From: Longivirga aurantiaca
GTDB taxonomy: Bacteria > Actinomycetota > Actinomycetes > S36-B12 > CAIYMF01
DNA: 32,000 bases
Assembly (NCBI RefSeq): GCF_042660085.1
Contig: NZ_JBHSTI010000008.1
Span: forward strand, 270,001 to 302,000
Direction: 5' to 3'
In this document: positions 1 to 32,000 of the stretch, piece after piece
How positions within the stretch are numbered: the first letter of the stretch is position 1
Layout: every line of letters starts with the position of its first letter
The notes under the pieces: model-generated
Seen by the model: the letters and a program-made list of their open reading frames with translations, nothing else
Told to the model about the DNA's origin: nothing
Databases searched by the model: none
Program-made: the position numbers and the translations under genes

Positions 1-194
1 GCCTGGTGCTCCTCGCCAACCGCCGGCGGCTCCGCGTCGAACGTGCCGCGCAGCTGCCGCTCGCCTTCGGCAAGGAAGGTGTCGATCAGAGCGCGTTCGG
101 CGTCCGATCCCTCGTCACCGACGGTGTGCCACTCGACCCTGGCGCCTGCCAAGCGCTGTACGGCGGTGGCCGTGTCCAGTCCGATGTACCTCAC
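1..194 (-). CDS. hypothetical protein, N-terminal fragment (gene runs off the left edge)
   Basis: Not in the ORF track because it has no in-window stop. The reverse strand reads GGAGGGA, 7 nt, then GTG (at 194). An open frame follows to position 1: VRYIGLDTATAVQRLAGARVEWHTVGDEGSDAERALIDTFLAEGERQLRGTFDAEPP... Third positions are GC-rich. No family recognised. Confidence 0.4.
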   Translation of the reverse strand, partial: MRYIGLDTATAVQRLAGARVEWHTVGDEGSDAERALIDTFLAEGERQLRGTFDAEPPAVGEEHQ

Positions 195-256
195 GGCTGC
201 TTCCCTCCGATGAACGCGACGGTTGCAGGTTGATGGCCTGCTGCACTCCCGTACTA

Positions 257-298
257 TGCACATCACGCAGTTACTCTGCAACCTATGCACAGTGTGCA
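257..298. promoter_or_regulatory. three TGC-N7-GCA boxes in the divergent region between the left-edge gene and the esterase
   Basis: TGCACATCACGCA (257-269), TGCAACCTATGCA (277-289) and TGCACAGTGTGCA (286-298). The last is a perfect 13-bp palindrome. The first two start 20 bp apart, as in four other intergenic regions. Confidence 0.45.
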
Positions 299-380
299 GA
301 GCTAGCCCCCGGAGGGTAGGACGTCGCCCGGCTCCGCCGGCCCGCCGATCCTGCTCGTGCGATCGACGAGGTGAGGGCCG

Positions 381-1343
381 ATGTACGACGTGGATCCCGA
401 GGTCGCTGCCGGGCTCATCGCCATGTTCGGGCCGGAGCCCGCGGCTCCGGTGCCGGTTGATGATTGGGCCACGCGCCGGCACAACACCCACGCGATGTTC
501 TCGGAGCTGCGCACGAAGTACGCGCCAGCCGTCGACGTCGAGACGCAGGACGTCACGATGACGGTGGCCGAGGGCGCCTCGGTCGGCCTGCGAATCTACC
601 GTCCCCACACTCGCGACTCGGACGGCGTGCTGCTGTACCTGCACGGCGGAGGCATGATCATGTGCAACCTCGAGACCCACGACGCGATCTGCCGCGAGTA
701 CGCCGTACGCACAGGGATGTGCGTCGTCGCCGTCGACTACCGACTCGCTCCGGAGCACCCGTTCCCCGTTCCCGTCGACGACTGCATGGCGGCGCTTCGC
801 TGGGTCGCCGGCCAGCGCGATCAGGGATGGGCCCCTCATCGGATCGTCGTGGGCGGGGAGAGCGCCGGCGGTGGCCTGGCGGCAGCGGTGGCACTGCGCG
901 CGCGAGACGAGGGCGGTCCGGAGATCGCCGGCCTCCTTCTCGTGTACCCCATGCTCGACGACCGCACGTGCGAACGCGACGCCGGCCTGGATGCCGTCGC
1001 GACCTGGACGTACGACGACCACCTCACCGCGTGGCGTGCGTACGTCGGCACCGACGGTGCCGCGTCGGGCTACGCGGCGCCGCTGCGAGCGGAGACCGTC
1101 GTCGGCCTGCCGCCGACGTACCTCGAGGTCGGCGAGCTGGACATCTTCCGGGCGGAGATCACCGCGTTCGCCGGCCGCCTGCTCGAGTCCGGGGTCCGAC
1201 TGGAGTTCCACCTCCACCCGGCAGTGCCGCATGCGTTCGAGCTGTTCGCCCCCGCGGCCGCCGTCTCAGAGCGGGCGATGGCGGACCGCGTGCGCGCCAT
1301 TAAGTCGTTACAAAACAAAAAGCGTGCAGGACTAGACAAATAG
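381..1343 (+). CDS. alpha/beta-hydrolase fold-3 carboxylesterase/lipase (hormone-sensitive-lipase family)
   Basis: ORF track, 320 aa, with a GAGGTGAGGG purine run just upstream. Motifs: HGGG oxyanion (LHGGGMIMC), GESAGG nucleophile elbow, and catalytic His context VPHAF near the C-terminus. Confidence 0.85.
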   Translation: MYDVDPEVAAGLIAMFGPEPAAPVPVDDWATRRHNTHAMFSELRTKYAPAVDVETQDVTMTVAEGASVGLRIYRPHTRDSDGVLLYLHGGGMIMCNLETHDAICREYAVRTGMCVVAVDYRLAPEHPFPVPVDDCMAALRWVAGQRDQGWAPHRIVVGGESAGGGLAAAVALRARDEGGPEIAGLLLVYPMLDDRTCERDAGLDAVATWTYDDHLTAWRAYVGTDGAASGYAAPLRAETVVGLPPTYLEVGELDIFRAEITAFAGRLLESGVRLEFHLHPAVPHAFELFAPAAAVSERAMADRVRAIKSLQNKKRAGLDK

Positions 1344-1386
1344 AGGGCTCAAGACGGCATACTTCGTGTGGTCGAGGACTGAGAGG

Positions 1387-1406
1387 CCCCGCGGATCCCC
1401 GCGGAC
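1387..1406. repeat. tandem 10-mer CCCCGCGGAT/CCCCGCGGAC (two copies)
   Basis: Read directly from the sequence. Each unit contains the self-complementary CCGCGG. It lies in the 270-bp gap after the esterase. Confidence 0.5.
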
Positions 1407-1439
1407 CATCGATGTCACGGCAGGCGCCCTGATCAACAT

Positions 1440-1458
1440 GTTATGACATCGTGATGTC
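1440..1458. promoter_or_regulatory. GTTATGA element (related to the 14-mer at 3609 and 22907) plus GACATC-GT-GATGTC inverted repeat, upstream of the binding-protein gene
   Basis: GTTATGA (1440-1446) equals the minus-strand reading of the TCATAAC core at 3614-3620 and 22912-22918. Here it faces the + strand gene and contains the -10-like TATGAC. The 6-bp arms are at 1445-1450 and 1453-1458. Confidence 0.3.
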
Positions 1459-1490
1459 TACCTCGAGCAATCGCCCGTAGGATGCAGCGA

Positions 1491-1516
1491 TGCACATAGT
1501 GCAGAGGCTCTGCACA
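1491..1516. promoter_or_regulatory. TGC-N7-GCA box plus phased half-box
   Basis: TGCACATAGTGCA (1491-1503). The half-site TGCACA starts at 1511, exactly 20 bp after the first box start. Confidence 0.35.
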
Positions 1517-1613
1517 TGTAAGAACGTCGCCTGTGCCACGGCACCGGCAGGCGACTCCCCCCAGGTATCGAGCTGTTCTCGTCTCGGCGGGACAGGCAAC
1601 CAGAAGGAGACCA

Positions 1614-2849
1614 GTGACCACGACGACCAGGAGCCCGCGACGCCGGGCCATGTATCTCGTTCCCGCGGCCGCCGCGATGCTGCTGACGGCCGCCTGCGGG
1701 AGCTCGACCGGCGGGGACGCGACTGCGACGTCCGCATCCGGGTCCGCATCCGGTTCGGCCGGCACGACGACCGAGCCGTACTGCGCGGAGGACGCGGCGA
1801 CCGCCCTGCCCGCCCTTCAGCCTGAGGGCATCGTCGGGCAGGGCCCGAACGGTGAGCCTGCGGCGTCGCCCGACGACGTGCAGATCAGCGACGAGGACGC
1901 GGCGACGATCAAGGCGGGCAAGAACGGCACCCCGTTCAAGGTCGCCCTCGTGTTCCAGTTCAGCGGTGACTGGCCCAACGGCCAGACCAAGGGGCTGACC
2001 GACGAGTTCAGCAAGTACGGCGTCGAGATCATCAGCAACACCGAGGCCAACTTCAAGGTCGACAAGCAGATCGCCAACATCGAGAACGCCATCCAGCTGC
2101 AGCCGGACGGCATCGTCTCGATCCCCGTCGACGACGTCGCCACCGCGCCCGCGTACAAGAAGATCTCGGAGGCCGGCATCAAGCTGGTCTTCATGGACAA
2201 CGCCGCGAAGGGCCTCACCGCTCCGGACGACTACGTGTCCGTGGTCTCGGCCGACTCGCAGGGCAACGGCCAGGTCGCCGCGAAGAAGCTCTCCTGCTAC
2301 ATCCCCGAGGGCGGCACCGTCGGCATCGTCGACTTCGGCATCACGTTCTTCGTCACGAACCAGCGCACCAAGGGCGCCCGTGACTGGTTCGCCGCGAACC
2401 GTCCCGACATCAAGCTCAAGGACGCCAACTTCACCGACCCGAACCAGGCCGGCGACGTCGCGGCGAACTTCCTCACGGCCAACCCCGACGTCAACGGCGT
2501 CTGGGCAGTGTGGGACGGCCCGGCGCAGGGTGTCATTGCTGCGCTGCGCGCCCAGGGCAAGAACCTCCCCGTCACCACGATCGACCTGGGCGACCAGGCC
2601 GCGACGGACCTCGCCAGCAGCGAGTACCTGAAGGGTGTCGGCGCCCAGCGTCCGTACAGCCAGGGCGTGGCCGAGGCTCGAGCGATGATGCTCGCGCTCA
2701 TCGGCAAGGACGTCCCGGCGTGGATCGGCGTCCCGGCGCTCCCGGTGATCCAGAACAGCCTCCGCCAGGGCTACGAGGACTCCTGGGCCAAGCCGCTGCC
2801 GGAGAAGCCCGAGGCAGCATGCAAGGCGAACGAGCCGAAGTGCGCGTGA
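1614..2849 (+). CDS. sugar-binding lipoprotein, PBP1/RbsB-like solute-binding protein (no cognate permease or ATPase in the window)
   Basis: Frame of ORF 1533..2849. The preferred start is GTG 1614, preceded by AAGGAGA (1604-1610). The N-terminus VTTTTRSPRRRAMYLVPAAAAMLLTAAC-GSS has a basic n-region and a lipobox. The body resembles periplasmic sugar-binding proteins. Alternative start: ATG 1650. Confidence 0.8.
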   Translation: MTTTTRSPRRRAMYLVPAAAAMLLTAACGSSTGGDATATSASGSASGSAGTTTEPYCAEDAATALPALQPEGIVGQGPNGEPAASPDDVQISDEDAATIKAGKNGTPFKVALVFQFSGDWPNGQTKGLTDEFSKYGVEIISNTEANFKVDKQIANIENAIQLQPDGIVSIPVDDVATAPAYKKISEAGIKLVFMDNAAKGLTAPDDYVSVVSADSQGNGQVAAKKLSCYIPEGGTVGIVDFGITFFVTNQRTKGARDWFAANRPDIKLKDANFTDPNQAGDVAANFLTANPDVNGVWAVWDGPAQGVIAALRAQGKNLPVTTIDLGDQAATDLASSEYLKGVGAQRPYSQGVAEARAMMLALIGKDVPAWIGVPALPVIQNSLRQGYEDSWAKPLPEKPEAACKANEPKCA

Positions 2850-2869
2850 TCGCACGCGGGTGAACGCAC

Positions 2870-2907
2870 GGCTGTGGCCGGAGCCCTCGGGGGTTCCGGC
2901 CACAGCC
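2870..2907. terminator. bidirectional hairpin between convergent genes
   Basis: A perfect 13-bp inverted repeat: GGCTGTGGCCGGA (2870-2882) and TCCGGCCACAGCC (2895-2907). The intervening GCCC...GGGT can extend the stem. No U-tract follows, which is common in high-GC bacteria. Confidence 0.5.
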
Positions 2908-2961
2908 ATGCCGTCGGCCGCGCGCCGCGGCATAGCAGTGCCGCCCGCGAGGCCGAGCGGG

Positions 2962-3582
2962 TCAGGCTCCGTCCACTGCCGCGCGGAACGACCGGGCCCG
3001 TTCCTGGATCTCGTCGTACTGCTCGGTCTCCACCAGGCGGGCCGACGCCAGGTCGGATCCGGCGAAGAGCGCCACCGCCCCCGCGGCGAGGAAGCCCCCT
3101 GCGGTCTCAGGGGTCACGCCGCCCGAGGGCACCAGCCCGATATGGGGGAACGGTCCGCGCAGGTCCTTGATGTGGCCCGGGCCACCAGTCGCGGCGGGGA
3201 AGACCTTCACGAGCGCGGATCCCAGCTCATGCGCTGCCCACACCTCACTGGGTGTGTAGGCGCCGAGCATGAACGGAACCCCGCGGGCACGGCAGGCCTC
3301 GGCGATCCCGGGAAGGACGGCCGGTGTGACGACGAACTGGGCGCCGGCGTCGATCGCGTCGTGCGCCTGCGCTGCTGTCAGGACCGTGCCGGCGCCCACG
3401 ATCGCGTCGCCTCCCGCCCCTGCGGCGATGACGCCGAGCACGTCCGGGGTCGTGAAGGTGAACTCGACCAGGTGCACTCCGCCCGCGGCGAGGCTGTCGG
3501 CCAGGCGGCGCGGGTCGGGGACGCGGTCCGCGCGGATGACTGCCGCGATGCGGTCCGCGCGCAGGACATCGAGGGCATGCAT
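2962..3582 (-). CDS. eda: 2-dehydro-3-deoxyphosphogluconate / 4-hydroxy-2-oxoglutarate aldolase (paralog 1)
   Basis: ORF 2962..3606. The preferred start is ATG 3582, with AAGGGAG ending 5 nt upstream. Motifs: VEFTFTT (Glu), GAGTV, VKVFPA (Schiff-base Lys), PSGGV. GTG 3606 is an alternative start. Confidence 0.85.
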   Translation of the reverse strand: MHALDVLRADRIAAVIRADRVPDPRRLADSLAAGGVHLVEFTFTTPDVLGVIAAGAGGDAIVGAGTVLTAAQAHDAIDAGAQFVVTPAVLPGIAEACRARGVPFMLGAYTPSEVWAAHELGSALVKVFPAATGGPGHIKDLRGPFPHIGLVPSGGVTPETAGGFLAAGAVALFAGSDLASARLVETEQYDEIQERARSFRAAVDGA

Positions 3583-3608
3583 GCGTACTCCCTTGTATAT
3601 GGACACCG

Positions 3609-3628
3609 ACTTATCATAACGTCATGAT
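3609..3628. promoter_or_regulatory. conserved bidirectional promoter/operator core ACTTATCATAACGT, embedded in the near-palindrome ATCATAACGTCATGAT
   Basis: The 14-mer at 3609-3622 is identical to 22907-22920. ATCATAACGTCATGAT (3613-3628) pairs at 7 of 8 positions. It contains two overlapping TANNNT-type -10 hexamers: TATGAT on the minus strand (3613-3618) and TAACGT on the plus strand (3617-3622). Confidence 0.5.
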
Positions 3629-3676
3629 GTCGTGCGCGGTCATGCGGATGCGCGCCCTGAACGAATCGAGATTCAC

Positions 3677-4402
3677 GTGACCCGACTTCGCGATCGAACC
3701 GTCCTGGTCACCGGGGCGACCGGTGGGATGGGCAGCGGCACGGTGCGCGCTCTCGCCCGGGAGGGGGCCCATGTCGGGGTGGCGGACATCGGCGTCGAGG
3801 CGGCGTCGCGGCTGGCAGCGGAGGTCGGCGGCACCCCGCTGCTCCTCGACGTCACGAGTCCGGCGAGCGTCACGGCCGCCGTCGAGGCGCTGGTGGCCGA
3901 GCGAGGCGGGATCGACGTCTTGGTGAACTTCGCCGGGATCGTCGACCCGCGCCGCATGGACGAGATCGACCCGGAGTCCTGGAGCCGCGTCTTCGACGTG
4001 AACGTCCGCGGTACGTGGCTGATGTGCAACGCCGTCCTCCCGCACATGCCTCGCGGCGGGGCCATCGTGAACATCGGCTCCCGCGCCGGGCTGGTGGGCG
4101 GCACCACGAGCGGAGCGAGCTACGCCGCCTCGAAGGCAGCGGTCATCTGCTTCACCAAGTCGATGGCGAAGTTCGCCGCCCCGATGGGCATCCGGGCCAA
4201 CGTGATCAACCCCGGGTGCATCGAGACCCCCATGCTCGATCACTTCGCGCCGGACGTCGTGGCCGCGATGCCCGGTCAGGCCGCTCTCGGCCGGCTCGGC
4301 ACACCGGCCGAGATCGCCGAGAGCGTCATCTTCCTCGCCACGGACGCCTCGTCGTTCATGACCGGTGCACAGCTCAACGTCAACGGCGGCAGCCACATGT
4401 AG
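3677..4402 (+). CDS. short-chain dehydrogenase/reductase (classical SDR)
   Basis: ORF 3632..4402. GTG 3677 is preferred because codons 3632-3676 have poor third-position GC. Motifs: TGATGGMG (TGxxxGxG), NFAG, YAASK (YxxxK), C-terminal NVNGG. Confidence 0.85.
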   Translation: MTRLRDRTVLVTGATGGMGSGTVRALAREGAHVGVADIGVEAASRLAAEVGGTPLLLDVTSPASVTAAVEALVAERGGIDVLVNFAGIVDPRRMDEIDPESWSRVFDVNVRGTWLMCNAVLPHMPRGGAIVNIGSRAGLVGGTTSGASYAASKAAVICFTKSMAKFAAPMGIRANVINPGCIETPMLDHFAPDVVAAMPGQAALGRLGTPAEIAESVIFLATDASSFMTGAQLNVNGGSHM

Positions 4403-4465
4403 GCCTCGCCCGCCGTCCCCGACGAAGGTCCGATCGACAAGCCGTCCCCAGAGAAGGAGGCCCCC

Positions 4466-5866
4466 GTGCTGGGAGCCGATGTGATCGTGCCCATCCCGCT
4501 CATCCCCGGGGTGCCCGTCCTCGCGGCCATGGGGGCGCTCTCGACCCTTCTGGTCAATCGGAACGTGAGCGTGTTCCATGACGGGCTGCGACCCCTCATG
4601 CCGTCGCTGCGCTCTGGTGAGATGACCCGGGACCAGGTCGCCAAGATCTCGTTCAGCCTCGCCCTCGCCTTCATCTGGGCCTTCGGCCTCCCCTACTCCG
4701 TGGGCTTCGTCATCCCGCTCATCTACCTGGTGTACATCGCGACCGACTACATCGGTGTGCGGCTGCCCGCGACCTATGACGTCAGGTGGTGGCAGAGCAG
4801 GACGAACCTCCTGGGCGTCATCGGGTCGCTGGTCCTGGGTGCCGCCTGGGGCGGTGGCGTCGCGGCCTTCCTGCACTACCTGGCCGTCGGGATGTCCAAC
4901 CTGCCTGTTCCGATGGCGGCAGGCACGGCGCTGTTCACCACCCCGGTGGCTCAGGCCTTCTTCCTGTTCCCCGTACTGACCGTGGTGTACCACTACGGCT
5001 TCAGGCCGGCGCTGGTGGCGTTCGTCGTGTCCACCCTCGCCTGGTTCTCGGCGAGCCAGTTCGGCTGGGCGCTGCCGTCCGTGTGGGCTTTCGGCGCAGC
5101 GCTTCTCGTGATGGCCGTGCTCCTCGTCCGGGAGGCGCGTCGCTCGGGGCCGGCAGCGGCCCAGGTGCCACCGGGCTGGCTCATCGAGGACGAATCCGCC
5201 GCGCCCGACTGGGCCTCGGCGGATTCCGACGACGAGGCCGAGGACCAGCTCTTCCGGGACAACGTGCGCCGCATCAAGGGCAACCTCCCGCTGATCACCC
5301 TGCTCGCGGGTCTCGGTGGGGCGGCCTACCACTGGGGCCTCGTGGCGATGGACCCGTTCTCGTCGAACCTGTACGCCGTAGGGCTCGCTCTCCCTGCCGC
5401 GCTGGTCATGCTCATGTGGGCCTTCGCCTTCATCCCCATGAAGTTCACGACCGCAGTGGTCACGGGGACCATGGCGACCGGCACGTTCCTCGAGCCTGTC
5501 GTCGCCCTCCTGATGCCCAACGTCTGGGCGGCTGCGATCGGCGTCGCACTGCTCCGCGTCGTCGAGGTCTTCCTGCTCCTCGCCGTCGTCGGCTGGATCG
5601 AGCGGTGGCCCAGCATCCGCGAGGTCGCCGACGTGATGCGTACGGCGATCTTCCAGATCATGGAGATCGGGTTCCTCGTGGGCGGCGCGCTGGCAGCCGC
5701 GGCGTGGGCGGGCACGTGGGGCGTGGGCGTCGTCGTCGCCGCGTGGTTCGTGAACATCAAGGCGAAGTCGCCCGTCATGCCCATGTCCCTCGGCGCGATC
5801 GCAGCCCTCGGCGTCGGCCTGGTGGTGAACGTGCTCGCCCTGCTGGGCCTGAACCTCACCCTCTGA
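4466..5866 (+). CDS. polytopic membrane protein, YhfT-like putative transporter
   Basis: ORF track, 466 aa, GTG start, with GAGAAGGAGG at 4451-4460. It has many hydrophobic stretches and a central acidic loop (EDESAAPDWASADSDDEAED). VSVFHDGLRPLMPSL and RRIKGNLPLI resemble my memory of E. coli YhfT. This needs HMM confirmation. Confidence 0.6.
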   Translation: MLGADVIVPIPLIPGVPVLAAMGALSTLLVNRNVSVFHDGLRPLMPSLRSGEMTRDQVAKISFSLALAFIWAFGLPYSVGFVIPLIYLVYIATDYIGVRLPATYDVRWWQSRTNLLGVIGSLVLGAAWGGGVAAFLHYLAVGMSNLPVPMAAGTALFTTPVAQAFFLFPVLTVVYHYGFRPALVAFVVSTLAWFSASQFGWALPSVWAFGAALLVMAVLLVREARRSGPAAAQVPPGWLIEDESAAPDWASADSDDEAEDQLFRDNVRRIKGNLPLITLLAGLGGAAYHWGLVAMDPFSSNLYAVGLALPAALVMLMWAFAFIPMKFTTAVVTGTMATGTFLEPVVALLMPNVWAAAIGVALLRVVEVFLLLAVVGWIERWPSIREVADVMRTAIFQIMEIGFLVGGALAAAAWAGTWGVGVVVAAWFVNIKAKSPVMPMSLGAIAALGVGLVVNVLALLGLNLTL

Positions 5867-5887
5867 GGCCTGCACCTGCGGAGGCCC

Positions 5888-5918
5888 GAGCCCGTCGTCC
5901 CCGTTGACGACGGGCCTC
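5888..5918. terminator. hairpin after the YhfT-like gene
   Basis: CCCGTCGTC (5891-5899), loop CCCGTT, GACGACGGG (5906-5914). The stem can extend by GAG/CCTC. A second small stem, GGCCT/AGGCC, lies at 5867-5886. Confidence 0.45.
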
Positions 5919-5934
5919 GCCGCGCCTACCATGG

Positions 5935-5967
5935 TGCAACGGGCGCAGACCCTATGCAACATACGCA
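5935..5967. promoter_or_regulatory. two direct TGC-N7-GCA boxes upstream of the GMC operon
   Basis: TGCAACGGGCGCA (5935-5947) and TGCAACATACGCA (5955-5967), with starts 20 bp apart. TATGCAACATACGCAA (5953-5968) matches 15647-15662 at 14 of 16 positions. Confidence 0.5.
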
Positions 5968-6002
5968 ATGCGCTCCAGCGCACACTCGTCAGGGAGCCTG
6001 TT

Positions 6003-7628
6003 ATGAGCGTGTCGCACGACCCGGTGGACGTCCTCATCGTCGGCGCGGGCGCCTCGGGCTCCACAGCCGCCAAGCACCTGGCCGAGCAGGGGCGGAGCGT
6101 CGTCGTTCTCGACCAGGGCCACTGGACGGACGTGGGCGACCTCCCCGGCGACAAGCCGGAGTACGAGCTGCTGTGGAACAACCACCGGTTCCACCCGGAC
6201 CCCAACATGCGCGACCGCCGCGAGGACTACCCGACGAACCTCGAGGACTCCGAGCAGCCCGTGTACATGTACAACGGCGCGGGCGGCAGCACCGTCTACT
6301 TCGCCGGGGTCTGGAGCCGGCCGCTCCCGTCCGACTTCCGCGTGCGCACTCTCGACGGCGTCGCCGACGACTGGCCCATCAGCTACGAGGACCTGATCCC
6401 CTTCTTCGCGGCGACCGACTACGACATGGGCGTCTCCGGGCTCGCGGGCAACACTGCCTATCCGCCGGGGGCGGAGCCGCCGTTGCCGATGCACCCGATC
6501 AACCAGACCGGACGCCGCATGGCGGAGGGGCTGAACAGTCTCGGCTGGCACTGGTGGCCCGGGTACTCGGCCATCCCGTCCCGGGCGCACAACCGCCAGG
6601 CCCAGTGTGTTCGTCTCGGGGTGTGCCGGACCGGTTGCGTCGCCGGCGCGAAGGGTTCCGCGGACATCACTCTTCTTCCCGATGCCCTGGCACACGGTGC
6701 GCGCATCGAGACAGGAGCACGTGTCGCACGCATCACGCTGGACGAGATGGGCCGCGCGAACGGCGCCGTCTATCTCCAGGACGGCACGGAGAAGTTCCAG
6801 GCGGCACGTGTGGTCATCGTCGCCGCCAACGGGATCGGTACGCCGCGCCTGCTGCTGATGAGCGAGTCGAACCGCTTTCCGCACGGTCTGGCCAACAGCT
6901 CGGACCTCGTAGGTCGGCGTCTCATGCTCCACCCGTTCGGTTCGGCGATAGGTATCTACGACGAGGACCTGGAGGACTGGCTCGGTCCGGCCGGCACGCA
7001 GATCGAGTGCATGGAGTTCTACGAGACCGACGTCACCCGCGGCTTCGTGCGCGGCAGCAAGTGGCATGTCATGGGCACGGGTGGACCGCTCGAGATGGCC
7101 ACCCGCTGGCATATCGGGGAAGGCGTCCGCGACGAGGACTTCTGGGGCGAGCAGTTCACGCGCAAGATGAAGCAGGCCGTCGGCCACTCCATCGACTGGA
7201 TCGTCCACGCCGAGGACCTGCCCGAAGAGCACAACCGGGTCACGCTCGATCCCACGCTCACCGACAGCGACGGGCTGCCGGCGCCGAAGATCACCTACAT
7301 GACGTCGGACAACACCCACCAGATCCTGGACTTCGGGCTGAACCGCGCGGTGGAGGCGCACTACGCCGCGGGGGCGACGAAGGCGTGGATCACCTTCCGG
7401 AACTTCTCCTCGGGACACAACCTCGGGACGACGAAGATGGGTGACGATCCGGAGACCTCGGTGGTGGACCGTTGGGGTCGGACCCATGACGTCCCGAACC
7501 TCTACGTCATCGACGGTTCGGTCTTCACCACGTCGACCGCCACCAATCCGACCTCCACGATCTGTGCGCTGGCCAAGCGGACGGCGACGTTCATCGCGAA
7601 CAACCGTGACCAGGTGGTGGCGTGGTGA
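6003..7628 (+). CDS. GMC-family FAD-dependent dehydrogenase, large subunit (copy 1)
   Basis: Frame of ORF 5904..7628. Start ATG 6003 follows AGGGAG (5991-5996) and gives 541 aa, the same length as the paralog at 19874. Motifs: DVLIVGAGASGS FAD fold, HWWPGY, and the C-terminal NPTSTICALAKR segment typical of GMC enzymes. Confidence 0.85.
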   Translation: MSVSHDPVDVLIVGAGASGSTAAKHLAEQGRSVVVLDQGHWTDVGDLPGDKPEYELLWNNHRFHPDPNMRDRREDYPTNLEDSEQPVYMYNGAGGSTVYFAGVWSRPLPSDFRVRTLDGVADDWPISYEDLIPFFAATDYDMGVSGLAGNTAYPPGAEPPLPMHPINQTGRRMAEGLNSLGWHWWPGYSAIPSRAHNRQAQCVRLGVCRTGCVAGAKGSADITLLPDALAHGARIETGARVARITLDEMGRANGAVYLQDGTEKFQAARVVIVAANGIGTPRLLLMSESNRFPHGLANSSDLVGRRLMLHPFGSAIGIYDEDLEDWLGPAGTQIECMEFYETDVTRGFVRGSKWHVMGTGGPLEMATRWHIGEGVRDEDFWGEQFTRKMKQAVGHSIDWIVHAEDLPEEHNRVTLDPTLTDSDGLPAPKITYMTSDNTHQILDFGLNRAVEAHYAAGATKAWITFRNFSSGHNLGTTKMGDDPETSVVDRWGRTHDVPNLYVIDGSVFTTSTATNPTSTICALAKRTATFIANNRDQVVAW

Positions 7629-8073
7629 GCGTGGATGTGTCCGTGCAGGGTTCGGTCCCGCTCACCGCGGAGCAGCGGGCCCGGTTGTCCGCGCTGGCCG
7701 ACGTCCTGATCCGCGGCGGTGCCGGTCTGCCCTCGGCCAGCGAGGCGGAGGTGCACTCGGTGTGGATCGACCGGGTGTTCGTGGCGCGCCCGGACATGGA
7801 GGTCGTGGTGCGCGGGGTGCTGGACGTGGCTGGGGATGCCGAGTCGGTCGTGGCCGGTCTGCGGGCCTCGGACGCGGAGCGGTTCTCGGCGTTCGCGTTC
7901 GCTGTCGCGGGGGCGTGGCTGATCAATCCGCGGGTGCGTCGTGAGCTGGGCTACCCGGGCCCGGTGCCGATGCGTCAGCCCGCCCTGCCCGACGAGGCCG
8001 ACGCCTATCTCGAGGACGGCATCCTCGACGTCGTCATCGCCCGAGGCCCCATCTACCGCCCCACCCCGGACGC
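7560..8073 (+). repeat. 514-bp direct repeat, copy A (partner 21431-21944)
   Basis: Base-by-base comparison found only two mismatches (7657 C/G, 7903 T/G), both synonymous. The repeat covers the last 22 codons of the GMC gene plus essentially the whole small-subunit gene. Confidence 0.9.
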
Positions 8074-8080
8074 ACAGTGA
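7622..8080 (+). CDS. small subunit of the flavoprotein dehydrogenase (gluconate 2-dehydrogenase subunit-3-like), copy 1
   Basis: ORF track, 152 aa. The GTG overlaps the GMC stop (7626-7628). LTAEQRARLSALADVLIRGGAGLPSASEAEV fits the pattern of the small-subunit family. It has no twin-arginine signal. A GTGA overlap joins it to the next gene at 8077-8080. Confidence 0.6.
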   Translation: MVSVDVSVQGSVPLTAEQRARLSALADVLIRGGAGLPSASEAEVHSVWIDRVFVARPDMEVVVRGVLDVAGDAESVVAGLRASDAERFSAFAFAVAGAWLINPRVRRELGYPGPVPMRQPALPDEADAYLEDGILDVVIARGPIYRPTPDAQ

Positions 8081-9171
8081 GCTCGGTCCCTGTCTCCGAT
8101 GTCCTCGCCTGGAGCAGCGCAGTTCTCGTCGAGGCTGGGCTCGCTCCCGTCGACGCGGGATGGGTGGCGGAGAGCCTCGTCTTCGCCGACCTGCGAGGGG
8201 TGAGCACACACGGTGTGATGCGGCTCCCGACCTACGTCGCTCGCATCCGAGCGGGCGGTATCGCCGCGCGGCATTCGATCACCGTCGAGGCTGACCTGGG
8301 AGCGCTGGTGATCCTTGACGGCGGCGCCGGTGCCGGCGCGAGCCTCGGAGTGCACTCCGCCGATCTCGCCGTGGAACGCGCCCGCACCTACGGCATCGGC
8401 GCCGTGATCACCAAGAACGCCAACCACTTCGGCGCCTGCGCGTTCTACACCAACAGGATCGCCGACGCCGGGCTGCTGGGCCTGGTCGCGTGCAACACGG
8501 AATCCGTGATGTGTGCGCCGTTCGGTGGCGCACCCGTGCTGGGCACCAACCCGCTGGCGCTCGCCGTGCCGATGCCCGCGTCGGAACGCCCCCAGCTCGA
8601 CATGGCCACCACCACGACGAGCCAGGGCCGGCTGCTGATCGCGGAGCAGGCCGGGGAGCCGATACCGGTGGGGTGGGCCGTCGACGCGGGGGGACAACCC
8701 ACGACCTCCGCGAGCGAAGGCCTCCGCGGTGCGCTCCTGCCGATGGGCGGGCCGAAGGGGTTCGGGCTCGCCTTCGCCGTGGACGCACTCCTCGCGCTGG
8801 CCGGCGCCAACGTGAGCACGAGGGTGTCCGCTCTGGGCGGCGATCCCTCCGAGGCCCAGAGGCTGGGGCACATCGCCATCGCCATCCGCGCGGACGGTGC
8901 GCAGCCGCTCGACGACTACCGCAGCGCCATGAGCGGGCTTGTCGGTTCCATCCACGCCAGCTCGGTCGGGCTGGACGTGCCAGCGGCGGTCGCGCCGGGG
9001 GAGCCCGAGGTGGAGCGCGAGCGCGCGGCCGACGGGCGCATCTCGCTCTCGCCGCATGTCGTCGCGGAGCTCGCCGAGCTCGCCGAGAGCGCGGGGATCG
9101 CCCTGCCGTCCGCGCTCGCCGCACTCACGCGACCGATCACCACTCGCGAATCTGGAGAGACGAGCACATGA
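8077..9171 (+). CDS. Ldh_2-family (malate/L-lactate dehydrogenase type 2) oxidoreductase
   Basis: ORF track, 364 aa. Motifs: ADLRGVSTHGVMRLPTYV, FGGAPVLGTNPLALAVP, DMATTTTSQGR, GGPKGFGLAF. The family includes ureidoglycolate dehydrogenase and 2,3-diketo-L-gulonate reductase. Confidence 0.85.
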   Translation: MSSVPVSDVLAWSSAVLVEAGLAPVDAGWVAESLVFADLRGVSTHGVMRLPTYVARIRAGGIAARHSITVEADLGALVILDGGAGAGASLGVHSADLAVERARTYGIGAVITKNANHFGACAFYTNRIADAGLLGLVACNTESVMCAPFGGAPVLGTNPLALAVPMPASERPQLDMATTTTSQGRLLIAEQAGEPIPVGWAVDAGGQPTTSASEGLRGALLPMGGPKGFGLAFAVDALLALAGANVSTRVSALGGDPSEAQRLGHIAIAIRADGAQPLDDYRSAMSGLVGSIHASSVGLDVPAAVAPGEPEVERERAADGRISLSPHVVAELAELAESAGIALPSALAALTRPITTRESGETST

Positions 9172-10256
9172 CCACGATCGCCTCCGTGCGCTCCGACTAC
9201 TACCTGGTCCCGCTGGACGTCGTTCTGAGCGACAGCACCCACGGCAGCATCCCGCACTTCGAGCTGGTGACCGTCCGGGTCACAGACAGCGACGGAGCGG
9301 AGGGGATCGGCTACACGTACGCCGTGAACTCGGGCGGGGCTGCCTTCAAGACCCTGATCGACCACTACCTGACACCCGTGGTCCTCGGCGCCGACGTCGA
9401 CGCGAGCGAGCGCGTCTGGCAGGACATGTGGTGGGCCGTCCACTACTCCGGACGTGGCGGTCACGCGACCTCGGCGATCTCGGCCGTGGACATCGCGATC
9501 TGGGACCTGCGCGCCAAACGCGCAGGCCAGCCGCTGTGGCGCTACTTCGGCGGCTTCGACCCGAAGGTGCCGGTGTACGCCGGGGGCATCGACCTGGACT
9601 TCTCGGTCGAGGAGCTGCTCGAGCAGGCCGACCGTTTCCAGGAGCTCGGGTTCCGAGCCATCAAGATGAAGGTCGGCCGAGCGAGCCTGCGGGAGGACGT
9701 CGAGAGGGTCCGCCGGATGCGCGAGCACCTCGGCGACGACTTCCCGCTCATGGTCGACGCCAACATGAAGTGGAGCGTCGACCAGGCCGTGCGTGCTGCC
9801 CAGGCCCTCGCCGAGTTCAACCTGCTGTGGATCGAGGAGCCGACCATCCCCGATGACGTCGCGGGCCATGTGCGGGTCGTGCGCGAGGGGCGCACCCCGG
9901 TCGCCACCGGCGAGAACATGCACACGCTGTACGAGTTCAGCAACCTCATCGTCGCGGGCGGGCTGACGTACCCGGAACCGGACGTCACCAACTGCGGCGG
10001 CATGACCGTGTTCCGCAAGATCGCGGCGGTGGCGGAGGCGCACAATCTCCCCGTGACGTCCCATGGTGTGCACGATCTGACGGTCCACCTGCTCGCGGCT
10101 GCTCCCAACCGGACCTTCATGGAGGCCCATGGCTTCTCGCTGGACCGCTACATCGCCCACCCCATGGCCGTCGTGGACGGGTTCACCATGGCGCCCGAGA
10201 GGCCCGGGCACGGCATCGAGCTCGACTGGTCGGCTCTGGAGCAGCACCGGTCGTGA
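9168..10256 (+). CDS. enolase-superfamily enzyme, mandelate-racemase subgroup (probable acid-sugar dehydratase)
   Basis: Frame of ORF 8490..10256. ATG 9168 forms an ATGA overlap with the upstream stop, and GGAGAGA lies upstream. Product is 362 aa. Motifs: KxK (IKMKVG), metal ligands MVDANM / WIEEP / ATGEN, His in VTSHG. Confidence 0.85.
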   Translation: MTTIASVRSDYYLVPLDVVLSDSTHGSIPHFELVTVRVTDSDGAEGIGYTYAVNSGGAAFKTLIDHYLTPVVLGADVDASERVWQDMWWAVHYSGRGGHATSAISAVDIAIWDLRAKRAGQPLWRYFGGFDPKVPVYAGGIDLDFSVEELLEQADRFQELGFRAIKMKVGRASLREDVERVRRMREHLGDDFPLMVDANMKWSVDQAVRAAQALAEFNLLWIEEPTIPDDVAGHVRVVREGRTPVATGENMHTLYEFSNLIVAGGLTYPEPDVTNCGGMTVFRKIAAVAEAHNLPVTSHGVHDLTVHLLAAAPNRTFMEAHGFSLDRYIAHPMAVVDGFTMAPERPGHGIELDWSALEQHRS

Positions 10257-10942
10257 CTACGGGAGCGATAAGACGCCGCCTCGTCCTCTGGGATGTCGAC
10301 GGCACGCTGGTGAGCAACGACGAGAGCGACGAGCGGCTGTTCGTGGCCACCACCGAGTCCGTCCTCGGCCCGTTGCCGCACATCGTGCACCCGTACCGCC
10401 ATGGCAAGACCGACCGGCAGCAGGTGATCGAGTACCTCAAGGCCAACGGAGGCTCCTCCGCGCAGGCTGACGAGGGCTCGAGGCTTCTTGTCGAGCACTC
10501 ACGGGTGCACTTCGCCGAGCCCGGAGAGCGTGTGACGCTGCCGGGGGTGCGAGCAACGCTCGAGGCGCTCGCTGCCGCAGGGCACGTCAACGCCATGCTG
10601 ACCGGGAACAGCGAGGTGCGCGCACGGCTCAAGCTGCGATCCGCCGGCTTGTCATCGGAGCATTTCGACTGGGCGTCCAGCTTCTTCGGCGGAGCCGTCG
10701 CCTCCCGCCTAGACCTGACGCGTGCTGCCTCGGAGTACGCCGCTGGCCGCGGCCTGGTGCCGGTGGTGATCGGGGACACCGCCGCGGACTCGCACGCGGC
10801 CGAGATCGCGGGGATCGAGTTCATCGGCGTGGCCACGGGCGTGTACGACGCCTCGGAGCTACGAGCGACCCCGAACGTCCTGGTCGTCGACGACCTGGAC
10901 GTGGGTGGCCGTTCCGTCCTCGACCTTCTCGCGACCCGTTAG
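10253..10942 (+). CDS. HAD-superfamily hydrolase (phosphatase-like)
   Basis: ORF track, 229 aa. GTGA overlap with the enolase stop. DxDGT motif (LWDVDGTLV) and a late GDT..D motif (VIGDTAADSHAA). Confidence 0.7.
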   Translation: MTTGAIRRRLVLWDVDGTLVSNDESDERLFVATTESVLGPLPHIVHPYRHGKTDRQQVIEYLKANGGSSAQADEGSRLLVEHSRVHFAEPGERVTLPGVRATLEALAAAGHVNAMLTGNSEVRARLKLRSAGLSSEHFDWASSFFGGAVASRLDLTRAASEYAAGRGLVPVVIGDTAADSHAAEIAGIEFIGVATGVYDASELRATPNVLVVDDLDVGGRSVLDLLATR

Positions 10943-11337
10943 GAGCCGACGGCTGCGGCCTTCTCGGCCAGCCTGGACCCGAACTTGTCCAGGTCGACGA
11001 TGAACCGCTCATGAGTACCGGCGACGACGTCGTCGATACCGTCGTTCGCTGTGATCTCGAAGACGACACGGCGCCGATCGACCTCGGTGACGGTTGCCGT
11101 GCAGGTCACGGTCTGCCCCAGCAGTGTCGCGGCGGTGTGCGCGATGTCGACGCGCGTGCCGACGCTCGACTGGGTCGGCGGTAGGTGAGGTGCCAGCGCC
11201 TCGATCGCCGTGAGCTCCAGCAGCAGGACGAGATCAGGCGTGGCGAAGATGCGGTAGTCGCCTCGCTCCGTGCAGTCCTCGAGCTCGATCCGCTTGACCA
11301 GCGTGCCGCTGGTGCCCACGGTGATGTCGTCGATCAT
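10939..11337 (-). CDS. hotdog-fold thioesterase-like protein (FlK-like)
   Basis: ORF track, 132 aa, with GAGAGGA RBS upstream. The size and the pattern FATPDLVLLLE...SVGTRVDIAHTAATLLGQTV...RRVVFEI fit small hotdog thioesterases. Confidence 0.55.
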   Translation of the reverse strand: MIDDITVGTSGTLVKRIELEDCTERGDYRIFATPDLVLLLELTAIEALAPHLPPTQSSVGTRVDIAHTAATLLGQTVTCTATVTEVDRRRVVFEITANDGIDDVVAGTHERFIVDLDKFGSRLAEKAAAVGS

Positions 11338-11355
11338 GGTGTCCTCTCGGGTTGT

Positions 11356-12267
11356 CTAGAGCACTGCCAAAGGGTTCACCGGAGAGCCGGTTCCCCCGGG
11401 GATGCGCAGGGGGGCCATGGCGAACAGGAACTCCCAGCGGTCGAGGTCCGCGCAGGCGACCGCGAGGTCCTCGAGGGACATGTTGTCGATGAGCGGCATG
11501 CCCATCGCATTGAGCGCCAGCGCATGGATGGGCGAGACGATGCCCGCGACCGGGCTCGGTCGGGCGTCGCTGTCGCCGTCCGAGCCGAGCAGGGCGGACC
11601 CGTCGCGGCTGAGCACCTGCATGCAGTCAGGCCCGAGACCCGCACTGAAGTTCGAGGGGTCCCAGGCGCCGAGGGCGTCCTTCCTCGCACGAGCGCCCGT
11701 GCGCACGAGGACGGCGTCCCCGGGACGCAGAGACACGCCCTGCTCAGCGAGCACCGATTCGAGCTCGTCGGCTCCGATGGCCGTGCCGGGATCCAGCCAC
11801 GGCAGTCCGCGGCTGCGCGGGACGTCCACCAGGACACCGCGGGTCACTACCCCGTGTGCCATGTGGGCGACGGTTCCGACGTCGCCACCACGATCGCCGA
11901 CGTGCGTCTCGGAGTCGTAGCCGTTGTAGAGACGTCCGCGGAACACGCAGTGGCACAGGGCGTCGAGGTGCGTCACGGACTTCCCGTGGAAGTCCATGCC
12001 CACGTAGTCGGTGTTGACGCTCGGCTCGGCGTCCCCCGTGGCCGCGTATCCGGTCATGCGGTGCTCGACGGGTCGAGCGTTGTCGGGGCCGGGATCGCGA
12101 TCCAGGTCATGGCTCAGGCTGATCGAGCGGCCCACCCGGACGAGCGAAGAGGCCTCGACGACCGTGCGGTCCGAGATGTGATGGAGAGTCCCGCGCTGAT
12201 CGTCGTGACCCCAGCGACCCCAGGTGCTGACCCGATCGAAGAGCGCGTCGAAGTCCGCGGACTCCAT
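11356..12267 (-). CDS. cyclase-family protein (kynurenine-formamidase-like metal hydrolase fold)
   Basis: Frame of ORF 11356..12651. ATG 12267 lies 2 nt after the upstream stop. Product is 303 aa. FHGKSVTHLDALCH resembles the HxGTHxDxPxH motif of the putative-cyclase family. Confidence 0.65.
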   Translation of the reverse strand: MESADFDALFDRVSTWGRWGHDDQRGTLHHISDRTVVEASSLVRVGRSISLSHDLDRDPGPDNARPVEHRMTGYAATGDAEPSVNTDYVGMDFHGKSVTHLDALCHCVFRGRLYNGYDSETHVGDRGGDVGTVAHMAHGVVTRGVLVDVPRSRGLPWLDPGTAIGADELESVLAEQGVSLRPGDAVLVRTGARARKDALGAWDPSNFSAGLGPDCMQVLSRDGSALLGSDGDSDARPSPVAGIVSPIHALALNAMGMPLIDNMSLEDLAVACADLDRWEFLFAMAPLRIPGGTGSPVNPLAVL

Positions 12268-12269
12268 GG

Positions 12270-12698
12270 TCACGGGTTCCTGTCGATCTCGAACATCACG
12301 AGCTCCGCCTCGCCCTCGAGCACCACGAGTCCCTCGCCCTTGGAGACCGTGGTGGTGACGAATACCCGGCCGCGCTCCTCGTTCTTGTCGGTGACGACGC
12401 ACTCCACGGTGATGCGGTCCCCGATGAGCACAGGTCCTCGGAAGCGCATGGTCTGCGACACATACGCGCTGCCGACGCCCAGCAGCTGGGCCAACGTCGC
12501 ACCGATATAGCCGCCGCACTGCATGCCGTAGGCGACCCGCCCTCCGAAGCGTGTCGAGGCAGCGAACACCTCGTCCAGGTGCAGCGGACCTCGGTCGCCG
12601 ATGATGCCGGCGTACATGACGACGTCGGCCTCCGTGACCGTGCGCGTCCACTCCTCACGGTCGCCGACCTGGACCTGGTCGATGGTCAGGTACTTCAC
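12270..12698 (-). CDS. MaoC-like (R)-specific enoyl-CoA hydratase/dehydratase
   Basis: Frame of ORF 12270..12755. GTG 12698 forms a GTGA overlap with the ligase stop. Motifs: ADVVMYAGIIGDRGPLHLDEVFA, a hydratase-2-like motif, and a single hotdog domain. Confidence 0.8.
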   Translation of the reverse strand: MKYLTIDQVQVGDREEWTRTVTEADVVMYAGIIGDRGPLHLDEVFAASTRFGGRVAYGMQCGGYIGATLAQLLGVGSAYVSQTMRFRGPVLIGDRITVECVVTDKNEERGRVFVTTTVSKGEGLVVLEGEAELVMFEIDRNP

Positions 12699-14338
12699 GT
12701 CTGCGCTCCTGTGATGAGTTGCCGCAGGGACACCCCGGCGGCATGACGGTCCCACGTGTCCGGCGTGACGCCCTCGTTGCGCAGGGCGACCTTCTGCGGC
12801 TTCCCGTTAGGGGTCCTGGGCAGCTGATCGAGCACGCGGACGTAGCGAGGCACCATGAAGTGCGGCAGTCGTTGCGCGAGGTCGGTGATGAGAGCGCCCG
12901 GATCGAGCGGGGCGCCGGGCGCGGGGATCAGGCACAGCAGCACGTCGTCGTCGCCCGCGAACTCCGAAGGAACGCCGACGGCGGCGCACTCGGCCACGCC
13001 CGGATGCTCGAGCGCGGCACGCTCGATCTCGTACGACGAGATGTTCTCCGCTCGGCGGCGGATGCGCTCCTTGACCCGGTCCACGAAGTACACGTAGCCA
13101 TCCTCGGCGATGTAGGCGAGGTCGCCCGTGTGGAACCACAGGTTTCGCCATGCGGCCAGAGTGGCCTCGGGCATGCGCAGGTAGCCCTGCATCATGGTGA
13201 AGGGCCGTCGAGGGCGCAGGACCATCTCGCCCGTGCTGCCCAGCGGGACCTCCTCGTCGGTGTCCGGGTCGACGATCCGCAGCTCGAAGTGCTCAGCACG
13301 CAGGCGCCCGCACGATCCGATCCGCAGTGGTTCGTCGAACGGCTGCCAGATCGGGATCGTCACCTCGGTCATCCCCCACGTCTCGATCCCGCGGATGCCG
13401 AAGCGCTCCTGGAAATCCAGGGCGATGCCGGCGGGGAACGGGGAGGCCATGATGCGGGTGATGGGGTTCTCGGCATCGTCAGCTCGCACCGGCTGCTGGT
13501 GCAGCATCTCGACGAGGGGGCCGTGCAGGAGCGCGATGGTGCAGTCGTTCTCGCGCGCCCGCGACAGGAACTCGTCGACCGCGAAGCGCGTGTCGAGGAC
13601 GACGCGCCCGGCGGCCATCATCGAGCCCATGATCCCGATGAACTTCCCTGCGACGTGGAACAGCGGGATGAAGCAGTAGAAGGCGTCGTCCGAGGTCATC
13701 CGCGCGCCTTCGACGCCGAGGCGCGAGAACAGCCGCACCTGACCGTGAGGCATCATCACGCCCTTGGCCGGTCCCGTCGTCCCGGACGTGTAGATGATGG
13801 ACGCGATGTCGTGGGGTCCGACGAGCCGCTCGGGCGCGGTGTCGGACGCGCCCAGGACGTCATGGAACGCCAGGGTCCTGGTGCCGGGGACCGTCACCGT
13901 CACCGGTCCGTCGCCGGCGGGGTAGACGACGACCGTGTCCAGATGGGTGAGCGAGTCGCTGATCTCGACGACCCGGGGGAGCAGCGCCTCCTCGACGAAC
14001 ATGACGCGCGCCTGGGAGTTCTGCAGCACATGCTCGAGGCTGTGGCCGCGGTAGCCGGTGTTGATCGCGACCTCGACCGCGCCTGCGAGGCTCGTGCCCA
14101 GCCAGGTGGCGATGGACTCCGTGGAGTTGTCGGCCATGATCACGACGCACTCGCCGTGCGCGACGCCCAGCGCGACGAGCCCGTTGCCGACGGCGCACGC
14201 GGCGCGGTAGGCCTCGGCGTAGGTCACCGGTCGGCCGCCGACCTGGCGGAAGAACTCGCGCTCTCCGTCCTCGCCGGCGCGGGCCCGGAGCAGATCCGGA
14301 AGAAGCGCGTCGAGCATGACGTCCACGGTGTGCGGCAC
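12695..14338 (-). CDS. acyl-CoA synthetase / AMP-dependent ligase (ANL superfamily, CaiC-like)
   Basis: ORF track, 547 aa. AMP-binding motif IIYTSGTTGPAKGV, plus GMTE, YFVDRVKERIRR and PRTPNGK. The start may instead be GTG 14326, which has GAAGGG 9 nt upstream. Confidence 0.85.
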   Translation of the reverse strand: MPHTVDVMLDALLPDLLRARAGEDGEREFFRQVGGRPVTYAEAYRAACAVGNGLVALGVAHGECVVIMADNSTESIATWLGTSLAGAVEVAINTGYRGHSLEHVLQNSQARVMFVEEALLPRVVEISDSLTHLDTVVVYPAGDGPVTVTVPGTRTLAFHDVLGASDTAPERLVGPHDIASIIYTSGTTGPAKGVMMPHGQVRLFSRLGVEGARMTSDDAFYCFIPLFHVAGKFIGIMGSMMAAGRVVLDTRFAVDEFLSRARENDCTIALLHGPLVEMLHQQPVRADDAENPITRIMASPFPAGIALDFQERFGIRGIETWGMTEVTIPIWQPFDEPLRIGSCGRLRAEHFELRIVDPDTDEEVPLGSTGEMVLRPRRPFTMMQGYLRMPEATLAAWRNLWFHTGDLAYIAEDGYVYFVDRVKERIRRRAENISSYEIERAALEHPGVAECAAVGVPSEFAGDDDVLLCLIPAPGAPLDPGALITDLAQRLPHFMVPRYVRVLDQLPRTPNGKPQKVALRNEGVTPDTWDRHAAGVSLRQLITGAQT

Positions 14339-14341
14339 CCT

Positions 14342-15322
14342 TCAGATGTTGACGGCGGACATGTCGCTGTAGCGGTCGCCGACGACGGCATCCGGCGGGA
14401 CGAGATCGCCCAGCCGAGCCAGGTGCTCGTCCGTGAGCTGCAGCGACGCCGCGGCGACGTTGGACTCGAGGTTACGGCGGTGCTTCGTCCCCGGGATGGG
14501 TACGACGTCGTCGCCCTGTGCGAGCACCCACGCCAGCGCCAGCTGCGCGAGCGTGCAGCCCAGATCGTCGGCGATCTCGCGGGAGGCCTCCACGAGGGCG
14601 AGGTTGCGCTGCAGCGCATCGCCCTGGAAGCGCGGCGACGTGCGCCGCCAGTCGTCGGGCGCCAGGTCGTCGGCGTGGCTGATCGCACCCGTGAGCAGCC
14701 CTCGGCCCAGCGGGCCGTAGGCGACGAACCCGACGCCCAGCTCACGGCACACCGGGAGGATCTCCTGCTCCACGTCGCGGCTCTGGAGGGAGTACTCGCT
14801 CTGGATCGCCGCAACCGGGTGCACGGCATGGGCCCTGCGCAAGGTGGCGCCCGAGACCTCCGACAGCCCGATGTAGCGCACCTTGCCCGCAGCCACCAGG
14901 TCGGCCATCGCCCCGACCGTCTCCTCGATGGGAGTGTCCCGGTCCAGCCGGTGCTGCCAGTAGATGTCGATGCGGTCGGTGCCGAGGCGCTGGAGGGACA
15001 GGTCGCAGGAACGTCGGACATAGTCCGGGCGTCCGTTGACGCCGAGGTTCGTCCCGTCCGAGGCGCGCACCATGCCGAACTTGGTGGAGTAGAGGACCCG
15101 GTCCCGCTGTCCGGCGAGCGCATGACCGATCAGGGCCTCGTTGGCGAACGGGCCGTAGACGTCGGCGGTGTCGAAGAGCGTGACGCCGAGCTCCACGGCT
15201 CGCAGCAGCGTGGCGCGCGACTCCGCGTCGTCGAAGTCGGTGCCGTACGTGCCGGACATGGTCATGCAGCCCAGACCGAGGGACGACACCTCGAGCTCGG
15301 CGCCGAGGCGACGGGTGCGCAC
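14342..15322 (-). CDS. aldo-keto reductase
   Basis: Frame of ORF 14342..15700. GTG 15322 lies 2 nt after the upstream stop. Product is 326 aa. Motifs: LGAELEVSSLGLGCM, FDTADVYG, KFG, and IGLSE, typical of AKR11/13-like enzymes. Confidence 0.85.
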   Translation of the reverse strand: MRTRRLGAELEVSSLGLGCMTMSGTYGTDFDDAESRATLLRAVELGVTLFDTADVYGPFANEALIGHALAGQRDRVLYSTKFGMVRASDGTNLGVNGRPDYVRRSCDLSLQRLGTDRIDIYWQHRLDRDTPIEETVGAMADLVAAGKVRYIGLSEVSGATLRRAHAVHPVAAIQSEYSLQSRDVEQEILPVCRELGVGFVAYGPLGRGLLTGAISHADDLAPDDWRRTSPRFQGDALQRNLALVEASREIADDLGCTLAQLALAWVLAQGDDVVPIPGTKHRRNLESNVAAASLQLTDEHLARLGDLVPPDAVVGDRYSDMSAVNI

Positions 15323-15324
15323 GG

Positions 15325-15633
15325 CTACTGCCCGACCGGGAAGACGGTCTCGACCCGGCGGACGGAGATGCTCAGGACGAAGGCCTTGGGCTCGTCGCCG
15401 ATCACCGCGGCCCGCCTCTCCGACGCCCGGTAGCGGGCCTCCTGCTCCTCGGCGGTGCCCTCGCCGACGAACTCGCGCACCCACAGGAAGGTGGAGGTCG
15501 CACGGTCGGCCCACGCACCGCGCACGGGCAGCCCGAACTCCTCGTGGAGGGGCACGATCTTGTCGTGGAAGAGCGTCAGCCAGGCGTCCATCGTGCCTGG
15601 GACGATCTCGTACGTTCGATGCTCGACGGTCAC
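15325..15633 (-). CDS. NIPSNAP-family small alpha/beta-barrel protein
   Basis: ORF track, 102 aa, GTG start with GGAGAGG RBS. The pattern YEIVPGTMDAWLTLFHDKIVPLHEEFGLPVRGAW...FLWVREF fits NIPSNAP domains. Confidence 0.6.
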   Translation of the reverse strand: MTVEHRTYEIVPGTMDAWLTLFHDKIVPLHEEFGLPVRGAWADRATSTFLWVREFVGEGTAEEQEARYRASERRAAVIGDEPKAFVLSISVRRVETVFPVGQ

Positions 15634-15648
15634 CGGTATCCTCTCCTA

Positions 15649-15681
15649 TGCGACATACGCACATTGATTGCATATGTCGCT
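15649..15681. promoter_or_regulatory. inverted pair of TGC-N7-GCA boxes in the divergent region between the NIPSNAP operon and kdgK
   Basis: TGCGACATACGCA (15649-15661) and TGCATATGTCGCT (15669-15681), with starts 20 bp apart. The arms GCGACATACGCA and TGCATATGTCGC are reverse complements with one mismatch and a 7-bp spacer. Confidence 0.55.
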
Positions 15682-15746
15682 GAGTGAGGCTAACGTCCAT
15701 CGGAAAGGCAGGTCAAGGTGACCAGCCCCGACGCGCGAAGGCCGAC

Positions 15747-16697
15747 GTGAGCGGGAGTGACCCAGATCTGGTTGCCGTCGGCGAGACGATGGCGACCTTC
15801 GTGCGCGCCGGCGCAGTCGATGCCTACCGGCTCGTGACGGCCGGGGCCGAGTCCAATGTCGCCGCCGGGATGGCCGTGCTGGGGTGCCGGACGCAGTGGC
15901 ACTCGCGGCTCGGGGCCGACGAGCTCGGCGCGTTCGTCGCCGACTCGCTCGCGGCGGCCGGGGTCGACGTCGTCGTCGAGCGCGACCCCGAGCGTCCTAC
16001 GGGTGCGGCGGTCAAGGAGATCGGCGACGCAGGGTCCCGGATGCGCTACTACCGCGCCGGCAGCGCGGCGAGCCGACTCGACCTGCTGGACACGCGTCCC
16101 GCTCAGGAGGCGCAGCGCCTGCACCTCACCGGGGTGACCCCGGCCCTGTCCCGCGAGAACAGCGGCGTGGTCGCGCGGCTGCTCGCCGACCGCCGCGGGG
16201 GCACCAGCTTCGACATCAACTACAGGCCGGTCCTCTGGGCCAGCGCCGAGCAGGCTGCCAGCGTCCTCATCCCGCTGGCACGATCCGCCGACGTCGTCCT
16301 CATCGGCGATGACGAGGCACGGGCGCTTCTCGGGTCCGACGACGTCGACGTGGTGGCGCGAGCGATCCTGGTGCGGCCCGACCAGGAGCTGGTGCTCAAG
16401 CGCGGGCCGTCCGAGGCCGTGCTCGCGACCGAGGACCGGCGCGTCTCCGAACCGGCTCACCGGGTCGAGGTCGTCGACGTCACCGGAGCGGGGGACGGGT
16501 TCGCGGCGGGCTACCTGACGGCTGCGGTCTGGGGCTGGCCCGCGCGTGCGAGACTCCGGCTCGGGCATTTCCTGGCCTCACGGGTCGTGGGAGTCCTGGG
16601 AGACACCGTGCCTGACATCGACCGAGAAGACCTGACCAGGCTCGCCGTTGACCTGGGGCAGACGTGGCCGAACCCGACGGAGGAGAGACGACGATGA
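15747..16697 (+). CDS. kdgK: PfkB-family sugar kinase, 2-dehydro-3-deoxygluconokinase-like
   Basis: Frame of ORF 15684..16697. GTG 15747 is preferred because it leaves room for the divergent promoter. Motifs: LVAVGETMA N-terminus and DVTGAGDGFAAGYL anion-hole/ATP motif. Confidence 0.8.
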   Translation: MSGSDPDLVAVGETMATFVRAGAVDAYRLVTAGAESNVAAGMAVLGCRTQWHSRLGADELGAFVADSLAAAGVDVVVERDPERPTGAAVKEIGDAGSRMRYYRAGSAASRLDLLDTRPAQEAQRLHLTGVTPALSRENSGVVARLLADRRGGTSFDINYRPVLWASAEQAASVLIPLARSADVVLIGDDEARALLGSDDVDVVARAILVRPDQELVLKRGPSEAVLATEDRRVSEPAHRVEVVDVTGAGDGFAAGYLTAAVWGWPARARLRLGHFLASRVVGVLGDTVPDIDREDLTRLAVDLGQTWPNPTEERRR

Positions 16698-17437
16698 GCC
16701 AGACCCTGGATCGAGCCCTGCAGATCCTTGACTACGTGGGGGAGAAGCCGCGGCGCATCGCGGAGATCGCGGAGTTCCTCAACGTCCATCACTCGACGGC
16801 GCTCCGCTTCCTGCACACGCTGCGAAACCACGGGTTCGTGCACGAGCTGCCCGACCACCGGTACCGCCTCGGCGCGGCGATGTTCCGACTGGGCTTCCAG
16901 GCGCTGGACGGGCTCGAGCTGAGGTCAGTGGCCCGACCGGCGATGGAACGCCTGAGCGCCGCGACGGGCGAGACCGTTCACCTCGGTGCGCTCGAGGACG
17001 GCGATGTCGTGTACATCGAGAAGGTCGAGTCGCAGCACCCGGTGCGCACCGTGTCCCGCATCGGTGCGATCGCCACCCTGCACTGCGCCGGAGTGTCCAA
17101 GGCCATCCTCGCGTTCCTTCCCGAGGCGGAGCGGGAGGCGTTGCTCGCCTCGCACGAGCTGGTGCGGCGGACCGACCACACCCTCACCAGCAGGGAGGCG
17201 TTGGAGGCCGATCTCGCGCTGAGCCGCGAGCGCGGTTACGTGCTGGACGACGAGGAGAACGAGCCCGGGATCCACTGCGTGTCCGCCCCCATCTTCTCGG
17301 GCGACGGGGAGGTCGCCGGCTCGATGAGCGTGTCGACGCCGATCAGCCGCATCGACCGGGACGCCCTGCTCGGCTTCGTCCCCGCGCTGCTCGACGCCAC
17401 ACGGTCCACGTCGGCGATGCTGGGCTGGAGCGGCTGA
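16694..17437 (+). CDS. IclR-family transcriptional regulator (KdgR-like)
   Basis: Frame of ORF 16664..17437. ATG 16694 forms an ATGA overlap with the kinase stop. LDRALQILDYVGEKPRRIAEIAEFLNVHHSTALRFLHTL is a winged HTH, followed by an IclR effector domain. Confidence 0.85.
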   Translation: MSQTLDRALQILDYVGEKPRRIAEIAEFLNVHHSTALRFLHTLRNHGFVHELPDHRYRLGAAMFRLGFQALDGLELRSVARPAMERLSAATGETVHLGALEDGDVVYIEKVESQHPVRTVSRIGAIATLHCAGVSKAILAFLPEAEREALLASHELVRRTDHTLTSREALEADLALSRERGYVLDDEENEPGIHCVSAPIFSGDGEVAGSMSVSTPISRIDRDALLGFVPALLDATRSTSAMLGWSG

Positions 17438-18051
17438 TGCAGCTGCGGACCGTCGCAATCCTGCGATCCTTCGGCCCGGAGCGGTCGCGCGAGCTCGCTC
17501 TGCGTTGCTGGGACATCGGCGTCGACCTGGTGGAGGTGCCCGTCCAGGACGACAGGGGCTGGGCCTCCCTGGCGGCCGTTGCCGCTGTGTCGGAGGGGCG
17601 ACCCTTCGGCGCCGGCACCGTGCTCACCACCCACGACTCGCATCGCGCCACCGATGCCGGAGCCTCGGTGGTCATCAGCCCGGGGATCGATGCTGCGGTC
17701 GTCGAGGCCGCCCGGGCCGCGGGGGCGATGCCGCTGCCCGGAGTGTTGACCCCGACGGACGTGACGCTCGCGCACTCCCTCGGCCTGTCCGTGTGCAAGC
17801 TGTTCCCGGCGTCGCAGGTGGGACCCGCCTGGCTCGGGGACATCCGCGGCCCGTTCCCCGCCATGCGGTTCGTCGCCGTCGGGGGCGTGGACCACGTCAC
17901 TGCCGCGGACTACCTGCGGGCCGGCGCTGCCGGGGTCGGCTTCGGCTCGAGCATCGAACGAGTCCTGCAGGCGTCCGACCCGGCCGGGATCATCGCCGGG
18001 CTGCATGCGCTGTGCTCGCCGCCGGGGGCAGCGCCGGATGTACTGATGTAA
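17437..18051 (+). CDS. eda: KDPG/KHG aldolase (paralog 2)
   Basis: ORF track, 204 aa. TGATG overlap with the regulator stop. Motifs: VEVPVQD (Glu), GAGTV, CKLFPA (Lys), AVGGV. Confidence 0.8.
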   Translation: MQLRTVAILRSFGPERSRELALRCWDIGVDLVEVPVQDDRGWASLAAVAAVSEGRPFGAGTVLTTHDSHRATDAGASVVISPGIDAAVVEAARAAGAMPLPGVLTPTDVTLAHSLGLSVCKLFPASQVGPAWLGDIRGPFPAMRFVAVGGVDHVTAADYLRAGAAGVGFGSSIERVLQASDPAGIIAGLHALCSPPGAAPDVLM

Positions 18052-18064
18052 TGATGAGTCGCCG

Positions 18065-18094
18065 TTGACTCCTCCCGACGCATCTGGGTAATCT
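18065..18094 (+). promoter_or_regulatory. candidate housekeeping-type promoter for the etf-GMC operon
   Basis: TTGACT (18065-18070), 18 nt, TAATCT (18089-18094). The TGC boxes begin 3 nt downstream of the -10. Confidence 0.35.
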
Positions 18095-18096
18095 TC

Positions 18097-18129
18097 TGCA
18101 CTATGCGCGGAGCATCTGCATATGCTGCA
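18097..18129. promoter_or_regulatory. paired TGC-N7-GCA boxes upstream of etfB
   Basis: TGCACTATGCGCG (18097-18109, one mismatch) and TGCATATGCTGCA (18117-18129), with starts 20 bp apart. Confidence 0.45.
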
Positions 18130-18140
18130 TTGGAGGGCTC

Positions 18141-18905
18141 GTGAAGGTCCTGGTCTGTGTCACACAGACGCTCGAGGTGGCGACCTACCTCGAGTTCACC
18201 CCTGACGGGCGCGAGCTGGACCCTGCCTTCGTCACCGCTCTGGTGAACGAGGCGGATCTGTGCGCCGTCGAGGAGGCGCTAGGGCTCGTCGCGGCTGCCG
18301 GCGGCGGCGAGGTCGTCCTCGTCAGCGTCGGCGAGGACAGTGCCGAGGACGCGCTCCGCTCCGCGCTGGCGCTCGGTCCGGAGCGTGCTGTCCGGGTGTG
18401 GGGCGAGGGGGTCGTGCTCTCCGACGCCGGCTCGATCGCCGCCGCGCTGATGACCGCCGTCGAGGCCGAGTCCCCGGACCTCGTGCTCACCGGAGTCCAG
18501 TCGTCGGACACCGGCGCCCAGTCGGTCGGGCCGGCCCTCGCCGCGCGGTGGGGTGTCGCCTGCGTGCCCGTGGGCCGACGGCTGTCGGCGTCCGGATCGA
18601 CCCTCAGCCTGGAGCGCGAGTTCGAGGCCGGCCTCGTCGAGCGGGTCGAGGTGGATCTGCCCGCCCTGGTGACGGTTCAGGTCGGTGCCAACACGCCTCG
18701 CTACGGGACCTTCAAGGACAAGATGCGTGCGAAGAAGGCTGACATCGGCGTGCTCGAGCCCTCGGTGATGCCGCCGGCGCGGACGACGCTCACCCGCCTT
18801 GAGGCAGCTCCGCACGGCTCCGGCCGCTCGATCGAGCTCATCGAGGGCGGCCCGTCGGTCGTAGCCGCCCGCATCGTCGAACTGGTTCGGGAGGCCCAGT
18901 CGTGA
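18141..18905 (+). CDS. etfB: electron transfer flavoprotein, beta subunit
   Basis: ORF track, 254 aa, GGAGGG RBS. MKVLVCV... N-terminus, NEADLCAVEEAL, and DLVLTGVQSSD, typical of EtfB/FixA. Confidence 0.85.
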   Translation: MKVLVCVTQTLEVATYLEFTPDGRELDPAFVTALVNEADLCAVEEALGLVAAAGGGEVVLVSVGEDSAEDALRSALALGPERAVRVWGEGVVLSDAGSIAAALMTAVEAESPDLVLTGVQSSDTGAQSVGPALAARWGVACVPVGRRLSASGSTLSLEREFEAGLVERVEVDLPALVTVQVGANTPRYGTFKDKMRAKKADIGVLEPSVMPPARTTLTRLEAAPHGSGRSIELIEGGPSVVAARIVELVREAQS

Positions 18906-19846
18906 CCCGTTCCCTGGTCCTTGCCGAGGTGGTGGACGGCGTCCTCGCCCCCGTGACAGCGCAGGCGGTCGCGGCCGCCGTGGGCCTGGGCGGCGACATC
19001 GTCCTCGGCCTCGTCGCGCAGGACCCTGAGGCGCTCGTCCTTGCCGCTTCTCTGGCGGGTGTCACCGAGATCGTGACGGTCGCGGTCCCAGGGACGGACC
19101 GTGATCACGAGCAGGCGCTCCAGGCGGCCGTGGCCCTCGTGGCCGACGTCCGGCCCGATCAGGTGATCGCCGGATTCACCATCCGTTCCTCGTCCTACGC
19201 GGCCGCACTCGGTCACGTCCTGGACGTGGGCGTGATCACCGACGCGATCGCCCTGCGCCGTGACGACTCACAGAACCTGGTCGCGACACGGTCGGTCTAC
19301 GACGGCCGCGTCCAGGCCGAGGTGGTGCTCGACGGCTCCCGGCCGGGCGTCGTCCTGGTACGCCCGTCGTCCTGGGAGCCCGTCGAGCCCGGTGGCGCAC
19401 CGGTCGTACGGGCGCTGAGCGTCGAGATCGCCCCATCGCGTGTTCGCTCCGTCGAGCTCGTTCGGCCGTCGGGCGACGTCGACCTCGCGCGCGCCGACGT
19501 GATCCTCTCGATCGGTCGCGGAGTGGGGAGCCAGGAGAACGTGGCTGTCTTCGCGGACGTTGCGGCCAGGCTGGGTGTGGCGCTGGGTGCCTCGCGGCCG
19601 ATCGTCGATGCCGGATGGCTGCCGGCGGCGCACCAGGTCGGGCAGACCGGTTCGACCGTGAAGCCCCGCCTGTACCTGGCCTTCGGCATCTCCGGCGCGC
19701 TGCACCACCTGGCGGGTATGCAGAACAGCCGGACCATCCTGGTCGTGAACTCCGACAGGAACGCCCCGCTCTTCGGCCACGCCGATGTCGGTGCCGTCGA
19801 GGATATCCATGACGTCGTCGAGCAGCTCAACCTGCTGCTCGCCTAG
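18902..19846 (+). CDS. etfA: electron transfer flavoprotein, alpha subunit
   Basis: ORF track, 314 aa. GTGA overlap with etfB. C-terminal FAD domain: GASRPIVDAGWLP...QVGQTGSTVKPRLYLAFGISGALHHLAGM. Confidence 0.85.
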   Translation: MTRSLVLAEVVDGVLAPVTAQAVAAAVGLGGDIVLGLVAQDPEALVLAASLAGVTEIVTVAVPGTDRDHEQALQAAVALVADVRPDQVIAGFTIRSSSYAAALGHVLDVGVITDAIALRRDDSQNLVATRSVYDGRVQAEVVLDGSRPGVVLVRPSSWEPVEPGGAPVVRALSVEIAPSRVRSVELVRPSGDVDLARADVILSIGRGVGSQENVAVFADVAARLGVALGASRPIVDAGWLPAAHQVGQTGSTVKPRLYLAFGISGALHHLAGMQNSRTILVVNSDRNAPLFGHADVGAVEDIHDVVEQLNLLLA

Positions 19847-19873
19847 CCAGCGCACCAGGGTCGGGAGGATCTC

Positions 19874-21499
19874 GTGAGCACGCACGATGTGCCAGACGTA
19901 CTCATCATCGGCGCGGGAGCGTCGGGCGGTGTCGCGGCCAAGCATCTGGCCGAGGAAGGCCTCAGCGTCGTCATCCTCGAACAGGGGAACTGGGTCGACC
20001 AGAGCGACATGCCCGGGCTCCGTCCGGAGTACGAGCTCCTCGGCAGCGGTCCCTGGCATCCGAACCCCAACGTTCGTAACCGCCCCGAGGACTACCCGGT
20101 CAATCTCGACGACAGCGCGGCGGTCATCGGGATGTTCAACGGCGTCGGCGGCAGCACGGTCCTGTACGCCAGCTGCTGGTGCCGCGCCAAGCCGTCGGAC
20201 TTCCGCGTGCGCACGCTCGACGGCGTGGCCGACGACTGGCCGTTGTCGTACGAGGAGCTCGCCCCCTTCTACGCGCAGGTCGAGCTGGAGCTCGGGATCT
20301 CGGGTCAGCCAGGGAACCCGGCCTACCCGCCGGGCTACGCGCCGCCGCTCCCCTCGCTGCCCATCAACATGGCGGGACGCGTCATGGCGCAGGGCATGAA
20401 CAAGCTGGGCTGGCACTGGTGGCCCGGCTACAACTCGATCGCCTCCCGTGACCATCTGCATCAGAAGCAGTGCCAGCGCCTCGGCGTGTGCATGTACGGA
20501 TGCCCTGAGGGGGCCAAGGGCTCGAGCGACGTAGCCCTCATCCCCGATGCGCTGGCGCACGGTGCGCGGCTCGAGACCGGCGCCCGCGTCGCCCAGATCA
20601 CCCTGGACGAGAAGGGCCGTGCCAGCGGAGCCGTCTACTTCAAGGACGGCAAGGAGCACTTCCAGCCGGCCAAGGTCGTGCTCGTGGGCGCCAACGGTGT
20701 CGGGACGCCACGACTTCTGCTGATGAGCGAGTCCAACCGGTTCCCGGACGGGCTCGCGAACAGCTCGGGCCTCGTCGGCAAGCGGTTCATGACACATCCG
20801 TTCGGCACATCCGTCGGTCTCTACGAGGACGATCTCGAGGACTGGGTCGGCCCAACCGGCGAGGCGATCGAGTCGATGCAGTTCTACGAGACCGATGCCT
20901 CGCGCGGATTCGTGCGCGGCAGCAAGTGGCACATCATCCCGTCCGCGGGGCGCCCCCTCGGCATGATCAACCGCTTCACGATGGGGGAGGCGGGTGTCGC
21001 GGACGAGCCGTTCTGGGGGGAGCCCTTCACCGACCGGATGAGGTCGTCCGTCGGGCACCTCATCGAGTGGATGATCATGCCCGACGACCTGCCGGAGGAG
21101 ACGAACTTCATCTCGCTCGACCGGTCGATGTCCGACTCCGACGGTCTTCCCGCCGCCAAGGTCACCTACGTGACATCGGAGAACACGCGTCGGCTCGTCG
21201 ACTGGAACCTCCAGCGGAGCCTCGAGGCGCACGAGGCCGCCGGGGCGACGAAGGCGTGGATCACCAACCGCAACAACCCCTCGTGGCACAACATGGGCAC
21301 CGCCAAGATGGGCGACGACCGTGAGACCTCGGTCGTGGACCGTTGGGGTCGGACCCATGACGTCCCGAACCTCTACGTCATCGACGGGAGCCAGTTCCCC
21401 ACGGCGACGGGAGTCAATCCGACCGCGACGATCTGTGCGCTGGCCAAGCGGACGGCGACGTTCATCGCGAACAACCGTGACCAGGTGGTGGCGTGGTGA
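19874..21499 (+). CDS. GMC-family FAD-dependent dehydrogenase, large subunit (copy 2)
   Basis: ORF track, 541 aa, GTG start after GGGAGGA. By eye it is roughly two thirds to 70% identical in protein to copy 1 over most of its length. The last 22 codons are identical at the nucleotide level. Confidence 0.85.
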   Translation: MSTHDVPDVLIIGAGASGGVAAKHLAEEGLSVVILEQGNWVDQSDMPGLRPEYELLGSGPWHPNPNVRNRPEDYPVNLDDSAAVIGMFNGVGGSTVLYASCWCRAKPSDFRVRTLDGVADDWPLSYEELAPFYAQVELELGISGQPGNPAYPPGYAPPLPSLPINMAGRVMAQGMNKLGWHWWPGYNSIASRDHLHQKQCQRLGVCMYGCPEGAKGSSDVALIPDALAHGARLETGARVAQITLDEKGRASGAVYFKDGKEHFQPAKVVLVGANGVGTPRLLLMSESNRFPDGLANSSGLVGKRFMTHPFGTSVGLYEDDLEDWVGPTGEAIESMQFYETDASRGFVRGSKWHIIPSAGRPLGMINRFTMGEAGVADEPFWGEPFTDRMRSSVGHLIEWMIMPDDLPEETNFISLDRSMSDSDGLPAAKVTYVTSENTRRLVDWNLQRSLEAHEAAGATKAWITNRNNPSWHNMGTAKMGDDRETSVVDRWGRTHDVPNLYVIDGSQFPTATGVNPTATICALAKRTATFIANNRDQVVAW

Positions 21500-21944
21500 G
21501 CGTGGATGTGTCCGTGCAGGGTTCGGTGCCGCTCACCGCGGAGCAGCGGGCCCGGTTGTCCGCGCTGGCCGACGTCCTGATCCGCGGCGGTGCCGGTCTG
21601 CCCTCGGCCAGCGAGGCGGAGGTGCACTCGGTGTGGATCGACCGGGTGTTCGTGGCGCGCCCGGACATGGAGGTCGTGGTGCGCGGGGTGCTGGACGTGG
21701 CTGGGGATGCCGAGTCGGTCGTGGCCGGTCTGCGGGCCTCGGACGCGGAGCGGTTCTCGGCGTTCGCGTTCGCGGTCGCGGGGGCGTGGCTGATCAATCC
21801 GCGGGTGCGTCGTGAGCTGGGCTACCCGGGCCCGGTGCCGATGCGTCAGCCCGCCCTGCCCGACGAGGCCGACGCCTATCTCGAGGACGGCATCCTCGAC
21901 GTCGTCATCGCCCGAGGCCCCATCTACCGCCCCACCCCGGACGC
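21431..21944 (+). repeat. 514-bp direct repeat, copy B (partner 7560-8073)
   Basis: See copy A. Identity stops at 21944, one base before the TGA stop of small-subunit copy 2. Confidence 0.9.
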
Positions 21945-21948
21945 CTGA
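21493..21948 (+). CDS. small subunit of the flavoprotein dehydrogenase, copy 2
   Basis: ORF track, 151 aa. The protein is identical to copy 1 except that it lacks the terminal Gln. Confidence 0.6.
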   Translation: MVSVDVSVQGSVPLTAEQRARLSALADVLIRGGAGLPSASEAEVHSVWIDRVFVARPDMEVVVRGVLDVAGDAESVVAGLRASDAERFSAFAFAVAGAWLINPRVRRELGYPGPVPMRQPALPDEADAYLEDGILDVVIARGPIYRPTPDA

Positions 21949-21954
21949 GACGGC

Positions 21955-22908
21955 TTATGGGCGGGCCGGCTCATGCCAGGTCAGGAAGCGCGCGGGGTTG
22001 TCGACGGTGATCCGGCGTACCGACTCGTCGTCGAGGCCCTCGCGGCGTAGCCACGGGATGAGTCGCCACGGGATGTAGCTGTAGCCGGGCCCACCACCCC
22101 ACGACACCAGCGAGCTGCGTCGTGCCAGGTCGCCGGACAGGGTGATGTGGTCGACCAGGCCGTCCTCGACGAGGCGGAGGATCGCTTGGACTCGGGCGGA
22201 GTCCGGCTCGTACCACTCCTTCGACACGCAGTCGTAGCCGAGTGTGAACCCGTCCCGCGCCAAGGCGCGGTGCTCCGCCACGTCCAGCCTGCGGTCGAGA
22301 TGACCGAGCGTGACGCGCTGCGGATCGGCGCCGGCACGGGTGAGGACCCGGGCCTGGTCGACGGCCATCGTCCCGGCCGTCGTATGGGTGGTGATCGGCG
22401 CGCCCGTGACGACCTGCGCCCGGGCTGCTGCAGTGAGGACGCGCTCCTCGGCGGCAGTCACGGTGTCCCGGGAGCTGCCTGCCTTGATCACCCCCGCGCG
22501 TACGCCGGTGGCACCGATCCCCTCGGTGAGCTCGACCGTCATCTCCTCGACGAGCTGGTCGACCCCGCGGTCCTCGATGTCGAGAACCCCGGACCAGTAG
22601 TCGACGGACACGTGGCCGGTGGTGGCGACGACATGCACCCCGGAGGCGCGCGAGATGCGCGCGAGAGCGGCGACGTCGCGGCCGAACTCGGCGACCGTCA
22701 CCTCGACGAGGGCCCCGCCTCCGGCCGAGCGGTAGATGGCCACCTCCTCGGTCGCGCGAGCCTCGTCGTCGAGCAGCAGGTCGTCGTTGTCGCGCAGCCG
22801 AGGCGCGGGGGCGGTCATGAGGTGCTCGTGGCAGAGCGTCAGACCGAGAGCCGTCGGTGGGATGTCACCGAGCACCGTCCGTACGAATGCTTGACCCGTC
22901 ATGGTCAC
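21955..22908 (-). CDS. phosphotriesterase-homology protein (amidohydrolase superfamily, Php/YhfV-like; possible lactonase)
   Basis: ORF track, 317 aa. HxH motif in LTLCHEHL, with later metal-ligand contexts (TTHT, GHLD, LSGD). The start may be ATG 22902 if the transcript is leaderless. Confidence 0.8.
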   Translation of the reverse strand: MTMTGQAFVRTVLGDIPPTALGLTLCHEHLMTAPAPRLRDNDDLLLDDEARATEEVAIYRSAGGGALVEVTVAEFGRDVAALARISRASGVHVVATTGHVSVDYWSGVLDIEDRGVDQLVEEMTVELTEGIGATGVRAGVIKAGSSRDTVTAAEERVLTAAARAQVVTGAPITTHTTAGTMAVDQARVLTRAGADPQRVTLGHLDRRLDVAEHRALARDGFTLGYDCVSKEWYEPDSARVQAILRLVEDGLVDHITLSGDLARRSSLVSWGGGPGYSYIPWRLIPWLRREGLDDESVRRITVDNPARFLTWHEPARP

Positions 22909-22920
22909 TTATCATAACGT
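22907..22920. promoter_or_regulatory. second copy of the ACTTATCATAACGT promoter/operator core
   Basis: 14 of 14 identical to 3609-3622. It fills most of the 21-bp gap between the divergent start codons at 22908 and 22930. It carries the same overlapping -10-like hexamers (TATGAT minus, TAACGT plus). Confidence 0.5.
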
Positions 22921-22929
22921 AGTGACAAC

Positions 22930-23901
22930 ATGATGACGAGACCATCGGAGCAGGACGTGGTGCAACGGCTCTACTTCGTGGGCGTCTCCACGGCCGCCTC
23001 CGGCATCATGACCATCTTCCCCGCCTGGGCCGAGGCGCTCGGCCTCCGCGCCGAGATGCACGGCGTCGATCTCCCCGTGCAGGCCCGCCCGGACGACGTG
23101 CGCGCGGTGATCGACACCCTGGCAGTCGACCCGCAGGCAGTCGGCGCGCTCGTGACGACGCACAAGGCCGCGGTCTGGGACGCCGCCTCGGACCGCTTCT
23201 CCGAACTCGACCCCTGGGCGCAGGTGTGTCGCGAGATCTCGTGCATCGCGGTGCGCGACCGGGGTCTGATCGGCTGGGCGAAGGACCCGATCACCTCGCG
23301 CCAGGCGTACACGCACCTGCTCGGCGAGGACCCCTGGGGCGGCGGTGAGCGCGATCTGGTCTGCCTCGGCGCGGGTGGTGCCGGGCTGGCTCTGGCCGCG
23401 GCAGTCCTGGACGGCGGGCACCAGCCGCGCCGGGTGGTGCTCGCCGACCGGGACCCCGGGCGACTGACGGTCTCCCGGGAGGTGCTCGACCAGCTCGACG
23501 TTCGGGCAGAGCTCGAGCTCGTCGTCACGAGCAGCCCGGAGCAGGCCGGGGACCTGGTGTCGGCGTCCGCCGAGGGCTCCCTGGTCGTGAACGCCACGGG
23601 CATGGGCAAGGACCTGCCCGGCTCGCCGGTCGGGCCGGACGCGGTCTTCCCCCGGGGCGCGGTGGCGTGGGACATGAACTACCGAGGCGACCTGGCGTTC
23701 CTGGACATCGCGAGGGCGCAGCAGCTCGAGCGGGGTCTCGTAGTCGCCGACGGGTGGCGCTACTTCCTCCACGGCTGGACCGAGGTCATCGCCGAGCTGT
23801 TCGGCGTCGCGATGTCCCCCGACGTGTTCGCCGAGCTCGCCTCAATCGCCGGTCAGGTGTCGGGTCGGGAGGTGGGCAGTGCCGGCGTCAGCCGTGGCTG
23901 A
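22930..23901 (+). CDS. shikimate/quinate-dehydrogenase-family protein (divergent member)
   Basis: ORF track, 323 aa. VTTHKAAV resembles the NVTxPxK motif, CLGAGGAGLALAAAVL resembles the NAD(P) loop, and VNATGMG is also present. The N-terminal substrate motif is atypical. Confidence 0.6.
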   Translation: MMTRPSEQDVVQRLYFVGVSTAASGIMTIFPAWAEALGLRAEMHGVDLPVQARPDDVRAVIDTLAVDPQAVGALVTTHKAAVWDAASDRFSELDPWAQVCREISCIAVRDRGLIGWAKDPITSRQAYTHLLGEDPWGGGERDLVCLGAGGAGLALAAAVLDGGHQPRRVVLADRDPGRLTVSREVLDQLDVRAELELVVTSSPEQAGDLVSASAEGSLVVNATGMGKDLPGSPVGPDAVFPRGAVAWDMNYRGDLAFLDIARAQQLERGLVVADGWRYFLHGWTEVIAELFGVAMSPDVFAELASIAGQVSGREVGSAGVSRG

Positions 23902-24679
23902 GGGAGTCGACCCCCGCGGAGCTGCGGCTGTCGCGGACGACGTCCATCTCGATGCGCATGCGGTCGGCCCGGTGCCAGGCCAGGAAGCACTCGATGACAT
24001 CGCCCGCAGCGTTGCGGGCCACCGACTCGATGTAGAGCAGCGGGTCGCCGGGGCCGACCTCCAGAAGCTTGGTCAGCATGCCCGAGGCGGCGACCGCCTC
24101 GATGGACCGATGGCCGGTGTCGATGCGCAGGCCGAACTGGTCGGACAGGATGCGGTACAGCGACACCGTGGCGAGGTCGGCCGCGCGCAGCTGCGTCAGG
24201 ATGGCCTCGTCGTCGCGGGCGATGTAGGACTTGGTGAAGGCGACGACCTCGTCATTGACAGCCCGGAGCCGGACGATCTCGATGCAGTGCGTACCGGGAG
24301 CGGCGCCGATCAGCTCACGAGCCCGCCCCACGACCTCGACACGGTCGATCGACAGGACGCTGCTCGAGACCGAGTGCCCATGGCTGGTCATGTCCTCGAA
24401 GAAGCCGACGGTGCTCTCCATGAACTGCTCGGAGAGCTTCGGCTTCGCCACGAAGGTGCCCTTGCCGCGCATCCGCTGCAGGACTCGCTCGTTGACCAGC
24501 TCGCCGACGGCCTGCCGCACCACGGTCCGCGAGACGCCGTAGCGCGCGCACATCTCGGCCTCGGACGGCATCAGGTGGCCGGGCTCGAGGTTGTCGCGCG
24601 CGATCTCGCGCACGATCAACTGCTTGAGCTGCTCGTAGTAGGGCAGCCGGGCGTCGTGGTCGATCCCCAGGTCCGTCAC
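23888..24679 (-). CDS. GntR-family regulator, HutC subfamily (UTRA effector domain)
   Basis: ORF track, 263 aa. PYYEQLKQLIVREIARDNLEPGHLMPSEAEMCARYGVSRTVVRQAVGELVNERVLQRMRGKGTFV is a winged HTH, followed by a UTRA-like C-terminal half. Confidence 0.85.
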   Translation of the reverse strand: MTDLGIDHDARLPYYEQLKQLIVREIARDNLEPGHLMPSEAEMCARYGVSRTVVRQAVGELVNERVLQRMRGKGTFVAKPKLSEQFMESTVGFFEDMTSHGHSVSSSVLSIDRVEVVGRARELIGAAPGTHCIEIVRLRAVNDEVVAFTKSYIARDDEAILTQLRAADLATVSLYRILSDQFGLRIDTGHRSIEAVAASGMLTKLLEVGPGDPLLYIESVARNAAGDVIECFLAWHRADRMRIEMDVVRDSRSSAGVDSLSHG

Positions 24680-24700
24680 GGGGTAGAACGTAACATCCGG

Positions 24701-24709
24701 TCATGACGT
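24701..24709. promoter_or_regulatory. TCATGACGT half-site in the gntR / yhfU-like divergent region
   Basis: Its reverse complement ACGTCATGA is identical to 3619-3627, inside the palindrome at 3613-3628. Confidence 0.3.
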
Positions 24710-24779
24710 CCTGTCGTCTCCCCGGTGGCACTCGCCGACCTGATCCCACCACCGCACGTACACGAGGAAAGAAGGCCTG

Positions 24780-25184
24780 ATGGTCAAGGAACGGCTCGTT
24801 CGCGTCGTCGTCGCTGGTGTCGATGCCCCCTCCATGGCGCAGCTCGCCACGAACGCGGGCGGAGGCCGGGTGGAGGCGGCCGCGCTCGGCGACATGCAGG
24901 GCGCTCGGCTGGTCAAGAAGGGTCAGGCCGACTACTACCTCGGCACCTGCTGGTCCGGCGGCGGCGGAGCGCTGGCTGCGGCCACCGCCATCCTGGGCGC
25001 CAACCTCGTGGGGATCGTCGGAACACCCGGCATGATCGTCACGGAGGAGCGGGTGCGGACCGCGGTAGGCGAGGGCCGCATCGCCTTCGGGTTCGCCTAC
25101 GAGCAGTCGACGGCCGCGATCCCCATGATCATCAGCGAGATCCTCGCCCACCGCGATGCGCTTGGCGGAGGCACGGATGACTGA
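24780..25184 (+). CDS. DUF2620 / YhfU-like protein
   Basis: ORF track, 134 aa, AGGAAAGAAGG RBS. GQADYYLGTCWSGGGGALAAATAILG and GRIAFGF...AIPMII resemble my memory of E. coli YhfU. This needs an HMM check. Confidence 0.55.
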   Translation: MVKERLVRVVVAGVDAPSMAQLATNAGGGRVEAAALGDMQGARLVKKGQADYYLGTCWSGGGGALAAATAILGANLVGIVGTPGMIVTEERVRTAVGEGRIAFGFAYEQSTAAIPMIISEILAHRDALGGGTDD

Positions 25185-25599
25185 GTCGGCCCCCACCTCG
25201 GCCGCAGCACTCGCGGCGGTGGCCGCCGAGTTCGCCGAGAGGCTCGATCTGCTCGAGGAGAGCGGGCAGGTGACCAACCTCGCCCGCCGTCTCACCGAGC
25301 TGTGCCTCGCAGAGCTGGCGACCGACCTCGGTCTCACGCTGACCGAGGACAACGCCGCCCAGTTCGTCACCCATCTCGCCATCGCCCTCACCCGCATCAA
25401 CCGGGGCGACCCCGAGATCGCGTCGTCGGTCGTGGCGGCGGAGGAGATCGCGGACCGAACGCGCGAGCACGATGCGGTGATGCGCGTCATGCACGACGCC
25501 TCGCGCCTGCTCCAGCGCGAGGTCCCCGAGTCGGAGATCACCTTCATGACGGTCCACCTCTGCGGCTTGGTCGACGAGAAGGCAGCGTCCGGAGCGTGA
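25177..25599 (+). CDS. stand-alone PRD-like protein (YhfY-like)
   Basis: Frame of ORF 25156..25599. ATG 25177 overlaps the upstream stop by 8 nt. The protein looks all-helical. Two His residues in PRD-like contexts (FVTHLAIAL and FMTVHLCGL) lie 61 residues apart. Confidence 0.5.
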   Translation: MTESAPTSAAALAAVAAEFAERLDLLEESGQVTNLARRLTELCLAELATDLGLTLTEDNAAQFVTHLAIALTRINRGDPEIASSVVAAEEIADRTREHDAVMRVMHDASRLLQREVPESEITFMTVHLCGLVDEKAASGA

Positions 25600-26801
25600 T
25601 GAGGCGCGCGGTCATCGTGGTCATCGACGGCTTCGGCATCGGGGCGACGCCGGACGCCGGCCCAGCCGACCTCGGGATGAACACGCTGGCGCACGTCGCT
25701 GACGCCGTCGACCTCCGGCTGCCGGTGCTCGCGTCGCTGGGCCTCGGACGTCTCGTGCCCGACGCGGTCGAGCCGGTGCAGGAACCGCGTGCGGCATACG
25801 GCCGGCTCACGCCTGTGCACATCGGCGCGGACACGTACATGGGCCATCAGGAGCTCATGGGCGGTGGCCTCTCACGGGTCGAGTTCCGGCTCATGGAGGA
25901 GCTCGGCGACGACGTCGCCGCGGCCCTCCGGTCCGCAGGGCACACGGTGGAACCCCTCGTCGTCGGGCAGTCGATGCTGCTGGTGGACGGTGCCGTGGTG
26001 GTGCACGACAACATCGAGGCACGTGCGCGGCTCAACGTGAACGTGACCGCGTCACTCGACGACATCGACTTCGACGCCCTTACCGAGATCGGGTTGATCG
26101 TGCGGCGCGCGATCAACGTCTCGCGGGTGATCGTCGTCGGGAGCCGCGGATACGACGTCGACAGCATCCGCTCCCACATCGTCCATCGCGGCGACGGGCA
26201 CATCGGCGTCGACACCCCGAGCCTCGGCGTCTACAACGAGCACTACCAGGTGCGGCACCTCGGACTCGACCTGCCGATCGAGCGTCAGCTCCCGATGCGG
26301 GTCAAGGACCAGGGCGGCGATGTCGTCCTGCTCGGCAAGGCCGCCGATGTGGTGAGGTGCGAGGGGGCGACCCTGGAGAACATCGTGCCGACGGACGGGG
26401 TGTTCGATGCCGCTGTGCGGCATCTCGACGGGTTGAGCCGCGGCCTGATCGTCGCGAACGTGCAGGAGTCCGACTTGGCGGGGCACGAGCAGGATGCCGC
26501 GCGCTACGCCCGCGTCCTGGCAACCGTCGACGCCAGGCTGCAGGAGCTGCTCGACCGTCTCGGACCCGACGACCTTCTCGTGATCACCGCCGATCACGGC
26601 AACGACCCGACCTCGGGCAGCAGCAGGCACACCCGCGAGTACGTACCGGTCCTCGTCCTCGGCCAGCAGCTACGCCCGGTCGATCTCGGGATCCGGTCGT
26701 CCCTGGCTGACGTGGGGGCCACCGTCGCGGAGCTCCTCGGCACCGAGCCACTCGATTCAGGCACGTCCTTCGCCCGGGAGATCCTGTGTTCATCGATGTG
26801 A
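25599..26801 (+). CDS. phosphopentomutase-family metalloenzyme (YhfW/DeoB-like mutase)
   Basis: Frame of ORF 25302..26801. ATG 25599 shares its A with the upstream TGA. Product is 400 aa. Motifs: VIVVIDGFGIGATPDA, MGHQELMGG, SDLAGHEQD, ITADHGNDPT. Confidence 0.75.
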   Translation: MRRAVIVVIDGFGIGATPDAGPADLGMNTLAHVADAVDLRLPVLASLGLGRLVPDAVEPVQEPRAAYGRLTPVHIGADTYMGHQELMGGGLSRVEFRLMEELGDDVAAALRSAGHTVEPLVVGQSMLLVDGAVVVHDNIEARARLNVNVTASLDDIDFDALTEIGLIVRRAINVSRVIVVGSRGYDVDSIRSHIVHRGDGHIGVDTPSLGVYNEHYQVRHLGLDLPIERQLPMRVKDQGGDVVLLGKAADVVRCEGATLENIVPTDGVFDAAVRHLDGLSRGLIVANVQESDLAGHEQDAARYARVLATVDARLQELLDRLGPDDLLVITADHGNDPTSGSSRHTREYVPVLVLGQQLRPVDLGIRSSLADVGATVAELLGTEPLDSGTSFAREILCSSM

Positions 26802-27994
26802 CCCTGCGCCGCAATCCCGAGCTCGTGGGCGCCGCCGTCGACCTCCATCAGGCGGGGCGGATCCCGTCGAACTGCTACGTGGTGGATCTGGACGCCGTGT
26901 CGAGGAATGCGGCGCTGGTCGCGCGATCAGCGGCGTCGCACGGACTCACGCCGTACCAGATGACCAAGCAGTTCGGTCGCAACCCGATCGTGGCCCGGGC
27001 CGTGGCAGCGGCGGGTATCGAGAAGGTGGTGGCGGTGGACTTCGAGGAAGCGCGGCTGCTCCACAGCCACGGGCTGCGCATCGGGCATCTGGGGCACCTC
27101 GTGCAGGTCCCGCGAGACGAGGTCGGCCTGGCCCTCGACATGGAGCCGGACTTCATCACGGTCTTCGGCCTGGCCCAGGCTGCCCGGCTGAGCGCGGCGG
27201 CAGTGGAGCGGGGGCTCGTGCAGGACGTCACCCTTCGCGTGGTCGGCCCGGACGACACGTTCTACGCCGCGCAGCGCGGCGGCGTGCCGGTGCACGAGGC
27301 GGTCGAGGTGGCGACCCGGATCCGGGACCTACCCGGCGTCCGTCTGCGCGGAGTCACGAGCTTCCCCGTGGTCCTGTGGGACGAGTCCGTCGGCGCGTTC
27401 GCGCCGACAGCCAACCTCTCCACGCTGGGTGCGGTCTCGCAGGCTCTGCGGGCCGCCGGGATCGACGTGGACGTCCTCAACGCCCCGAGTGCGTGCTGCA
27501 CCGCGACGTTCGGGATGAAGGCCGCAGCCGGTGCGACCCATGTGGAGCCAGGGAGCTGCCTCACCGGCCAGACACCGCTGCACGCGGTGAGCGACGAGCC
27601 CGAGCTCCCGGCCATGATCTACGTCTCGGAGGTGTCGCACACGACTGCCGACGCCGCCTACGCGATCGCCGGCGGCCTCTACCCACGGTGCAAGTCGCGC
27701 ACCGCGCTGGTGTACGACGAGGCCGGTGCCACCCCCCTCGTCGCCCAGGTCGAGCTCGACCCGGCCGAGGCGATCGACTACTACGGCACACTGCGTACGG
27801 ACGATCCGCCATCGGTGCGGGTCGGCAGCACCGTCGTCTACGCCTTCCGGGCGCAGGTCTTCGTGAGCAGGTGCTTCGTCGCGGTGGTGAGCGGCGTACA
27901 GGGGACCCCCACCGTGGAGGGCATCTTCACCAGCACGGGATTCCGGCTCGGCCCTGACCTGCTGCCGCTGTCGAACGGGAGAACCCACCCATGA
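26786..27994 (+). CDS. alanine-racemase-fold PLP-binding protein (YhfX-like)
   Basis: ORF track, 402 aa. MF..TLRRNPEL, MTKQFGRNP (candidate PLP Lys) and GHLGHLVQVP resemble my memory of E. coli YhfX. The alternative start GTG 26798 would give a GTGA overlap. Confidence 0.7.
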   Translation: MFIDVTLRRNPELVGAAVDLHQAGRIPSNCYVVDLDAVSRNAALVARSAASHGLTPYQMTKQFGRNPIVARAVAAAGIEKVVAVDFEEARLLHSHGLRIGHLGHLVQVPRDEVGLALDMEPDFITVFGLAQAARLSAAAVERGLVQDVTLRVVGPDDTFYAAQRGGVPVHEAVEVATRIRDLPGVRLRGVTSFPVVLWDESVGAFAPTANLSTLGAVSQALRAAGIDVDVLNAPSACCTATFGMKAAAGATHVEPGSCLTGQTPLHAVSDEPELPAMIYVSEVSHTTADAAYAIAGGLYPRCKSRTALVYDEAGATPLVAQVELDPAEAIDYYGTLRTDDPPSVRVGSTVVYAFRAQVFVSRCFVAVVSGVQGTPTVEGIFTSTGFRLGPDLLPLSNGRTHP

Positions 27995-28266
27995 CCGCCA
28001 TCCGTACCGCCGTCGTCGCCGATCCCCTGGGGCTCCACGCTCGTCCCGCAGCGGAGCTCGTGGCACAGGCCCGGGCCTACGAGTCCGACCTCGTCCTCGC
28101 GTCCGGCGAGAAGACGGGGAACTGCAAGAGCCTGCTGGCGGTGCTGAAACTGGGCATCGTGGGCGGCACCGAGGTGACGGTGACGGCAACGGGTCCCGAC
28201 GAAGCCGTCGCGGTCGAGGTGCTCGCCTCGTTCCTCGAGCTGGTCCACGGAGAAGGCACATCGTGA
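27991..28266 (+). CDS. ptsH: phosphocarrier protein HPr
   Basis: ORF track, 91 aa. ATGA overlap with the previous gene. Active-site GLHARPA (His16) and the Ser47 region GNCKSLLAVLKLG. Confidence 0.85.
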   Translation: MTAIRTAVVADPLGLHARPAAELVAQARAYESDLVLASGEKTGNCKSLLAVLKLGIVGGTEVTVTATGPDEAVAVEVLASFLELVHGEGTS

Positions 28267-29948
28267 TCGTCACCGGCATCCCCGTCTCGGGAGGGATCGC
28301 TGTCGGCCGTCTCGTGGTGGTGGGCGCGCTGATGCCGACCGACGTCGACTCCGTCTCGGTCTCAGAGTCCGGAGGAAGTGCCGAAGAGCGGATGACCCGG
28401 CTCGTTGCCGCCGTCGCCGCCAGCCGCCAGGAGATCTCGTCGATCGCGGCCCAGACGCGGCAGCGCATCGGGAGCGACCCGGCTGCGATCATCGAGGCCC
28501 AGCTGCTCGTGCTCGACGACCCCGAGTGGTGGGAGCCGATTCGTGACGAGGTGCTCGGCGGGGCGGAGCCGACGACCGCGGTGCGGTCGGTGACCGAGGC
28601 CGTGGCCGAGGCCCTCGCCTCGCTCGACGATCCCTACCTTCGCGAGCGGTCGGCCGACGTGCTCGACGTCGGCCAGCGCGTTGCGGGCCATCTCGTAGGC
28701 AGGTCCCGCACCCACGCGCTGCACGGTCAGACCGGCGATGTCGTGGTCGCAGCCCACGAGCTCACTCCGACCGACACCCTCGACCTCGACCTCGACGTCG
28801 TCCGCGGCATCGTGACCGAGGCCGGGGCCCGCACCTCGCACGCCGCCATCCTGGCGCGCCAGCTGGGGATCCCCGCTGTGGTCGGAGCCGTCGGGGTGCT
28901 GGAGGCCGCTGCTCCCGGTGTGGTCGTGGTGCTCGACGGCGATGCAGGCACGTGCGAGATCGATCCGGAGCCGCACGCCCTCGACCTGGCACGGGCCAGG
29001 TCCCTGGGGCGTGCGACGCCGTCCGTCATCACCCAGTCGGTGACGACCCGGGACGGCGTGCAGGTGCACGTGCTCGCGAACGCCTCCAGCGTCTCCGACG
29101 TCGAGCGGGCCGTGGCCGAGGGTGCGGACGGGATCGGGCTGTACCGGACCGAGTTCCTGTTCATGCGGTCGGACGGGCTGCCGGACGAGGCGACCCAGGC
29201 TGAGCACTACGCGGCGGTGGCCGAGGCTGCCGGTGGGCGTCCGGTGACCTTCCGGACCCTCGACGTCGGCGGCGACAAGCCGGTTCCCGGGCTCAAGATG
29301 GACCCCGAGGAGAACCCGTTCCTCGGAGTTCGCGGCATTCGCCTGACCCTGGCGAACCGTCCGGTGTTCGACGCGCAGCTGCGCGCGCTCGCGCGGACCT
29401 CCGATGCTTTCCCGGGCGTGTCGGTGATGGTTCCGATGGTCTCGGGGCTCGAGGAGCTCGACGACGTGCGCCGCGTCCTGCAGGACGTGGCGCCTCGGGT
29501 CGCGTTCCGCCTCGGCGCCATGGTCGAGGTGCCGAGTGCCGCGCTGCTGGTCGATGCCCTGGCGCGGGAGGTCGACTTCCTCTCGGTCGGTACCAACGAC
29601 CTCACCGCCTACCTGCTGGCGGCGGACCGCGGCAATCGCCACCTGCACGGGCTGTACTCGGAGTTCCATCCGGCCGTCCTTCGCGCGCTGCATCTCATCC
29701 GCGACGGCGCGAAGGAGACTCCCGTCAGCGTCTGCGGCGAGCTCGCAGGTGACCCGCGGGCTACGGGCCTGCTCATCGGCCTGGGGTATCGGCAGCTGTC
29801 CGTGTCAGGGCCGCTCGTGCCGGCTGTGAAGGAGCGGATCCGCACGATCGACACGGCGGCCGCCGAACGGGCGGCCGAGGAGCTGCTGAGAGCGCGCCGC
29901 CATCGCGATGTCGACGCGATCCTGGAGTCGCGCCCGTTCGAGGCTTGA
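28263..29948 (+). CDS. ptsI: PEP-protein phosphotransferase, PTS Enzyme I
   Basis: ORF track, 561 aa. GTGA overlap with ptsH. Motifs: GARTSHAAILARQLGIPAVVG (phospho-His), GIGLYRTEFLF, SVGTNDLTAY, and CGELAGDP in the C-terminal PEP-binding domain. Confidence 0.9.
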   Translation: MIVTGIPVSGGIAVGRLVVVGALMPTDVDSVSVSESGGSAEERMTRLVAAVAASRQEISSIAAQTRQRIGSDPAAIIEAQLLVLDDPEWWEPIRDEVLGGAEPTTAVRSVTEAVAEALASLDDPYLRERSADVLDVGQRVAGHLVGRSRTHALHGQTGDVVVAAHELTPTDTLDLDLDVVRGIVTEAGARTSHAAILARQLGIPAVVGAVGVLEAAAPGVVVVLDGDAGTCEIDPEPHALDLARARSLGRATPSVITQSVTTRDGVQVHVLANASSVSDVERAVAEGADGIGLYRTEFLFMRSDGLPDEATQAEHYAAVAEAAGGRPVTFRTLDVGGDKPVPGLKMDPEENPFLGVRGIRLTLANRPVFDAQLRALARTSDAFPGVSVMVPMVSGLEELDDVRRVLQDVAPRVAFRLGAMVEVPSAALLVDALAREVDFLSVGTNDLTAYLLAADRGNRHLHGLYSEFHPAVLRALHLIRDGAKETPVSVCGELAGDPRATGLLIGLGYRQLSVSGPLVPAVKERIRTIDTAAAERAAEELLRARRHRDVDAILESRPFEA

Positions 29949-29974
29949 GCGCGCCGAGGACGGCGGCGCCGCCC

Positions 29975-30643
29975 TCAGCCTGGCGGCCGAGGGCGGACGT
30001 CCAGGTTGGCCAGCGAGCCCGTCCGAAGGACGCCCGAGGGGAACGTCTGGCTCAGCGTCCACTCGCTGGGTATCACCACGGTTGTCAGGCCCGCCGCGAC
30101 CGAGGCCTGCGCACCGGTGGCGGAGTCCTCCACCCCGACGGCGGCGCTCGGGCTCACGCCCAGACGGCGAAGTGCGGTGAGGTAGACGTCCGGCGCGGGC
30201 TTGGGGGCCGGACCGGCCGGACCTCCCCGCCCGACGACAGCACCGACGGCTGGCAGCAGGCCGAGCGCCTCGACGGCACGGGTGACCACCGAGAGATGAC
30301 TGGACGACGCGACCCCGACGGCGATGCCCCGGGCGGCCGCCCGGCGCACGAAGTCGACGGCGCCAGGCATGGGCGTGGGATCCGCGTAGAACCGAGCCAG
30401 CCCGTCCTCGCGGCGGCGCAGTAGGTCTGTGACGGCCACGGCCATGCCGTAGTGGGCGACGAGTGCAGCGTAGAGACGGCTCGCGGGGCGGCCGACGTGC
30501 AGGGCGAACAGCTCACGGTCGAGGTGCGCCCCCTCGTCGGCAAGAATCCCTCGGGCGACGTCGAACGCAGCAGTCTCGCTGTCGACGAGGAGGCCGTCGA
30601 GGTCGAGCACGACTGCGTCCGCCTCCAGCCCGAGCGTCGTCAT
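29975..30643 (-). CDS. HAD-superfamily hydrolase (beta-phosphoglucomutase/phosphatase-like)
   Basis: ORF track, 222 aa. Motifs: VVLDLDGLLVDSE (DxDG), VASSS, and VGVEDSATG. Confidence 0.75.
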   Translation of the reverse strand: MTTLGLEADAVVLDLDGLLVDSETAAFDVARGILADEGAHLDRELFALHVGRPASRLYAALVAHYGMAVAVTDLLRRREDGLARFYADPTPMPGAVDFVRRAAARGIAVGVASSSHLSVVTRAVEALGLLPAVGAVVGRGGPAGPAPKPAPDVYLTALRRLGVSPSAAVGVEDSATGAQASVAAGLTTVVIPSEWTLSQTFPSGVLRTGSLANLDVRPRPPG

Positions 30644-31584
30644 CAGCCAGCGACGTCGTAGAGCATCGGCTGCTTCGCCAGGCCGCGCATCAGCTCCTCG
30701 ACCGCCAGGACCCCGGCGCGCACGATGGCATCGACCGTTGCTGCCCCGCAGTGCGGGGTGAGGACCACGTTGGGCACGCCGCGCAGCAGGCTGTCATCGG
30801 GCAGTGGCTCCTGCTCGAAGCTGTCCAGGGCCGCCGCGGCCAGCGGCCCCTGCACGAGTGCCTGCGCGAGGGCGGCCTCGTCCACGATGCCGCCGCGGGC
30901 CGAGTTGACGAGCAGGCTGCCAGGTCGCATGGCGGCCAGGAAGGCCGCATCCACGAGGTGGTGGGTCTCGGGGGTGTACGGCGCGTGGATGGAGATGACA
31001 TCCGATCGTGCGAGCAGCTCGTCCAGACCGACCAGCGGGATGTCGCCGGCATCGGCCAGCGGGTCATGGCCGATCACCGTCATGCCGAAGGCGCGAGCGC
31101 GAACAGCCACGTCGCGTCCGATGCGTCCGGTGCCGACGAGCCCGAGGGTGCGCCCGGCGAGCTCGATGCCGCTCGGCCGGGACCAGGAGCCCGCGCGGAT
31201 CGCGCGGTCCATCGTCGTGATCGACCGCGCAGCCGTGAGCATCAGCCCCAGGGTGAGTTCGGCGACGGACGTGGTGGTGGCACCCACGGTGCGCGACACG
31301 CGGATCCCCAGCTCGTCGGCGACCGCGAGATCGACGTTGTCCGTCCCGATGCCGAACCGCACGATCGTCGTGAGGTGCGTCGCCTGCCGGAGCACGGGCT
31401 CGGACGCGTCGTCCACTCCGAGGATCACCCCCGTGCAGCCCACGAGGAGCTCGGACAGCTCGTCCGCGGTAAGGGGGCGCTGCTGGGTGGCGTAGCGGAC
31501 TTCCATGCCGCTCGACGCGAGCAGGTCCCGGTGCGGACCCGGCGTCTCGCGGAAGCCGCGAGGGGTGACGGCGACCGTGGTCAC
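30643..31584 (-). CDS. D-isomer-specific 2-hydroxyacid dehydrogenase (PGDH-like)
   Basis: ORF track, 313 aa. Motifs: GRTLGLVGTGRIGRDVA (NAD loop), the SARG...VDE and TPHCG catalytic Arg/Glu/His pattern. Confidence 0.85.
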   Translation of the reverse strand: MTTVAVTPRGFRETPGPHRDLLASSGMEVRYATQQRPLTADELSELLVGCTGVILGVDDASEPVLRQATHLTTIVRFGIGTDNVDLAVADELGIRVSRTVGATTTSVAELTLGLMLTAARSITTMDRAIRAGSWSRPSGIELAGRTLGLVGTGRIGRDVAVRARAFGMTVIGHDPLADAGDIPLVGLDELLARSDVISIHAPYTPETHHLVDAAFLAAMRPGSLLVNSARGGIVDEAALAQALVQGPLAAAALDSFEQEPLPDDSLLRGVPNVVLTPHCGAATVDAIVRAGVLAVEELMRGLAKQPMLYDVAG

Positions 31585-32000
31585 GAGGCCACGTATCGCG
31601 GATTGGGCCGGACCTCGGGGCCCTCCTCCCCTTCGACGACGATCACCGGGAACCCGCGCTCGGCGATCGTCGCGTAGTCGTACCCGGCATCGCCGATGTA
31701 GACGGCGTAGAAGACAAGGGGCGTGGTCCCGGTGTTCACCGAGCGATGCGCCCAGTGGCCGGGCACGTAGTTGGCGATGCCTGGGCGCATCTCCTTCGTG
31801 ACGGTCCTGCCGTCCTCGAGGGCCATGACGAGCAGCCCCTCTCCCGACAACGTCAGGTAGATCTCGGCGCGATCCCGGATGGCGTGGAAGTGCCCCTTCG
31901 TGAAGAAGTACTCGTCGCCGACCTTGCCCGGCGCCAGGACCGTGGTCGACGAGAGCAGGTTGTTCCCCGTCGGGGGCACGCGGACCTCGTGCACGGTATA
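31581..32000 (-). CDS. cupin-type glucose-6-phosphate isomerase-like protein, C-terminal part (gene probably continues past the right edge)
   Basis: ORF 31581..31994. TKGHFH...RAEIY...VPGHWAHRSVNTG...DAGYDYATIAERGF matches the TxGHxH / PxxWAHR cupin PGI signature known from archaeal cPGI. The frame stays open to the window end. Confidence 0.6.
   Translation of the reverse strand, partial: YTVHEVRVPPTGNNLLSSTTVLAPGKVGDEYFFTKGHFHAIRDRAEIYLTLSGEGLLVMALEDGRTVTKEMRPGIANYVPGHWAHRSVNTGTTPLVFYAVYIGDAGYDYATIAERGFPVIVVEGEEGPEVRPNPRYVAS

Follow-up and report, generated by a model that had tools for sequence, protein, structure and literature searches.

The analysed window is a 32,000-nt stretch of the Longivirga aurantiaca genome (genome G000, positions 270001-302000 of its contig C8) with a G+C content of 70%. 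Gene assignments were taken from Pfam and NCBIfam, and positions are counted from the first letter of the window unless a C8 coordinate is given. The following genes and operons were found:

381-1343, plus strand: esterase (Pfam/NCBIfam)
1533-2849, plus strand: periplasmic (solute-)binding protein (Pfam/NCBIfam)
2962-3582, minus strand: eda1, KDPG/KHG aldolase (Pfam/NCBIfam), proposed regulon member
3677-4402, plus strand: SDR (Pfam), proposed regulon member
4466-5866, plus strand: YhfT-family membrane protein (Pfam), proposed regulon member
5904-8080, plus strand: GMC dehydrogenase and small subunit
8077-9171, plus strand: Ldh_2
10253-10942, plus strand: HAD hydrolase
10939-15700, minus strand: CoA-ligase operon
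15684-18051, plus strand: pfkB-IclR-eda2 (IclR-type regulator at 16664-17437)
18141-21948, plus strand: etfB-etfA-GMC2-small subunit
21955-22902, minus strand: php, phosphotriesterase (PTE) family (Pfam, NCBIfam), proposed regulon member
22957-23901, plus strand: shikimate-DH-like gene (sdhL; weak NCBIfam shikimate-DH matches), proposed regulon member
23888-24679, minus strand: GntR/HutC-subfamily regulator (Pfam wHTH and UTRA)
24780-29948, plus strand: DUF2620/YhfU, PRD protein, YhfW-like, YhfX-like, HPr and Enzyme I

The eda1 gene starts at ATG 3582 with an AAGGGAG ribosome-binding site in front, and php starts at ATG 22902. For the SDR gene the most likely start is GTG 3677, a position occupied in the sister species G005 by an ATG with a GAGGAG ribosome-binding site. 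The start of sdhL was set by orthologue comparison at GTG 22957/22960 behind GGAG, and every sdhL orthologue has a Shine-Dalgarno-led GTG or ATG right before a conserved RLYFVG. An alternative leaderless start at ATG 22930 was rejected, being out of frame in two orthologous loci (L008 and L009). Judged by its orthologues, this plus-strand gene is not leaderless.

Two of the divergent gaps share the 14-mer ACTTATCATAACGT, which occurs on the plus strand in identical copies at 3609-3622 and 22907-22920. The sequence-only reading from which this analysis started had reported these copies as identical at 14 of 14 positions and placed between divergent genes, and both statements were borne out, the flanking pairs being eda1/SDR-yhfT and php/shikimate-DH-like according to Pfam. 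The same is true of its near-palindrome ATCATAACGTCATGAT at 3613-3628 (7 of 8 positions pair), of the related pieces TCATGACGT at 24701-24709 and GTTATGA at 1440-1446, and of the overlapping hexamers TATGAT (minus strand, 3618-3613 and 22916-22911) and TAACGT (plus strand, 3617-3622 and 22915-22920). A scan of the whole genome (3,665,155 bp), as that reading had advised, yielded only two copies with at most one mismatch, both in the window, and hence ACTTATCATAACGT is no common genome-wide repeat. No further match with up to two mismatches was found in the window, and 100 dinucleotide-preserving shuffles of the window gave zero matches. An A+T-rich ACTTATCATAACGT common to two short spacers in a window of 70% G+C is thus far beyond chance expectation. 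The two spacers show no likeness outside the 14-mer, and therefore they do not represent a duplicated segment. Nor does the element behave as a REP/MITE-like dispersed repeat, given the two copies in 3.67 Mb (at most one mismatch) and the concentration of matrix matches (see below) in one island.

Phylogenetic footprinting, which the sequence-only reading had also suggested, was carried out on orthologous loci. The locus was present in 2-3 same-genus relatives among the 28-41 genomes searched, a number too small for footprinting; hence the contigs of species-representative genomes were searched with an alignment of GntR orthologues, and 80 loci were fetched. Fifteen of them (L006-L020) encode a GntR protein 55-93% identical to the query and belong to Nanopelagicales-labelled MAGs, Blastococcus, Nocardioides, Microbispora, Sphaerisporangium, Dactylosporangium and Arthrobacter. 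The gene order yhfX-yhfW-PRD-yhfU / gntR / sdhL / php is kept in most of these loci, L017-L019 being rearranged. In the sister species G005, a 23-nt block GACTTATCATAACGTCATGATGT that includes the element at 3613-3628 is identical, while its flanks diverge and the surrounding eda1/SDR spacer region is 75% identical overall.

At the orthologous php/sdhL gap, an array of 8-bp units is kept in 11 loci (GntR 58-93% identical), the other gap sequence being variable. Such arrays were found in L006-L016 and L020, including the loci of Nocardioides, Blastococcus, Microbispora, Sphaerisporangium and Arthrobacter, so that the footprint at orthologous gaps extends to at least six other genera. Representative php/sdhL gap arrays read as follows:

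Window: ATCATAAC GTAGTGAC AACATGAT
L011: ATCATAAC ATCATAAC AAGATGAC
L014: ATCATAAC GTCATAAC AAGATGAC
L013: ATCATAAC ATTATGAC AAGATGAT
L010: ATCATAAC ATGATGAC
L015 and L016: ATCATAAT GTCATCAC
L020: ATCATAAT GTCATGAT

The first site of the window (ATCATAAC GTCATGAT) fits the cross-genus consensus better than the second. The left-hand ACTT of the 14-mer is kept within the clade (L007-L009 and G005) and absent from other genera, where the element begins at ATCAT. We also considered an extra "unit 0" (bases 9-16) that would account for ACTT, and rejected it, as the preceding 8-mers misfit the unit in every locus. Besides the php/sdhL gap, the eda2/etfB gap of L011, L013 and L014 carries sites. The sites at 18040 and C8:304765 of the present genome recur at corresponding positions of Blastococcus and Nocardioides loci; such recurring sites read GTCGTAAC ATCATTAC (L010, L011 and L013) and ATCATGAC GTCATCAC (L014).

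This comparison points to the array of 8-bp R-T-N-A-T-N-A-Y units, rather than to the 14-mer as such, as the functional element. The 14-mer is probably part of a predicted operator of two to three abutting 8-bp units, e.g., ATCATAAC/GTCATGAT, where the slash marks the join. Over 31 sites the unit consensus is R-T-C-A-T-R-A-Y with a GT-N4-AC-like skeleton, in which positions 2, 4, 5 and 7 are almost invariant (T, A, T and A, respectively). The unit centre is AT, and positions 1 and 8 are frequently A and T. The unit GTCATGAC at 24700-24707 is a perfect GT-N4-AC palindrome. The cores of neighbouring units lie 8 bp apart, which leaves too little room for two canonical dimers next to each other. 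The six sites at the locus are:

Site A, 1432-1455: units ATCAACAT/GTTATGAC/ATCGTGAT, upstream of the solute-binding-protein gene; matrix score 19-21 bits
Site B, 3613-3628: units ATCATAAC/GTCATGAT, followed up to 3636 by a weak third one, GTCGTGCG; divergent gap between eda1 and SDR-yhfT
Site C, 18040-18055: units GTACTGAT/GTAATGAT, at the eda2/etfB junction; 17.1 bits
Site D, 22911-22934: units ATCATAAC/GTAGTGAC/AACATGAT, in the php / shikimate-DH-like divergent gap
Site E (weak), 24700-24715: unit GTCATGAC, then a decayed unit GTCCTGTC, in the gntR/yhfU gap; below 14 bits
Sixth site, C8:304765-304780: units GTCGTAAC ATCATTAT, 2.8 kb beyond the window

The sixth site lies between a divergent aminotransferase-III and YhfS-like pair and an operon encoding a SIS-domain protein and an ABC transporter. 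Four of the six sites had been named by the sequence-only reading and are indeed present, but those at 18040-18055 and C8:304765-304780 had been missed. As for its suggestion that gntR would be autoregulated, the gntR/yhfU gap contains the unit GTCATGAC, but the site there is degenerate, with one good unit. The gntR/yhfU gaps of orthologous loci have clearer arrays, e.g., GTGATGAC/AGGATGAT and ATCATGAC/ATCATCAC.

The specificity of the motif was assessed with a 16-bp matrix derived from seven distant orthologous sites only, none of them from this genome, and scanned over the whole genome. All of the best six matches, at 3613 (both strands), 22911 and 1432/1440, belong to the window, and site B is the top match genome-wide with 29.5 bits. 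Site D is matched at 22911 (21.3 bits) and 22922 (14.0 bits). After merging of overlaps, 12 distinct sites of at least 14 bits were found in 3.67 Mb, five of which (1432, 3613, 18040, 22911 and C8:304765) cluster in the 35-kb region C8:270001-305000 and are all located in promoter-bearing gaps; at 17 bits or more, the 35-kb locus contains four of the five sites. The binomial probability of this clustering is about 5e-8 for the 5 of 12 sites found (about 3.5e-8 for 5 of 11). By comparison, 40 column-permuted matrices yielded on average 0.075 sites in the locus and never more than one, and the reversed matrix gave four sites of at least 14 bits and none of at least 17 bits over the genome. The sole strong off-locus match, C8:683497, lies where two coding frames meet in a start/stop overlap and is probably spurious.

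The core ATCATAACGT of the 14-mer combines opposite-strand -10 hexamers, TATGAT (minus) and TAACGT (plus), that overlap by 2 bp. This sharing of bases is seen at both 22911-22920 and 3613-3622, with partner elements conserved in orthologues. The candidate promoters are:

22891-22920, plus strand: shikimate-DH-like gene; -35 TTGACC at 22891-22896, 18-nt spacer, -10 TAACGT at 22915-22920
22911-22939, minus strand: php; TCGTCA-17-TATGAT (promoter scan)
3613-3618, minus strand: eda1 -10 TATGAT; leader of about 25-30 nt with AAGGGAG
3600-3628, plus strand: SDR-yhfT operon; TGGACA-17-CATGAT (promoter scan), alternative -10 TAACGT at 3617-3622

The proposal that the hexamers serve as promoter elements agrees with the conservation of -10 and -35 sequences in orthologous gaps. 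At the second 14-mer site, TTGACY-N17/18-TAAYRT is kept in 11 of 11 orthologous php/sdhL gaps, its -35 lying within php codons in L006-L014 and in the intergenic region in L015, L016 and L020. In the window the -35 TTGACC falls in php codons 3-4 (GGT CAA); the L006-L014 group likewise spells it GGT CAA, or AGT CAA in L010, and in the window genes CAA accounts for 6% of Gln, GGT for 15% of Gly and AGT for 2% of Ser codons. As the -35 is kept and written in rare php codons, the nucleotide sequence of these codons appears to be under selection, besides the protein. The distance from TATGAT to the php start codon is 7-8 nt and is kept in L006-L014 (ATG 22902 follows 8 nt after the -10), which suggests that the php mRNA is leaderless. 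At the first site, the eda1 TATGAT, ribosome-binding site and ATG are all kept in G005, as are TGGACA and CATGAT of the candidate SDR promoter. TTGTAT (3593-3598), considered as a -35 for a TAACGT promoter at this site, is not kept in G005 and was rejected as the main reading. Under every promoter reading, the unit array would cover the -10 and start-site regions in both directions. From the 2-bp overlap and the usual 7-nt distance between -10 and start, the divergent starts are predicted at a distance of about 23 bp, and three start spacings, of about 10, 18 and 23 bp, are common among bacterial bidirectional promoters (PMC12825309).

The regulator encoded at 23888-24679 matches PF00392 (GntR wHTH, 2e-17) and PF07702 (UTRA, 1.6e-27), and its closest solved structures are DasR and YvoA/NagR (E of about 1e-25). 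It reaches none of the NCBIfam equivalog cut-offs, the DasR/NagR equivalogs included, and thus represents an uncharacterised orthologous group. HutC regulators are mostly repressors that are released when a pathway metabolite occupies the UTRA domain. Among the regulator genes of the island, gntR is the only one common to all motif-bearing loci: the IclR gene is missing within 10 kb in L015-L020, and the PRD gene is also missing in L017, while L015-L020 each have three to five sites beside the GntR orthologue. We further considered a distant set of 63 GntR homologues (36-46% identity) from Chloroflexota, Bacillota, Streptomyces, Saccharopolyspora and others. When the 250 bp preceding each regulator gene were scored with the actinobacterial matrix, the best matches had a median of 8.7 bits, compared to a median of 1.1 and a maximum of 4.3 bits for 300 column-permuted matrices. 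The distant upstream regions contain arrays of 8-bp units such as GTAATGAC/AGGATGAC/AAGATGAC, GTCATAAC AAGATTAC AGGATAAC and GTAATTAC AGGATGAC AACATAAC. The motif thus co-occurs with the regulator gene in L006-L020 and in the distant homologues, and its presence upstream of gntR across loci and phyla makes this gene the one constant companion of the motif. In the literature on the yhf cluster we found nothing on its regulation, and the supplements of a survey of GntR motifs (PMC4494728) contain no php or yhf gene entries.

Taken together, the two 14-mers likely represent the common core of a combined promoter and operator module by which the local HutC-type GntR switches one regulon. The operator would consist of two to three abutting 8-bp units with the consensus ATCATAAC/GTCATGAY, each a GT-N4-AC-like pseudo-palindrome, and the GntR protein (23888-24679) would bind these arrays as a repressor, leaving them when its UTRA domain takes up a pathway intermediate. 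Since the array covers both -10s, minus-strand TATGAT and plus-strand TAACGT or CATGAT, occupancy of either 14-mer site by a single GntR protein would shut the two divergent promoters at once. The identity of the two copies, their uniqueness, the conservation and clustering of the sites and their association with the regulator gene are observed directly, and to these the model adds GntR binding, repression, the transcription start sites and the effector as predictions. The six sites within about 35 kb would join the split island, of sugar-acid and yhf/php type, into one regulon comprising the solute-binding protein, eda1, SDR-yhfT-GMC dehydrogenase, etfBA-GMC2, php, the shikimate-DH-like gene, gntR, yhfU-PRD-yhfW-yhfX-ptsHI and aminotransferase-yhfS / SIS-ABC. 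A shared bidirectional promoter and operator module tying the locus into one regulon, with the adjacent GntR as its binder, is also what the sequence-only reading had put forward; the footprint, the locus-specific matrix matches and the conserved promoters agree with such a module, and the candidate binder is supported by the motif following gntR into loci that lack IclR and PRD and into other phyla. Site C would require a further mode of action. It overlaps the eda2 stop codon and lies 10 nt upstream of the candidate etfB promoter TTGACT-18-TAATCT; its placement ahead of the predicted -35 is not in keeping with simple occlusion, and the site might serve as a roadblock to read-through from eda2 or act in some other mode.

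Another protein could in principle bind the array; candidates are the stand-alone PRD protein, the IclR-type regulator (16664-17437) and regulators with genes elsewhere. Both the IclR and the PRD gene sit in the same island, and the site nearest to gntR in this genome is weak, but the retention of several sites in the loci devoid of IclR, and in L017 of PRD as well, makes this assignment unlikely. Moreover, arrays of this type also precede the genes of distant GntR homologues from other phyla, where the neighbouring genes are unrelated. A separate palindromic motif class, TGCAC-N3-GTGCA and the inverted repeat at 15640-15680, is available for IclR, and a PRD protein this small lacks a DNA-binding domain.

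It is also quite improbable that the block is a promoter only, i.e., a -10 and discriminator shared by promoters of a housekeeping or alternative sigma factor, with no repressor on it and regulation exerted elsewhere. The good TANNNT hexamers that the core has on both strands and the conserved -35 and start-codon spacing are in line with such a block, and the array is AT-rich and itself -10-like, so that promoter and operator signals are not fully separable by sequence alone. However, the conservation spans 16-24 bp with an 8-bp periodicity, well past a -10 hexamer, and units also occur where no -10 is expected, as at 18040-18055, upstream of a -35 and over a stop codon. A motif confined to one island rather than spread over the genome, and tracking a regulator gene across phyla, likewise points away from a bare promoter. 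As for the explanation that the 14-mers lack any regulatory meaning and are identical by chance, or because they are left over from duplication, gene conversion or a dispersed repeat, we regard it as extremely improbable: besides the empty shuffles, the mere two genomic copies and the dissimilarity of the two gaps past the 14-mer, other genera have kept the motif at orthologous positions, and the conservation and specificity tests refute this explanation as far as sequence evidence can.

The element is thus best viewed as the probable operator-promoter core of an uncharacterised HutC orthologous group and, as such, as a fairly ordinary way for bacteria to control genes; that a local HutC repressor acts on divergent promoters is a textbook principle. 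The GntR-operator reading provides a regulon map (six sites, about 30 genes) for the actinobacterial version of the uncharacterised yhf/php cluster, grouping together Eda, SDR-YhfT, the ETF-GMC dehydrogenase, php, YhfU/W/X-PtsHI and YhfS-like genes over about 35 kb. It names a candidate regulator whose ligand would reveal the pathway substrate, and it offers a natural example in which a predicted repressor site is merged with a bidirectional promoter and a -35 is held inside coding sequence by rare codons. A broader proposal, which we advance only tentatively and regard as rather doubtful, is that this HutC orthologous group, together with a wider subfamily found across Actinomycetota, Chloroflexota and Bacillota, reads two to four abutting 8-bp units (nnnATnAC), not one palindrome per dimer, and acts as the master switch of the yhf/php pathway. 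If so, binding would be head-to-tail or of higher order, which is unusual for the family, and the actinobacterial array would have merged with both -10s of a bidirectional promoter and with a -35 in the first codons of php. The effector would then name the substrate of the long-orphan yhf/php pathway.

Similar to the HutC repressors DasR, NagR/YvoA, HutC, TreR and PhnF (operator Ny-GT-M-TA-K-AC-Ny), the regulator combines a wHTH with a UTRA domain and would act locally to repress a catabolic island, probably including its own gene. The placement of sites in divergent gaps over core promoter elements is also shared with HutC operators, and the units resemble these in a GT-N4-AC-like spacing, which is exact in GTCATGAC at 24700. 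The 16-bp dre consensus of DasR/NagR is A(G/C)TGGTCTAGACCA(C/G)T, whereas the sites described here read ATCATAACGTCATGAT and similar, with no TGGTCTAGACCA, and are not dre sites. The HutC consensus is GTMTAKAC, with 4 nt between GT and AC in most sites, and many HutC sites are accompanied by additional, weaker half-site boxes at 7-12 nt from their centre (PMC4494728). The 8-bp spacing of the further units fits these extra boxes, but the unit centre is AT rather than TA, and, unlike HutC operators, the arrays comprise two to four abutting units with an 8-bp period, which form direct repeats in the distant homologues. Direct-repeat exceptions among HutC/FadR-subfamily members have been described for FarR (TGTATTAWTT), NagQ (TGGTATT) and NanR (TGGTATAW) (PMC4494728). 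These share with the present arrays the use of repeated short units rather than a single palindrome and differ in unit sequence and period, while the units described here abut and are each pseudo-palindromic.

The overlapping opposite -10s correspond to the bidirectional promoters studied by Warman, Grainger and co-workers, the start spacing being predicted only in our case, and a local repressor site (here a predicted one) on a shared promoter core is also seen at acrA/acrR. For the plus strand of the first 14-mer site, CATGAT, located 6 bp further on, is an alternative candidate -10, unlike in the shared-core model. Finally, the island shares the YhfT, DUF2620/YhfU, PTE/php, YhfW-like, YhfX-like, PRD and YhfS-like families with the E. 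coli cluster yhfS-yhfT-yhfU-php-yhfW-yhfX-yhfY-yhfZ. Unlike that cluster, which we take to be paired with YhfZ rather than with a HutC-type regulator, the island is split over about 35 kb and adds Eda, ETF, GMC dehydrogenases and ptsHI.

The motif proposed as operator of the GntR/HutC regulator, abutting 8-bp units (RTNATNAY), recurs at a sixth position on the host contig, and the proposed regulon therefore reaches outside the window:

G000:C8:304765-304780, GTCGTAAC ATCATTAT, 2.8 kb past the window end

This site is flanked by a divergent pair of aminotransferase-III and YhfS-like genes and by an operon of SIS-domain and ABC-transporter genes, and is kept in orthologous loci L010, L011 and L013.

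At the php/shikimate-DH-like gene pair, the -35 element of the divergent promoter (TTGACC, 22891-22896) coincides with codons 3-4 of php, inside its coding sequence. The two codons spelling this element, GGT and CAA, are both rare (15% of Gly and 6% of Gln codons, respectively), and the location of the -35 within php is conserved across at least seven lineages. Judged from the sequence, these codons look like a case of selection acting at the nucleotide level within a coding region. On the other side, ATG 22930 belongs to the third operator unit (AACATGAT); although it resembles a leaderless start of the shikimate-DH-like gene, it was rejected as such, being out of frame in the orthologous loci L008 and L009. 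An SD-led GTG (22957/22960), approximately 27-30 nt downstream of this ATG, is the start that is conserved. The same gene is convergent with gntR, and their 3' ends share 14 bp (23888-23901); the overlap is 8 bp in closer relatives, and the two genes are ~40-90 bp apart in more distant ones.

A second motif class, unrelated to the 8-bp units, comprises TGCAC-N3-GTGCA palindromes plus an inverted repeat GCGACATA...TATGTCGC, and was identified at the following window positions:

1491-1519, second motif class
15640-15680, second motif class
18097-18129, second motif class
257-298, second motif class

With up to two mismatches allowed, the pattern has 40 matches versus 17 expected. This class is a plausible candidate operator of the IclR regulator (16664-17437). 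Both motif classes occur upstream of the binding-protein gene and upstream of etfB.

The open frame 14342-15700 probably represents two genes rather than one:

15325-15633, minus strand, separate high-GC3 frame of ~100 aa
14342-15322, minus strand, aldo-keto reductase

The aldo-keto reductase domain begins only at residue 141 of the original frame, downstream of the high-GC3 frame.

Among the orthologous loci, those of Arthrobacter sp. KN11-1C (L018/L019; NZ_CP197467.1, ~4.03-4.07 Mb) encode a pair of GntR paralogues that belong to this group, with identities of 55% and 57%. The two genes are at most ~14 kb apart, with several arrays of 3-4 units between them, e.g., ATAATCAC ATCATCAT GTAATGAT ATGATGGC. 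In Chloroflexota, Bacillota and Streptomyces, the more distant loci L021-L085 encode HutC homologues with 36-46% identity, and arrays of two to four abutting 8-bp units (nnnATnAC) lie 10-200 bp upstream of the homologues' own genes. By sequence comparison, such an array appears to be a putative operator architecture shared across the subfamily.

Follow-up and report, generated by a model that had tools for sequence, protein, structure and literature searches.

The open reading frame at 4466-5866 (+ strand; GTG start, 466 aa) in the 32,000-nt stretch of the Longivirga aurantiaca genome analysed here (hereafter, the window) is, judged by its sequence, a genuine full-length member of the uncharacterised YhfT family. 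It is associated with yhfU, php, yhfW and yhfX at the level of a gene island, across 16-19 kb, and not by adjacency. We consider it likely that YhfT is the membrane component of this yhf island, most plausibly the importer of the pathway substrate, and that the locus was split by an insertion with both halves remaining under common repression. The gene is present in one copy in the genome (3.67 Mb), and the split is conserved among close relatives.

Family membership and predicted structure of YhfT

The first-pass annotation had described the product as a polytopic YhfT-type protein and had noted a resemblance of two of its segments to E. coli YhfT. Comparisons with a profile HMM and with the E. 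coli sequence were both significant and bore out these descriptions. The Pfam YhfT profile (PF10797) matched at 264.9 bits against a cut-off of 26.1 (E = 1.8e-78), with residues 18-462 aligned to profile positions 4-429 of 430, that is, over the full length. BLASTP against E. coli YhfT aligned the whole length at 28% identity over 460 columns (E = 3e-46), pairing VSVFHDGLRP with AAVFHDGIRP and RRIKGNLPLI with SRIIKNLPYI. The residues found to be invariant over 16 sequences from four phyla are present (F37, H38, D39, G40, R42, P43, D94, R269, E367, R392, E400, N430 and N455), and the buried polar ones among them (H38, D39, R42, D94, E367, R392, E400, N430 and N455) are transporter-like. The motif FHDG(L/I)RP served as the search pattern for collecting YhfT loci. 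The sequence GAAGGAGG at 4453-4460 precedes the GTG codon with a 5-nt spacing. NCBIfam contained no model matching YhfT, and the literature search yielded no characterised family member; the papers mentioning 'YhfT' concern an unrelated acyl-CoA ligase of Bacillus/Staphylococcus. Searches for yhfU, yhfW, yhfX, DUF2620, SFCGS and yhfY returned nothing useful.

The topology check suggested by the first-pass annotation agreed with a polytopic membrane protein: hydropathy segments pointed to this organisation, and the AlphaFold2 model (pLDDT 90.4, pTM 0.87) was all-helical, with 18 helices and a disordered acidic central loop (residues ca. 227-252). A Foldseek search of the model against the PDB revealed no relative (best E = 0.14, TM-scores ≤ 0.23), and the highest TM-scores (0.18-0.23) belonged to SLC4/SLC23-type carriers, a similarity far too low for use. 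Sequence searches likewise found no relative of solved structure. With no solved counterpart of the model, a transporter fold for YhfT is itself conjectural. No EIIC of the phosphotransferase system (PTS) was among the top 50 PDB matches, and a Pfam scan with E values up to 10 yielded only YhfT and noise. An internal duplication was considered and rejected, as hhalign of the N-terminal against the C-terminal half gave a probability of 0.6%.

The SDR-YhfT unit and its flanks

YhfT follows a short-chain dehydrogenase/reductase (SDR) gene (3677-4402, + strand; adh_short_C2, E = 1.9e-61) on the same strand after a gap of 63 nt, confirming the co-orientation that had been described. The SDR, the first gene of this unit, also stands beside YhfT in the Chloroflexota locus L025 (56% identical) and near YhfT in Streptomyces (L009). 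SDR and YhfT are probably transcribed together from a promoter-like site (TGGACA-17-CATGAT; 3600-3628, + strand) that is overlapped by an operator, the palindrome ATCATAACGTCATGAT. Divergent from the unit is eda1, a KDPG/KHG aldolase gene (2962-3582, - strand; TIGR01182, 175.9 bits against a cut-off of 156), whose ATG at 3582 has AAGGGAG ahead of it.

The gene had also been assigned a hairpin terminator of its own. A strong G+C-rich hairpin of 13 pairs is indeed present after YhfT (5887-5919, + strand), and the 69-nt stretch around it folds at -35.9 kcal/mol (z = -2.8). However, since the hairpin has no T tract, it is non-canonical as an intrinsic terminator, and the terminator scan found no canonical one after YhfT. 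The following promoter-like site (5904-5932) has a -35 box, TTGACG, that is overlapped by the 3' arm of the hairpin. Hairpins of different sequence occupy the same place after YhfT in four related loci (L012, L013, L014 and L020).

A split yhf locus

The remainder of the yhf-type genes lies in the distal part of the window. On the - strand, php (21955-22908) encodes a phosphotriesterase-homology protein of the phospho-sugar lactonase type (PF02126, E = 3.6e-62), with matches below the cut-offs to NCBIfam PRK09875 and to the phospho-furanose lactonase model. Next to it is a gene for a dehydrogenase distantly like shikimate dehydrogenase (AroE; 22930-23901, + strand). The NCBIfam shikimate dehydrogenase models matched it below their cut-offs (E = 1.8e-10) and Pfam gave no match, while the gene is conserved in actinobacterial yhf modules, with orthologues in L021-L024 and L026. 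A GntR/HutC-type regulator with GntR and UTRA domains (23888-24679, - strand; Pfam and NCBIfam) is followed by an operon on the + strand. This operon encodes YhfU (DUF2620; 24780-25184; PF10941, E = 5.9e-30), a cysteine-loop protein with an RpiB-like fold; a stand-alone, YhfY-like PRD protein (25156-25599; PF00874, E = 2e-9); a YhfW-type phosphomutase (25599-26801; NF009049, 436 bits against a cut-off of 254), the start ATG of which overlaps the stop codon of the PRD gene; and a YhfX-type PLP enzyme with an alanine-racemase-like fold (26786-27994; YhfX-like_C, E = 3e-25; Ala_racemase_N). The operon is closed by ptsH (HPr; 27991-28266) and ptsI (Enzyme I, EI; 28263-29948), the only copies in the genome, so that YhfT is linked to EI/HPr at the island level. 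A YhfS-like gene lies just beyond the end of the window. The YhfT stop codon is 16.1 kb from php and 18.9 kb from yhfU (24780), in line with the separation of about 17 kb estimated beforehand.

Gene order in other genomes supported the proposal of the first-pass annotation that the window holds a split yhf-type locus. Of 49 loci outside the clade to which the island belongs, spanning Proteobacteria, Bacillota, Chloroflexota and Actinomycetota, 48 have at least one partner gene (yhfU, php, yhfW or yhfX) no more than 1.5 kb from YhfT, and YhfT directly abuts php in other Nocardioides (L022, L023) and other actinobacteria. Adjacency is thus the ancestral arrangement. The split recurs in 10 loci of the clade, representing at least five species, with yhfU approximately 19 kb from YhfT; this distance was 19.2-19.4 kb in four further clade genomes. 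The order binding protein, SDR, YhfT, GMC, Ldh_2 is also kept across the clade. Relative to the 50% clade, identities were 52-53% for YhfT and 55-74% for its partners, similar values that fit co-divergence rather than separate acquisition. Moreover, YhfT and YhfU occurred in identical sets of genomes (3 of 41 relatives and 2 of 401 genomes in a phylum-wide sample), and among the yhf clusters of four phyla, YhfT is the one membrane protein that all have in common.

A block of about 16 kb (6003-21948; Pfam) lies between YhfT and php. It contains GMC1 with its small subunit, Ldh_2, an enolase-superfamily gene, a HAD gene, a CoA operon, kdgK-iclR-eda2, etfBA, and GMC2 with its small subunit. The two GMC and small-subunit paralogues, 13.87 kb apart at the two ends of the block, reach 97-100% identity over 300 nt. 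The motif ATGCAACATACGCA occurs at 5954-5967 (+ strand), with further copies at 15648 and 18117 (four matches against 0.69 expected), and related words are found upstream of GMC1 in L015 and L016. Judging by this motif, the inserted block forms a separate putative regulon. In the ancestor, YhfT would have stood beside php, and in the Nocardioides-like clade this block of oxidation, CoA and kdgK genes with its GMC duplicates presumably came to part the two.

A shared operator in both halves

The first-pass annotation had taken a 14-mer shared by two promoters as support for co-regulation. Exact copies of this 14-mer, ACTTATCATAACGT, start at 3609 and 22907, a number of matches not reached in any of 100 shuffles. 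At the SDR-YhfT promoter, it spans 3609-3622 and forms the left part of the 16-bp palindrome, which lies at 3613-3628. The second copy (22907-22920, + strand) falls in the spacer of 21 nt that parts php from the AroE-like gene. It includes the palindrome's left half alone, with 9 nt between it and ATGATG. The palindrome is kept upstream of the SDR in eight of nine clade relatives (L012-L015, L017-L020); in the ninth, L016, no operator was found within 130 nt upstream of the SDR. In five other actinobacterial loci belonging to other genera (L021-L024 and L026), the orthologous php spacer carries the full palindrome. With up to three mismatches, the 16-mer matched only three sites in the 3.67-Mb genome, two of which are the SDR-YhfT and php promoters. 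The operator is common to both promoters, conserved and nearly unique in the genome, which strengthens the suggested co-regulation as far as it can be read from promoter sequences.

Because the php promoter bears the same type of operator, the GntR/HutC regulator of the island, the candidate repressor for this site, probably represses both halves jointly. Since the operator and the phyletic pattern have been kept despite the 19-kb separation, the tie of YhfT to the yhf system appears to be one of function and not a chance product of gene order.

PTS proteins and an ABC importer in the island

The genome has one gene apiece for EI, HPr and the PRD protein, and all three genes are in the island. 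Searches of the genome (96.3% complete) for EIIA_1, EIIA_2, EIIA-man, PTS_IIA, gutA-type EIIA and PTS_IIB domains returned none, nor was PTS_EIIC or EIIC-GAT found. In the PRD protein, His73 is invariant and His134 nearly so, and Cys57 of YhfU is invariant. With RpiB ranked first in the PDB profile search (E = 0.11) and RpiB structures as the top Foldseek matches of the predicted YhfU structure (TM 0.59-0.63), YhfU appears to belong with the RpiB/LacAB isomerases. A role of YhfU as EIIB was rejected on these grounds, as no EIIB was among the top matches. YhfT is likewise unlike a canonical PTS EIIC: it shows no EIIC sequence or fold similarity, and no EIIA or EIIB was found in the genome.

The island has, in addition, genes for a CUT2-type ABC importer. 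The sugar-binding lipoprotein of this importer (1650-2849, + strand; Peripla_BP_4, Pfam E = 1.5e-40) has the lipobox LTAAC after Met40 of a long ORF and is 55% identical to a binding protein adjoining YhfT in Streptomyces. Within the window, as in N. aquiterrae, this gene looked orphaned. Genes for the matching ATPase and permease (G000:C8:305793-308500) are approximately 33 kb from the binding protein gene and 4-6 kb past the end of the window, and are 53% and 58% identical, respectively, to those adjoining YhfT in Streptomyces. A binding-protein-dependent carrier composed of the binding protein and YhfT (TRAP/TTT-like) was rejected in view of this matching ATPase and permease.

These genes qualify the earlier view of YhfT as the membrane component missing from the ptsHI-linked operon. 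In favour of this view, YhfT is the only membrane protein shared among yhf clusters and occurs in the same genomes as YhfU; however, it is not the sole candidate permease, because the island also encodes the complete ABC importer, which could be the true route of uptake.

Possible roles of YhfT

The explanation we favour is that YhfT acts as a secondary carrier that most likely brings the pathway substrate into the cell; EI, HPr and the PRD protein may serve to phosphorylate the substrate in the cytoplasm or to gate the carrier. A closer involvement of phosphoenolpyruvate, although unlikely, is conceivable: YhfT, the PRD protein, YhfU and the dedicated EI/HPr pair would constitute a previously unrecognised PTS-type class with non-canonical, PEP-driven uptake. 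Phosphate would be relayed from EI via HPr to His73 of the PRD protein, perhaps onwards to Cys57 of YhfU, with phosphorylation of the substrate during its passage through YhfT. The confinement of EI, HPr and the PRD protein to single copies in the island is in keeping with such a route, as are the absence of EIIA, PTS_IIB, PTS_EIIC and EIIC-GAT from the search results for the near-complete genome, the invariant histidine and cysteine residues, and a yhf core that has no kinase and whose enzymes (YhfW mutase, Php-type lactonase, KDPG aldolase and RpiB-like YhfU) are of phosphorylated-sugar types. In contrast, YhfT is unlike any EIIC family in sequence and any solved EIIC in fold, and both the fold and the cysteine motif of YhfU are those of RpiB/LacAB isomerases, not of EIIB. 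Further points against this route are that yhfT stands in a separate operon, 19 kb away from the genes for YhfU and the PRD protein, and that the island does include kdgK, which encodes a PfkB kinase, as well as an ABC importer.

It is distinctly improbable that the clade's YhfT and SDR were recruited to the neighbouring oxidation pathway (GMC, Ldh_2, the enolase-superfamily enzyme and Eda) and became independent of yhfU-X/ptsHI, the substrate of which would then enter via the ABC importer. The position of YhfT in its own hairpin-ended two-gene unit, next to eda1 and directly ahead of the GMC operon, would suit this scenario, together with the conserved order from the binding protein to Ldh_2 and with ABC ATPase and permease genes that lie at the island's yhfS end. 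However, the SDR-YhfT promoter carries the yhf-type operator and not ATGCAACATACGCA, YhfT is single-copy with the same phyletic pattern as YhfU, and L025 in the Chloroflexota has SDR-YhfT among yhf genes without the GMC block. We regard it as very unlikely that YhfT is no carrier at all but serves the yhf system as a sensor, anchor or enzyme in the membrane. Such a role would be compatible with a model that matches no known transporter fold, with the low hhalign score between the halves, which indicates no internal repeat by sequence, and with the ABC importer already present in actinobacterial islands. Nevertheless, YhfT is the sole membrane protein in the enterobacterial and Bacillota clusters, which have no other transporter, and it has no soluble domain except the disordered acidic loop.

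Comparison with known systems and implications

E. coli K-12 YhfT (b3377) belongs to the same Pfam family and has the same FHDG(L/I)RP motif. The E. coli cluster, yhfZ-yhfY-yhfX-yhfW-php-yhfU-yhfT-yhfS, is conserved and itself without known function; the island shares with it php, yhfU, yhfW, yhfX, the PRD protein and the YhfS-like gene. In contrast to the E. coli arrangement, YhfT in the island is 19 kb from yhfU and forms a two-gene unit with the SDR, the regulator is of the GntR/HutC type and not YhfZ, the operon has its own ptsH and ptsI, and Eda aldolases, an ABC importer and a large oxidation block are added. Like the PTS EIIC proteins (Glc/Fru/Lac, PF02378; Gat/Asc-type, PF03611), YhfT is polytopic and tied to EI, HPr, a PRD protein and phospho-sugar enzymes; unlike them, it has no EIIC sequence or fold similarity, and its genome is without any EIIA/EIIB found.

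Two further systems offer parallels. The 'glycine-rich SFCGS' clusters typified by EF_0830/AHA_3911 are described in TIGRFAMs as comprising a PRD protein, the SFCGS protein, membrane proteins, an amidohydrolase, a PLP enzyme and a KDPG aldolase; to our knowledge, they are also uncharacterised. By description, they parallel the island in combining a PRD protein, a cysteine/glycine-loop protein, a membrane protein, a hydrolase, a PLP enzyme and an Eda aldolase, and YhfU is weakly similar to SFCGS, with matches below the family cut-offs (Gly_rich_SFCGS, E = 0.011; TIGR03577, E = 2e-4). In the PTS-dependent dihydroxyacetone kinase DhaKLM, EI and HPr feed phosphate to a cytoplasmic reaction and not to a membrane EIIC. 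By analogy, this precedent would fit YhfT as an ordinary carrier, with the difference that the genome search for EIIA-man, the DhaM-type domain, found none.

The simple reading of YhfT as a missing permease calls for caution, as actinobacterial yhf islands also carry an ABC importer. Judging by the 19-kb split, tight translational coupling of YhfT and YhfU would not be needed. With EI, HPr and the PRD protein encoded only in the island and no canonical EII found, the role of the PTS in the yhf system may be addressed here without other PTS branches. If the PEP-driven alternative were true, the yhf system would be the only PTS output of this genome, which would provide a clean natural background for testing it.

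YhfT Identity and Transcription Unit

Gene calling by third-position G+C and Pfam in the window (G+C ca. 70%) placed a 466-aa ORF on the forward strand at 4466–5866, with a GTG start 5 nt past GAAGGAGG. The first-pass annotation had taken this ORF for a YhfT-type membrane protein, and this identity was borne out: the protein matched Pfam PF10797 (YhfT) end to end (E 1.8e-78; 264.9 bits, cut-off 26.1) and aligned significantly over its full length with YhfT from the fetched yhf region of E. coli K-12 (E 3e-46, 28% identity). The two motifs named in that annotation aligned with their E. coli counterparts. Hydropathy and the AlphaFold2 model (pLDDT 90.4, pTM 0.87) agreed on a polytopic, all-helical membrane protein, with an acidic disordered loop around residues 227–252. 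Across 16 aligned sequences from four phyla (Actinomycetota, Proteobacteria, Bacillota and Chloroflexota), F37, H38, D39, G40, R42, P43, D94, R269, E367, R392, E400, N430 and N455 were invariant. Literature searches found no characterised family member, searches of the PDB gave no relative by sequence or by fold (the top Foldseek hit had E 0.14, and no TM-score exceeded 0.23), no further Pfam family matched even at a threshold loosened to E 10, and no internal repeat was detectable at the sequence level. We therefore infer a carrier role from two features, namely that YhfT is the sole membrane protein common to yhf clusters and that its invariant polar residues are buried.

An SDR gene (3677–4402) lies upstream of YhfT across a 63-nt gap, and a G+C-rich hairpin of 13 pairs (5887–5919) follows on the 3′ side; the 69-nt region folded at −35.9 kcal/mol (z = −2.8), and four relatives had hairpins of different sequence at the equivalent place. 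Thus, the SDR–YhfT pairing and the hairpin were as first described, but the hairpin has no T tract and so is not a canonical intrinsic terminator. Within 5887–5932, its 3′ arm overlaps the TTGACG −35 box of a promoter-like site for GMC1, the nearer of two paralogous GMC dehydrogenase genes. In the relatives, a GTTGAC core was conserved within the hairpin, and the arm sequences varied.

A Split yhf Locus

The yhf partner genes comprise php (21955–22908, reverse strand), yhfU (DUF2620; 24780–25184), yhfW (25599–26801) and yhfX (26786–27994), the last three on the forward strand. Among them lie genes for a distant AroE-like dehydrogenase (22930–23901, forward), a GntR/HutC regulator (23888–24679, reverse) and a stand-alone PRD protein (25156–25599, forward), and ptsH (27991–28266) and ptsI (28263–29948) follow, both forward. 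A locus fetched across the window end (L071, G000:C8:300001-314000) added, 174–9306 nt beyond that end, genes for a YhfS-like PLP enzyme, a class-III aminotransferase, a SIS protein, the ATPase and the permease of an ABC system, and a second SDR. Taken together, these genes place the E. coli yhf set, except YhfZ, in one island. YhfW scored over the cut-off of NCBIfam model NF009049, and Php resembled phospho-furanose lactonases. YhfU adopted an RpiB-like fold (TM 0.59–0.63 to 1o1x, 5ifz and 6fxw), with its invariant Cys57 aligned with the catalytic-cysteine motif of RpiB. From family knowledge, these enzymes would act on phosphorylated sugar-like intermediates, with a KDPG-type aldolase last. 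The YhfU loop D-YY-G-C-x-[ST]-GGG was invariant and in register with that RpiB motif; YhfU also weakly matched the Gly_rich_SFCGS/EF_0830 family. The AroE-like protein (323 aa) is conserved in actinobacterial yhf modules, had no Pfam match and resembled shikimate dehydrogenase only distantly (E 1.8e-10 in NCBIfam, with scores far short of the cut-offs).

The window proteins were mapped onto 59 fetched loci encoding relatives. Of the 49 loci that fell outside the window's clade, 48 had a yhf partner gene (yhfU, php, yhfW or yhfX) no more than 1.5 kb from YhfT, and the remaining one had it at 2.1 kb. Microbispora, Sphaerisporangium, Arthrobacter and two Nocardioides MAGs shared the order YhfT, php (convergent), AroE-like, GntR, yhfU, PRD, yhfW, yhfX, followed by ptsH–ptsI and/or eda. 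Identities to these orthologues were similar for YhfT (52%–53%) and its partners (55%–74%), which fits co-divergence. The 10 Nocardioides-like loci of the clade (73%–86% identity) instead had the order binding protein, (eda), SDR, YhfT, GMC, Ldh_2, with no yhf partner inside their fetched flanks. In the window, the distances from the only YhfT copy of the genome (3.67 Mb, 96.3% complete) to php and yhfU are 16.1 and 18.9 kb, and four further clade genomes had YhfT–yhfU spacings of 19.2–19.4 kb, so the split is old and stable. Counted on scores above the cut-off, the sets of genomes with YhfT and with YhfU were identical (3 of 41 relatives; 2 of the 401 genomes sampled across the phylum). The first-pass observation was confirmed, and its reading of the window as a split yhf locus with YhfT as part of the system is supported at the genomic level.

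Three points concern the comparison set itself. Locus L012 (CALQEM020000153.1) bears the label of a Bifidobacterium breve MAG; its genes run binding protein, eda, SDR, YhfT, GMC, with products 82%–93% identical to those of the window, and this contig is probably mis-binned. Two Bacillota/Negativicutes MAG loci (L027, L028) have two YhfT paralogues per yhf cluster (ca. 10001–11260 and 15861–17146), and a yhfU–yhfT–php–yhfX–yhfW cluster lies on a chromosome of 1.38 Mb (L049, OZ026535.1) whose label names a mayfly endosymbiont of the Rickettsiales.

Intervening Block and Shared Operator

Genes for a GMC dehydrogenase and its small subunit stand at either end of the intervening 16 kb; the two sets are paralogous, separated by 13.87 kb, with identities of up to 97%–100% over 300 nt. 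The block carries a repeated motif of its own, ATGCAACATACGCA, in three promoter regions (0–2 mismatches): upstream of GMC1 (5954–5967), in the CoA operon/kdgK spacer (15648–15661) and upstream of etfB (18117–18130). A second regulator, perhaps the IclR gene product (16664–17437), probably uses this motif as its operator.

A different element is common to the two halves of the yhf locus. The 14-mer ACTTATCATAACGT, proposed earlier as a co-regulation signal, occurs in exact copies at 3609 and 22907. At the SDR–YhfT promoter, it forms the left part of a 16-bp palindrome, ATCATAACGTCATGAT, which overlaps a promoter-like site (TGGACA-17-CATGAT); at the window's php promoter, the right half-site is shifted by 9 nt. 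Copies of the palindrome with one to three changes were present in eight of nine clade relatives, upstream of SDR, and in the php/AroE-like spacer of five other actinobacterial loci; the spacer copies cover a CATAAT −10 box 17 nt past a TTGAC box. Allowing three mismatches, the 16-mer had only three sites in the genome, two of them the SDR–YhfT and php promoters. At the sequence level, the proposal thus holds, and the site agrees with a putative operator of the neighbouring GntR/HutC regulator. Between eda2 and etfB (18046–18059, reverse strand), the 14-mer occurs a third time in a weaker form (three mismatches).

Transport Roles in the Island

EI, HPr and the PRD protein (His73 invariant, His134 nearly so) are each encoded once in the genome, all within the island (operon 25156–29948). 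Searches of this 96.3%-complete genome found no PTS_EIIC, EIIC-GAT, PTS_IIB, EIIA_1, EIIA_2, EIIA-man, lactose-type EIIA or gutA-type EIIA, leaving a PTS without a canonical sugar-specific part and the yhf system as the only visible client of the relay. This could point to YhfT as part of a new PTS-type uptake system. We consider such a system unlikely, however, given the isomerase fold of YhfU, the lack of EIIC likeness in YhfT, the presence of a kdgK kinase and an ABC importer in the island, and the physical uncoupling of yhfT from yhfU.

The importer includes a lipoprotein binding protein (1650–2849) that seemed to be an orphan; the matching ATPase and permease orthologues were found past the window end, 33 kb away (C8:305793–308500), and are 53% and 58% identical to those adjacent to YhfT in Streptomyces. 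The first-pass annotation had proposed YhfT as the missing permease of the ptsHI-linked operon. YhfT is very probably the membrane component of the yhf system, but it is not the only candidate permease, given this importer. Complete ABC systems also lie beside YhfT in Streptomyces and Microbispora; actinobacterial yhf islands therefore carry two membrane systems. The protein at 4466–5866 is itself an ordinary member of a known, uncharacterised family, and it is its arrangement that is unusual and informative.

Follow-up and report, generated by a model that had tools for sequence, protein, structure and literature searches.

The window, by which we mean the whole 32,000-nucleotide stretch analysed here, contains two copies of a 2.07 kb unit (L-S) in which the gene for a GMC-family dehydrogenase large subunit (L) is followed by a small-subunit gene (S). 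Both read in the same direction, at a distance of 13.9 kb, within a single catabolic gene cluster that is related to the E. coli php-yhf cluster; a literature search on the function of the yhf/php cluster gave nothing useful. Each copy sits in its own context (Table 1). L1 orthologues in other genomes (80-93% identical) are always located between a YhfT gene and S-Ldh_2, while L2 orthologues (86-91% identical) always have the ETF beta and alpha genes upstream and S plus a convergent PTE gene downstream. The minus-strand open reading frames opposite S (7591-7926 and 21462-21797) are typical high-GC shadow ORFs.

Table 1 Features of the two L-S loci and their flanks in the window
Feature	Position	Strand	Basis
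L1 (541 aa), large subunit of a GMC-family FAD dehydrogenase at locus 1	6003..7628	+	Pfam GMC_oxred_N/C
L2 (541 aa), paralogue of L1 at locus 2 (67% identity)	19874..21499	+	Pfam, orthologue comparison
S1 small-subunit gene, 152 aa	7622..8080	+	start overlaps L1 stop by 7 nt; stop overlaps next GTG
S2 small-subunit gene, 151 aa	21493..21948	+	S1 protein minus terminal Gln
Main homogenised tract, copy 1: 23 C-terminal codons of L1 and nearly all of S1	7557..8073	+	2/517 differences
Main homogenised tract, copy 2	21428..21944	+	as for copy 1
Left homogenised patch, copy 1, encodes ETSVVDRWGRTHDVPNLYVIDG	7452..7516 (partner 21323-21387)	+	1 mismatch
Island of divergence, copy 1, active-site loop S-V-F-T-T-S-T-A-T-N-P-T-S	7517..7556 (partner 21388-21427)	+	16/40 differences
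Asn515 codon, predicted second catalytic residue	7545..7547	+	motif TATNPT
His472 codon, predicted catalytic	7416-7418	+	motif GHNLGT
Cys202-x5-Cys208-x3-Cys212, predicted 3Fe-4S ligands in L1	6606..6638 (L2 equivalent 20471-20503)	+	alignment, motif scan
ETF beta (18141-18905) and ETF alpha (18902-19846), immediately 5' of L2	18141..19846	+	Pfam ETF, ETF_alpha
Ldh_2-family dehydrogenase, unique 3' flank of locus 1	8077..9171	+	Pfam Ldh_2, E 1.2e-90
Phosphotriesterase-family (PTE/php-like) gene, unique 3' flank of locus 2	21955..22908	-	Pfam PTE, E 3.6e-62

Dehydrogenase class and small-subunit family

The best solved homologues of L1 are the fructose dehydrogenase large subunit (7w2j, E 1.5e-58) and the FAD-GDH alpha subunit (6a2u_B), with large-subunit E values of 1e-51 to 1e-58. 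The L cysteine motif aligns with CCGNNNCMPIC of fructose dehydrogenase and with Cys212/218/222 of BcGDH, and C202-x5-C208-x3-C212 is predicted to be a 3Fe-4S motif. His472 and Asn515 are separated by 43 residues, matching His476/Asn519 of BcGDH alpha. L is a GMC-fold subunit with an FAD-binding motif and a predicted His/Asn catalytic pair.

The small subunit gave no Pfam hit even at E <= 10 and no NCBIfam hit, with four out of ten family members producing sub-threshold matches to PF13618 (Gluconate_2-dh3; E 0.004-0.05). The family is large, with 247 word-indexed matches and about 1000 clusters at 50% identity. A motif scan found no twin-arginine motif in S, nor is there a signal on L. The predicted structure of S is helical (pLDDT 83.8). 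Neither a search of the S-family profile against the PDB nor a Foldseek search of the model against the PDB returned anything significant; the fructose dehydrogenase small subunits 9jqa_B and 8jej_B appear only at E about 6-8 and TM 0.32-0.35, a resemblance to the FdhS fold that is suggestive at best. A literature search found no FDH cryo-EM paper describing the FdhS-FdhL interface.

The L-S unit resembles FdhSCL (7W2J) and the Burkholderia cepacia FAD-GDH gamma-alpha-beta complex (6A2U) in the full-length homology of the large subunit, the C-x5-C-x3-C motif, the His/Asn pair and an adjacent, translationally coupled gene whose product is a small helical protein of about 150 aa. It differs from both in that S lacks a Tat signal ('hitchhiker') as well as a threshold PF13618 match, the cysteine of the inter-subunit disulfide is absent, and the window encodes no cytochrome c subunit (there is no CxxCH motif among the 31 likely genes checked), ETF genes adjoining locus 2 instead. 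The case also points to a putative variant of the FDH/FAD-GDH enzyme class that is cytoplasmic and linked to ETF, in addition to an uncharacterised small-subunit family that has no Pfam model.

Comparison of the two copies

A pairwise nucleotide comparison of the main tract (same orientation, offset 13871) reveals only two mismatches in 517 positions, both synonymous and both at third codon positions of the S frame: 7657 (C/G; GTC/GTG, Val) and 7903 (T/G; GCT/GCG, Ala). These two differences had been noticed in an earlier, sequence-only reading of this DNA, which placed the block at 7560-8073 against 21431-21944; it actually starts at 7557. That reading had also described the left patch with its one mismatch, which we locate at 7463, a diverged 43-bp stretch (7517-7559), which contains 16 mismatches, and an end of identity at the last S codons. 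The match indeed stops at 8073: copy 1 ends in ...GCA CAG TGA, with the GTG of the next gene overlapping the stop, and copy 2 ends in ...GCC TGA, leaving the two proteins identical save for one extra terminal Gln in S1.

Upstream of these regions the protein identity of L1 and L2, estimated by eye as "two thirds to 70%", is 66.9% overall and 64% upstream of 7340. The latter region shows 70.6% nucleotide and 58% third-position identity, with the same codon used at 181 of 285 identical residues. Uniform divergence along the unit, the outcome that would have spoken against the sequence-only reading, is contradicted by the sharp alternation of near-identical and diverged blocks, and its observation of the sequence is correct in every detail. 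A GENECONV-type test, which it had proposed, was run as our own permutation version of the GENECONV/Sawyer approach on polymorphic sites. For the window, the longest concordant run spans 124 sites, whereas none of 10,000 permutations gave a run above 28 (P <= 1e-4), and P <= 1e-4 was obtained in each of six genomes.

The mosaic in other genomes

Six further genomes with both loci were compared: a groundwater metagenome relative (R), three Nocardioides isolates, one MAG and Planosporangium flavigriseum, with the caveat that several genome labels are MAG bin names and possibly wrong. All six contain the four-part mosaic seen in the window, which brings the total to at least seven actinobacterial genomes. 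R has the same S protein as the window at both loci, with synteny kept and a similar identity profile. Four more genomes, each with both loci on one contig, display a profile like that of the window, and the mosaic is also present in the tandem loci of Planosporangium. The pairing of L023 with L028 as the Planosporangium loci, in which no conversion is seen, was rejected: L028 is a third, unrelated paralogue, and the true pair lies in tandem within L023.

Four-taxon site patterns separate the parts of the mosaic. For the window and R, the L body contains ~196 sites that group by locus and 12 that group by genome, and the island 11 and 3, respectively; the left patch has 12 by-genome sites against one by-locus site, and the tail and S together 73 against none. 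Across all such tests the counts were 136-294 by-locus and 5-45 by-genome sites for the L body, 7-15 by-genome and 0-1 by-locus sites for the left patch, and 73-153 by-genome and 0 or 1 by-locus sites for the tail and S, except in one close pair whose six by-locus sites sit at the 3' edge of the tract. In neighbour-joining trees, too, the L body and island sort by locus but the left patch and S by genome, with bootstrap values of 89.5-100 for the within-genome S pairs and 96-100 for the by-genome grouping of the left patch in all seven genomes. The by-locus root split of the L-body tree falls to ~50-60 once truncated or outlying sequences are added, and it is the site counts for the core six that are decisive.

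Within genomes, the tract (tail and S) differs between the copies at 2-19 of ~520 positions (0.4-3.6%). Between genomes its p-distance is 0.04-0.31, above that of the L body (about 0.2), and includes many amino-acid changes; the S genes of the six other genomes differ from those of the window by 15-31%. The by-locus grouping of the L bodies, set against the by-genome grouping of the tail, S and left patch, shows that the duplication is old and the homogenisation recurrent and recent. L007, a relative with 6% divergence, has 29 differences from the window across the 517 tract positions, compared to two between the window's own copies, which again indicates recent and recurrent homogenisation. 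Since the 5% split of MFD and PD, at least 15 by-genome sites and no by-locus sites have arisen within S. Hence the proposal of recent or ongoing gene conversion, as opposed to a recent duplication of the whole operon, is strongly supported by the same loci and contexts in six other genomes, by-locus bodies and by-genome tracts.

A comparison of relatives, suggested in order to see whether the tract boundaries move, shows that the edges do differ between lineages. The 5' edge of the left patch varies, lying at ~7434 in R. The left third of the island is converted in N. zhouii, the tail of N. aquiterrae is less homogenised (eight paralogue differences) with S homogenised, and a further patch is present in Nocardioides at the positions corresponding to 6720-6900. 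Site 7463, by-locus in the window and R, was rejected as a conserved locus-specific site, given that the closer relative L007 has the other state at locus 1.

The recurrence extends beyond one order, including Propionibacteriales (three Nocardioides), Micromonosporales (Planosporangium) and relatives labelled Nanopelagicales or unclassified Actinomycetota. In seven further assemblies the contigs end within S, and a shared stretch of 127-149 nt leads into either Ldh_2 or PTE; for Blastococcus and Arthrobacter the support is indirect, via such contig breaks.

The island of divergence before Asn515

The sequence-only reading had left the diverged 43-bp stretch uninterpreted. It corresponds to the active-site loop ending at Asn515 and is locus-specific in every genome. 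Between 10 and 16 of the 40 island positions differ between paralogues in each genome, and the core that differs in all is 7533-7543. Locus 1 reads ..TSTAT-NPT (TSSST in Planosporangium) and locus 2 ..TATGV-NPT in all genomes, so that S-T-A-T or A-T-G-V directly precedes Asn515. The S/A, A/G and T/V replacements encoded by the core are by-locus in all genomes, and occupy positions -3, -2 and -1 relative to the predicted catalytic Asn515. Conversion through the island, as might be read from the by-genome synonymous sites 7529, 7544 and 7553, was rejected: two of these abut the right tract, and one fits chance parallel change, the background rate of which is ~2.6% of third positions.

The conservation of these residues makes a selected island of divergence the best reading of the stretch. 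It could also persist without selection, if closely spaced mismatches, once established, keep strand exchange from proceeding; the locus-specific residues conserved across genomes nevertheless argue for selection, without proving selection against conversion. Islands of divergence are exemplified by RHCE/RHD and by opsin-type genes, and the two-locus conversion models of Innan and of Teshima & Innan reportedly produce such an island under conversion combined with selection. As in islands of this type, a short, functionally distinct stretch differs between paralogues while both flanks are homogenised. The present case differs in that it concerns a bacterial operon, has a core of ~3 codons directly before a predicted catalytic residue and occurs in at least seven genomes, with selection deduced from the pattern.

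Origin of the mosaic

The mosaic is very probably the product of an ancient L-S duplication and of recurrent conversion of S, the L tail and the left patch, with the island kept locus-specific. The ancient duplication would have created two copies of a unit composed of a GMC-type FAD/3Fe-4S large subunit and a small subunit; the two large subunits now share 67% identity, and orthologues of each are conserved in several actinobacterial orders. Intrachromosomal gene conversion, in the form of repeated non-reciprocal homologous recombination, would overwrite one copy with the other across the S gene, the last ~23 L codons and a patch of 65-90 bp that specifies the conserved ETSVV...NLYVIDGS motif. 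Such recurrent overwriting would render these regions near-identical within a genome and 4-31% different between genomes, with the 3' limit of the tract set simply by the end of duplicated homology, at the S stop codon. From this pattern we infer a RecA-type mechanism and the functional equivalence of S in both complexes. The island most likely remains locus-specific through selection against conversions that overwrite it and so alter the active site; the density of mismatches may then act as a further barrier to strand exchange.

It is possible that the homogenisation is itself adaptive, in line with the functional idea of the sequence-only reading, with selection favouring conversion because one S, together with the L C-terminal tail that it would contact, must fit both catalytic subunits. 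The tail does co-vary with S, reading ...FIANNRDQVVAW in the window and ...H/YLVENRREQ(E/K)VS in Nocardioides and being identical within each genome, and the single S gene located between L2 and L1 in L019 and L025 suggests that one S can serve both enzymes. Wang & Chen (2018, PMC6053082) also argue that members of one complex are often the ones to evolve concertedly. However, the tail is contiguous with S, and co-conversion is thus expected without any selection. Furthermore, the single-S genome L019 has differing L tails (~73-75% nucleotide identity, ISALAKRTATHIVDTARSQRTGA compared to ICAFARRTAMHIVATARQQRTGF), N. aquiterrae maintains its eight tail differences despite a homogenised S, and the published alpha-gamma interface of 6A2U, the nearest solved homologue for which one is described, comprises the 39-83 loop, 172-176, 333-342 and helices alpha11/12, the C-terminal tail being unlisted. 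We therefore consider adaptive homogenisation rather unlikely.

Other explanations are far less probable. Taken alone, the window shows one very young tract, as a one-off conversion or re-duplication of S and tail in this genome would leave; such a single event is very hard to reconcile with the same tract in six other genomes, each by-genome despite the distance of its S from the window's, and with homogenised substitutions that accrued since splits of 5-6% divergence. An equally improbable origin is an assembly artefact, in which a repeat was collapsed or consensus-polished and truly different S genes were made identical. While short-read assemblers struggle with this repeat, and the seven assemblies mentioned above break inside S, breaks at this site require a real exact repeat longer than k. 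Both copies are found on single long contigs in six independent assemblies, isolates included (N. zhouii 103 kb, N. aquiterrae 656 kb, PD653-B2 251 kb, and eight metagenome blocks on 50-200 kb contigs), and each assembly retains 2-19 copy-specific differences and an unhomogenised island within the repeat. Purifying selection on the nucleotide sequence in the absence of recombination, due to an overlapping element or RNA structure, is the least credible of all: the tract is the fastest-evolving part of the unit between genomes, so purifying selection cannot explain its identity, and its two differences are both synonymous against a background third-position identity of 58%.

Relation to known concerted evolution

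Long-lasting concerted evolution is considered rare in prokaryotes. A genome-wide survey listed 26 prokaryotic genes that undergo it, including tufA/tufB, psbA/psbD, amoCAB and etfAB, with an emphasis on whole complexes evolving concertedly (Wang & Chen 2018, PMC6053082); the L-S pair is not among them. Like those paralogues, the L-S copies lie in different conserved contexts, resemble one another within a genome more closely than they do their orthologues (synonymous sites included), recur across several orders and encode a member of a complex; in addition, the duplication predates speciation and a significant conversion fragment is found. In contrast to them, one subunit and about 5% of the other gene are homogenised here while the catalytic subunit has diverged, and the tract is sub-genic and interrupted. 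The L-S pair adds to a known process a new sub-genic instance that is unusually clean and has sharp internal structure.

A functional role for the homogenisation can be put forward only tentatively. The Pfam-less and Tat-less S might be shared as a partner by two 3Fe-4S GMC dehydrogenases of the cytoplasm that pass electrons to the adjacent ETF, with conversion keeping S and the L tail co-adapted and the three codons before Asn515 acting as a specificity switch; on balance we regard this as doubtful. If true, it would represent sub-genic, one-subunit-only long-term concerted evolution, the opposite of the 'whole complex converts together' rule proposed for prokaryotes.

The mosaic can be viewed as a natural mutagenesis screen, in which parts that are swappable between two enzymes have already been swapped, whereas the unswapped parts (the three residues before the catalytic Asn and the enzyme body) would mark functional differences between the dehydrogenases. 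At a practical level, short-read assemblies of these genomes break up at the exact repeat of ~520-620 bp.

Mosaic identity between the two dehydrogenase loci

Two diverged GMC dehydrogenase large-subunit genes, L1 and L2, each sit beside a small-subunit gene, S (S1 and S2), and the mosaic identity between the two loci is confirmed. In the near-identical block (7560-8073 against 21431-21944, fixed offset 13,871 bp), mismatches occur at 7657 and 7903 alone, both third codon positions and thus synonymous, as the sequence-only reading had it; the true 5' start of the block is 7557. The second patch (7452-7516) differs from its partner at 7463 alone, and the diverged 43-bp stretch separating the patches differs at 16 positions. 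Identity does end at the last codons of S (8073), where copy 1 reads CAG TGA, overlapped by the GTG of the next gene, and copy 2 reads TGA; the S1 and S2 proteins show no difference save one additional C-terminal Gln in copy 1. Protein identity between L1 and L2, judged by eye at two thirds to 70% upstream of the patches, was measured at 66.9% over the full length. Upstream of 7340 the nucleotides are 70.6% identical (58% at third positions), with conserved residues using the same codon in only 181/285 cases. A Sawyer-type permutation check of the polymorphic sites found a concordant run of 124 sites, compared to at most 28 in 10,000 permutations.

Features of the window, with four-taxon sites (window versus the groundwater-metagenome relative R) grouping by locus across species or by genome
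Feature	Position	Strand	By-locus sites	By-genome sites
L1 large subunit	6003-7628	+		
L2 large subunit	19874-21499	+		
L body	6003-7436		~196	12
Left patch	7452-7516		1	12
Island	7517-7556		11	3
Tail plus S	7557-8073		0	73
ETF beta + alpha	18141-19846			
php-yhf-like genes	4466-5866			
php-yhf-like genes	21955-22908	-		
php-yhf-like genes	24780-28266			
php-yhf-like genes	28263-29948			
323-aa ORF	22930-23901			

Recurrent conversion across genomes

That bacterial paralogues undergo gene conversion and evolve in concert is well established. The claim that conversion, and not recent duplication of the whole operon, produced the mosaic is confirmed and can be extended: across genomes the L body groups by locus and the tail plus S by genome, the process being old, recurrent, multi-order and ongoing. 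The relative R (~85% nucleotide identity) shares the gene order of the window and carries, at each of its two loci, a gene for exactly the same 151-aa S protein; the identity profile between its loci is that of the window, and 3' of the S stop codon the pattern is by-locus again. A reference-genome scan added four genomes in which a single contig holds both loci, ~14 kb apart (Nocardioides zhouii, N. aquiterrae, Nocardioides sp. PD653-B2 and an uncultured Actinomycetota MAG), all with the same mosaic profile. The mosaic is also present in Planosporangium flavigriseum, where the units are in tandem (L2-S-orf-L1-S-Ldh_2) and the S copies differ by 3 residues. In neighbour-joining trees the L body and island separate by locus, and the left patch, L tail and S by genome, with bootstraps of 89.5-100 for within-genome S pairs. 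For tail plus S, pairs of the six main genomes gave 59-153 by-genome versus 0-1 by-locus sites, with the exception of the very close genome pair MFD/PD (15 versus 6, all 6 at the extreme 3' edge).

This recurrence in seven genomes leads us to reject a one-off recent event. We also reject an assembly artefact, since long single contigs from isolates and metagenomes hold the two copies together, each copy has its own specific differences and the island is intact. In 7 further assemblies the contigs do break inside S: in each, two contigs have the final 127-149 nt of S in common before running into Ldh_2 or PTE, as expected where an exact repeat exceeds the assembler's k-mer length. Purifying selection at the nucleotide level is rejected since the tract evolves faster between genomes than any other part of the L-S unit. 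It differs at 2-19 of ~520 sites within genomes and by 4-31% between them, more than the L body, and is therefore not unusually constrained.

The closest relative in the comparison, L007, has locus 1 only and ~6% nucleotide divergence in flanking genes. Within the tract it differs from the window's locus-1 copy at 29/517 sites, compared to 2 between the window's own copies. At both of these L007 has the locus-2 state, and the locus-1 copy therefore acquired two mutations after the last homogenisation. MFD and PD, ~5% apart, show at least 15 substitutions common to both copies of one genome, together with ~20 copy-specific singletons that homogenisation has yet to reach. Conversion thus continues on a time-scale of a few percent divergence. 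Comparison of related genomes, proposed earlier as a check, revealed that tract edges vary with the lineage: in R the left patch begins ~18 bp further 5', N. zhouii has homogenised the left third of its island, and the N. aquiterrae tail holds 8 differences. Nocardioides genomes (contigs L011/L034, L013/L014, L015/L016) bear an additional converted patch in the L body, equivalent to 6720-6900 and encoding ARxETGARVARITLDENGLANGAVYFQDG, which is absent from the window and its closest relatives.

A survey of prokaryotes (Wang & Chen 2018, PMC6053082) lists 26 genes whose concerted evolution is recurrent and long-lasting, the L-S pair not among them, and describes the phenomenon as exceedingly infrequent, with whole complexes tending to convert together. 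Here, in contrast, homogenisation is limited to the small subunit and ~5% of the large one, the catalytic subunits are diverged, and a three-codon exception lies at the active site. The L-S mosaic is a clean, instructive example, not a new principle.

An unconverted island at the active site

Translated, the unconverted 40 bp give S-V-F-T-T-S-T-A-T-N-P-T-S for locus 1 and S-Q-F-P-T-A-T-G-V-N-P-T-A for locus 2; the Asn in both is predicted to be the catalytic Asn515. Residues -3, -2 and -1 of Asn515 read, in every genome, S-A-T for locus 1 (S-S-T in Planosporangium) and A-G-V for locus 2; positions 7533 and 7540-7543 differ in all genomes. Homogenisation of both flanks reaches right up to the island core. 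Conversion would be frequent, with selection purging conversions that overwrite functionally distinct island residues, and homogenised flanks around a distinct core are the pattern expected from this, an 'island of divergence', a concept reportedly found in the models of Innan and Teshima. Without selection, dense mismatches by themselves may also block strand exchange at the island. However, the locus-specific residues are conserved across lineages whose S differs by up to 31%, which shows that purifying selection maintains each state at its own locus.

The proposed adaptive rationale, in which contact with S would account for the homogenised tail, is unproven, and indirect evidence leans against a tail-S match as a requirement. 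The alpha-gamma interface of 6A2U as described does not list C-terminal residues, the two tails clearly differ in L019, a contig with one S between L2 and L1, and the N. aquiterrae tail is homogenised in part only. Most simply, the tail would travel with S because it adjoins S and its exchange does no harm. Single-S genomes support the view that one S may serve both large subunits. The single-S architecture (L2-S-L1-Ldh_2) is seen at L019:2379-7324 and L025:189-3316, contigs labelled Lichenihabitans and Panacagrimonas MAGs; on another contig, L022/L027 (labelled Reyranellaceae), the S copies have diverged fully, one of them lying 5' of its L.

Nature of the two subunits

L1 and L2 are GMC-family flavoproteins, with the large subunits of fructose dehydrogenase (FDH; 7W2J, E 1.5e-58) and of Burkholderia FAD glucose dehydrogenase (6A2U, E 2.4e-51) as nearest solved full-length relatives. 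Both retain a C-x5-C-x3-C motif (L1 Cys202/208/212) that aligns with the 3Fe-4S ligands of these enzymes, and a His472/Asn515 pair with the 43-residue spacing of His476/Asn519 in BcGDH. Translational coupling links S (152 or 151 aa; S1 at 7622-8080) to L. Neither Pfam nor NCBIfam gave S a match, even at E <= 10, and an S-family profile found nothing in the PDB; the unnamed family comprises 247 word-indexed matches and ~1000 clusters at 50% identity. Sources call its members (P0001-P0268) 'hypothetical protein', with no Pfam or NCBIfam model for the family. The predicted structure is helical, its proline-rich C-terminal segment modelled at low confidence; the invariant residues cluster in this segment (…LGYPG…P…PDEA..YLEDGIL..V..RGPIYRPTP). 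S is probably a remote, Tat-less relative of known small 'hitchhiker' subunits, given sub-threshold PF13618 (Gluconate_2-dh3) matches from 4/10 family members and the FDH small subunit among insignificant Foldseek matches.

No signal or Tat motif was found in S or L, and a CxxCH haem motif is absent from all 31 likely window genes checked. ETF beta and alpha lie directly 5' of L2, as they do in every locus-2 genome, which suggests ETF rather than a cytochrome c subunit as acceptor of this 3Fe-4S GMC dehydrogenase, a pairing not described for the solved FDH/FAD-GDH enzymes. We infer that L-S is a putative cytoplasmic enzyme handing electrons to ETF. Its way of working resembles that of the FDH/FAD-GDH class, but it is not assigned to that complex type because two defining features, a Tat-bearing PF13618 small subunit and a cytochrome c subunit, are missing. 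Four proteins (P0131, P0143, P0152, P0171), all truncated fragments, join an S domain to a Rossmann FAD-binding N-terminus in one ORF (S-then-L order), and are either natural fusions or gene-calling read-through at S-L junctions.

Surrounding cluster

Around the two loci lies a cluster with homologues of the uncharacterised E. coli php-yhf genes (YhfT, PTE/php, DUF2620 (YhfU-like), a PRD protein, a YhfW-like metalloenzyme and YhfX-like), for which a literature search found no function. It also holds HPr, PTS enzyme I, IclR and GntR regulators, KDPG-type aldolases, Ldh_2, an MR_MLE enolase-family enzyme and HAD phosphatases, and looks like a catabolic island for a sugar-like or amino-sugar-like compound. 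The 323-aa ORF (coding-like GC3 of 0.91, no Pfam match) is kept at the same position beside PTE in the relative (L001:11437-12408). Contigs L036 and L037 (CALQEM020000079.1, CALQEM020000016.1), from a MAG labelled Bifidobacterium breve, bear the high-GC actinobacterial cluster and match the LacPavin Actinomycetota MAG (L039) around the S stop, suggesting mis-binning or contamination.

Follow-up and report, generated by a model that had tools for sequence, protein, structure and literature searches.

The stretch of DNA analysed here (32,000 nucleotides, G000:C8:270001-302000; referred to as the window) belongs to a genome of 3.67 Mb with 72% G+C. Gene content was assigned by Pfam. At the left end of the window, a leftward gene for an unknown protein of 152 amino acids starts at about position 197 and ends outside the window. 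To its right, the plus strand encodes an Abhydrolase_3 esterase (381-1343) and a Peripla_BP_4 solute-binding lipoprotein (1650-2849; probable start ATG 1650, lipoprotein signal MYLVPAAAAMLLTAAC). The minus-strand ORF at 2962-3606 encodes a clear KDPG aldolase (KDPG/KHG aldolase match 5e-43), here termed eda2, and no Pfam match was obtained for the plus-strand ORF overlapping it (2860-3627). The genes for an SDR (3632-4402) and a YhfT protein (4466-5866) follow.

The central part of the window is occupied by four operons. The first (6003-10942, plus strand) encodes the GMC dehydrogenase GMC1, its small subunit, an Ldh_2 protein, an enolase-superfamily protein (MR_MLE) and a HAD protein. The second (10939-15633, minus strand) encodes NIPSNAP, aldo-keto reductase (AKR), acyl-CoA synthetase, MaoC, cyclase and FlK thioesterase proteins. 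Divergent from it, kdgK, iclR and eda are located at 15748-18051 on the plus strand. The likely start of kdgK is the GTG at 15748, a choice based on a Pfam match that begins at residue 28 and on the lack of conservation of an earlier GTG in relatives. The gene product of iclR (16694-17437, plus strand; Pfam HTH_IclR and IclR_C) is a KdgR-like regulator of the IclR family, which with its likely start ATG at 16694 has 247 amino acids, the same length as its orthologues. Together with the minus-strand aldolase gene, the eda of this operon makes two eda paralogues in the window, one under each of the two motifs described below. The fourth operon (18141-21948, plus strand) contains etfB, etfA, the gene for a second GMC dehydrogenase (GMC2) and that for its small subunit. 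Beyond 21948, php (PTE), an unknown gene, the gene for a GntR/UTRA regulator of the HutC type (23888-24679, minus strand) and yhfU/Y/W/X-type genes with PTS Enzyme I are found in that order.

Paired TGCA boxes in five intergenic regions

A preliminary description of the window had listed boxes in five intergenic regions (A to E) with their starts 20 bp apart in each, and every box was found where it had been placed. An alignment of 29 composite sites from six genomes gave the consensus T.TGCA-N5-TGCA-N7-TGCA-N5-TGCA, in which the distance of 20 bp between the starts of the two boxes was invariant. The consensus of the single box is T.TGCA-N5-TGCA.A with nearly invariant outer TGCA tetrads; it covers 13 bp (TGCA-N5-TGCA), or 17 bp with the T and A flanks. 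The promoter elements mentioned in the following were read by eye in all regions except C, where they were obtained from a promoter scan.

Region A, placed between the leftward 152-aa gene (start at about 197) and the esterase gene (381), contains boxes at 257 (TGCACATCACGCA), 277 (TGCAACCTATGCA) and 286 (TGCACAGTGTGCA). The predicted operator comprises 257-269 and 277-289, 20 bp apart, and is overlapped by the third box (286-298). A -10-like hexamer TACTAT (252-257) shares its last base with the first base of box 1, and the pair is also present, 20 bp apart, in four related loci (L086, L087, L088 and L090). In region B, upstream of the binding protein gene, the predicted operator consists of a full box at 1491-1503 (TGCACATAGTGCA) and a half-box at 1511-1523 (TGCACATGTAAGA). 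The sites of regions A and B are 98-153 nt away from the rightward start codons, which is beyond the usual -20 to -80. The region B pair is kept in five relatives, always with an ATGAAGA-like 3' end of the second box. This second box was never found as a full box (1511-1523 in the window; L086:1555, L087:1583, L089:3234, L090:1760) and ends with ATGAAG(A/T) in four relatives, the window version being ATGTAAGA; another signal, for instance part of a promoter or a very small ORF, may therefore overlap the operator here.

Regions C and E resemble each other in their architecture. Region C precedes the GMC1 operon (start ATG 6003) and contains a promoter-like TTGACG-17-TACCAT (5904-5932, plus strand), which is followed after 2 nt by the boxes at 5935-5947 (TGCAACGGGCGCA) and 5955-5967 (TGCAACATACGCA). 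In region E, a promoter-like TTGACT-18-TAATCT (18065-18094, plus strand) is likewise followed after 2 nt by boxes at 18097-18109 (TGCACTATGCGCG) and 18117-18129 (TGCATATGCTGCA); the ribosome-binding site GGAGGG lies 3 nt past the boxes and etfB starts at 18141. In all relatives, box 1 of both regions is directly preceded by a -35 element (TTGAC) with a -10-like hexamer, and in region E TTGAC and both boxes are kept in six relatives with diverged flanks.

Region D separates the leftward NIPSNAP-CoA operon (start 15633) from kdgK-iclR-eda and is the promoter region of the regulator gene itself. Its boxes at 15649-15661 (TGCGACATACGCA) and 15669-15681 (TGCATATGTCGCT) form a predicted operator in the shape of an inverted pair. 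The single mismatch reported for this pair is confirmed by GCGACATACGCA and GCGACATATGCA, which differ at one position, and the reported identity of 14 out of 16 positions between 5953-5968 and 15647-15662 holds as well. Box 2 overlaps a -35-like TTGCAT (15668-15673) located 17 nt before a TAACGT (15691-15696) that is conserved in relatives. The pair is kept in L002, L004, L006 and L007.

An arrangement of this kind could also act in RNA, with the boxes forming 5'-leader hairpins that control termination or translation instead of serving as DNA operators. The boxes of regions C and E are probably part of the transcribed leader, and folding is good for the inverted pair of region D (z = -3.8 and -4.2) and moderately good for region B (z = -2.8). 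Regions A, C and E, however, fold no better than shuffled sequences. Conservation affects the TGCA sequence and the 20-bp phase but not base pairing; in Nocardioides zhouii the region D pair is no inverted repeat. Moreover, relative to the genes, boxes are found in either orientation, and none of the Rfam families was matched in the window. With only region D and partly region B folding beyond shuffles and with a blank Rfam result, control by an RNA leader was rejected as extremely improbable, and the box pairs are treated as DNA operators below.

Specificity and conservation of the box pairs

The loose pattern TGC-N7-GCA was found 21 times in the window, compared to about 16 copies predicted from its genome density of 0.49 per kb. 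Being only mildly enriched, it is weak evidence when taken alone, and at this level the boxes might pass for chance similarity among AT-richer intergenic regions. The paired and extended forms are specific for the window. The 3.67-Mb genome contains two perfect TGC-N7-GCA pairs at a distance of 20 bp, both located in the window, and TGCA-N5-TGCA-N7-TGCA-N5-TGCA with up to two mismatches has three genome matches, all of them inside the window. When central spacers of 3 to 12 were compared (up to three mismatches), four of the nine genome matches with spacer 7 were located in the window; spacers 4, 5 and 12 gave one, two and one match there, the remaining spacers none. When matrices were trained on four regions and applied to the fifth, the top rank among the untrained positions of the genome (3.66 Mb) went in all five cases to the best box of the region left out. 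Matrix scores of the boxes ranged from 12 to 23 bits, and no position outside the window exceeded 15.5 bits. In shuffled versions of the window, 0.09 strong matches and 0.00 pairs were obtained, compared to eight and four, respectively, in the actual sequence. The comparison of phased pairs with genome and shuffles, which had been proposed in the preliminary description, is thereby decided in favour of the pairs. Since the boxes are in addition conserved in at least ten other loci, the rank, shuffle, spacer and conservation controls together refute chance similarity, the probability of which we regard as negligible.

Five other genomes (G005, G006, G041, G042 and G043) contain the island in syntenic form; the last is that of Nocardioides zhouii, the closest named relative of the locus. 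Each of the regions A to E has two boxes exactly 20 bp apart in all five of these relatives, while the surroundings diverge. The conservation in orthologous loci, proposed earlier as a check, thus applies to all five pairs. Across 63 scanned genomes of the family, paired sites numbered three or more only where the island is present, with the exception of one genome containing a GC-rich repeat of a different kind. For the genus, three to five paired sites were counted in each of the three genomes with the IclR orthologue, and none or one in the 24 genomes lacking it. AT-rich matches to the pattern in another genus (G060, G061, G063 and G071) were discarded as unrelated; no island genes are located nearby.

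The exceptional genome (G047), which belongs to the same family as that of the window, harbors at least six copies of the GC-rich element TGCA..(G)GTGCACC....GGTGC.......TGCA (C1:54973, C1:78936, C2:156421, C4:128230, C6:258 and C26:8079). The element is unrelated to the island and may represent a dispersed repeat family.

Candidate regulators of the box pairs

The IclR-family protein is the sole regulator encoded within the box-bearing stretch, and a check of genes in the 15 kb to its left, covering five frames, revealed no other. Its nearest solved structures are TM0065 of T. maritima (1mkm, 4e-37) and KdgR of E. coli (1ysp, 8e-30), both of them distant matches with low identity to the window protein. 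Several of the approximately 430 orthologues were named 'KDG regulon repressor' by JGI annotators. The recognition helix, VH(H/P)STALR(F/L)L, is nearly invariant across orthologues with 62-67% identity.

The second regulator of the window is the GntR/UTRA protein (23888-24679), which might bind the boxes by itself or together with IclR. In all five close relatives, as well as in L101/L102, the synteny of the island includes the GntR gene and the genes of the yhf type; presence or absence alone cannot separate GntR from IclR there. As the whole island including the GntR gene is inherited together, the discrimination between the two regulators rests on a second motif and on rearranged loci.

The second motif came up at intergenic regions that do not follow the general pattern. 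All larger AT-enriched intergenic regions on the left and in the centre of the window had initially been described as carrying the boxes, which is an overstatement: 3607-3631, like 22909-22929, contains a different palindrome. This 16-bp palindrome, ATCATRACGTYATGAT, is present in perfect form at 3613-3628 in the divergent promoter of eda2 and SDR-YhfT and in a further copy at 22911-22926 in the divergent promoter of php and the unknown gene, with a weaker copy in the GntR promoter (24700-24715). It has two genome matches at up to two mismatches and is conserved in three relatives (L086:3631, L087:3717 and L088:4024). ATCATRACGTYATGAT is probably the operator by which the GntR/UTRA regulator would control the yhf-type genes. 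With a candidate operator of its own assigned to GntR, the TGCA boxes are left to IclR. The DNA upstream of the GntR gene, like the remaining promoters on the right-hand side, contains this palindrome and is devoid of TGCA boxes, on which grounds GntR was rejected as the binder of the boxes.

Rearranged contexts were sought because close relatives inherit the GntR and yhf genes along with the island. Orthologues of IclR with 62-67% identity are encoded at rearranged loci without GntR/yhf genes (L099/L100, L103, L105 and L106), where all regulators among the genes called up to 10 kb away on each side are of the IclR type. The neighbours are, in other orders, genes for AKR, CoA ligase, MaoC, FlK, ETF, ETF-QO, GMC, Ldh_2 and an enolase-type enzyme, as well as for a binding protein with an ABC transporter and an HbpS-like protein. 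The boxes and the 20-bp pairs are present in the intergenic regions of these loci; in L099, L103 and L105, sites immediately precede the gene of the IclR orthologue. In L099, L103, L105 and L106, four to six matches of at least 16 bits were counted compared to at most 0.2 in shuffles, and one to three pairs 20 bp apart compared to 0.00. Boxes are thus found in four loci that have no GntR gene within 10 kb on either side, and binding by GntR is considered highly improbable. The boxes co-travel with the IclR orthologues, and the earlier suggestion of a single regulator with IclR as the nearest candidate gains support from these loci. Judged from this comparative evidence, IclR is most likely the binder. 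In L104, which encodes a 63% identical orthologue, the boxes are weak and no strong match was detected. Paired boxes are absent near distant IclR homologues with up to 41% identity in Kribbella, Firmicutes and Chloroflexi (L008-L083), and these loci gave no extension of the regulog.

Seven of the Kribbella loci (L023, L024, L027, L029, L049, L053 and L065) have the sequence ATTACGTTTCCGCAACATGCGCA in common, located a few kb from distant IclR homologues (approximately 38% identity). It contains one box-like element and could be a related operator of another regulator.

A regulator encoded elsewhere in the genome, either another IclR paralogue or an ArgR-like protein, was also taken into account. 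About eight clear IclR-family genes and one argR are present in the genome. Actinobacterial ARG boxes resemble TGCAT-N4-ATGCA and are arranged as tandem pairs approximately 20 bp apart; they share with the window boxes the TGCA palindromes in tandem at a distance of about two helical turns. The inner spacing is different: the ARG-like site near the arg cluster is TGCA-N6-TGCA, not N5 as in the window boxes, and N6 boxes are absent from the window. In addition, the box matrix finds nothing near argR and the window regulon includes no arginine genes. On the basis of the N6 spacing and the blank matrix result at the arg cluster, ArgR was rejected. The nearest other IclR gene is located approximately 120 kb away. 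No strong box is found outside the island, which argues against a regulator with other targets, and the boxes travel specifically with the orthologues of the IclR protein encoded in the island. A binder encoded elsewhere is therefore unlikely, and the IclR protein of the island is retained as the preferred candidate.

Predicted mechanism, regulon and comparison with known IclR systems

Taken together, the box pairs are most likely tandem operators of the KdgR-like IclR regulator encoded in the island (16694-17437). Each 13-bp box would accommodate one IclR dimer, and with the centres 20 bp apart and hence on the same face of the helix, the two boxes together could be occupied by a tetramer (dimer of dimers). 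In regions A, C and E, a tetramer bound in this way would cover the edge of the -10 element, the start site and the leader as far as the ribosome-binding site; in region D, it would cover the -35-like TTGCAT together with the leader of the divergent operon. The location of the boxes on or 2 nt after a -10-like hexamer (A, C and E) or over a -35-like hexamer (D) points to blockage of RNA polymerase and thus to repression, which would affect all seven transcription units including that of the regulator. The region D pair upstream of kdgK-iclR-eda implies autoregulation. Release might be brought about by a pathway intermediate binding to the IclR_C domain, for which a 2-keto-3-deoxy sugar acid is the obvious guess. 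Tetramer binding, repression and effector are suggested by what is known of the family and by the position of the sites.

A survey of the family reported that IclR transcription factors of 94 orthologous groups bind to tandem palindromes whose centres are separated by 18-22 (mainly 19-21) nt; its authors explain this spacing by tetramers that place both dimers on the same side of the DNA (Suvorova and Gelfand 2021, PMC8222616). The structure of a TtgV-operator complex is cited there. The centres in the window are 20 bp apart and lie inside this range; none of the 29 composites (six genomes) deviates from this spacing, nor do the pairs of L099, L103, L105 and L106. The odd-length variants of the main (group 1) motif class are 17-nt palindromes with a W3 centre (PMC8222616), and the window box with its flanks is also 17 nt long and A/T-rich in the centre, which agrees with the palindromic box of approximately 15-19 bp with an A/T-rich centre typical of IclR-family tandem operators. 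Further common features are the proximity of the sites to promoters and start codons and the encoding of the regulator beside its targets, with one of the sites in the regulator's promoter (region D; L099, L103 and L105). The half-site is different. The published consensus sequences are GKTYCRYW3-4RYGRAMC for group 1 and TGRAACAN1-2TGTTYCA for group 2 (PMC8222616), in contrast to T.TGCA in the window, and no window box was found within three mismatches of either. Exact box strings were not found in the accessible part of the supplement of PMC8222616. The window pairs are most likely a further case of a known kind of regulation, that by IclR tandem operators of the tetramer type.

A comparison with KdgR and other repressors of KDG regulons gives a mixed picture. 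These (1ysp, 1mkm) are the closest solved relatives of the window IclR, its gene is located between kdgK and eda, and predicted sites are found upstream of that operon; predicted control of kdgK and eda, as expected for a KDG regulon, thus finds its counterpart in the region D pair, which is kept in relatives. The KdgR-type box (group 2, TGRAACA-N1-2-TGTTYCA), on the other hand, is absent from the window, and the predicted regulon comprises mostly GMC/ETF dehydrogenases and a CoA-activation operon, in contrast to the pectin and uronate genes of KdgR systems.

The predicted targets are the 152-aa gene and the esterase gene (region A), the binding protein gene (region B), the GMC1 operon (region C), the NIPSNAP-CoA operon and kdgK-iclR-eda (region D) and the etf-GMC2 operon (region E). 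That such seemingly unrelated operons form one pathway-level regulon had already been suggested. It is supported by the fact that the same families are associated with boxes in other genomes, namely AKR, CoA ligase, MaoC, FlK, ETF, GMC, Ldh_2, enolase-type enzyme and binding protein. No literature specific to this regulon or gene combination was found. We tentatively propose, at somewhat short of even confidence, that it represents an undescribed IclR regulog with a TGCA-type half-site outside both published motif classes, putatively controlling approximately 21 genes of one catabolic pathway across Actinobacteria. These genes encode two GMC dehydrogenases with their small subunits, ETF, the AKR/CoA-ligase/MaoC/cyclase/thioesterase operon, Ldh_2, an enolase-type enzyme, the esterase, the binding protein and KdgK/Eda.

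The regulatory principle is ordinary, and what makes the case interesting is mainly that a puzzling group of enzymes would come under a single regulon. The predicted co-regulation joins operons that fit no known pathway, with flavoprotein dehydrogenases feeding ETF, an operon for CoA activation and a KDG kinase/aldolase end module. Since the same families are box-associated in rearranged actinobacterial loci, the predicted regulon is a usable guide to the substrate. Furthermore, T.TGCA would add an IclR half-site unlike the two published classes at the same 20-bp tandem geometry, which is useful for rules of specificity prediction.

Two observations on related loci concern the composition of the regulon. 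The metagenome contigs L099/L100 (8686-18129) encode a pair of IclR paralogues that share 64% and 59% identity with the window IclR and have nearly identical recognition helices; the AKR-CoA ligase operons are duplicated and IS elements are present, which suggests that the regulon was duplicated and reshuffled there. The binding protein of the window (1650-2849) is encoded alone, with no adjoining ABC permease or ATPase gene, while in L103, L105 and L106 the gene of the orthologous binding protein, predicted to be box-controlled as well, is followed by ABC_tran and BPD_transp_2 genes.

Follow-up and report, generated by a model that had tools for sequence, protein, structure and literature searches.

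A GMC-family dehydrogenase of Longivirga aurantiaca predicted to reside in the cytoplasm and to use a co-encoded ETF as electron acceptor

Introduction

Dehydrogenases of the gluconate 2-dehydrogenase, sorbitol dehydrogenase and fructose dehydrogenase (FDH) types are periplasm-facing enzymes of three subunits, in which the small subunit carries a Tat signal and a cytochrome c subunit passes electrons to quinone. ETF is a cytoplasmic protein. A stretch of 32,000 nucleotides from Longivirga aurantiaca (hereafter the window) encodes a GMC-family catalytic subunit and a small accessory protein directly behind the two genes of an ETF, which raises the question of where such an enzyme works and what takes up its electrons. 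A sequence-only reading of the window had proposed a cytoplasmic two-subunit variant with ETF as acceptor and knew of no characterisation of this pairing; in agreement, we found no paper describing a GMC-small subunit dehydrogenase paired with a dedicated ETF.

Organization of the operon and of the second gene copy

The genes etfB, etfA, GMC2 and small2 form one tightly and translationally coupled operon (Table 1), and the coordinates and junctions given earlier were confirmed on the sequence. The stop of etfB and the start of etfA overlap as GTGA (18902-18905), the 27 bp spacer from etfA to GMC2 includes GGGAGGA, and GMC2 and small2 overlap by 7 nt. Upstream of etfB lies a promoter-like site (TTGACT at 18065-18070, an 18-nt spacer and TAATCT at 18089-18094), which is treated as putative since a consensus scan of this region gave no match. 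It is accompanied by an imperfect operator-like box TGCACTATGCGCG at 18097-18109 and a perfect one TGCATATGCTGCA (TGCA-N5-TGCA) at 18117-18129, 12 nt before the etfB start; the search with this box pattern returned 21 matches against 7.1 expected. The architecture upstream of GMC1 is identical and keeps the 20-bp box phase (promoter-like TTGACG at 5904-5909 and TACCAT at 5927-5932; boxes at 5935-5947 and 5955-5967), and the IclR-family regulator encoded in the window is likely the repressor that acts on both box pairs.

GMC1 and GMC2 are 67% identical, while small1 and small2 agree at all 151 aligned residues and the DNA tracts 7557-8073 and 21428-21944 differ by 2 mismatches; the two small-subunit genes are kept identical by gene conversion. 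GMC1 lies ~10 kb away from the ETF genes and had been suggested to share them. This suggestion gained support from the identical promoter/operator layouts and from the compact loci of Planosporangium and Lichenihabitans, where a single etfBA stands upstream of both GMC genes. Most likely GMC1 is co-regulated with GMC2 and would use the same ETF.

Table 1. Features of the window relevant to the GMC/ETF system
Feature	Position	Strand	Basis
Promoter-like site and operator-like box pair upstream of GMC1	5904..5967	+	layout match to etfB region
GMC1, paralogous FAD/3Fe-4S GMC catalytic subunit (predicted)	6003..7628	+	ATG at 6003 after AGGGAG
small1, second small-subunit copy	7622..8080	+	identical to small2 over aligned residues
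IclR-family regulator	16664..17437	+	Pfam HTH_IclR and IclR_C
Promoter-like site of etfBA-GMC2-small operon	18065..18094	+	read directly from sequence
Operator-like box pair upstream of etfB, 20 bp apart	18097..18129	+	pattern search
etfB, ETF beta (small) subunit, 254 aa	18141..18905	+	Pfam ETF 1.1e-30
etfA, ETF alpha (FAD-binding) subunit, 314 aa	18902..19846	+	Pfam ETF and ETF_alpha
GMC2, FAD/3Fe-4S GMC-family catalytic subunit (predicted), 541 aa	19874..21499	+	Pfam GMC_oxred_N and GMC_oxred_C
small2, helical accessory subunit (predicted), 151 aa, Tat-less, Cys-free	21493..21948	+	putative remote PF13618 relative

The catalytic subunit

GMC2 scored 1.7e-19 with GMC_oxred_N and 2.4e-25 with GMC_oxred_C, and its best solved matches, both over the full length, were the large subunit of fructose dehydrogenase (1e-62) and the alpha subunit of the B. 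cepacia FAD-GDH (BcGDH; 1e-57). These matches place GMC2 in the FAD/3Fe-4S clade of BcGDH alpha and the FDH large subunit, and BcGDH (gamma-alpha-beta; 6a2u, 8grj) and Gluconobacter FDH (7w2j, 8jej) are its closest solved relatives. In common with both, it retains the catalytic His and the C-x5-C-x3-C motif of the 3Fe-4S cluster (Cys200, Cys206 and Cys210), which aligns with the FDH cysteines and is invariant in 44 family members. The corresponding ligands in BcGDH are Cys212, 218 and 222, and the cluster lies at the protein surface from where it passes electrons to the partner subunit (PMC6719666). The FAD-binding GxGxxG motif reads GAGASG (residues 12-17). The His that binds FAD covalently in BcGDH (His105) is replaced at the aligned position by Leu97 in GMC2 and by Tyr in GMC1, and occurs at this position only in a few deep-branching family members. 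Together these motifs predict that GMC2 contains a 3Fe-4S cluster and non-covalent FAD.

The small subunit

Like BcGDH and FDH, GMC2 is encoded beside a helical small partner of about 150 aa, and the 247 homologues of small2 that were found are all of about 145-160 aa. The relationship of this partner to the known subunit-3 family, on which the sequence-only reading had built, is far from obvious at the level of single sequences. Pfam returned no match for small2 even at E<=10, so that the PF13618 gathering score was not reached; a six-frame search for PF13618 found none in the genome, and only 4 of 33 members of the small-subunit family gave weak direct matches (best E 0.009). When the profile of these 33 members was compared with Actinomycetota PF13618 domains by hhalign, it matched with 94% probability (E about 1e-7) over the whole domain (template columns 1-135 of 135). 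Common to both families are a C-terminal GyPG and an N-terminal helix with PGG..P.AS behind it. The small subunit thus appears to be a remote relative of Gluconate_2-dh3 (PF13618), and the proposed link to subunit 3 holds in this remote form, in which it differs from BcGDH and FDH.

It might be argued that the small ORF is a conserved hypothetical unrelated to the gamma/subunit-3 family and that GMC2 works alone, as small2 has no Pfam match and gave no match to the solved small subunits (6a2u chain A and the 7w2j small chain) in sequence or fold searches. The AlphaFold model of small2 (pLDDT 85.5) found no solved structure by Foldseek at E<=0.001; its C-terminal 40 residues are of low confidence and, judged from the model, probably fold on the partner protein. 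The missing matches to solved gamma chains say little, because a bona fide PF13618 profile fails to match them by sequence as well. Against a solitary GMC2 stand also the hhalign match over the whole domain, the two small copies held identical by gene conversion, and the position of the small ORF: wherever a locus extends far enough to include the flank, a GMC gene of the same clade lies next to it, usually with an overlap. We therefore regard a GMC2 without functional small subunit as very unlikely.

Cellular location and the missing cytochrome c

The N-terminus of small2 reads MVSVDVSVQGSVPL, and neither small2 nor about 33 homologues showed a Tat signal (RR plus hydrophobic N-region) or a transmembrane segment, which bears out the earlier view that small2 has no twin-arginine motif or hydrophobic signal. 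Nor could a signal be hidden upstream, because just four codons are open between the upstream stop and the small2 start. GMC2 itself has no signal peptide, twin-arginine motif, hydrophobic export segment or membrane segment. At the position of the Cys through which alpha is disulfide-bonded to gamma in BcGDH, the GMC protein of the window has Gln, and its small partner is devoid of Cys.

The CxxCH motif was absent from all 31 predicted proteins of the window, as expected from the earlier remark that no cytochrome c is encoded there. The only c-type cytochrome in the assembly (96% complete) is a dihaem 272-aa ORF at C8:1914490-1915005, 1.6 Mb away; a tri-haem cytochrome c was found neither in the genome nor adjoining the homologous loci examined. 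In contrast to the periplasmic BcGDH and FDH, the system thus combines a Tat-less small subunit with an ETF encoded in the place of the tri-haem cytochrome, and the enzyme is predicted to be cytoplasmic, so that the proposal of a cytoplasmic two-subunit variant is supported.

Type and lineage of the ETF

Both ETF and ETF_alpha domains were found in the two co-translated subunits, which aligned to solved ETFs over their full length; all NCBIfam equivalog models remained below their cut-offs. Among solved structures the two subunits are most similar to the ETF of Methylophilus methylotrophus W3A1, with etfB matching its beta chain over the full length (1o94_C, 6.8e-35) and etfA its alpha chain (3clu_D 1.6e-53, 1o94_D 1.9e-53), and etfB carries the recognition-loop motif PRYGTF. 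For etfA, the human and Paracoccus proteins and most bifurcating ETFs followed at 1e-37 to 1e-39, and 5ow0 and 4kpu at 1e-29 to 1e-30; for etfB, bifurcating ETFs scored far lower than the non-bifurcating ETFs of W3A1, human and Paracoccus. By these best matches, an indirect criterion, the operon ETF would be of the non-bifurcating type.

This bears on the direction of flow, as bifurcating complexes between certain ETFs and a flavoprotein dehydrogenase do exist, for instance Ldh-EtfAB (PMC9232219), and a reduced ETF or an NADH-using bifurcating or confurcating ETF complex might then donate electrons to GMC2 acting as a reductase. The much weaker matches to bifurcating ETFs, the absence of a ferredoxin or NADH-linked partner from the operon, and the EtfD and respiratory cytochrome encoded by the organism make such a reverse flow highly improbable.

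The source genome has a separate housekeeping ETF, and the operon etfA is just 40-42% identical to the two other EtfA genes. In a tree, the GMC-linked EtfA sequences formed one clade (support 0.93) apart from the housekeeping ETF, and the basal member of this clade lies in an operon of a TMADH-like gene, etfBA and an EtfD-like gene.

Recurrence of the pairing and alternative acceptors

Linkage of ETF to GMC-small pairs was found in three gene orders across Actinomycetota, Alphaproteobacteria and Gammaproteobacteria. The order etfBA-GMC-small occurs in three Nocardioides species or strains and a related Actinomycetota MAG, as well as in Planosporangium flavigriseum and a Lichenihabitans MAG; four gammaproteobacterial genomes have GMC-small-etfBA, and Arthrobacter globiformis has small-etfBA-Ldh2. 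In Micromonospora, Sphaerisporangium, Solirubrobacterales, Planctomycetota and others, no ETF was present within 10 kb of GMC-small, and genomes with GMC-small loci but without adjacent ETF also lack the linked-EtfA clade. The co-occurrence of this GMC clade with etfAB, which had been put forward as a check, therefore holds in three lineages and fails in more distant GMC-small clades; the ETF pairing is not universal in the family. Since three bacterial lineages show this pairing, the co-encoded ETF probably takes the place of the usual cytochrome c.

The ETF-free loci imply that enzymes of this type can pass their electrons to a different acceptor. It is thus conceivable that GMC2-small, soluble or membrane-associated, reduces menaquinone or O2 directly and that the ETF is dispensable or an auxiliary sink, the more so as the related pairs of other clades have neither a dedicated ETF nor a visible acceptor gene nearby and oxidases or quinone reductases are common among GMC enzymes. 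However, a dedicated ETF lineage that is found together with these GMC clades alone would be hard to maintain if it were dispensable, and neither GMC2 nor the small subunit has a membrane segment, so we hold direct reduction to be unlikely. Rather unlikely, too, is that the ETF serves another, unrecognised dehydrogenase of the island, such as one of a CoA-thioester branch, with adjacency reflecting co-regulation and GMC2-small using a different acceptor. The island holds a CoA-activation operon of AMP-dependent ligase, MaoC hydratase and FlK-type thioesterase, an AMP ligase is also found near the gammaproteobacterial GMC-small-etfBA loci, and acyl-CoA dehydrogenases are the classical clients of ETF. 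Yet among the 31 window proteins neither an acyl-CoA dehydrogenase nor a flavoprotein dehydrogenase of another kind was found, a housekeeping ETF is available elsewhere in the genome, and GMC-small is the only pair that always adjoins the linked ETF clade across the three gene orders. Taken with the W3A1 match, the linkage and the separate clade give strong comparative support, short of proof, to the earlier proposal of ETF as the acceptor of GMC2.

Proposed electron route

A precedent for transfer from an Fe-S cluster to ETF is offered by strain W3A1, whose ETF was co-crystallised with trimethylamine dehydrogenase (TMADH), an Fe-S flavoprotein (1o94, with related entries to 1o97). There, as here, a dedicated ETF is encoded with an Fe-S flavoprotein dehydrogenase and would take single electrons from the cluster. 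The donor folds are unrelated, GMC with FAD, 3Fe-4S and a small subunit in one case and the TMADH TIM-barrel with FMN and 4Fe-4S in the other. The TMADH-like gene of the L. aurantiaca genome adjoins another ETF pair, so the GMC2/ETF system is best seen as a parallel to the TMADH system and not the same one.

As noted previously, no ETF:quinone oxidoreductase gene lies in the window. The recommended genome search for etfD revealed an EtfD orthologue on contig C2 that matches M. smegmatis EtfD (9ojn) with E 2.6e-286, and the Fer4_ETF_QO domain is absent from the genome. EtfD is the ETF:menaquinone link in mycobacteria (PMC13083937). With an EtfD orthologue present and a canonical ETF-QO domain absent, as in the M. 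smegmatis ETF-EtfD route, reoxidation of the ETF is expected to proceed by way of EtfD.

We consider it fairly likely that the route runs from substrate through FAD, 3Fe-4S, ETF and EtfD to menaquinone, entirely on the cytoplasmic side. GMC2, with FAD and a surface 3Fe-4S cluster and stabilised by the Tat-less small2, would oxidise a hydroxyl of a sugar-like compound, presumably one handled by the surrounding ~30-kb catabolic island. The FAD of GMC2 would deliver electrons singly to the 3Fe-4S cluster, from where they would reach the FAD of the ETF encoded in the same operon. This ETF would stand in for the tri-haem cytochrome c subunit that the periplasmic relatives have in the membrane. Once reduced, it would be reoxidised by EtfD, a membrane protein whose gene lies elsewhere in the genome and which would reduce menaquinone. 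Whereas the mycobacterial EtfD route is fed by acyl-CoA dehydrogenases via the housekeeping ETF, L. aurantiaca may thus feed it from a GMC dehydrogenase through a second, dedicated ETF.

Operon organization and regulation

The window has a G+C content of about 70% and spans C8:270001-302000 in an assembly of 3.67 Mb that is 96% complete. The sequence-only reading had placed etfB, etfA, the dehydrogenase gene GMC2 and a small ORF in one operon; this placement held exactly, with the coordinates and overlaps confirmed, and all four frames were backed by codon-position G+C. The 27 bp spacer between etfA and GMC2 contains GGGAGGA.

Coordinates of the GMC-small units, the ETF genes and the regulator (window positions)
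Feature	Position	Pfam domains	Remarks
GMC1	6003-7628		second unit with small1, 13.9 kb upstream
small1	7622-8080		partner of GMC1
IclR regulator	16664-17437		gene of the island
etfB	18141-18905	ETF	
etfA	18902-19846	ETF, ETF_alpha	GTGA start/stop overlap with etfB
GMC2	19874-21499	GMC_oxred_N, GMC_oxred_C	
small2	21493-21948		151 codons; 7-nt overlap with GMC2

In the gap of 89 bp on the 5' side of etfB, promoter-like hexamers (TTGACT, an 18-nt spacer and TAATCT) were read by eye; a scan for consensus promoters and terminators detected neither. Two TGCA-N5-TGCA boxes spaced by 20 bp follow the hexamers, first an imperfect one and then a perfect one, which ends 12 nt before the etfB start codon. 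The region upstream of GMC1 has a matching layout, and the window is enriched for the motif, which occurs 21 times where 7.1 matches were expected. Both promoter regions are consistent with a role of the boxes as putative sites for the IclR regulator of the island.

Catabolic island and candidate substrate

The operon lies within an island of ~30 kb which is syntenic throughout in Nocardioides and related MAGs. The island encodes a solute-binding protein, an SDR and a YhfT-type transporter, together with GMC1-small, Ldh_2, an enolase-superfamily enzyme (dehydratase) and a HAD hydrolase. Besides, it harbours a six-gene CoA-activation operon, a PfkB kinase, the IclR regulator, two KDPG-type aldolases, etfBA-GMC2-small, a Php-type amidohydrolase and yhfU/Y/W/X-like genes with ptsH-ptsI. 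The stretch 21955-31677 comprises the Php-type amidohydrolase, an unassigned 323-aa ORF, a GntR regulator, a DUF2620 (YhfU-like) protein, a PRD protein, a YhfW-like metalloenzyme, a YhfX-like PLP enzyme, HPr and Enzyme I; it lacks an Enzyme II gene and resembles the uncharacterised yhf cluster of E. coli. A full-text literature search returned no description of the function of the yhf-type genes or of the island. The combination of KDPG aldolases, PfkB, dehydratase, Ldh_2, amidohydrolase and yhfT/U/W/X/Y with ptsHI suggests that a sugar acid, a sugar lactone or an amino-sugar-like compound is catabolised.

This high-G+C actinobacterial island was also carried by two contigs of a MAG labelled Bifidobacterium breve (loci L048 and L049; CALQEM020000016.1 and CALQEM020000079.1), where most genes share 77-93% protein identity with the window and the small-gene tail 98%, apparently through an error in binning or labelling.

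Catalytic subunit

[quoted passage not shown] The GMC2 stretch QCQRLGVCMYGC aligns with the cysteine cluster of FDH. In BcGDH the electrons of FAD reach the cytochrome subunit through a surface 3Fe-4S cluster bound by Cys212, Cys218 and Cys222; Cys213 is disulfide-linked to the gamma subunit (PMC6719666). The cysteines of the C-x5-C-x3-C pattern were invariant in all 44 GMC sequences that adjoin small-subunit homologues. The position of the disulfide cysteine is occupied by Gln in GMC2 and the small protein is free of Cys, which fits a reducing cytoplasm. As the His that carries covalent FAD is replaced by Leu in GMC2 and by Tyr in GMC1, FAD is probably bound non-covalently in both; the conserved catalytic His (WHNMG) is present in GMC2.

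The two units share a tract of 517 bp (7557-8073 and 21428-21944), which takes in the final ~70 nt of the GMC gene and almost all of the small-subunit gene, with only 2 differing positions. As the GMC genes elsewhere have ~70% DNA identity, this indicates gene conversion between the two GMC-small units. Contigs of several other assemblies end inside the small-subunit gene (L048, L049, L052, L054, L055 and L060-L064), and the repeat therefore recurs in other genomes.

Small subunit and cellular location

The small ORF had no useful Pfam or NCBIfam match. It belongs to a family of 247 homologues of ~145-160 aa, nearly all annotated as hypothetical, with a mean column identity of 58% across 33 diverse members, and on these sequence grounds the family is judged real and conserved. 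Its AlphaFold model (pLDDT 85.5) has a confident helical core, in which residues 11-110 exceed 93; confidence is low for the C-terminal 40 residues. Foldseek matches of the model to Bcl-2-type helical proteins in the PDB (E >3) were at chance level and were rejected, and the solved gamma and FdhS chains were missed by this search as well.

Searched against solved structures both as a single sequence and as a family profile, the small protein gave only chance-level matches and missed the solved gamma and FdhS chains. These misses are uninformative because a bona fide profile of PF13618 (Gluconate_2-dh3), run as a control, likewise misses the solved gamma chains. In a profile-profile comparison with PF13618 domains drawn from 15-20 Actinomycetota genomes, which we regard as decisive, the small family matched with a probability of 94% (E 1e-7 to 2e-7) over the whole 135-column domain; weak direct PF13618 matches were also seen in 4 of the 33 family members. 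The small ORF is thus assigned by profile to the subunit-3 superfamily, as a distant and shortened member scoring below the curated threshold. The HMM assignment proposed by the sequence-only reading hence yields a remote relationship, Pfam itself being negative.

Frames of 630-660 aa at L079, L081 and L087, loci of other Actinomycetota, start with a PF13618 domain, which carries a PGG-GLPSA-type motif as in small2, and lack a Tat signal; in these frames the small subunit seems to be naturally fused to a larger protein, presumably GMC. The ~200-aa PF13618 proteins of L073, L074, L076 and L080 are also without a Tat signal.

No signal or membrane segment was detected in GMC1, GMC2 or the small subunit, and no CxxCH motif among the window proteins. 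The assembly encodes a single c-type cytochrome, a dihaem 272-aa ORF at 1.91 Mb of the same contig; in size and type it fits the expectation for the actinobacterial bc1 subunit. Since signals and membrane segments are lacking, the window is devoid of CxxCH and the single dihaem cytochrome is distant, the GMC-small enzyme is predicted to be cytoplasmic and cytochrome-free. Both earlier claims, that the enzyme lacks a Tat signal and that the window encodes no cytochrome c, are borne out: none of the 33 small-protein N-termini had a Tat signal or hydrophobic N-region, and the room 5' of the small ORF is insufficient for a signal.

Linkage with a dedicated ETF lineage

Co-occurrence of the GMC clade with etfAB, a check named in the sequence-only reading, was examined by mapping every window gene on 56 loci that encode small-subunit homologues, with 10-kb flanks, and ETF genes were found to adjoin GMC-small in three differing arrangements. 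The order etfB-etfA-GMC-small was present in Nocardioides zhouii, N. aquiterrae, Nocardioides sp. PD653-B2, an uncultured Actinomycetota MAG, Planosporangium flavigriseum and a Lichenihabitans MAG, and GMC-small-etfB-etfA in four Gammaproteobacteria (Elongatibacter, Wenzhouxiangellaceae, Lysobacterales and Woeseiaceae). Arthrobacter globiformis has small-etfB-etfA-Ldh2, and a Reyranellaceae MAG a nearby divergent arrangement. In the GMC tree the ETF-linked clades were the GMC2 clade, its sister GMC1 clade and the gammaproteobacterial clade, and no ETF lay within 10 kb for the Micromonospora/Sphaerisporangium/Blastococcus clade or for the deep Solirubrobacterales, Planctomycetota and Gaiellaceae branches. 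The existence of these ETF-less GMC-small relatives is among the main uncertainties in reading ETF as the acceptor.

The GMC-linked EtfA sequences all fell in one clade (support 0.93), separate from the two other ETFs of the genome (housekeeping, C8:791902, and a pair at C8:311382). Genomes of Micromonospora, Planosporangium 12N6 and Sphaerisporangium, which have GMC-small loci without ETF, carried housekeeping-type ETF only. In Planosporangium flavigriseum and Lichenihabitans the two GMC genes lie in one array behind a single etfBA; these arrays and the matching upstream layouts of GMC1 and etfB support the earlier suggestion that copy 1 shares the ETF, so that one ETF would serve both GMC1 and GMC2.

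The nearest solved ETF, by a wide margin, was that of Methylophilus methylotrophus W3A1, for EtfA (1.6e-53 against ~1e-38 for the next) as well as for EtfB (6.8e-35 against 1.8e-23). The W3A1 ETF is the dedicated acceptor of trimethylamine dehydrogenase (TMADH) and draws electrons from its 4Fe-4S cluster; PDB entry 1o94 contains both proteins. A recognition-loop anchor (Phe191 against Leu194 of W3A1) was rejected as a specificity marker, as housekeeping actinobacterial ETFs have the same Phe. The basal member of the GMC-linked ETF clade comes from a Solirubrobacterales MAG. Because W3A1 is nearest and this basal member sits beside a gene of TMADH architecture, the lineage is associated with dehydrogenases that present an Fe-S cluster.

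The Solirubrobacterales locus itself (L103:6606-12786, in G153:C1) is a compact operon of the TMADH-architecture dehydrogenase, etfB, etfA and an EtfD-like membrane Fe-S protein with CCG, Fer4 and nitrate-reductase-gamma-like domains, a complete dehydrogenase-to-quinone module at one locus.

Probable outlet to menaquinone

The genome search for etfD/fixC, also suggested earlier, revealed an EtfD orthologue, while the canonical ETF-QO domain (Fer4_ETF_QO) was absent from the genome. The orthologue is a protein of 809 aa on the minus strand of another contig (G000:C2:14152-16581; L094:2153-4582), with a 4Fe-4S dicluster and two CCG domains, and matches M. smegmatis EtfD (9ojn) at E 2.6e-286. M. 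smegmatis EtfD wires ETF to menaquinone (PMC13083937).

About 7 kb past the window end (G000:C8:309285-313078; L095:7285-11100), downstream of an ABC transporter and an SDR, lies a 696-aa Oxidored_FMN + Pyr_redox_2 gene with the second etfB-etfA pair (C8:311382) directly after it. Trimethylamine/histamine dehydrogenase and 2,4-dienoyl-CoA reductase share this domain architecture. With this pair besides the housekeeping and GMC-linked ones, the genome has three ETF systems, and EtfD is likely their common outlet to menaquinone.

A proposed cytoplasmic GMC dehydrogenase coupled to ETF

The direct-electron-transfer enzymes in biosensors for glucose and fructose are FAD/3Fe-4S GMC dehydrogenases; to our knowledge, those characterised are all periplasmic, three-subunit and equipped with cytochrome c. 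The catalytic half of the GMC2-small system is like that of the BcGDH and FDH complexes and its acceptor logic is like that of TMADH-ETF. Unlike the three-subunit periplasmic family, it is without the Tat signal, the cytochrome c subunit and the covalent-FAD His, and as each of these was tested and found lacking, GMC2-small is not a member of that family. The new element is the ETF partnership of a GMC enzyme, for which a full-text literature search found no description, either of a GMC enzyme using ETF or of the pairing.

The cytoplasmic two-subunit variant with ETF as acceptor, put forward in the sequence-only reading, gains support from linkage, clade structure, the dedicated ETF lineage and the W3A1 precedent, and we regard it as fairly likely that ETF physiologically accepts the electrons of GMC2, and probably those of GMC1. 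In the proposed route, the surface Fe-S cluster of the GMC enzyme would reduce the dedicated ETF, which would feed EtfD and then menaquinone. The "Tat hitch-hiker" subunit would be kept for a solely structural or cluster-shielding function, perhaps with a share in the docking site for ETF, and the GMC-small module with its ETF would have moved by horizontal transfer between Actinomycetota and Proteobacteria. We lean slightly towards the whole of this scheme, an undescribed class of respiratory dehydrogenase in which a cytoplasmic FAD/3Fe-4S GMC enzyme passes electrons through its own ETF and EtfD to menaquinone, with the small subunit solely structural or cluster-shielding and the module horizontally spread together with its ETF.

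If true, GMC enzymes would gain ETF as a new physiological acceptor, and trimethylamine dehydrogenase would be joined by a second, unrelated case of Fe-S-to-ETF transfer. The hitch-hiker small subunit would then have a Tat-independent role, export not being its primary one. The acceptor of signal-less Fe-S GMC enzymes is now directly testable for at least one subfamily, and the reading ties an uncharacterised actinobacterial catabolic island, its orphan yhf-type genes included, to the respiratory chain.

Follow-up and report, generated by a model that had tools for sequence, protein, structure and literature searches.

The six genes yhfU-yhfY-yhfW-yhfX-ptsH-ptsI, which lie on the plus strand at positions 24780-29948 of the 32-kb stretch of Longivirga aurantiaca DNA analysed here (the window), are best read as the version of the conserved yhfS-Z catabolic cluster found in actinobacteria, to which a dedicated Enzyme I (EI)/HPr pair has been added. 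Neighbouring genes overlap at all five junctions: the ATG of yhfY at 25177 precedes the stop of yhfU (25182-25184), the TGA of yhfY (25597-25599) and the ATG of yhfW at 25599 have an A in common, the GTG of yhfX at 26786 lies 16 nt within yhfW, which ends at 26801, and the sequences ATGA (27991-27994) and GTGA (28263-28266) join yhfX to ptsH and ptsH to ptsI. A GGAG-type Shine-Dalgarno sequence is placed 6-13 nt upstream of every start. The original prediction of one coupled unit agrees with the sequence at each of these junctions, and by the same overlaps the EI and HPr genes are translationally coupled to the yhf enzyme genes. The arrangement is real: its sequence is also present in a second, independent assembly (L083), and the same gene order recurs in other genera.

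The families proposed for the six products were all recovered in Pfam and NCBIfam searches above curated cut-offs, with the ORFs at 24780-25184, 25177-25599 and 26786-27994 placed by Pfam in the DUF2620, PRD and YhfX-like families. YhfW (25599-26801, 400 aa) is a phosphopentomutase-family metalloenzyme (Pfam Metalloenzyme; 438 bits against the NCBIfam phosphopentomutase model NF009049, cut-off 254), and YhfX (26786-27994, 402 aa) is a fold-type III PLP protein (Pfam Ala_racemase_N and YhfX-like_C); each is 40% identical to its E. coli namesake. HPr (27991-28266, 91 aa; Pfam PTS-HPr) scores 76.6 bits against TIGR01003 (cut-off 47.9), and its His16 (28036-28038) and Ser47 (28129-28131) are correctly placed in an alignment with E. 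coli HPr. EI (28263-29948, 561 aa) contains three PEP-utiliser domains, that is, all three EI domains, and scores 470 bits against TIGR01417 (cut-off 342); its His193 (28839-28841) and Cys491 (29733-29735) align with His189 and Cys502 of the E. coli enzyme. Being complete, with the active-site His, His and Cys in place, EI and HPr look functional from their sequences. In these features, and in the co-transcription of ptsHI with catabolic enzymes that is seen in many PTS operons, the locus resembles a canonical sugar PTS. It differs in that profile searches found no EIIA, EIIB or EIIC domain in any gene of the window, as had been anticipated, and no Enzyme II domain within 10 kb of nine annotated related loci; here the candidates for acceptor are a PRD protein and a Cys-containing protein that models with an RpiB-like fold.

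The closest described counterpart is the E. coli K-12 cluster yhfS-yhfT-yhfU-php-yhfW-yhfX-yhfY-yhfZ (b3376-b3383), all members of which RefSeq still labels putative or uncharacterised and which lies about 1 Mb from ptsH-ptsI, in keeping with what had been said of it. Homologues of YhfT, YhfU, PHP, YhfW, YhfX and YhfY are present here at 28-40% identity, and a YhfS-like gene lies, together with a class III aminotransferase gene, just past the right window edge (in L083, YhfS-like_C and then Aminotran_3). Unlike in E. coli, ptsH-ptsI is appended, a GntR/UTRA regulator stands in for YhfZ, yhfT is split off with a short-chain dehydrogenase (SDR) gene 19 kb upstream of yhfU, and there are extra conserved partners, namely a shikimate-dehydrogenase-like protein, a HAD hydrolase, a 2-hydroxyacid dehydrogenase, a cupin isomerase, the class III aminotransferase and a SIS protein. 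The two genes reported upstream were confirmed by Pfam: php (21955-22908, minus strand) encodes a phosphotriesterase-homology protein of 317 aa (PTE, E = 3.6e-62), for which the NCBIfam models of E. coli PHP (PRK09875) and of a phospho-furanose lactonase both score below cut-off, and the GntR/UTRA (HutC-type) regulator gene (23888-24679, minus strand; GntR and UTRA) is divergent from yhfU, next to which it stands in all actinobacterial loci examined. In an intergenic alignment, the control region between these two genes (24680-24779) contains a 21-nt motif (24690-24710) that is kept in the closest relatives and is found a single time in the window, where chance would give 0.01 occurrences; a GACGTC-centred palindrome is found at 24702-24713. 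The shikimate-dehydrogenase-like protein (22930-23901, plus strand, 323 aa) is a conserved actinobacterial cluster member (L001-L008), with no Pfam match and weak NCBIfam matches to shikimate dehydrogenase (best E = 1.8e-10, below cut-off). Downstream, the gene for the HAD-family hydrolase (29975-30643, minus strand; Pfam HAD) is convergent with ptsI and conserved in L002, L003, L006, L083 and L091; that for the D-2-hydroxyacid dehydrogenase (30643-31584, minus strand; Pfam 2-Hacid_dh) belongs to a conserved downstream operon (L083, L091, L092, L093, L096 and L098), and the cupin-type glucose-6-phosphate-isomerase-like gene (31581-32000, minus strand; Pfam GPI) is cut by the window end. The pfkB gene at 15684-16697 of the window, like that of L096, is part of a separate kinase-IclR-aldolase module.

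The gene yhfY (25177-25599) encodes a single stand-alone PRD protein of 140 aa (Pfam PRD, E = 1.8e-9, 38 bits, cut-off 23); among NCBIfam models it matches the PRD-II region of GlcT best. The first His, His66 (25372-25374), is kept in all 81 aligned YhfY sequences, and the second, His127 (25555-25557), in 88%. A PRD with a conserved phosphorylatable His is shared with the BglG/LicT/GlcT antiterminators and the MtlR/LicR/LevR activators; YhfY differs from these in consisting of one PRD, to which no AAA+ domain and no RNA- or DNA-binding domain is attached, and in being fused to DUF2620 in one lineage. All 62 listed homologues are PRD-alone proteins of 116-144 aa, and no DNA- or RNA-binding output domain was found in them or in the 81 aligned sequences. 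Because of its invariant His, its PRD-II type match and its place in one operon with HPr-EI in Chloroflexota, YhfY is the best candidate for the phosphate acceptor. A stand-alone PRD gene is present in 78 of 80 YhfU loci, adjoining yhfU in 62. The natural YhfU-YhfY fusion protein (267-268 aa; 14 contigs from three sources) retains the Cys and both His residues and is encoded in the same operon as HPr-EI; this fusion ties the PRD protein to YhfU, and not obviously to YhfT.

YhfU itself (24780-25184, 134 aa; DUF2620, Pfam PF10941, E = 5.9e-30) contains an invariant Cys57 (24948-24950) within the motif DYYLGxCx[ST]GGGGAL, in which C57 and G60-G63 are invariant among 35 aligned sequences. In the AF2 model (pLDDT 91) Cys57 sits after strand 3, and the top solved-fold matches are RpiB (Foldseek E = 1e-4, TM 0.60-0.67), with EIIB absent from the top 50; the fold models as RpiB-like rather than EIIB. 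In common with the RpiB/LacAB isomerases, YhfU has an AFG strand and, following strand 3, a C-x-[ST]-G-x-G loop, whereas it has no Pfam LacAB_rpiB match, lacks, by inspection of the alignment, the His99/Asn100 and the C-terminal Arg/His phosphate site of RpiB, and has genetic links to a membrane protein as well as to a PRD protein. Given the modelled resemblance to RpiB and the retained loop, YhfU may simply be an isomerase. A weak match to TIGR03577 (EF_0830; E = 2e-4, far below cut-off), and the fact that Pfam PF14272 is also matched by some DUF2620 proteins, recall the EF_0829-EF_0833 clusters, although the EF_0830 family differs from the YhfU family. Clusters of that type combine a PRD protein, a glycine-rich SFCGS protein and DUF4310/4311/4312 membrane proteins, a grouping that parallels the present one, with a PRD protein and a Cys/Gly-loop protein that are both small. 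The membrane protein of the present window, overlooked in the first reading, is YhfT (4466-5866, plus strand, 466 aa; Pfam YhfT PF10797, E = 1.8e-78), a polytopic protein whose gene neighbourhood is the same in Nocardioides aquiterrae. Its gene is paired with that of the SDR (3632-4402, plus strand; Pfam adh_short), as also in Chloroflexota (L087), a marine locus (L093) and Nocardioides (L099), and yhfT adjoins in 62 of the 80 YhfU loci. The AF2 model of YhfT (pLDDT 89) matched no transporter among solved structures, UlaA and ChbC included, a further departure from the canonical sugar PTS. The suggestion that YhfT and YhfU act as an EIIC/EIIB-like pair is thus given no support by their folds.

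As the best explanation of these data we tentatively propose that a relay PEP-EI-HPr-YhfY-YhfU supplies phosphate to a pathway that encodes no kinase. The yhf clusters of Firmicutes, Treponema and E. coli contain no kinase gene, and none was found within 10 kb in most actinobacterial loci examined; several cluster members come from families whose substrates are phosphorylated. For the PHP relatives, PMC10971088, citing Korczynska 2014, describes hydrolysis of pentonolactone 5-phosphates. In the proposed relay, PEP would phosphorylate EI at His193, EI would transfer the phosphate to His16 of HPr, and HPr~P would then phosphorylate YhfY at the invariant His66. YhfY would directly partner YhfU, with the phosphate probably passing to Cys57 in the glycine-rich loop. 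We infer all steps beyond HPr, and the fate of the phosphate, from the gene set, the intact catalytic residues, the absence of Enzyme II, the repeated recruitment of ptsHI, the Chloroflexota operon, the fusion and the lack of a cluster kinase. The relay would constitute the missing kinase of the pathway, delivering PEP-derived phosphate to a substrate, probably an amino sugar or amino polyol, either in the cytoplasm or during uptake; PHP, the YhfW mutase and the neighbouring SIS, cupin-isomerase, HAD and aldolase enzymes would act on the phosphorylated intermediates. A cytoplasmic precedent is the DhaKLM kinase, in which EI and HPr phosphorylate the substrate without EIIC, via carrier subunits of its own, whose genes belong to the catabolic operon; profile searches found no Dak1, Dak2 or EIIA-Man-like domain here, and the carriers would be new types. 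Several points count against the relay: PRD domains are known in regulation only, and no case is known of one relaying phosphate to a substrate; YhfU resembles RpiB in its model, with no EIIB among the top 50 matches, and may be a plain isomerase; in Actinomycetota yhfT is transcribed apart from yhfU and yhfY; ptsHI is missing beside yhfU-Y-W-X in a locus (L008) of an uncultured Nocardioides; and the substrate might be imported already phosphorylated, or the kinase be encoded elsewhere.

Nearly as likely, and likewise somewhat short of even odds, is a purely regulatory role, in which HPr~P would phosphorylate YhfY at His66, the phosphate would end there, and YhfY~P would switch YhfU, YhfT or the regulator by contact, so that EI and HPr report the PEP/pyruvate state and the substrate is not phosphorylated. 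Of the domains in the cluster, only the PRD is an established PTS acceptor; YhfY matches PRD-II, the type targeted by HPr, and yhfY adjoins the regulator gene yhfZ in E. coli and Firmicutes; moreover, YhfU looks enzyme-like and YhfT does not resemble an EIIC. PRDs are joined to Cys-containing EIIB-like domains in MtlR/LicR-type regulators, and regulation-only PTS branches exist, such as PTS-Ntr. However, YhfY carries no nucleic-acid-binding output domain, is retained although YhfZ has given way to a GntR/UTRA regulator, and would answer to EI and HPr made only together with the very enzymes to be regulated, in translational coupling; nor does this role explain the missing kinase. The HPr~P-controlled switch first proposed, for which YhfY is the best candidate acceptor, is only partly borne out.

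The proposed tie between the yhf pathway and the PEP phosphotransferase relay is upheld: ptsHI is found within yhf clusters of many Actinomycetota, of Chloroflexota and, through an EI lineage recruited separately, of Treponema. In a neighbourhood survey the same operon was present in at least eight actinobacterial genera, the six-gene order recurring in Nocardioides, Arthrobacter, Streptomyces, Microbispora, Sphaerisporangium, Blastococcus and several metagenome-assembled genomes; it is also found in Nanopelagicales genomes and a marine lineage. The Thermoleophilaceae cluster has EI too, and one Fusobacteriaceae cluster has HPr alone. PRD-HPr-EI forms a separate operon of its own in Chloroflexota, and the Treponema arrangement is yhfX-yhfW-HPr-EI. 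Judged by sequence identity (36-38% to the actinobacterial EIs, 41% to E. coli EI), the Treponema ptsHI is an independent recruitment from a different EI lineage. This recurrence, the Chloroflexota operon and the distinct Treponema lineage make clear that the link is no chance association. It is accordingly improbable that ptsH and ptsI are simply the general copies of the genome, serving canonical Enzyme II permeases elsewhere and merely sharing an operon with yhf: EI and HPr have no unusual domains, Arthrobacter and Streptomyces have sugar PTS permeases, and with a view of 32 kb Enzyme II genes are possible elsewhere, yet the linkage is conserved over many genera in three different layouts, arose anew in Treponema, joins the PRD directly with HPr-EI in Chloroflexota and comes without Enzyme II domains around the nine annotated loci. 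Very improbable is another target, with HPr~P priming the phospho-Thr/Ser intermediate of the YhfW mutase or modifying YhfT or GntR, and with YhfY and YhfU in unrelated roles, since, although phosphopentomutase-family enzymes use a phospho-enzyme and ptsH-ptsI come straight after yhfW-yhfX in Actinomycetota (in Treponema after yhfX-yhfW), YhfW, YhfX, YhfT and GntR show no recognisable acceptor motif of PTS type, the Chloroflexota yhfW and yhfX are on the opposite strand, far from the HPr-EI genes that the PRD gene adjoins, and the invariant YhfY His and the YhfU-YhfY fusion are left unexplained.

With a dedicated EI/HPr pair and, in YhfY together with YhfU, a candidate receiver for its phosphate, the old orphan yhf pathway becomes testable.

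The five junctions of the plus-strand operon yhfU-yhfY-yhfW-yhfX-ptsH-ptsI (24780-29948) stood as originally predicted when we re-read the overlaps in the sequence. The yhfY ATG at 25177 precedes the yhfU stop at 25182-25184, the yhfW ATG at 25599 has one base in common with the yhfY TGA at 25597-25599, and the yhfX GTG at 26786 lies 16 nt within yhfW; an ATGA overlap at 27991 then joins yhfX to ptsH and a GTGA overlap at 28263 joins ptsH to ptsI. Every start in the operon is preceded by a GGAG-type ribosome-binding site. The predicted product families were also confirmed by Pfam, which returned DUF2620 for YhfU, PRD for YhfY, Metalloenzyme for YhfW, Ala_racemase_N and YhfX-like_C for YhfX, HPr, and three Enzyme I domains; YhfW is above the cut-off of the NCBIfam phosphopentomutase model as well. 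Upstream of yhfU, Pfam recovered the PHP gene (php, 21955-22908, minus strand) and the GntR/UTRA regulator (23888-24679, minus strand) that had been claimed there, and a shikimate-dehydrogenase-like gene lies between them (22930-23901, plus strand). The latter encodes a conserved 323-aa protein that is blank in Pfam and has only weak shikimate-dehydrogenase matches in NCBIfam; in Actinomycetota its gene is always flanked by php on one side and by the GntR gene on the other. The GC content of the window is 0.68-0.73, and the sequence is most closely related to Nanopelagicales and Nocardioides-type Actinomycetota. A promoter and terminator scan, of a kind ill-suited to high-GC DNA, found none in or around the operon. 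A GntR operator common to the yhfU promoter and the distant yhfT region was considered and rejected, as the 21-nt motif is present once only in the window.

The yhfT gene itself, missed in the original prediction, lies at 4466-5866 (plus strand; PF10797, E 1.8e-78) beside a short-chain dehydrogenase (SDR) gene. A second assembly of the same sequence (L083) runs past the right edge of the window and adds a cupin isomerase, a YhfS-like PLP protein and a class III aminotransferase. With YhfT inside the window and the YhfS-like protein just beyond it, all seven homologues of the E. coli set (YhfS, T, U, PHP, W, X and Y) are present, while the place of YhfZ is taken by the GntR/UTRA regulator. These homologues are spread over a conserved island of ~35 kb, whose gene order is matched in two Nocardioides isolate genomes. 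The locus is a member of the known, uncharacterised yhfS-Z cluster family.

Several other features of the island were recorded. A solute-binding-type protein (Peripla_BP_4, 1533-2849) is encoded next to the SDR-yhfT pair in the window and also in Nocardioides aquiterrae (L099); it has no neighbouring ABC permease genes and might be a partner of YhfT. A PfkB kinase, an IclR regulator and a KDPG-type aldolase (15684-18051) make up a separate sugar-acid module, followed by ETF alpha and beta genes (18141-19846). A nearly identical 517-nt direct repeat with 2 mismatches (7557-8073 and 21428-21944) spans the 3' ends of two GMC oxidoreductase paralogues together with the complete small ORF that follows each of them. 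The paralogues are 67% identical overall, their identity climbing from 62% to 100% towards the repeat, and the small ORFs, which belong to no Pfam family, are identical at 151 of 151 aa; gene conversion, or else an effect of the assembly, may account for this pattern. The repeat had raised the suspicion of a chimeric window, which was dismissed because the same gene order occurs on both sides in the two Nocardioides isolate genomes.

The Enzyme I (EI) of the operon has its N-terminal HPr-binding, mobile His and C-terminal PEP-binding domains (PF05524, PF00391 and PF02896) all above cut-off, and scores 470 bits against TIGR01417 (cut-off 342). By alignment, its His193 (in GARTSHAAILA) corresponds to E. 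coli His189 and its Cys491 (in VCGELAG) to E. coli Cys502. With the domains and active-site residues in place, the protein is predicted from its sequence to be active in phosphotransfer. The HPr matches PF00381 with 84 bits and TIGR01003 with 76.6 bits (cut-off 47.9), and carries His16 within GLHARPA, which fits the family's His15 motif GxHxRP, and Ser47 within CKSLL, at the optional Ser46 site.

The original prediction had also found no recognisable Enzyme II, and indeed Pfam detects no EIIA, EIIB or EIIC domain in any plausible gene of the 32-kb window. The EII Pfam families are likewise missing within 10 kb of the relative loci L083, L087, L091, L092, L093, L096, L097 and L098. The window encodes no Dak1, Dak2 or EIIA-Man-like DhaM family member by Pfam, and so differs from the PEP-dependent kinase DhaKLM. 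No kinase occurs in the conserved yhf cluster of any lineage examined; the pfkB genes of the window and of a Nocardioides locus (L096) are part of the separate kinase-IclR-aldolase module. EI and HPr are thus the sole phosphoryl-donor system encoded, and they are translationally coupled to the yhf enzymes.

We then surveyed the ptsHI linkage across 80 genomic loci encoding YhfU relatives, onto each of which the proteins of the window were mapped. The HPr calls rest on tblastn and Pfam-annotated contigs; an iterated HPr HMM search was discarded after it drew off-frame high-GC ORFs, among them a false HPr in an uncultured Nocardioides (L008). In Firmicutes and other phyla the genes form a compact operon that lacks PTS genes; its order is yhfZ, yhfY, yhfU, yhfT, php, yhfS, yhfX and yhfW, in some cases with an amidase-like gene between yhfT and php. 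In Actinomycetota, the order yhfU-yhfY-yhfW-yhfX-ptsH-ptsI is found in all loci with enough flank but one, the same uncultured Nocardioides, which has an aldolase gene at the ptsHI position. The six-gene operon was confirmed on Pfam-annotated contigs from Arthrobacter, Streptomyces, Nocardioides pyridinolyticus, a Blastococcus genome and a marine lineage, and an EI also lies within the Thermoleophilaceae cluster. Chloroflexota have another layout, with a separate PRD-HPr-EI operon, and in a Treponema locus the cluster closes with yhfX-yhfW-HPr-EI. In a Fusobacteriaceae locus (L060), yhfW is followed by an HPr paralogue alone (12548-12850), with no EI after it and Lys at the Ser46 position. The Actinomycetota and Chloroflexota EIs are 46-54% identical to one another. 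Their identity to the EIs of Treponema and E. coli is only 35-38%, and the latter two share 41% identity. This pattern indicates that ptsHI was recruited at least twice.

Two further observations concern the distribution of the cluster. Complete yhf clusters are held by the Entomospira plasmids p53 and p118 (L047 and L071), so the cluster can be plasmid-borne. A contig deposited under the name of a Bifidobacterium breve metagenome-assembled genome (CALQEM020000016.1, L003) carries a Nanopelagicales/Nocardioides-type cluster with proteins 72-90% identical to those of the window (YhfU 90%, HPr 72%); this bin is probably mislabelled or contaminated.

Within the cluster, only YhfY contains a domain that is known to take phosphate from HPr. 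It matches PF00874 with 38.2 bits (cut-off 23), and among the NCBIfam models it fits best to the PRD-II region of GlcT, a PRD type that is phosphorylated by HPr. His66, in the motif THLAxALxR, is conserved in all 81 sequences from the loci; the second canonical His is present in 88% of the 81 and is lost in the E. coli, Treponema and Fusobacteriaceae sequences. The PRD regulators of the BglG/LicT and LevR/MtlR types combine duplicated PRDs with a CAT or HTH output, with or without AAA+, whereas YhfY is a single PRD of 140 aa devoid of these, and the homologues found are PRD-only in 62 of 62 cases (116-144 aa). Of the 80 loci, 78 contain a stand-alone PRD gene, which in 62 is the direct neighbour of yhfU.

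YhfU matches PF10941 over all 115 profile positions (1-115, E 5.9e-30) and is 34% identical to E. coli YhfU. Its Cys57 is invariant within DYYLGxCx[ST]GGGGAL, as are D38, P83-G84 and AFGF. Relatives are rare, with only 174 DUF2620 proteins among 1.84 billion representative proteins, and these include a DUF2620-PRD fusion. The fusion (267-268 aa), which occurs on 14 contigs drawn from JGI, ENA and Logan, has an Ala/Pro/Ser-rich linker and retains the Cys and both His residues. In the marine metagenome lineage L093 the fusion gene (4243-5049) belongs to the arrangement YhfT-SDR-dehydrogenase / GntR / fusion-YhfW-YhfX-HPr-EI, in which yhfT and the SDR gene are kept beside the regulator. Other apparent fusions from the search were set aside. 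The E. coli-like PHP-YhfU protein P0267 (Logan, 413 aa) reads through the php stop and translates the intergenic spacer; because it clusters with no other protein and comes from a single source, a mutation or an error in sequencing is more probable than a true fusion. P0302 and P0379 are fragment chimeras.

The structural model of YhfU (pLDDT 91) finds its best solved matches in RpiB ribose-5-phosphate isomerases (TM 0.60-0.67), which occupy ranks 1-14 and 16-21 of the Foldseek list (E 1e-4 to 2e-3). Cys57, in the loop C57-W-S-G-G-G, follows strand 3 (residues 52-57) and aligns with the RpiB CGTGxG loop; the model thus shares with RpiB/LacAB both the fold and the place after strand 3 of the loop that in those enzymes is the catalytic Cys-x-Thr-Gly-x-Gly loop. 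By sequence, DUF2620 is the sole Pfam match at E<=0.01 and a PDB profile search returned no RpiB; an hhalign comparison with the single E. coli RpiB sequence, not significant at E 0.065, was used only for residue placement. On inspection of that alignment, the ring-opening pair of RpiB, His99 and Asn100, lies opposite non-conserved YhfU residues, and YhfU ends before Arg133-Arg137, the region of the C-terminal Arg/His phosphate-binding site. YhfU also differs from PTS EIIBs of the Lac/Cel, Gat and Asc types, whose fold is four-stranded and in which the phospho-Cys closes strand 1. No EIIB is among the top 50 Foldseek matches, and hhalign with the single E. coli UlaB covers 16 columns only (E 0.15, not significant). 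Nevertheless, the Cys/Gly loop is compatible with a phospho-cysteine. The YhfT model is confident (pLDDT 89) but corresponds to no solved structure (best Foldseek E 0.23), and neither sequence nor fold resembles the known EIICs of the UlaA/GatC or Glc/ChbC type; hhalign with the single E. coli UlaA sequence gave no significant relation. Single-sequence and profile searches of the PDB with YhfU, YhfT and YhfY returned nothing meaningful. Judging by its model, YhfT seems to have a membrane fold that no experimental structure yet represents. The RpiB-like YhfU model and the unmatched YhfT model give no support to the predicted EIIC/EIIB-like pair.

The PRD-HPr-EI operon, the invariance of His66, the YhfU-YhfY fusion and the adjacency of yhfU and the PRD gene together tie EI-HPr to YhfY, and YhfY to YhfU. 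The cluster contains no kinase, EI and HPr are the only donor encoded, and several products belong to families acting on phosphorylated substrates: the YhfW mutase and PHP, joined in Actinomycetota by SIS, cupin-isomerase, HAD and KDPG-aldolase-type proteins. Relatives of PHP hydrolyse pentonolactone 5-phosphates (PMC10971088). For these reasons we tentatively favour a relay from PEP through EI to HPr, from which, as we infer from the parts list and the genetic linkages observed, phosphate would pass to YhfY His66, then to YhfU Cys57 and finally to the substrate. Such a relay would be a PEP-dependent kinase, either cytoplasmic as in DhaKLM or acting at the transporter YhfT. Nearly as good is a purely regulatory PRD switch: PRDs have known roles only in regulation, YhfU has the look of an enzyme, and Actinomycetota keep yhfT apart from yhfU and yhfY. 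A further, unlikely reading is that YhfY, YhfU and YhfT are a new, eighth kind of PTS Enzyme II importing and phosphorylating the yhf substrate, with the stand-alone PRD as EIIA (His~P), the RpiB-fold protein as EIIB (Cys~P) and the new-fold membrane protein as EIIC; if so, it would hold in E. coli and Firmicutes too, with their gene order yhfY-yhfU-yhfT. Incidental linkage of general PTS genes is improbable, since the association recurs in three layouts and through independent recruitment. Least likely is another HPr~P target such as YhfW, which would leave the invariant YhfY His and the YhfU-YhfY fusion unexplained.

In all the time since the E. coli genome sequence appeared, the yhfS-Z operon has been given no function, and its E. 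coli genes are still labelled putative in RefSeq. We found no functional study of yhfT, yhfU, yhfW, yhfX, yhfY, DUF2620 or SFCGS in the searchable literature. The combination described here, in which EI and HPr are accompanied by a stand-alone PRD protein and a Cys protein of RpiB fold but by no Enzyme II, is a new form of PTS organisation. The comparative evidence turns the locus into a specific and cheap question, namely whether HPr~P phosphorylates YhfY His66 and whether the phosphate moves on from there to YhfU Cys57. This evidence is that the clusters repeatedly have their own EI and HPr, that the PRD accompanies HPr-EI in Chloroflexota, and that PRD and YhfU are naturally fused in one lineage. 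A positive answer of either kind would be new. A regulatory outcome would provide the first role for stand-alone PRD proteins of the YhfY family, while with a relay the PTS would gain a novel kind of phosphocarrier chain and perhaps a further Enzyme II family. Either outcome would account for the presence of EI and HPr in bacteria that seemingly have no PTS sugar permeases.
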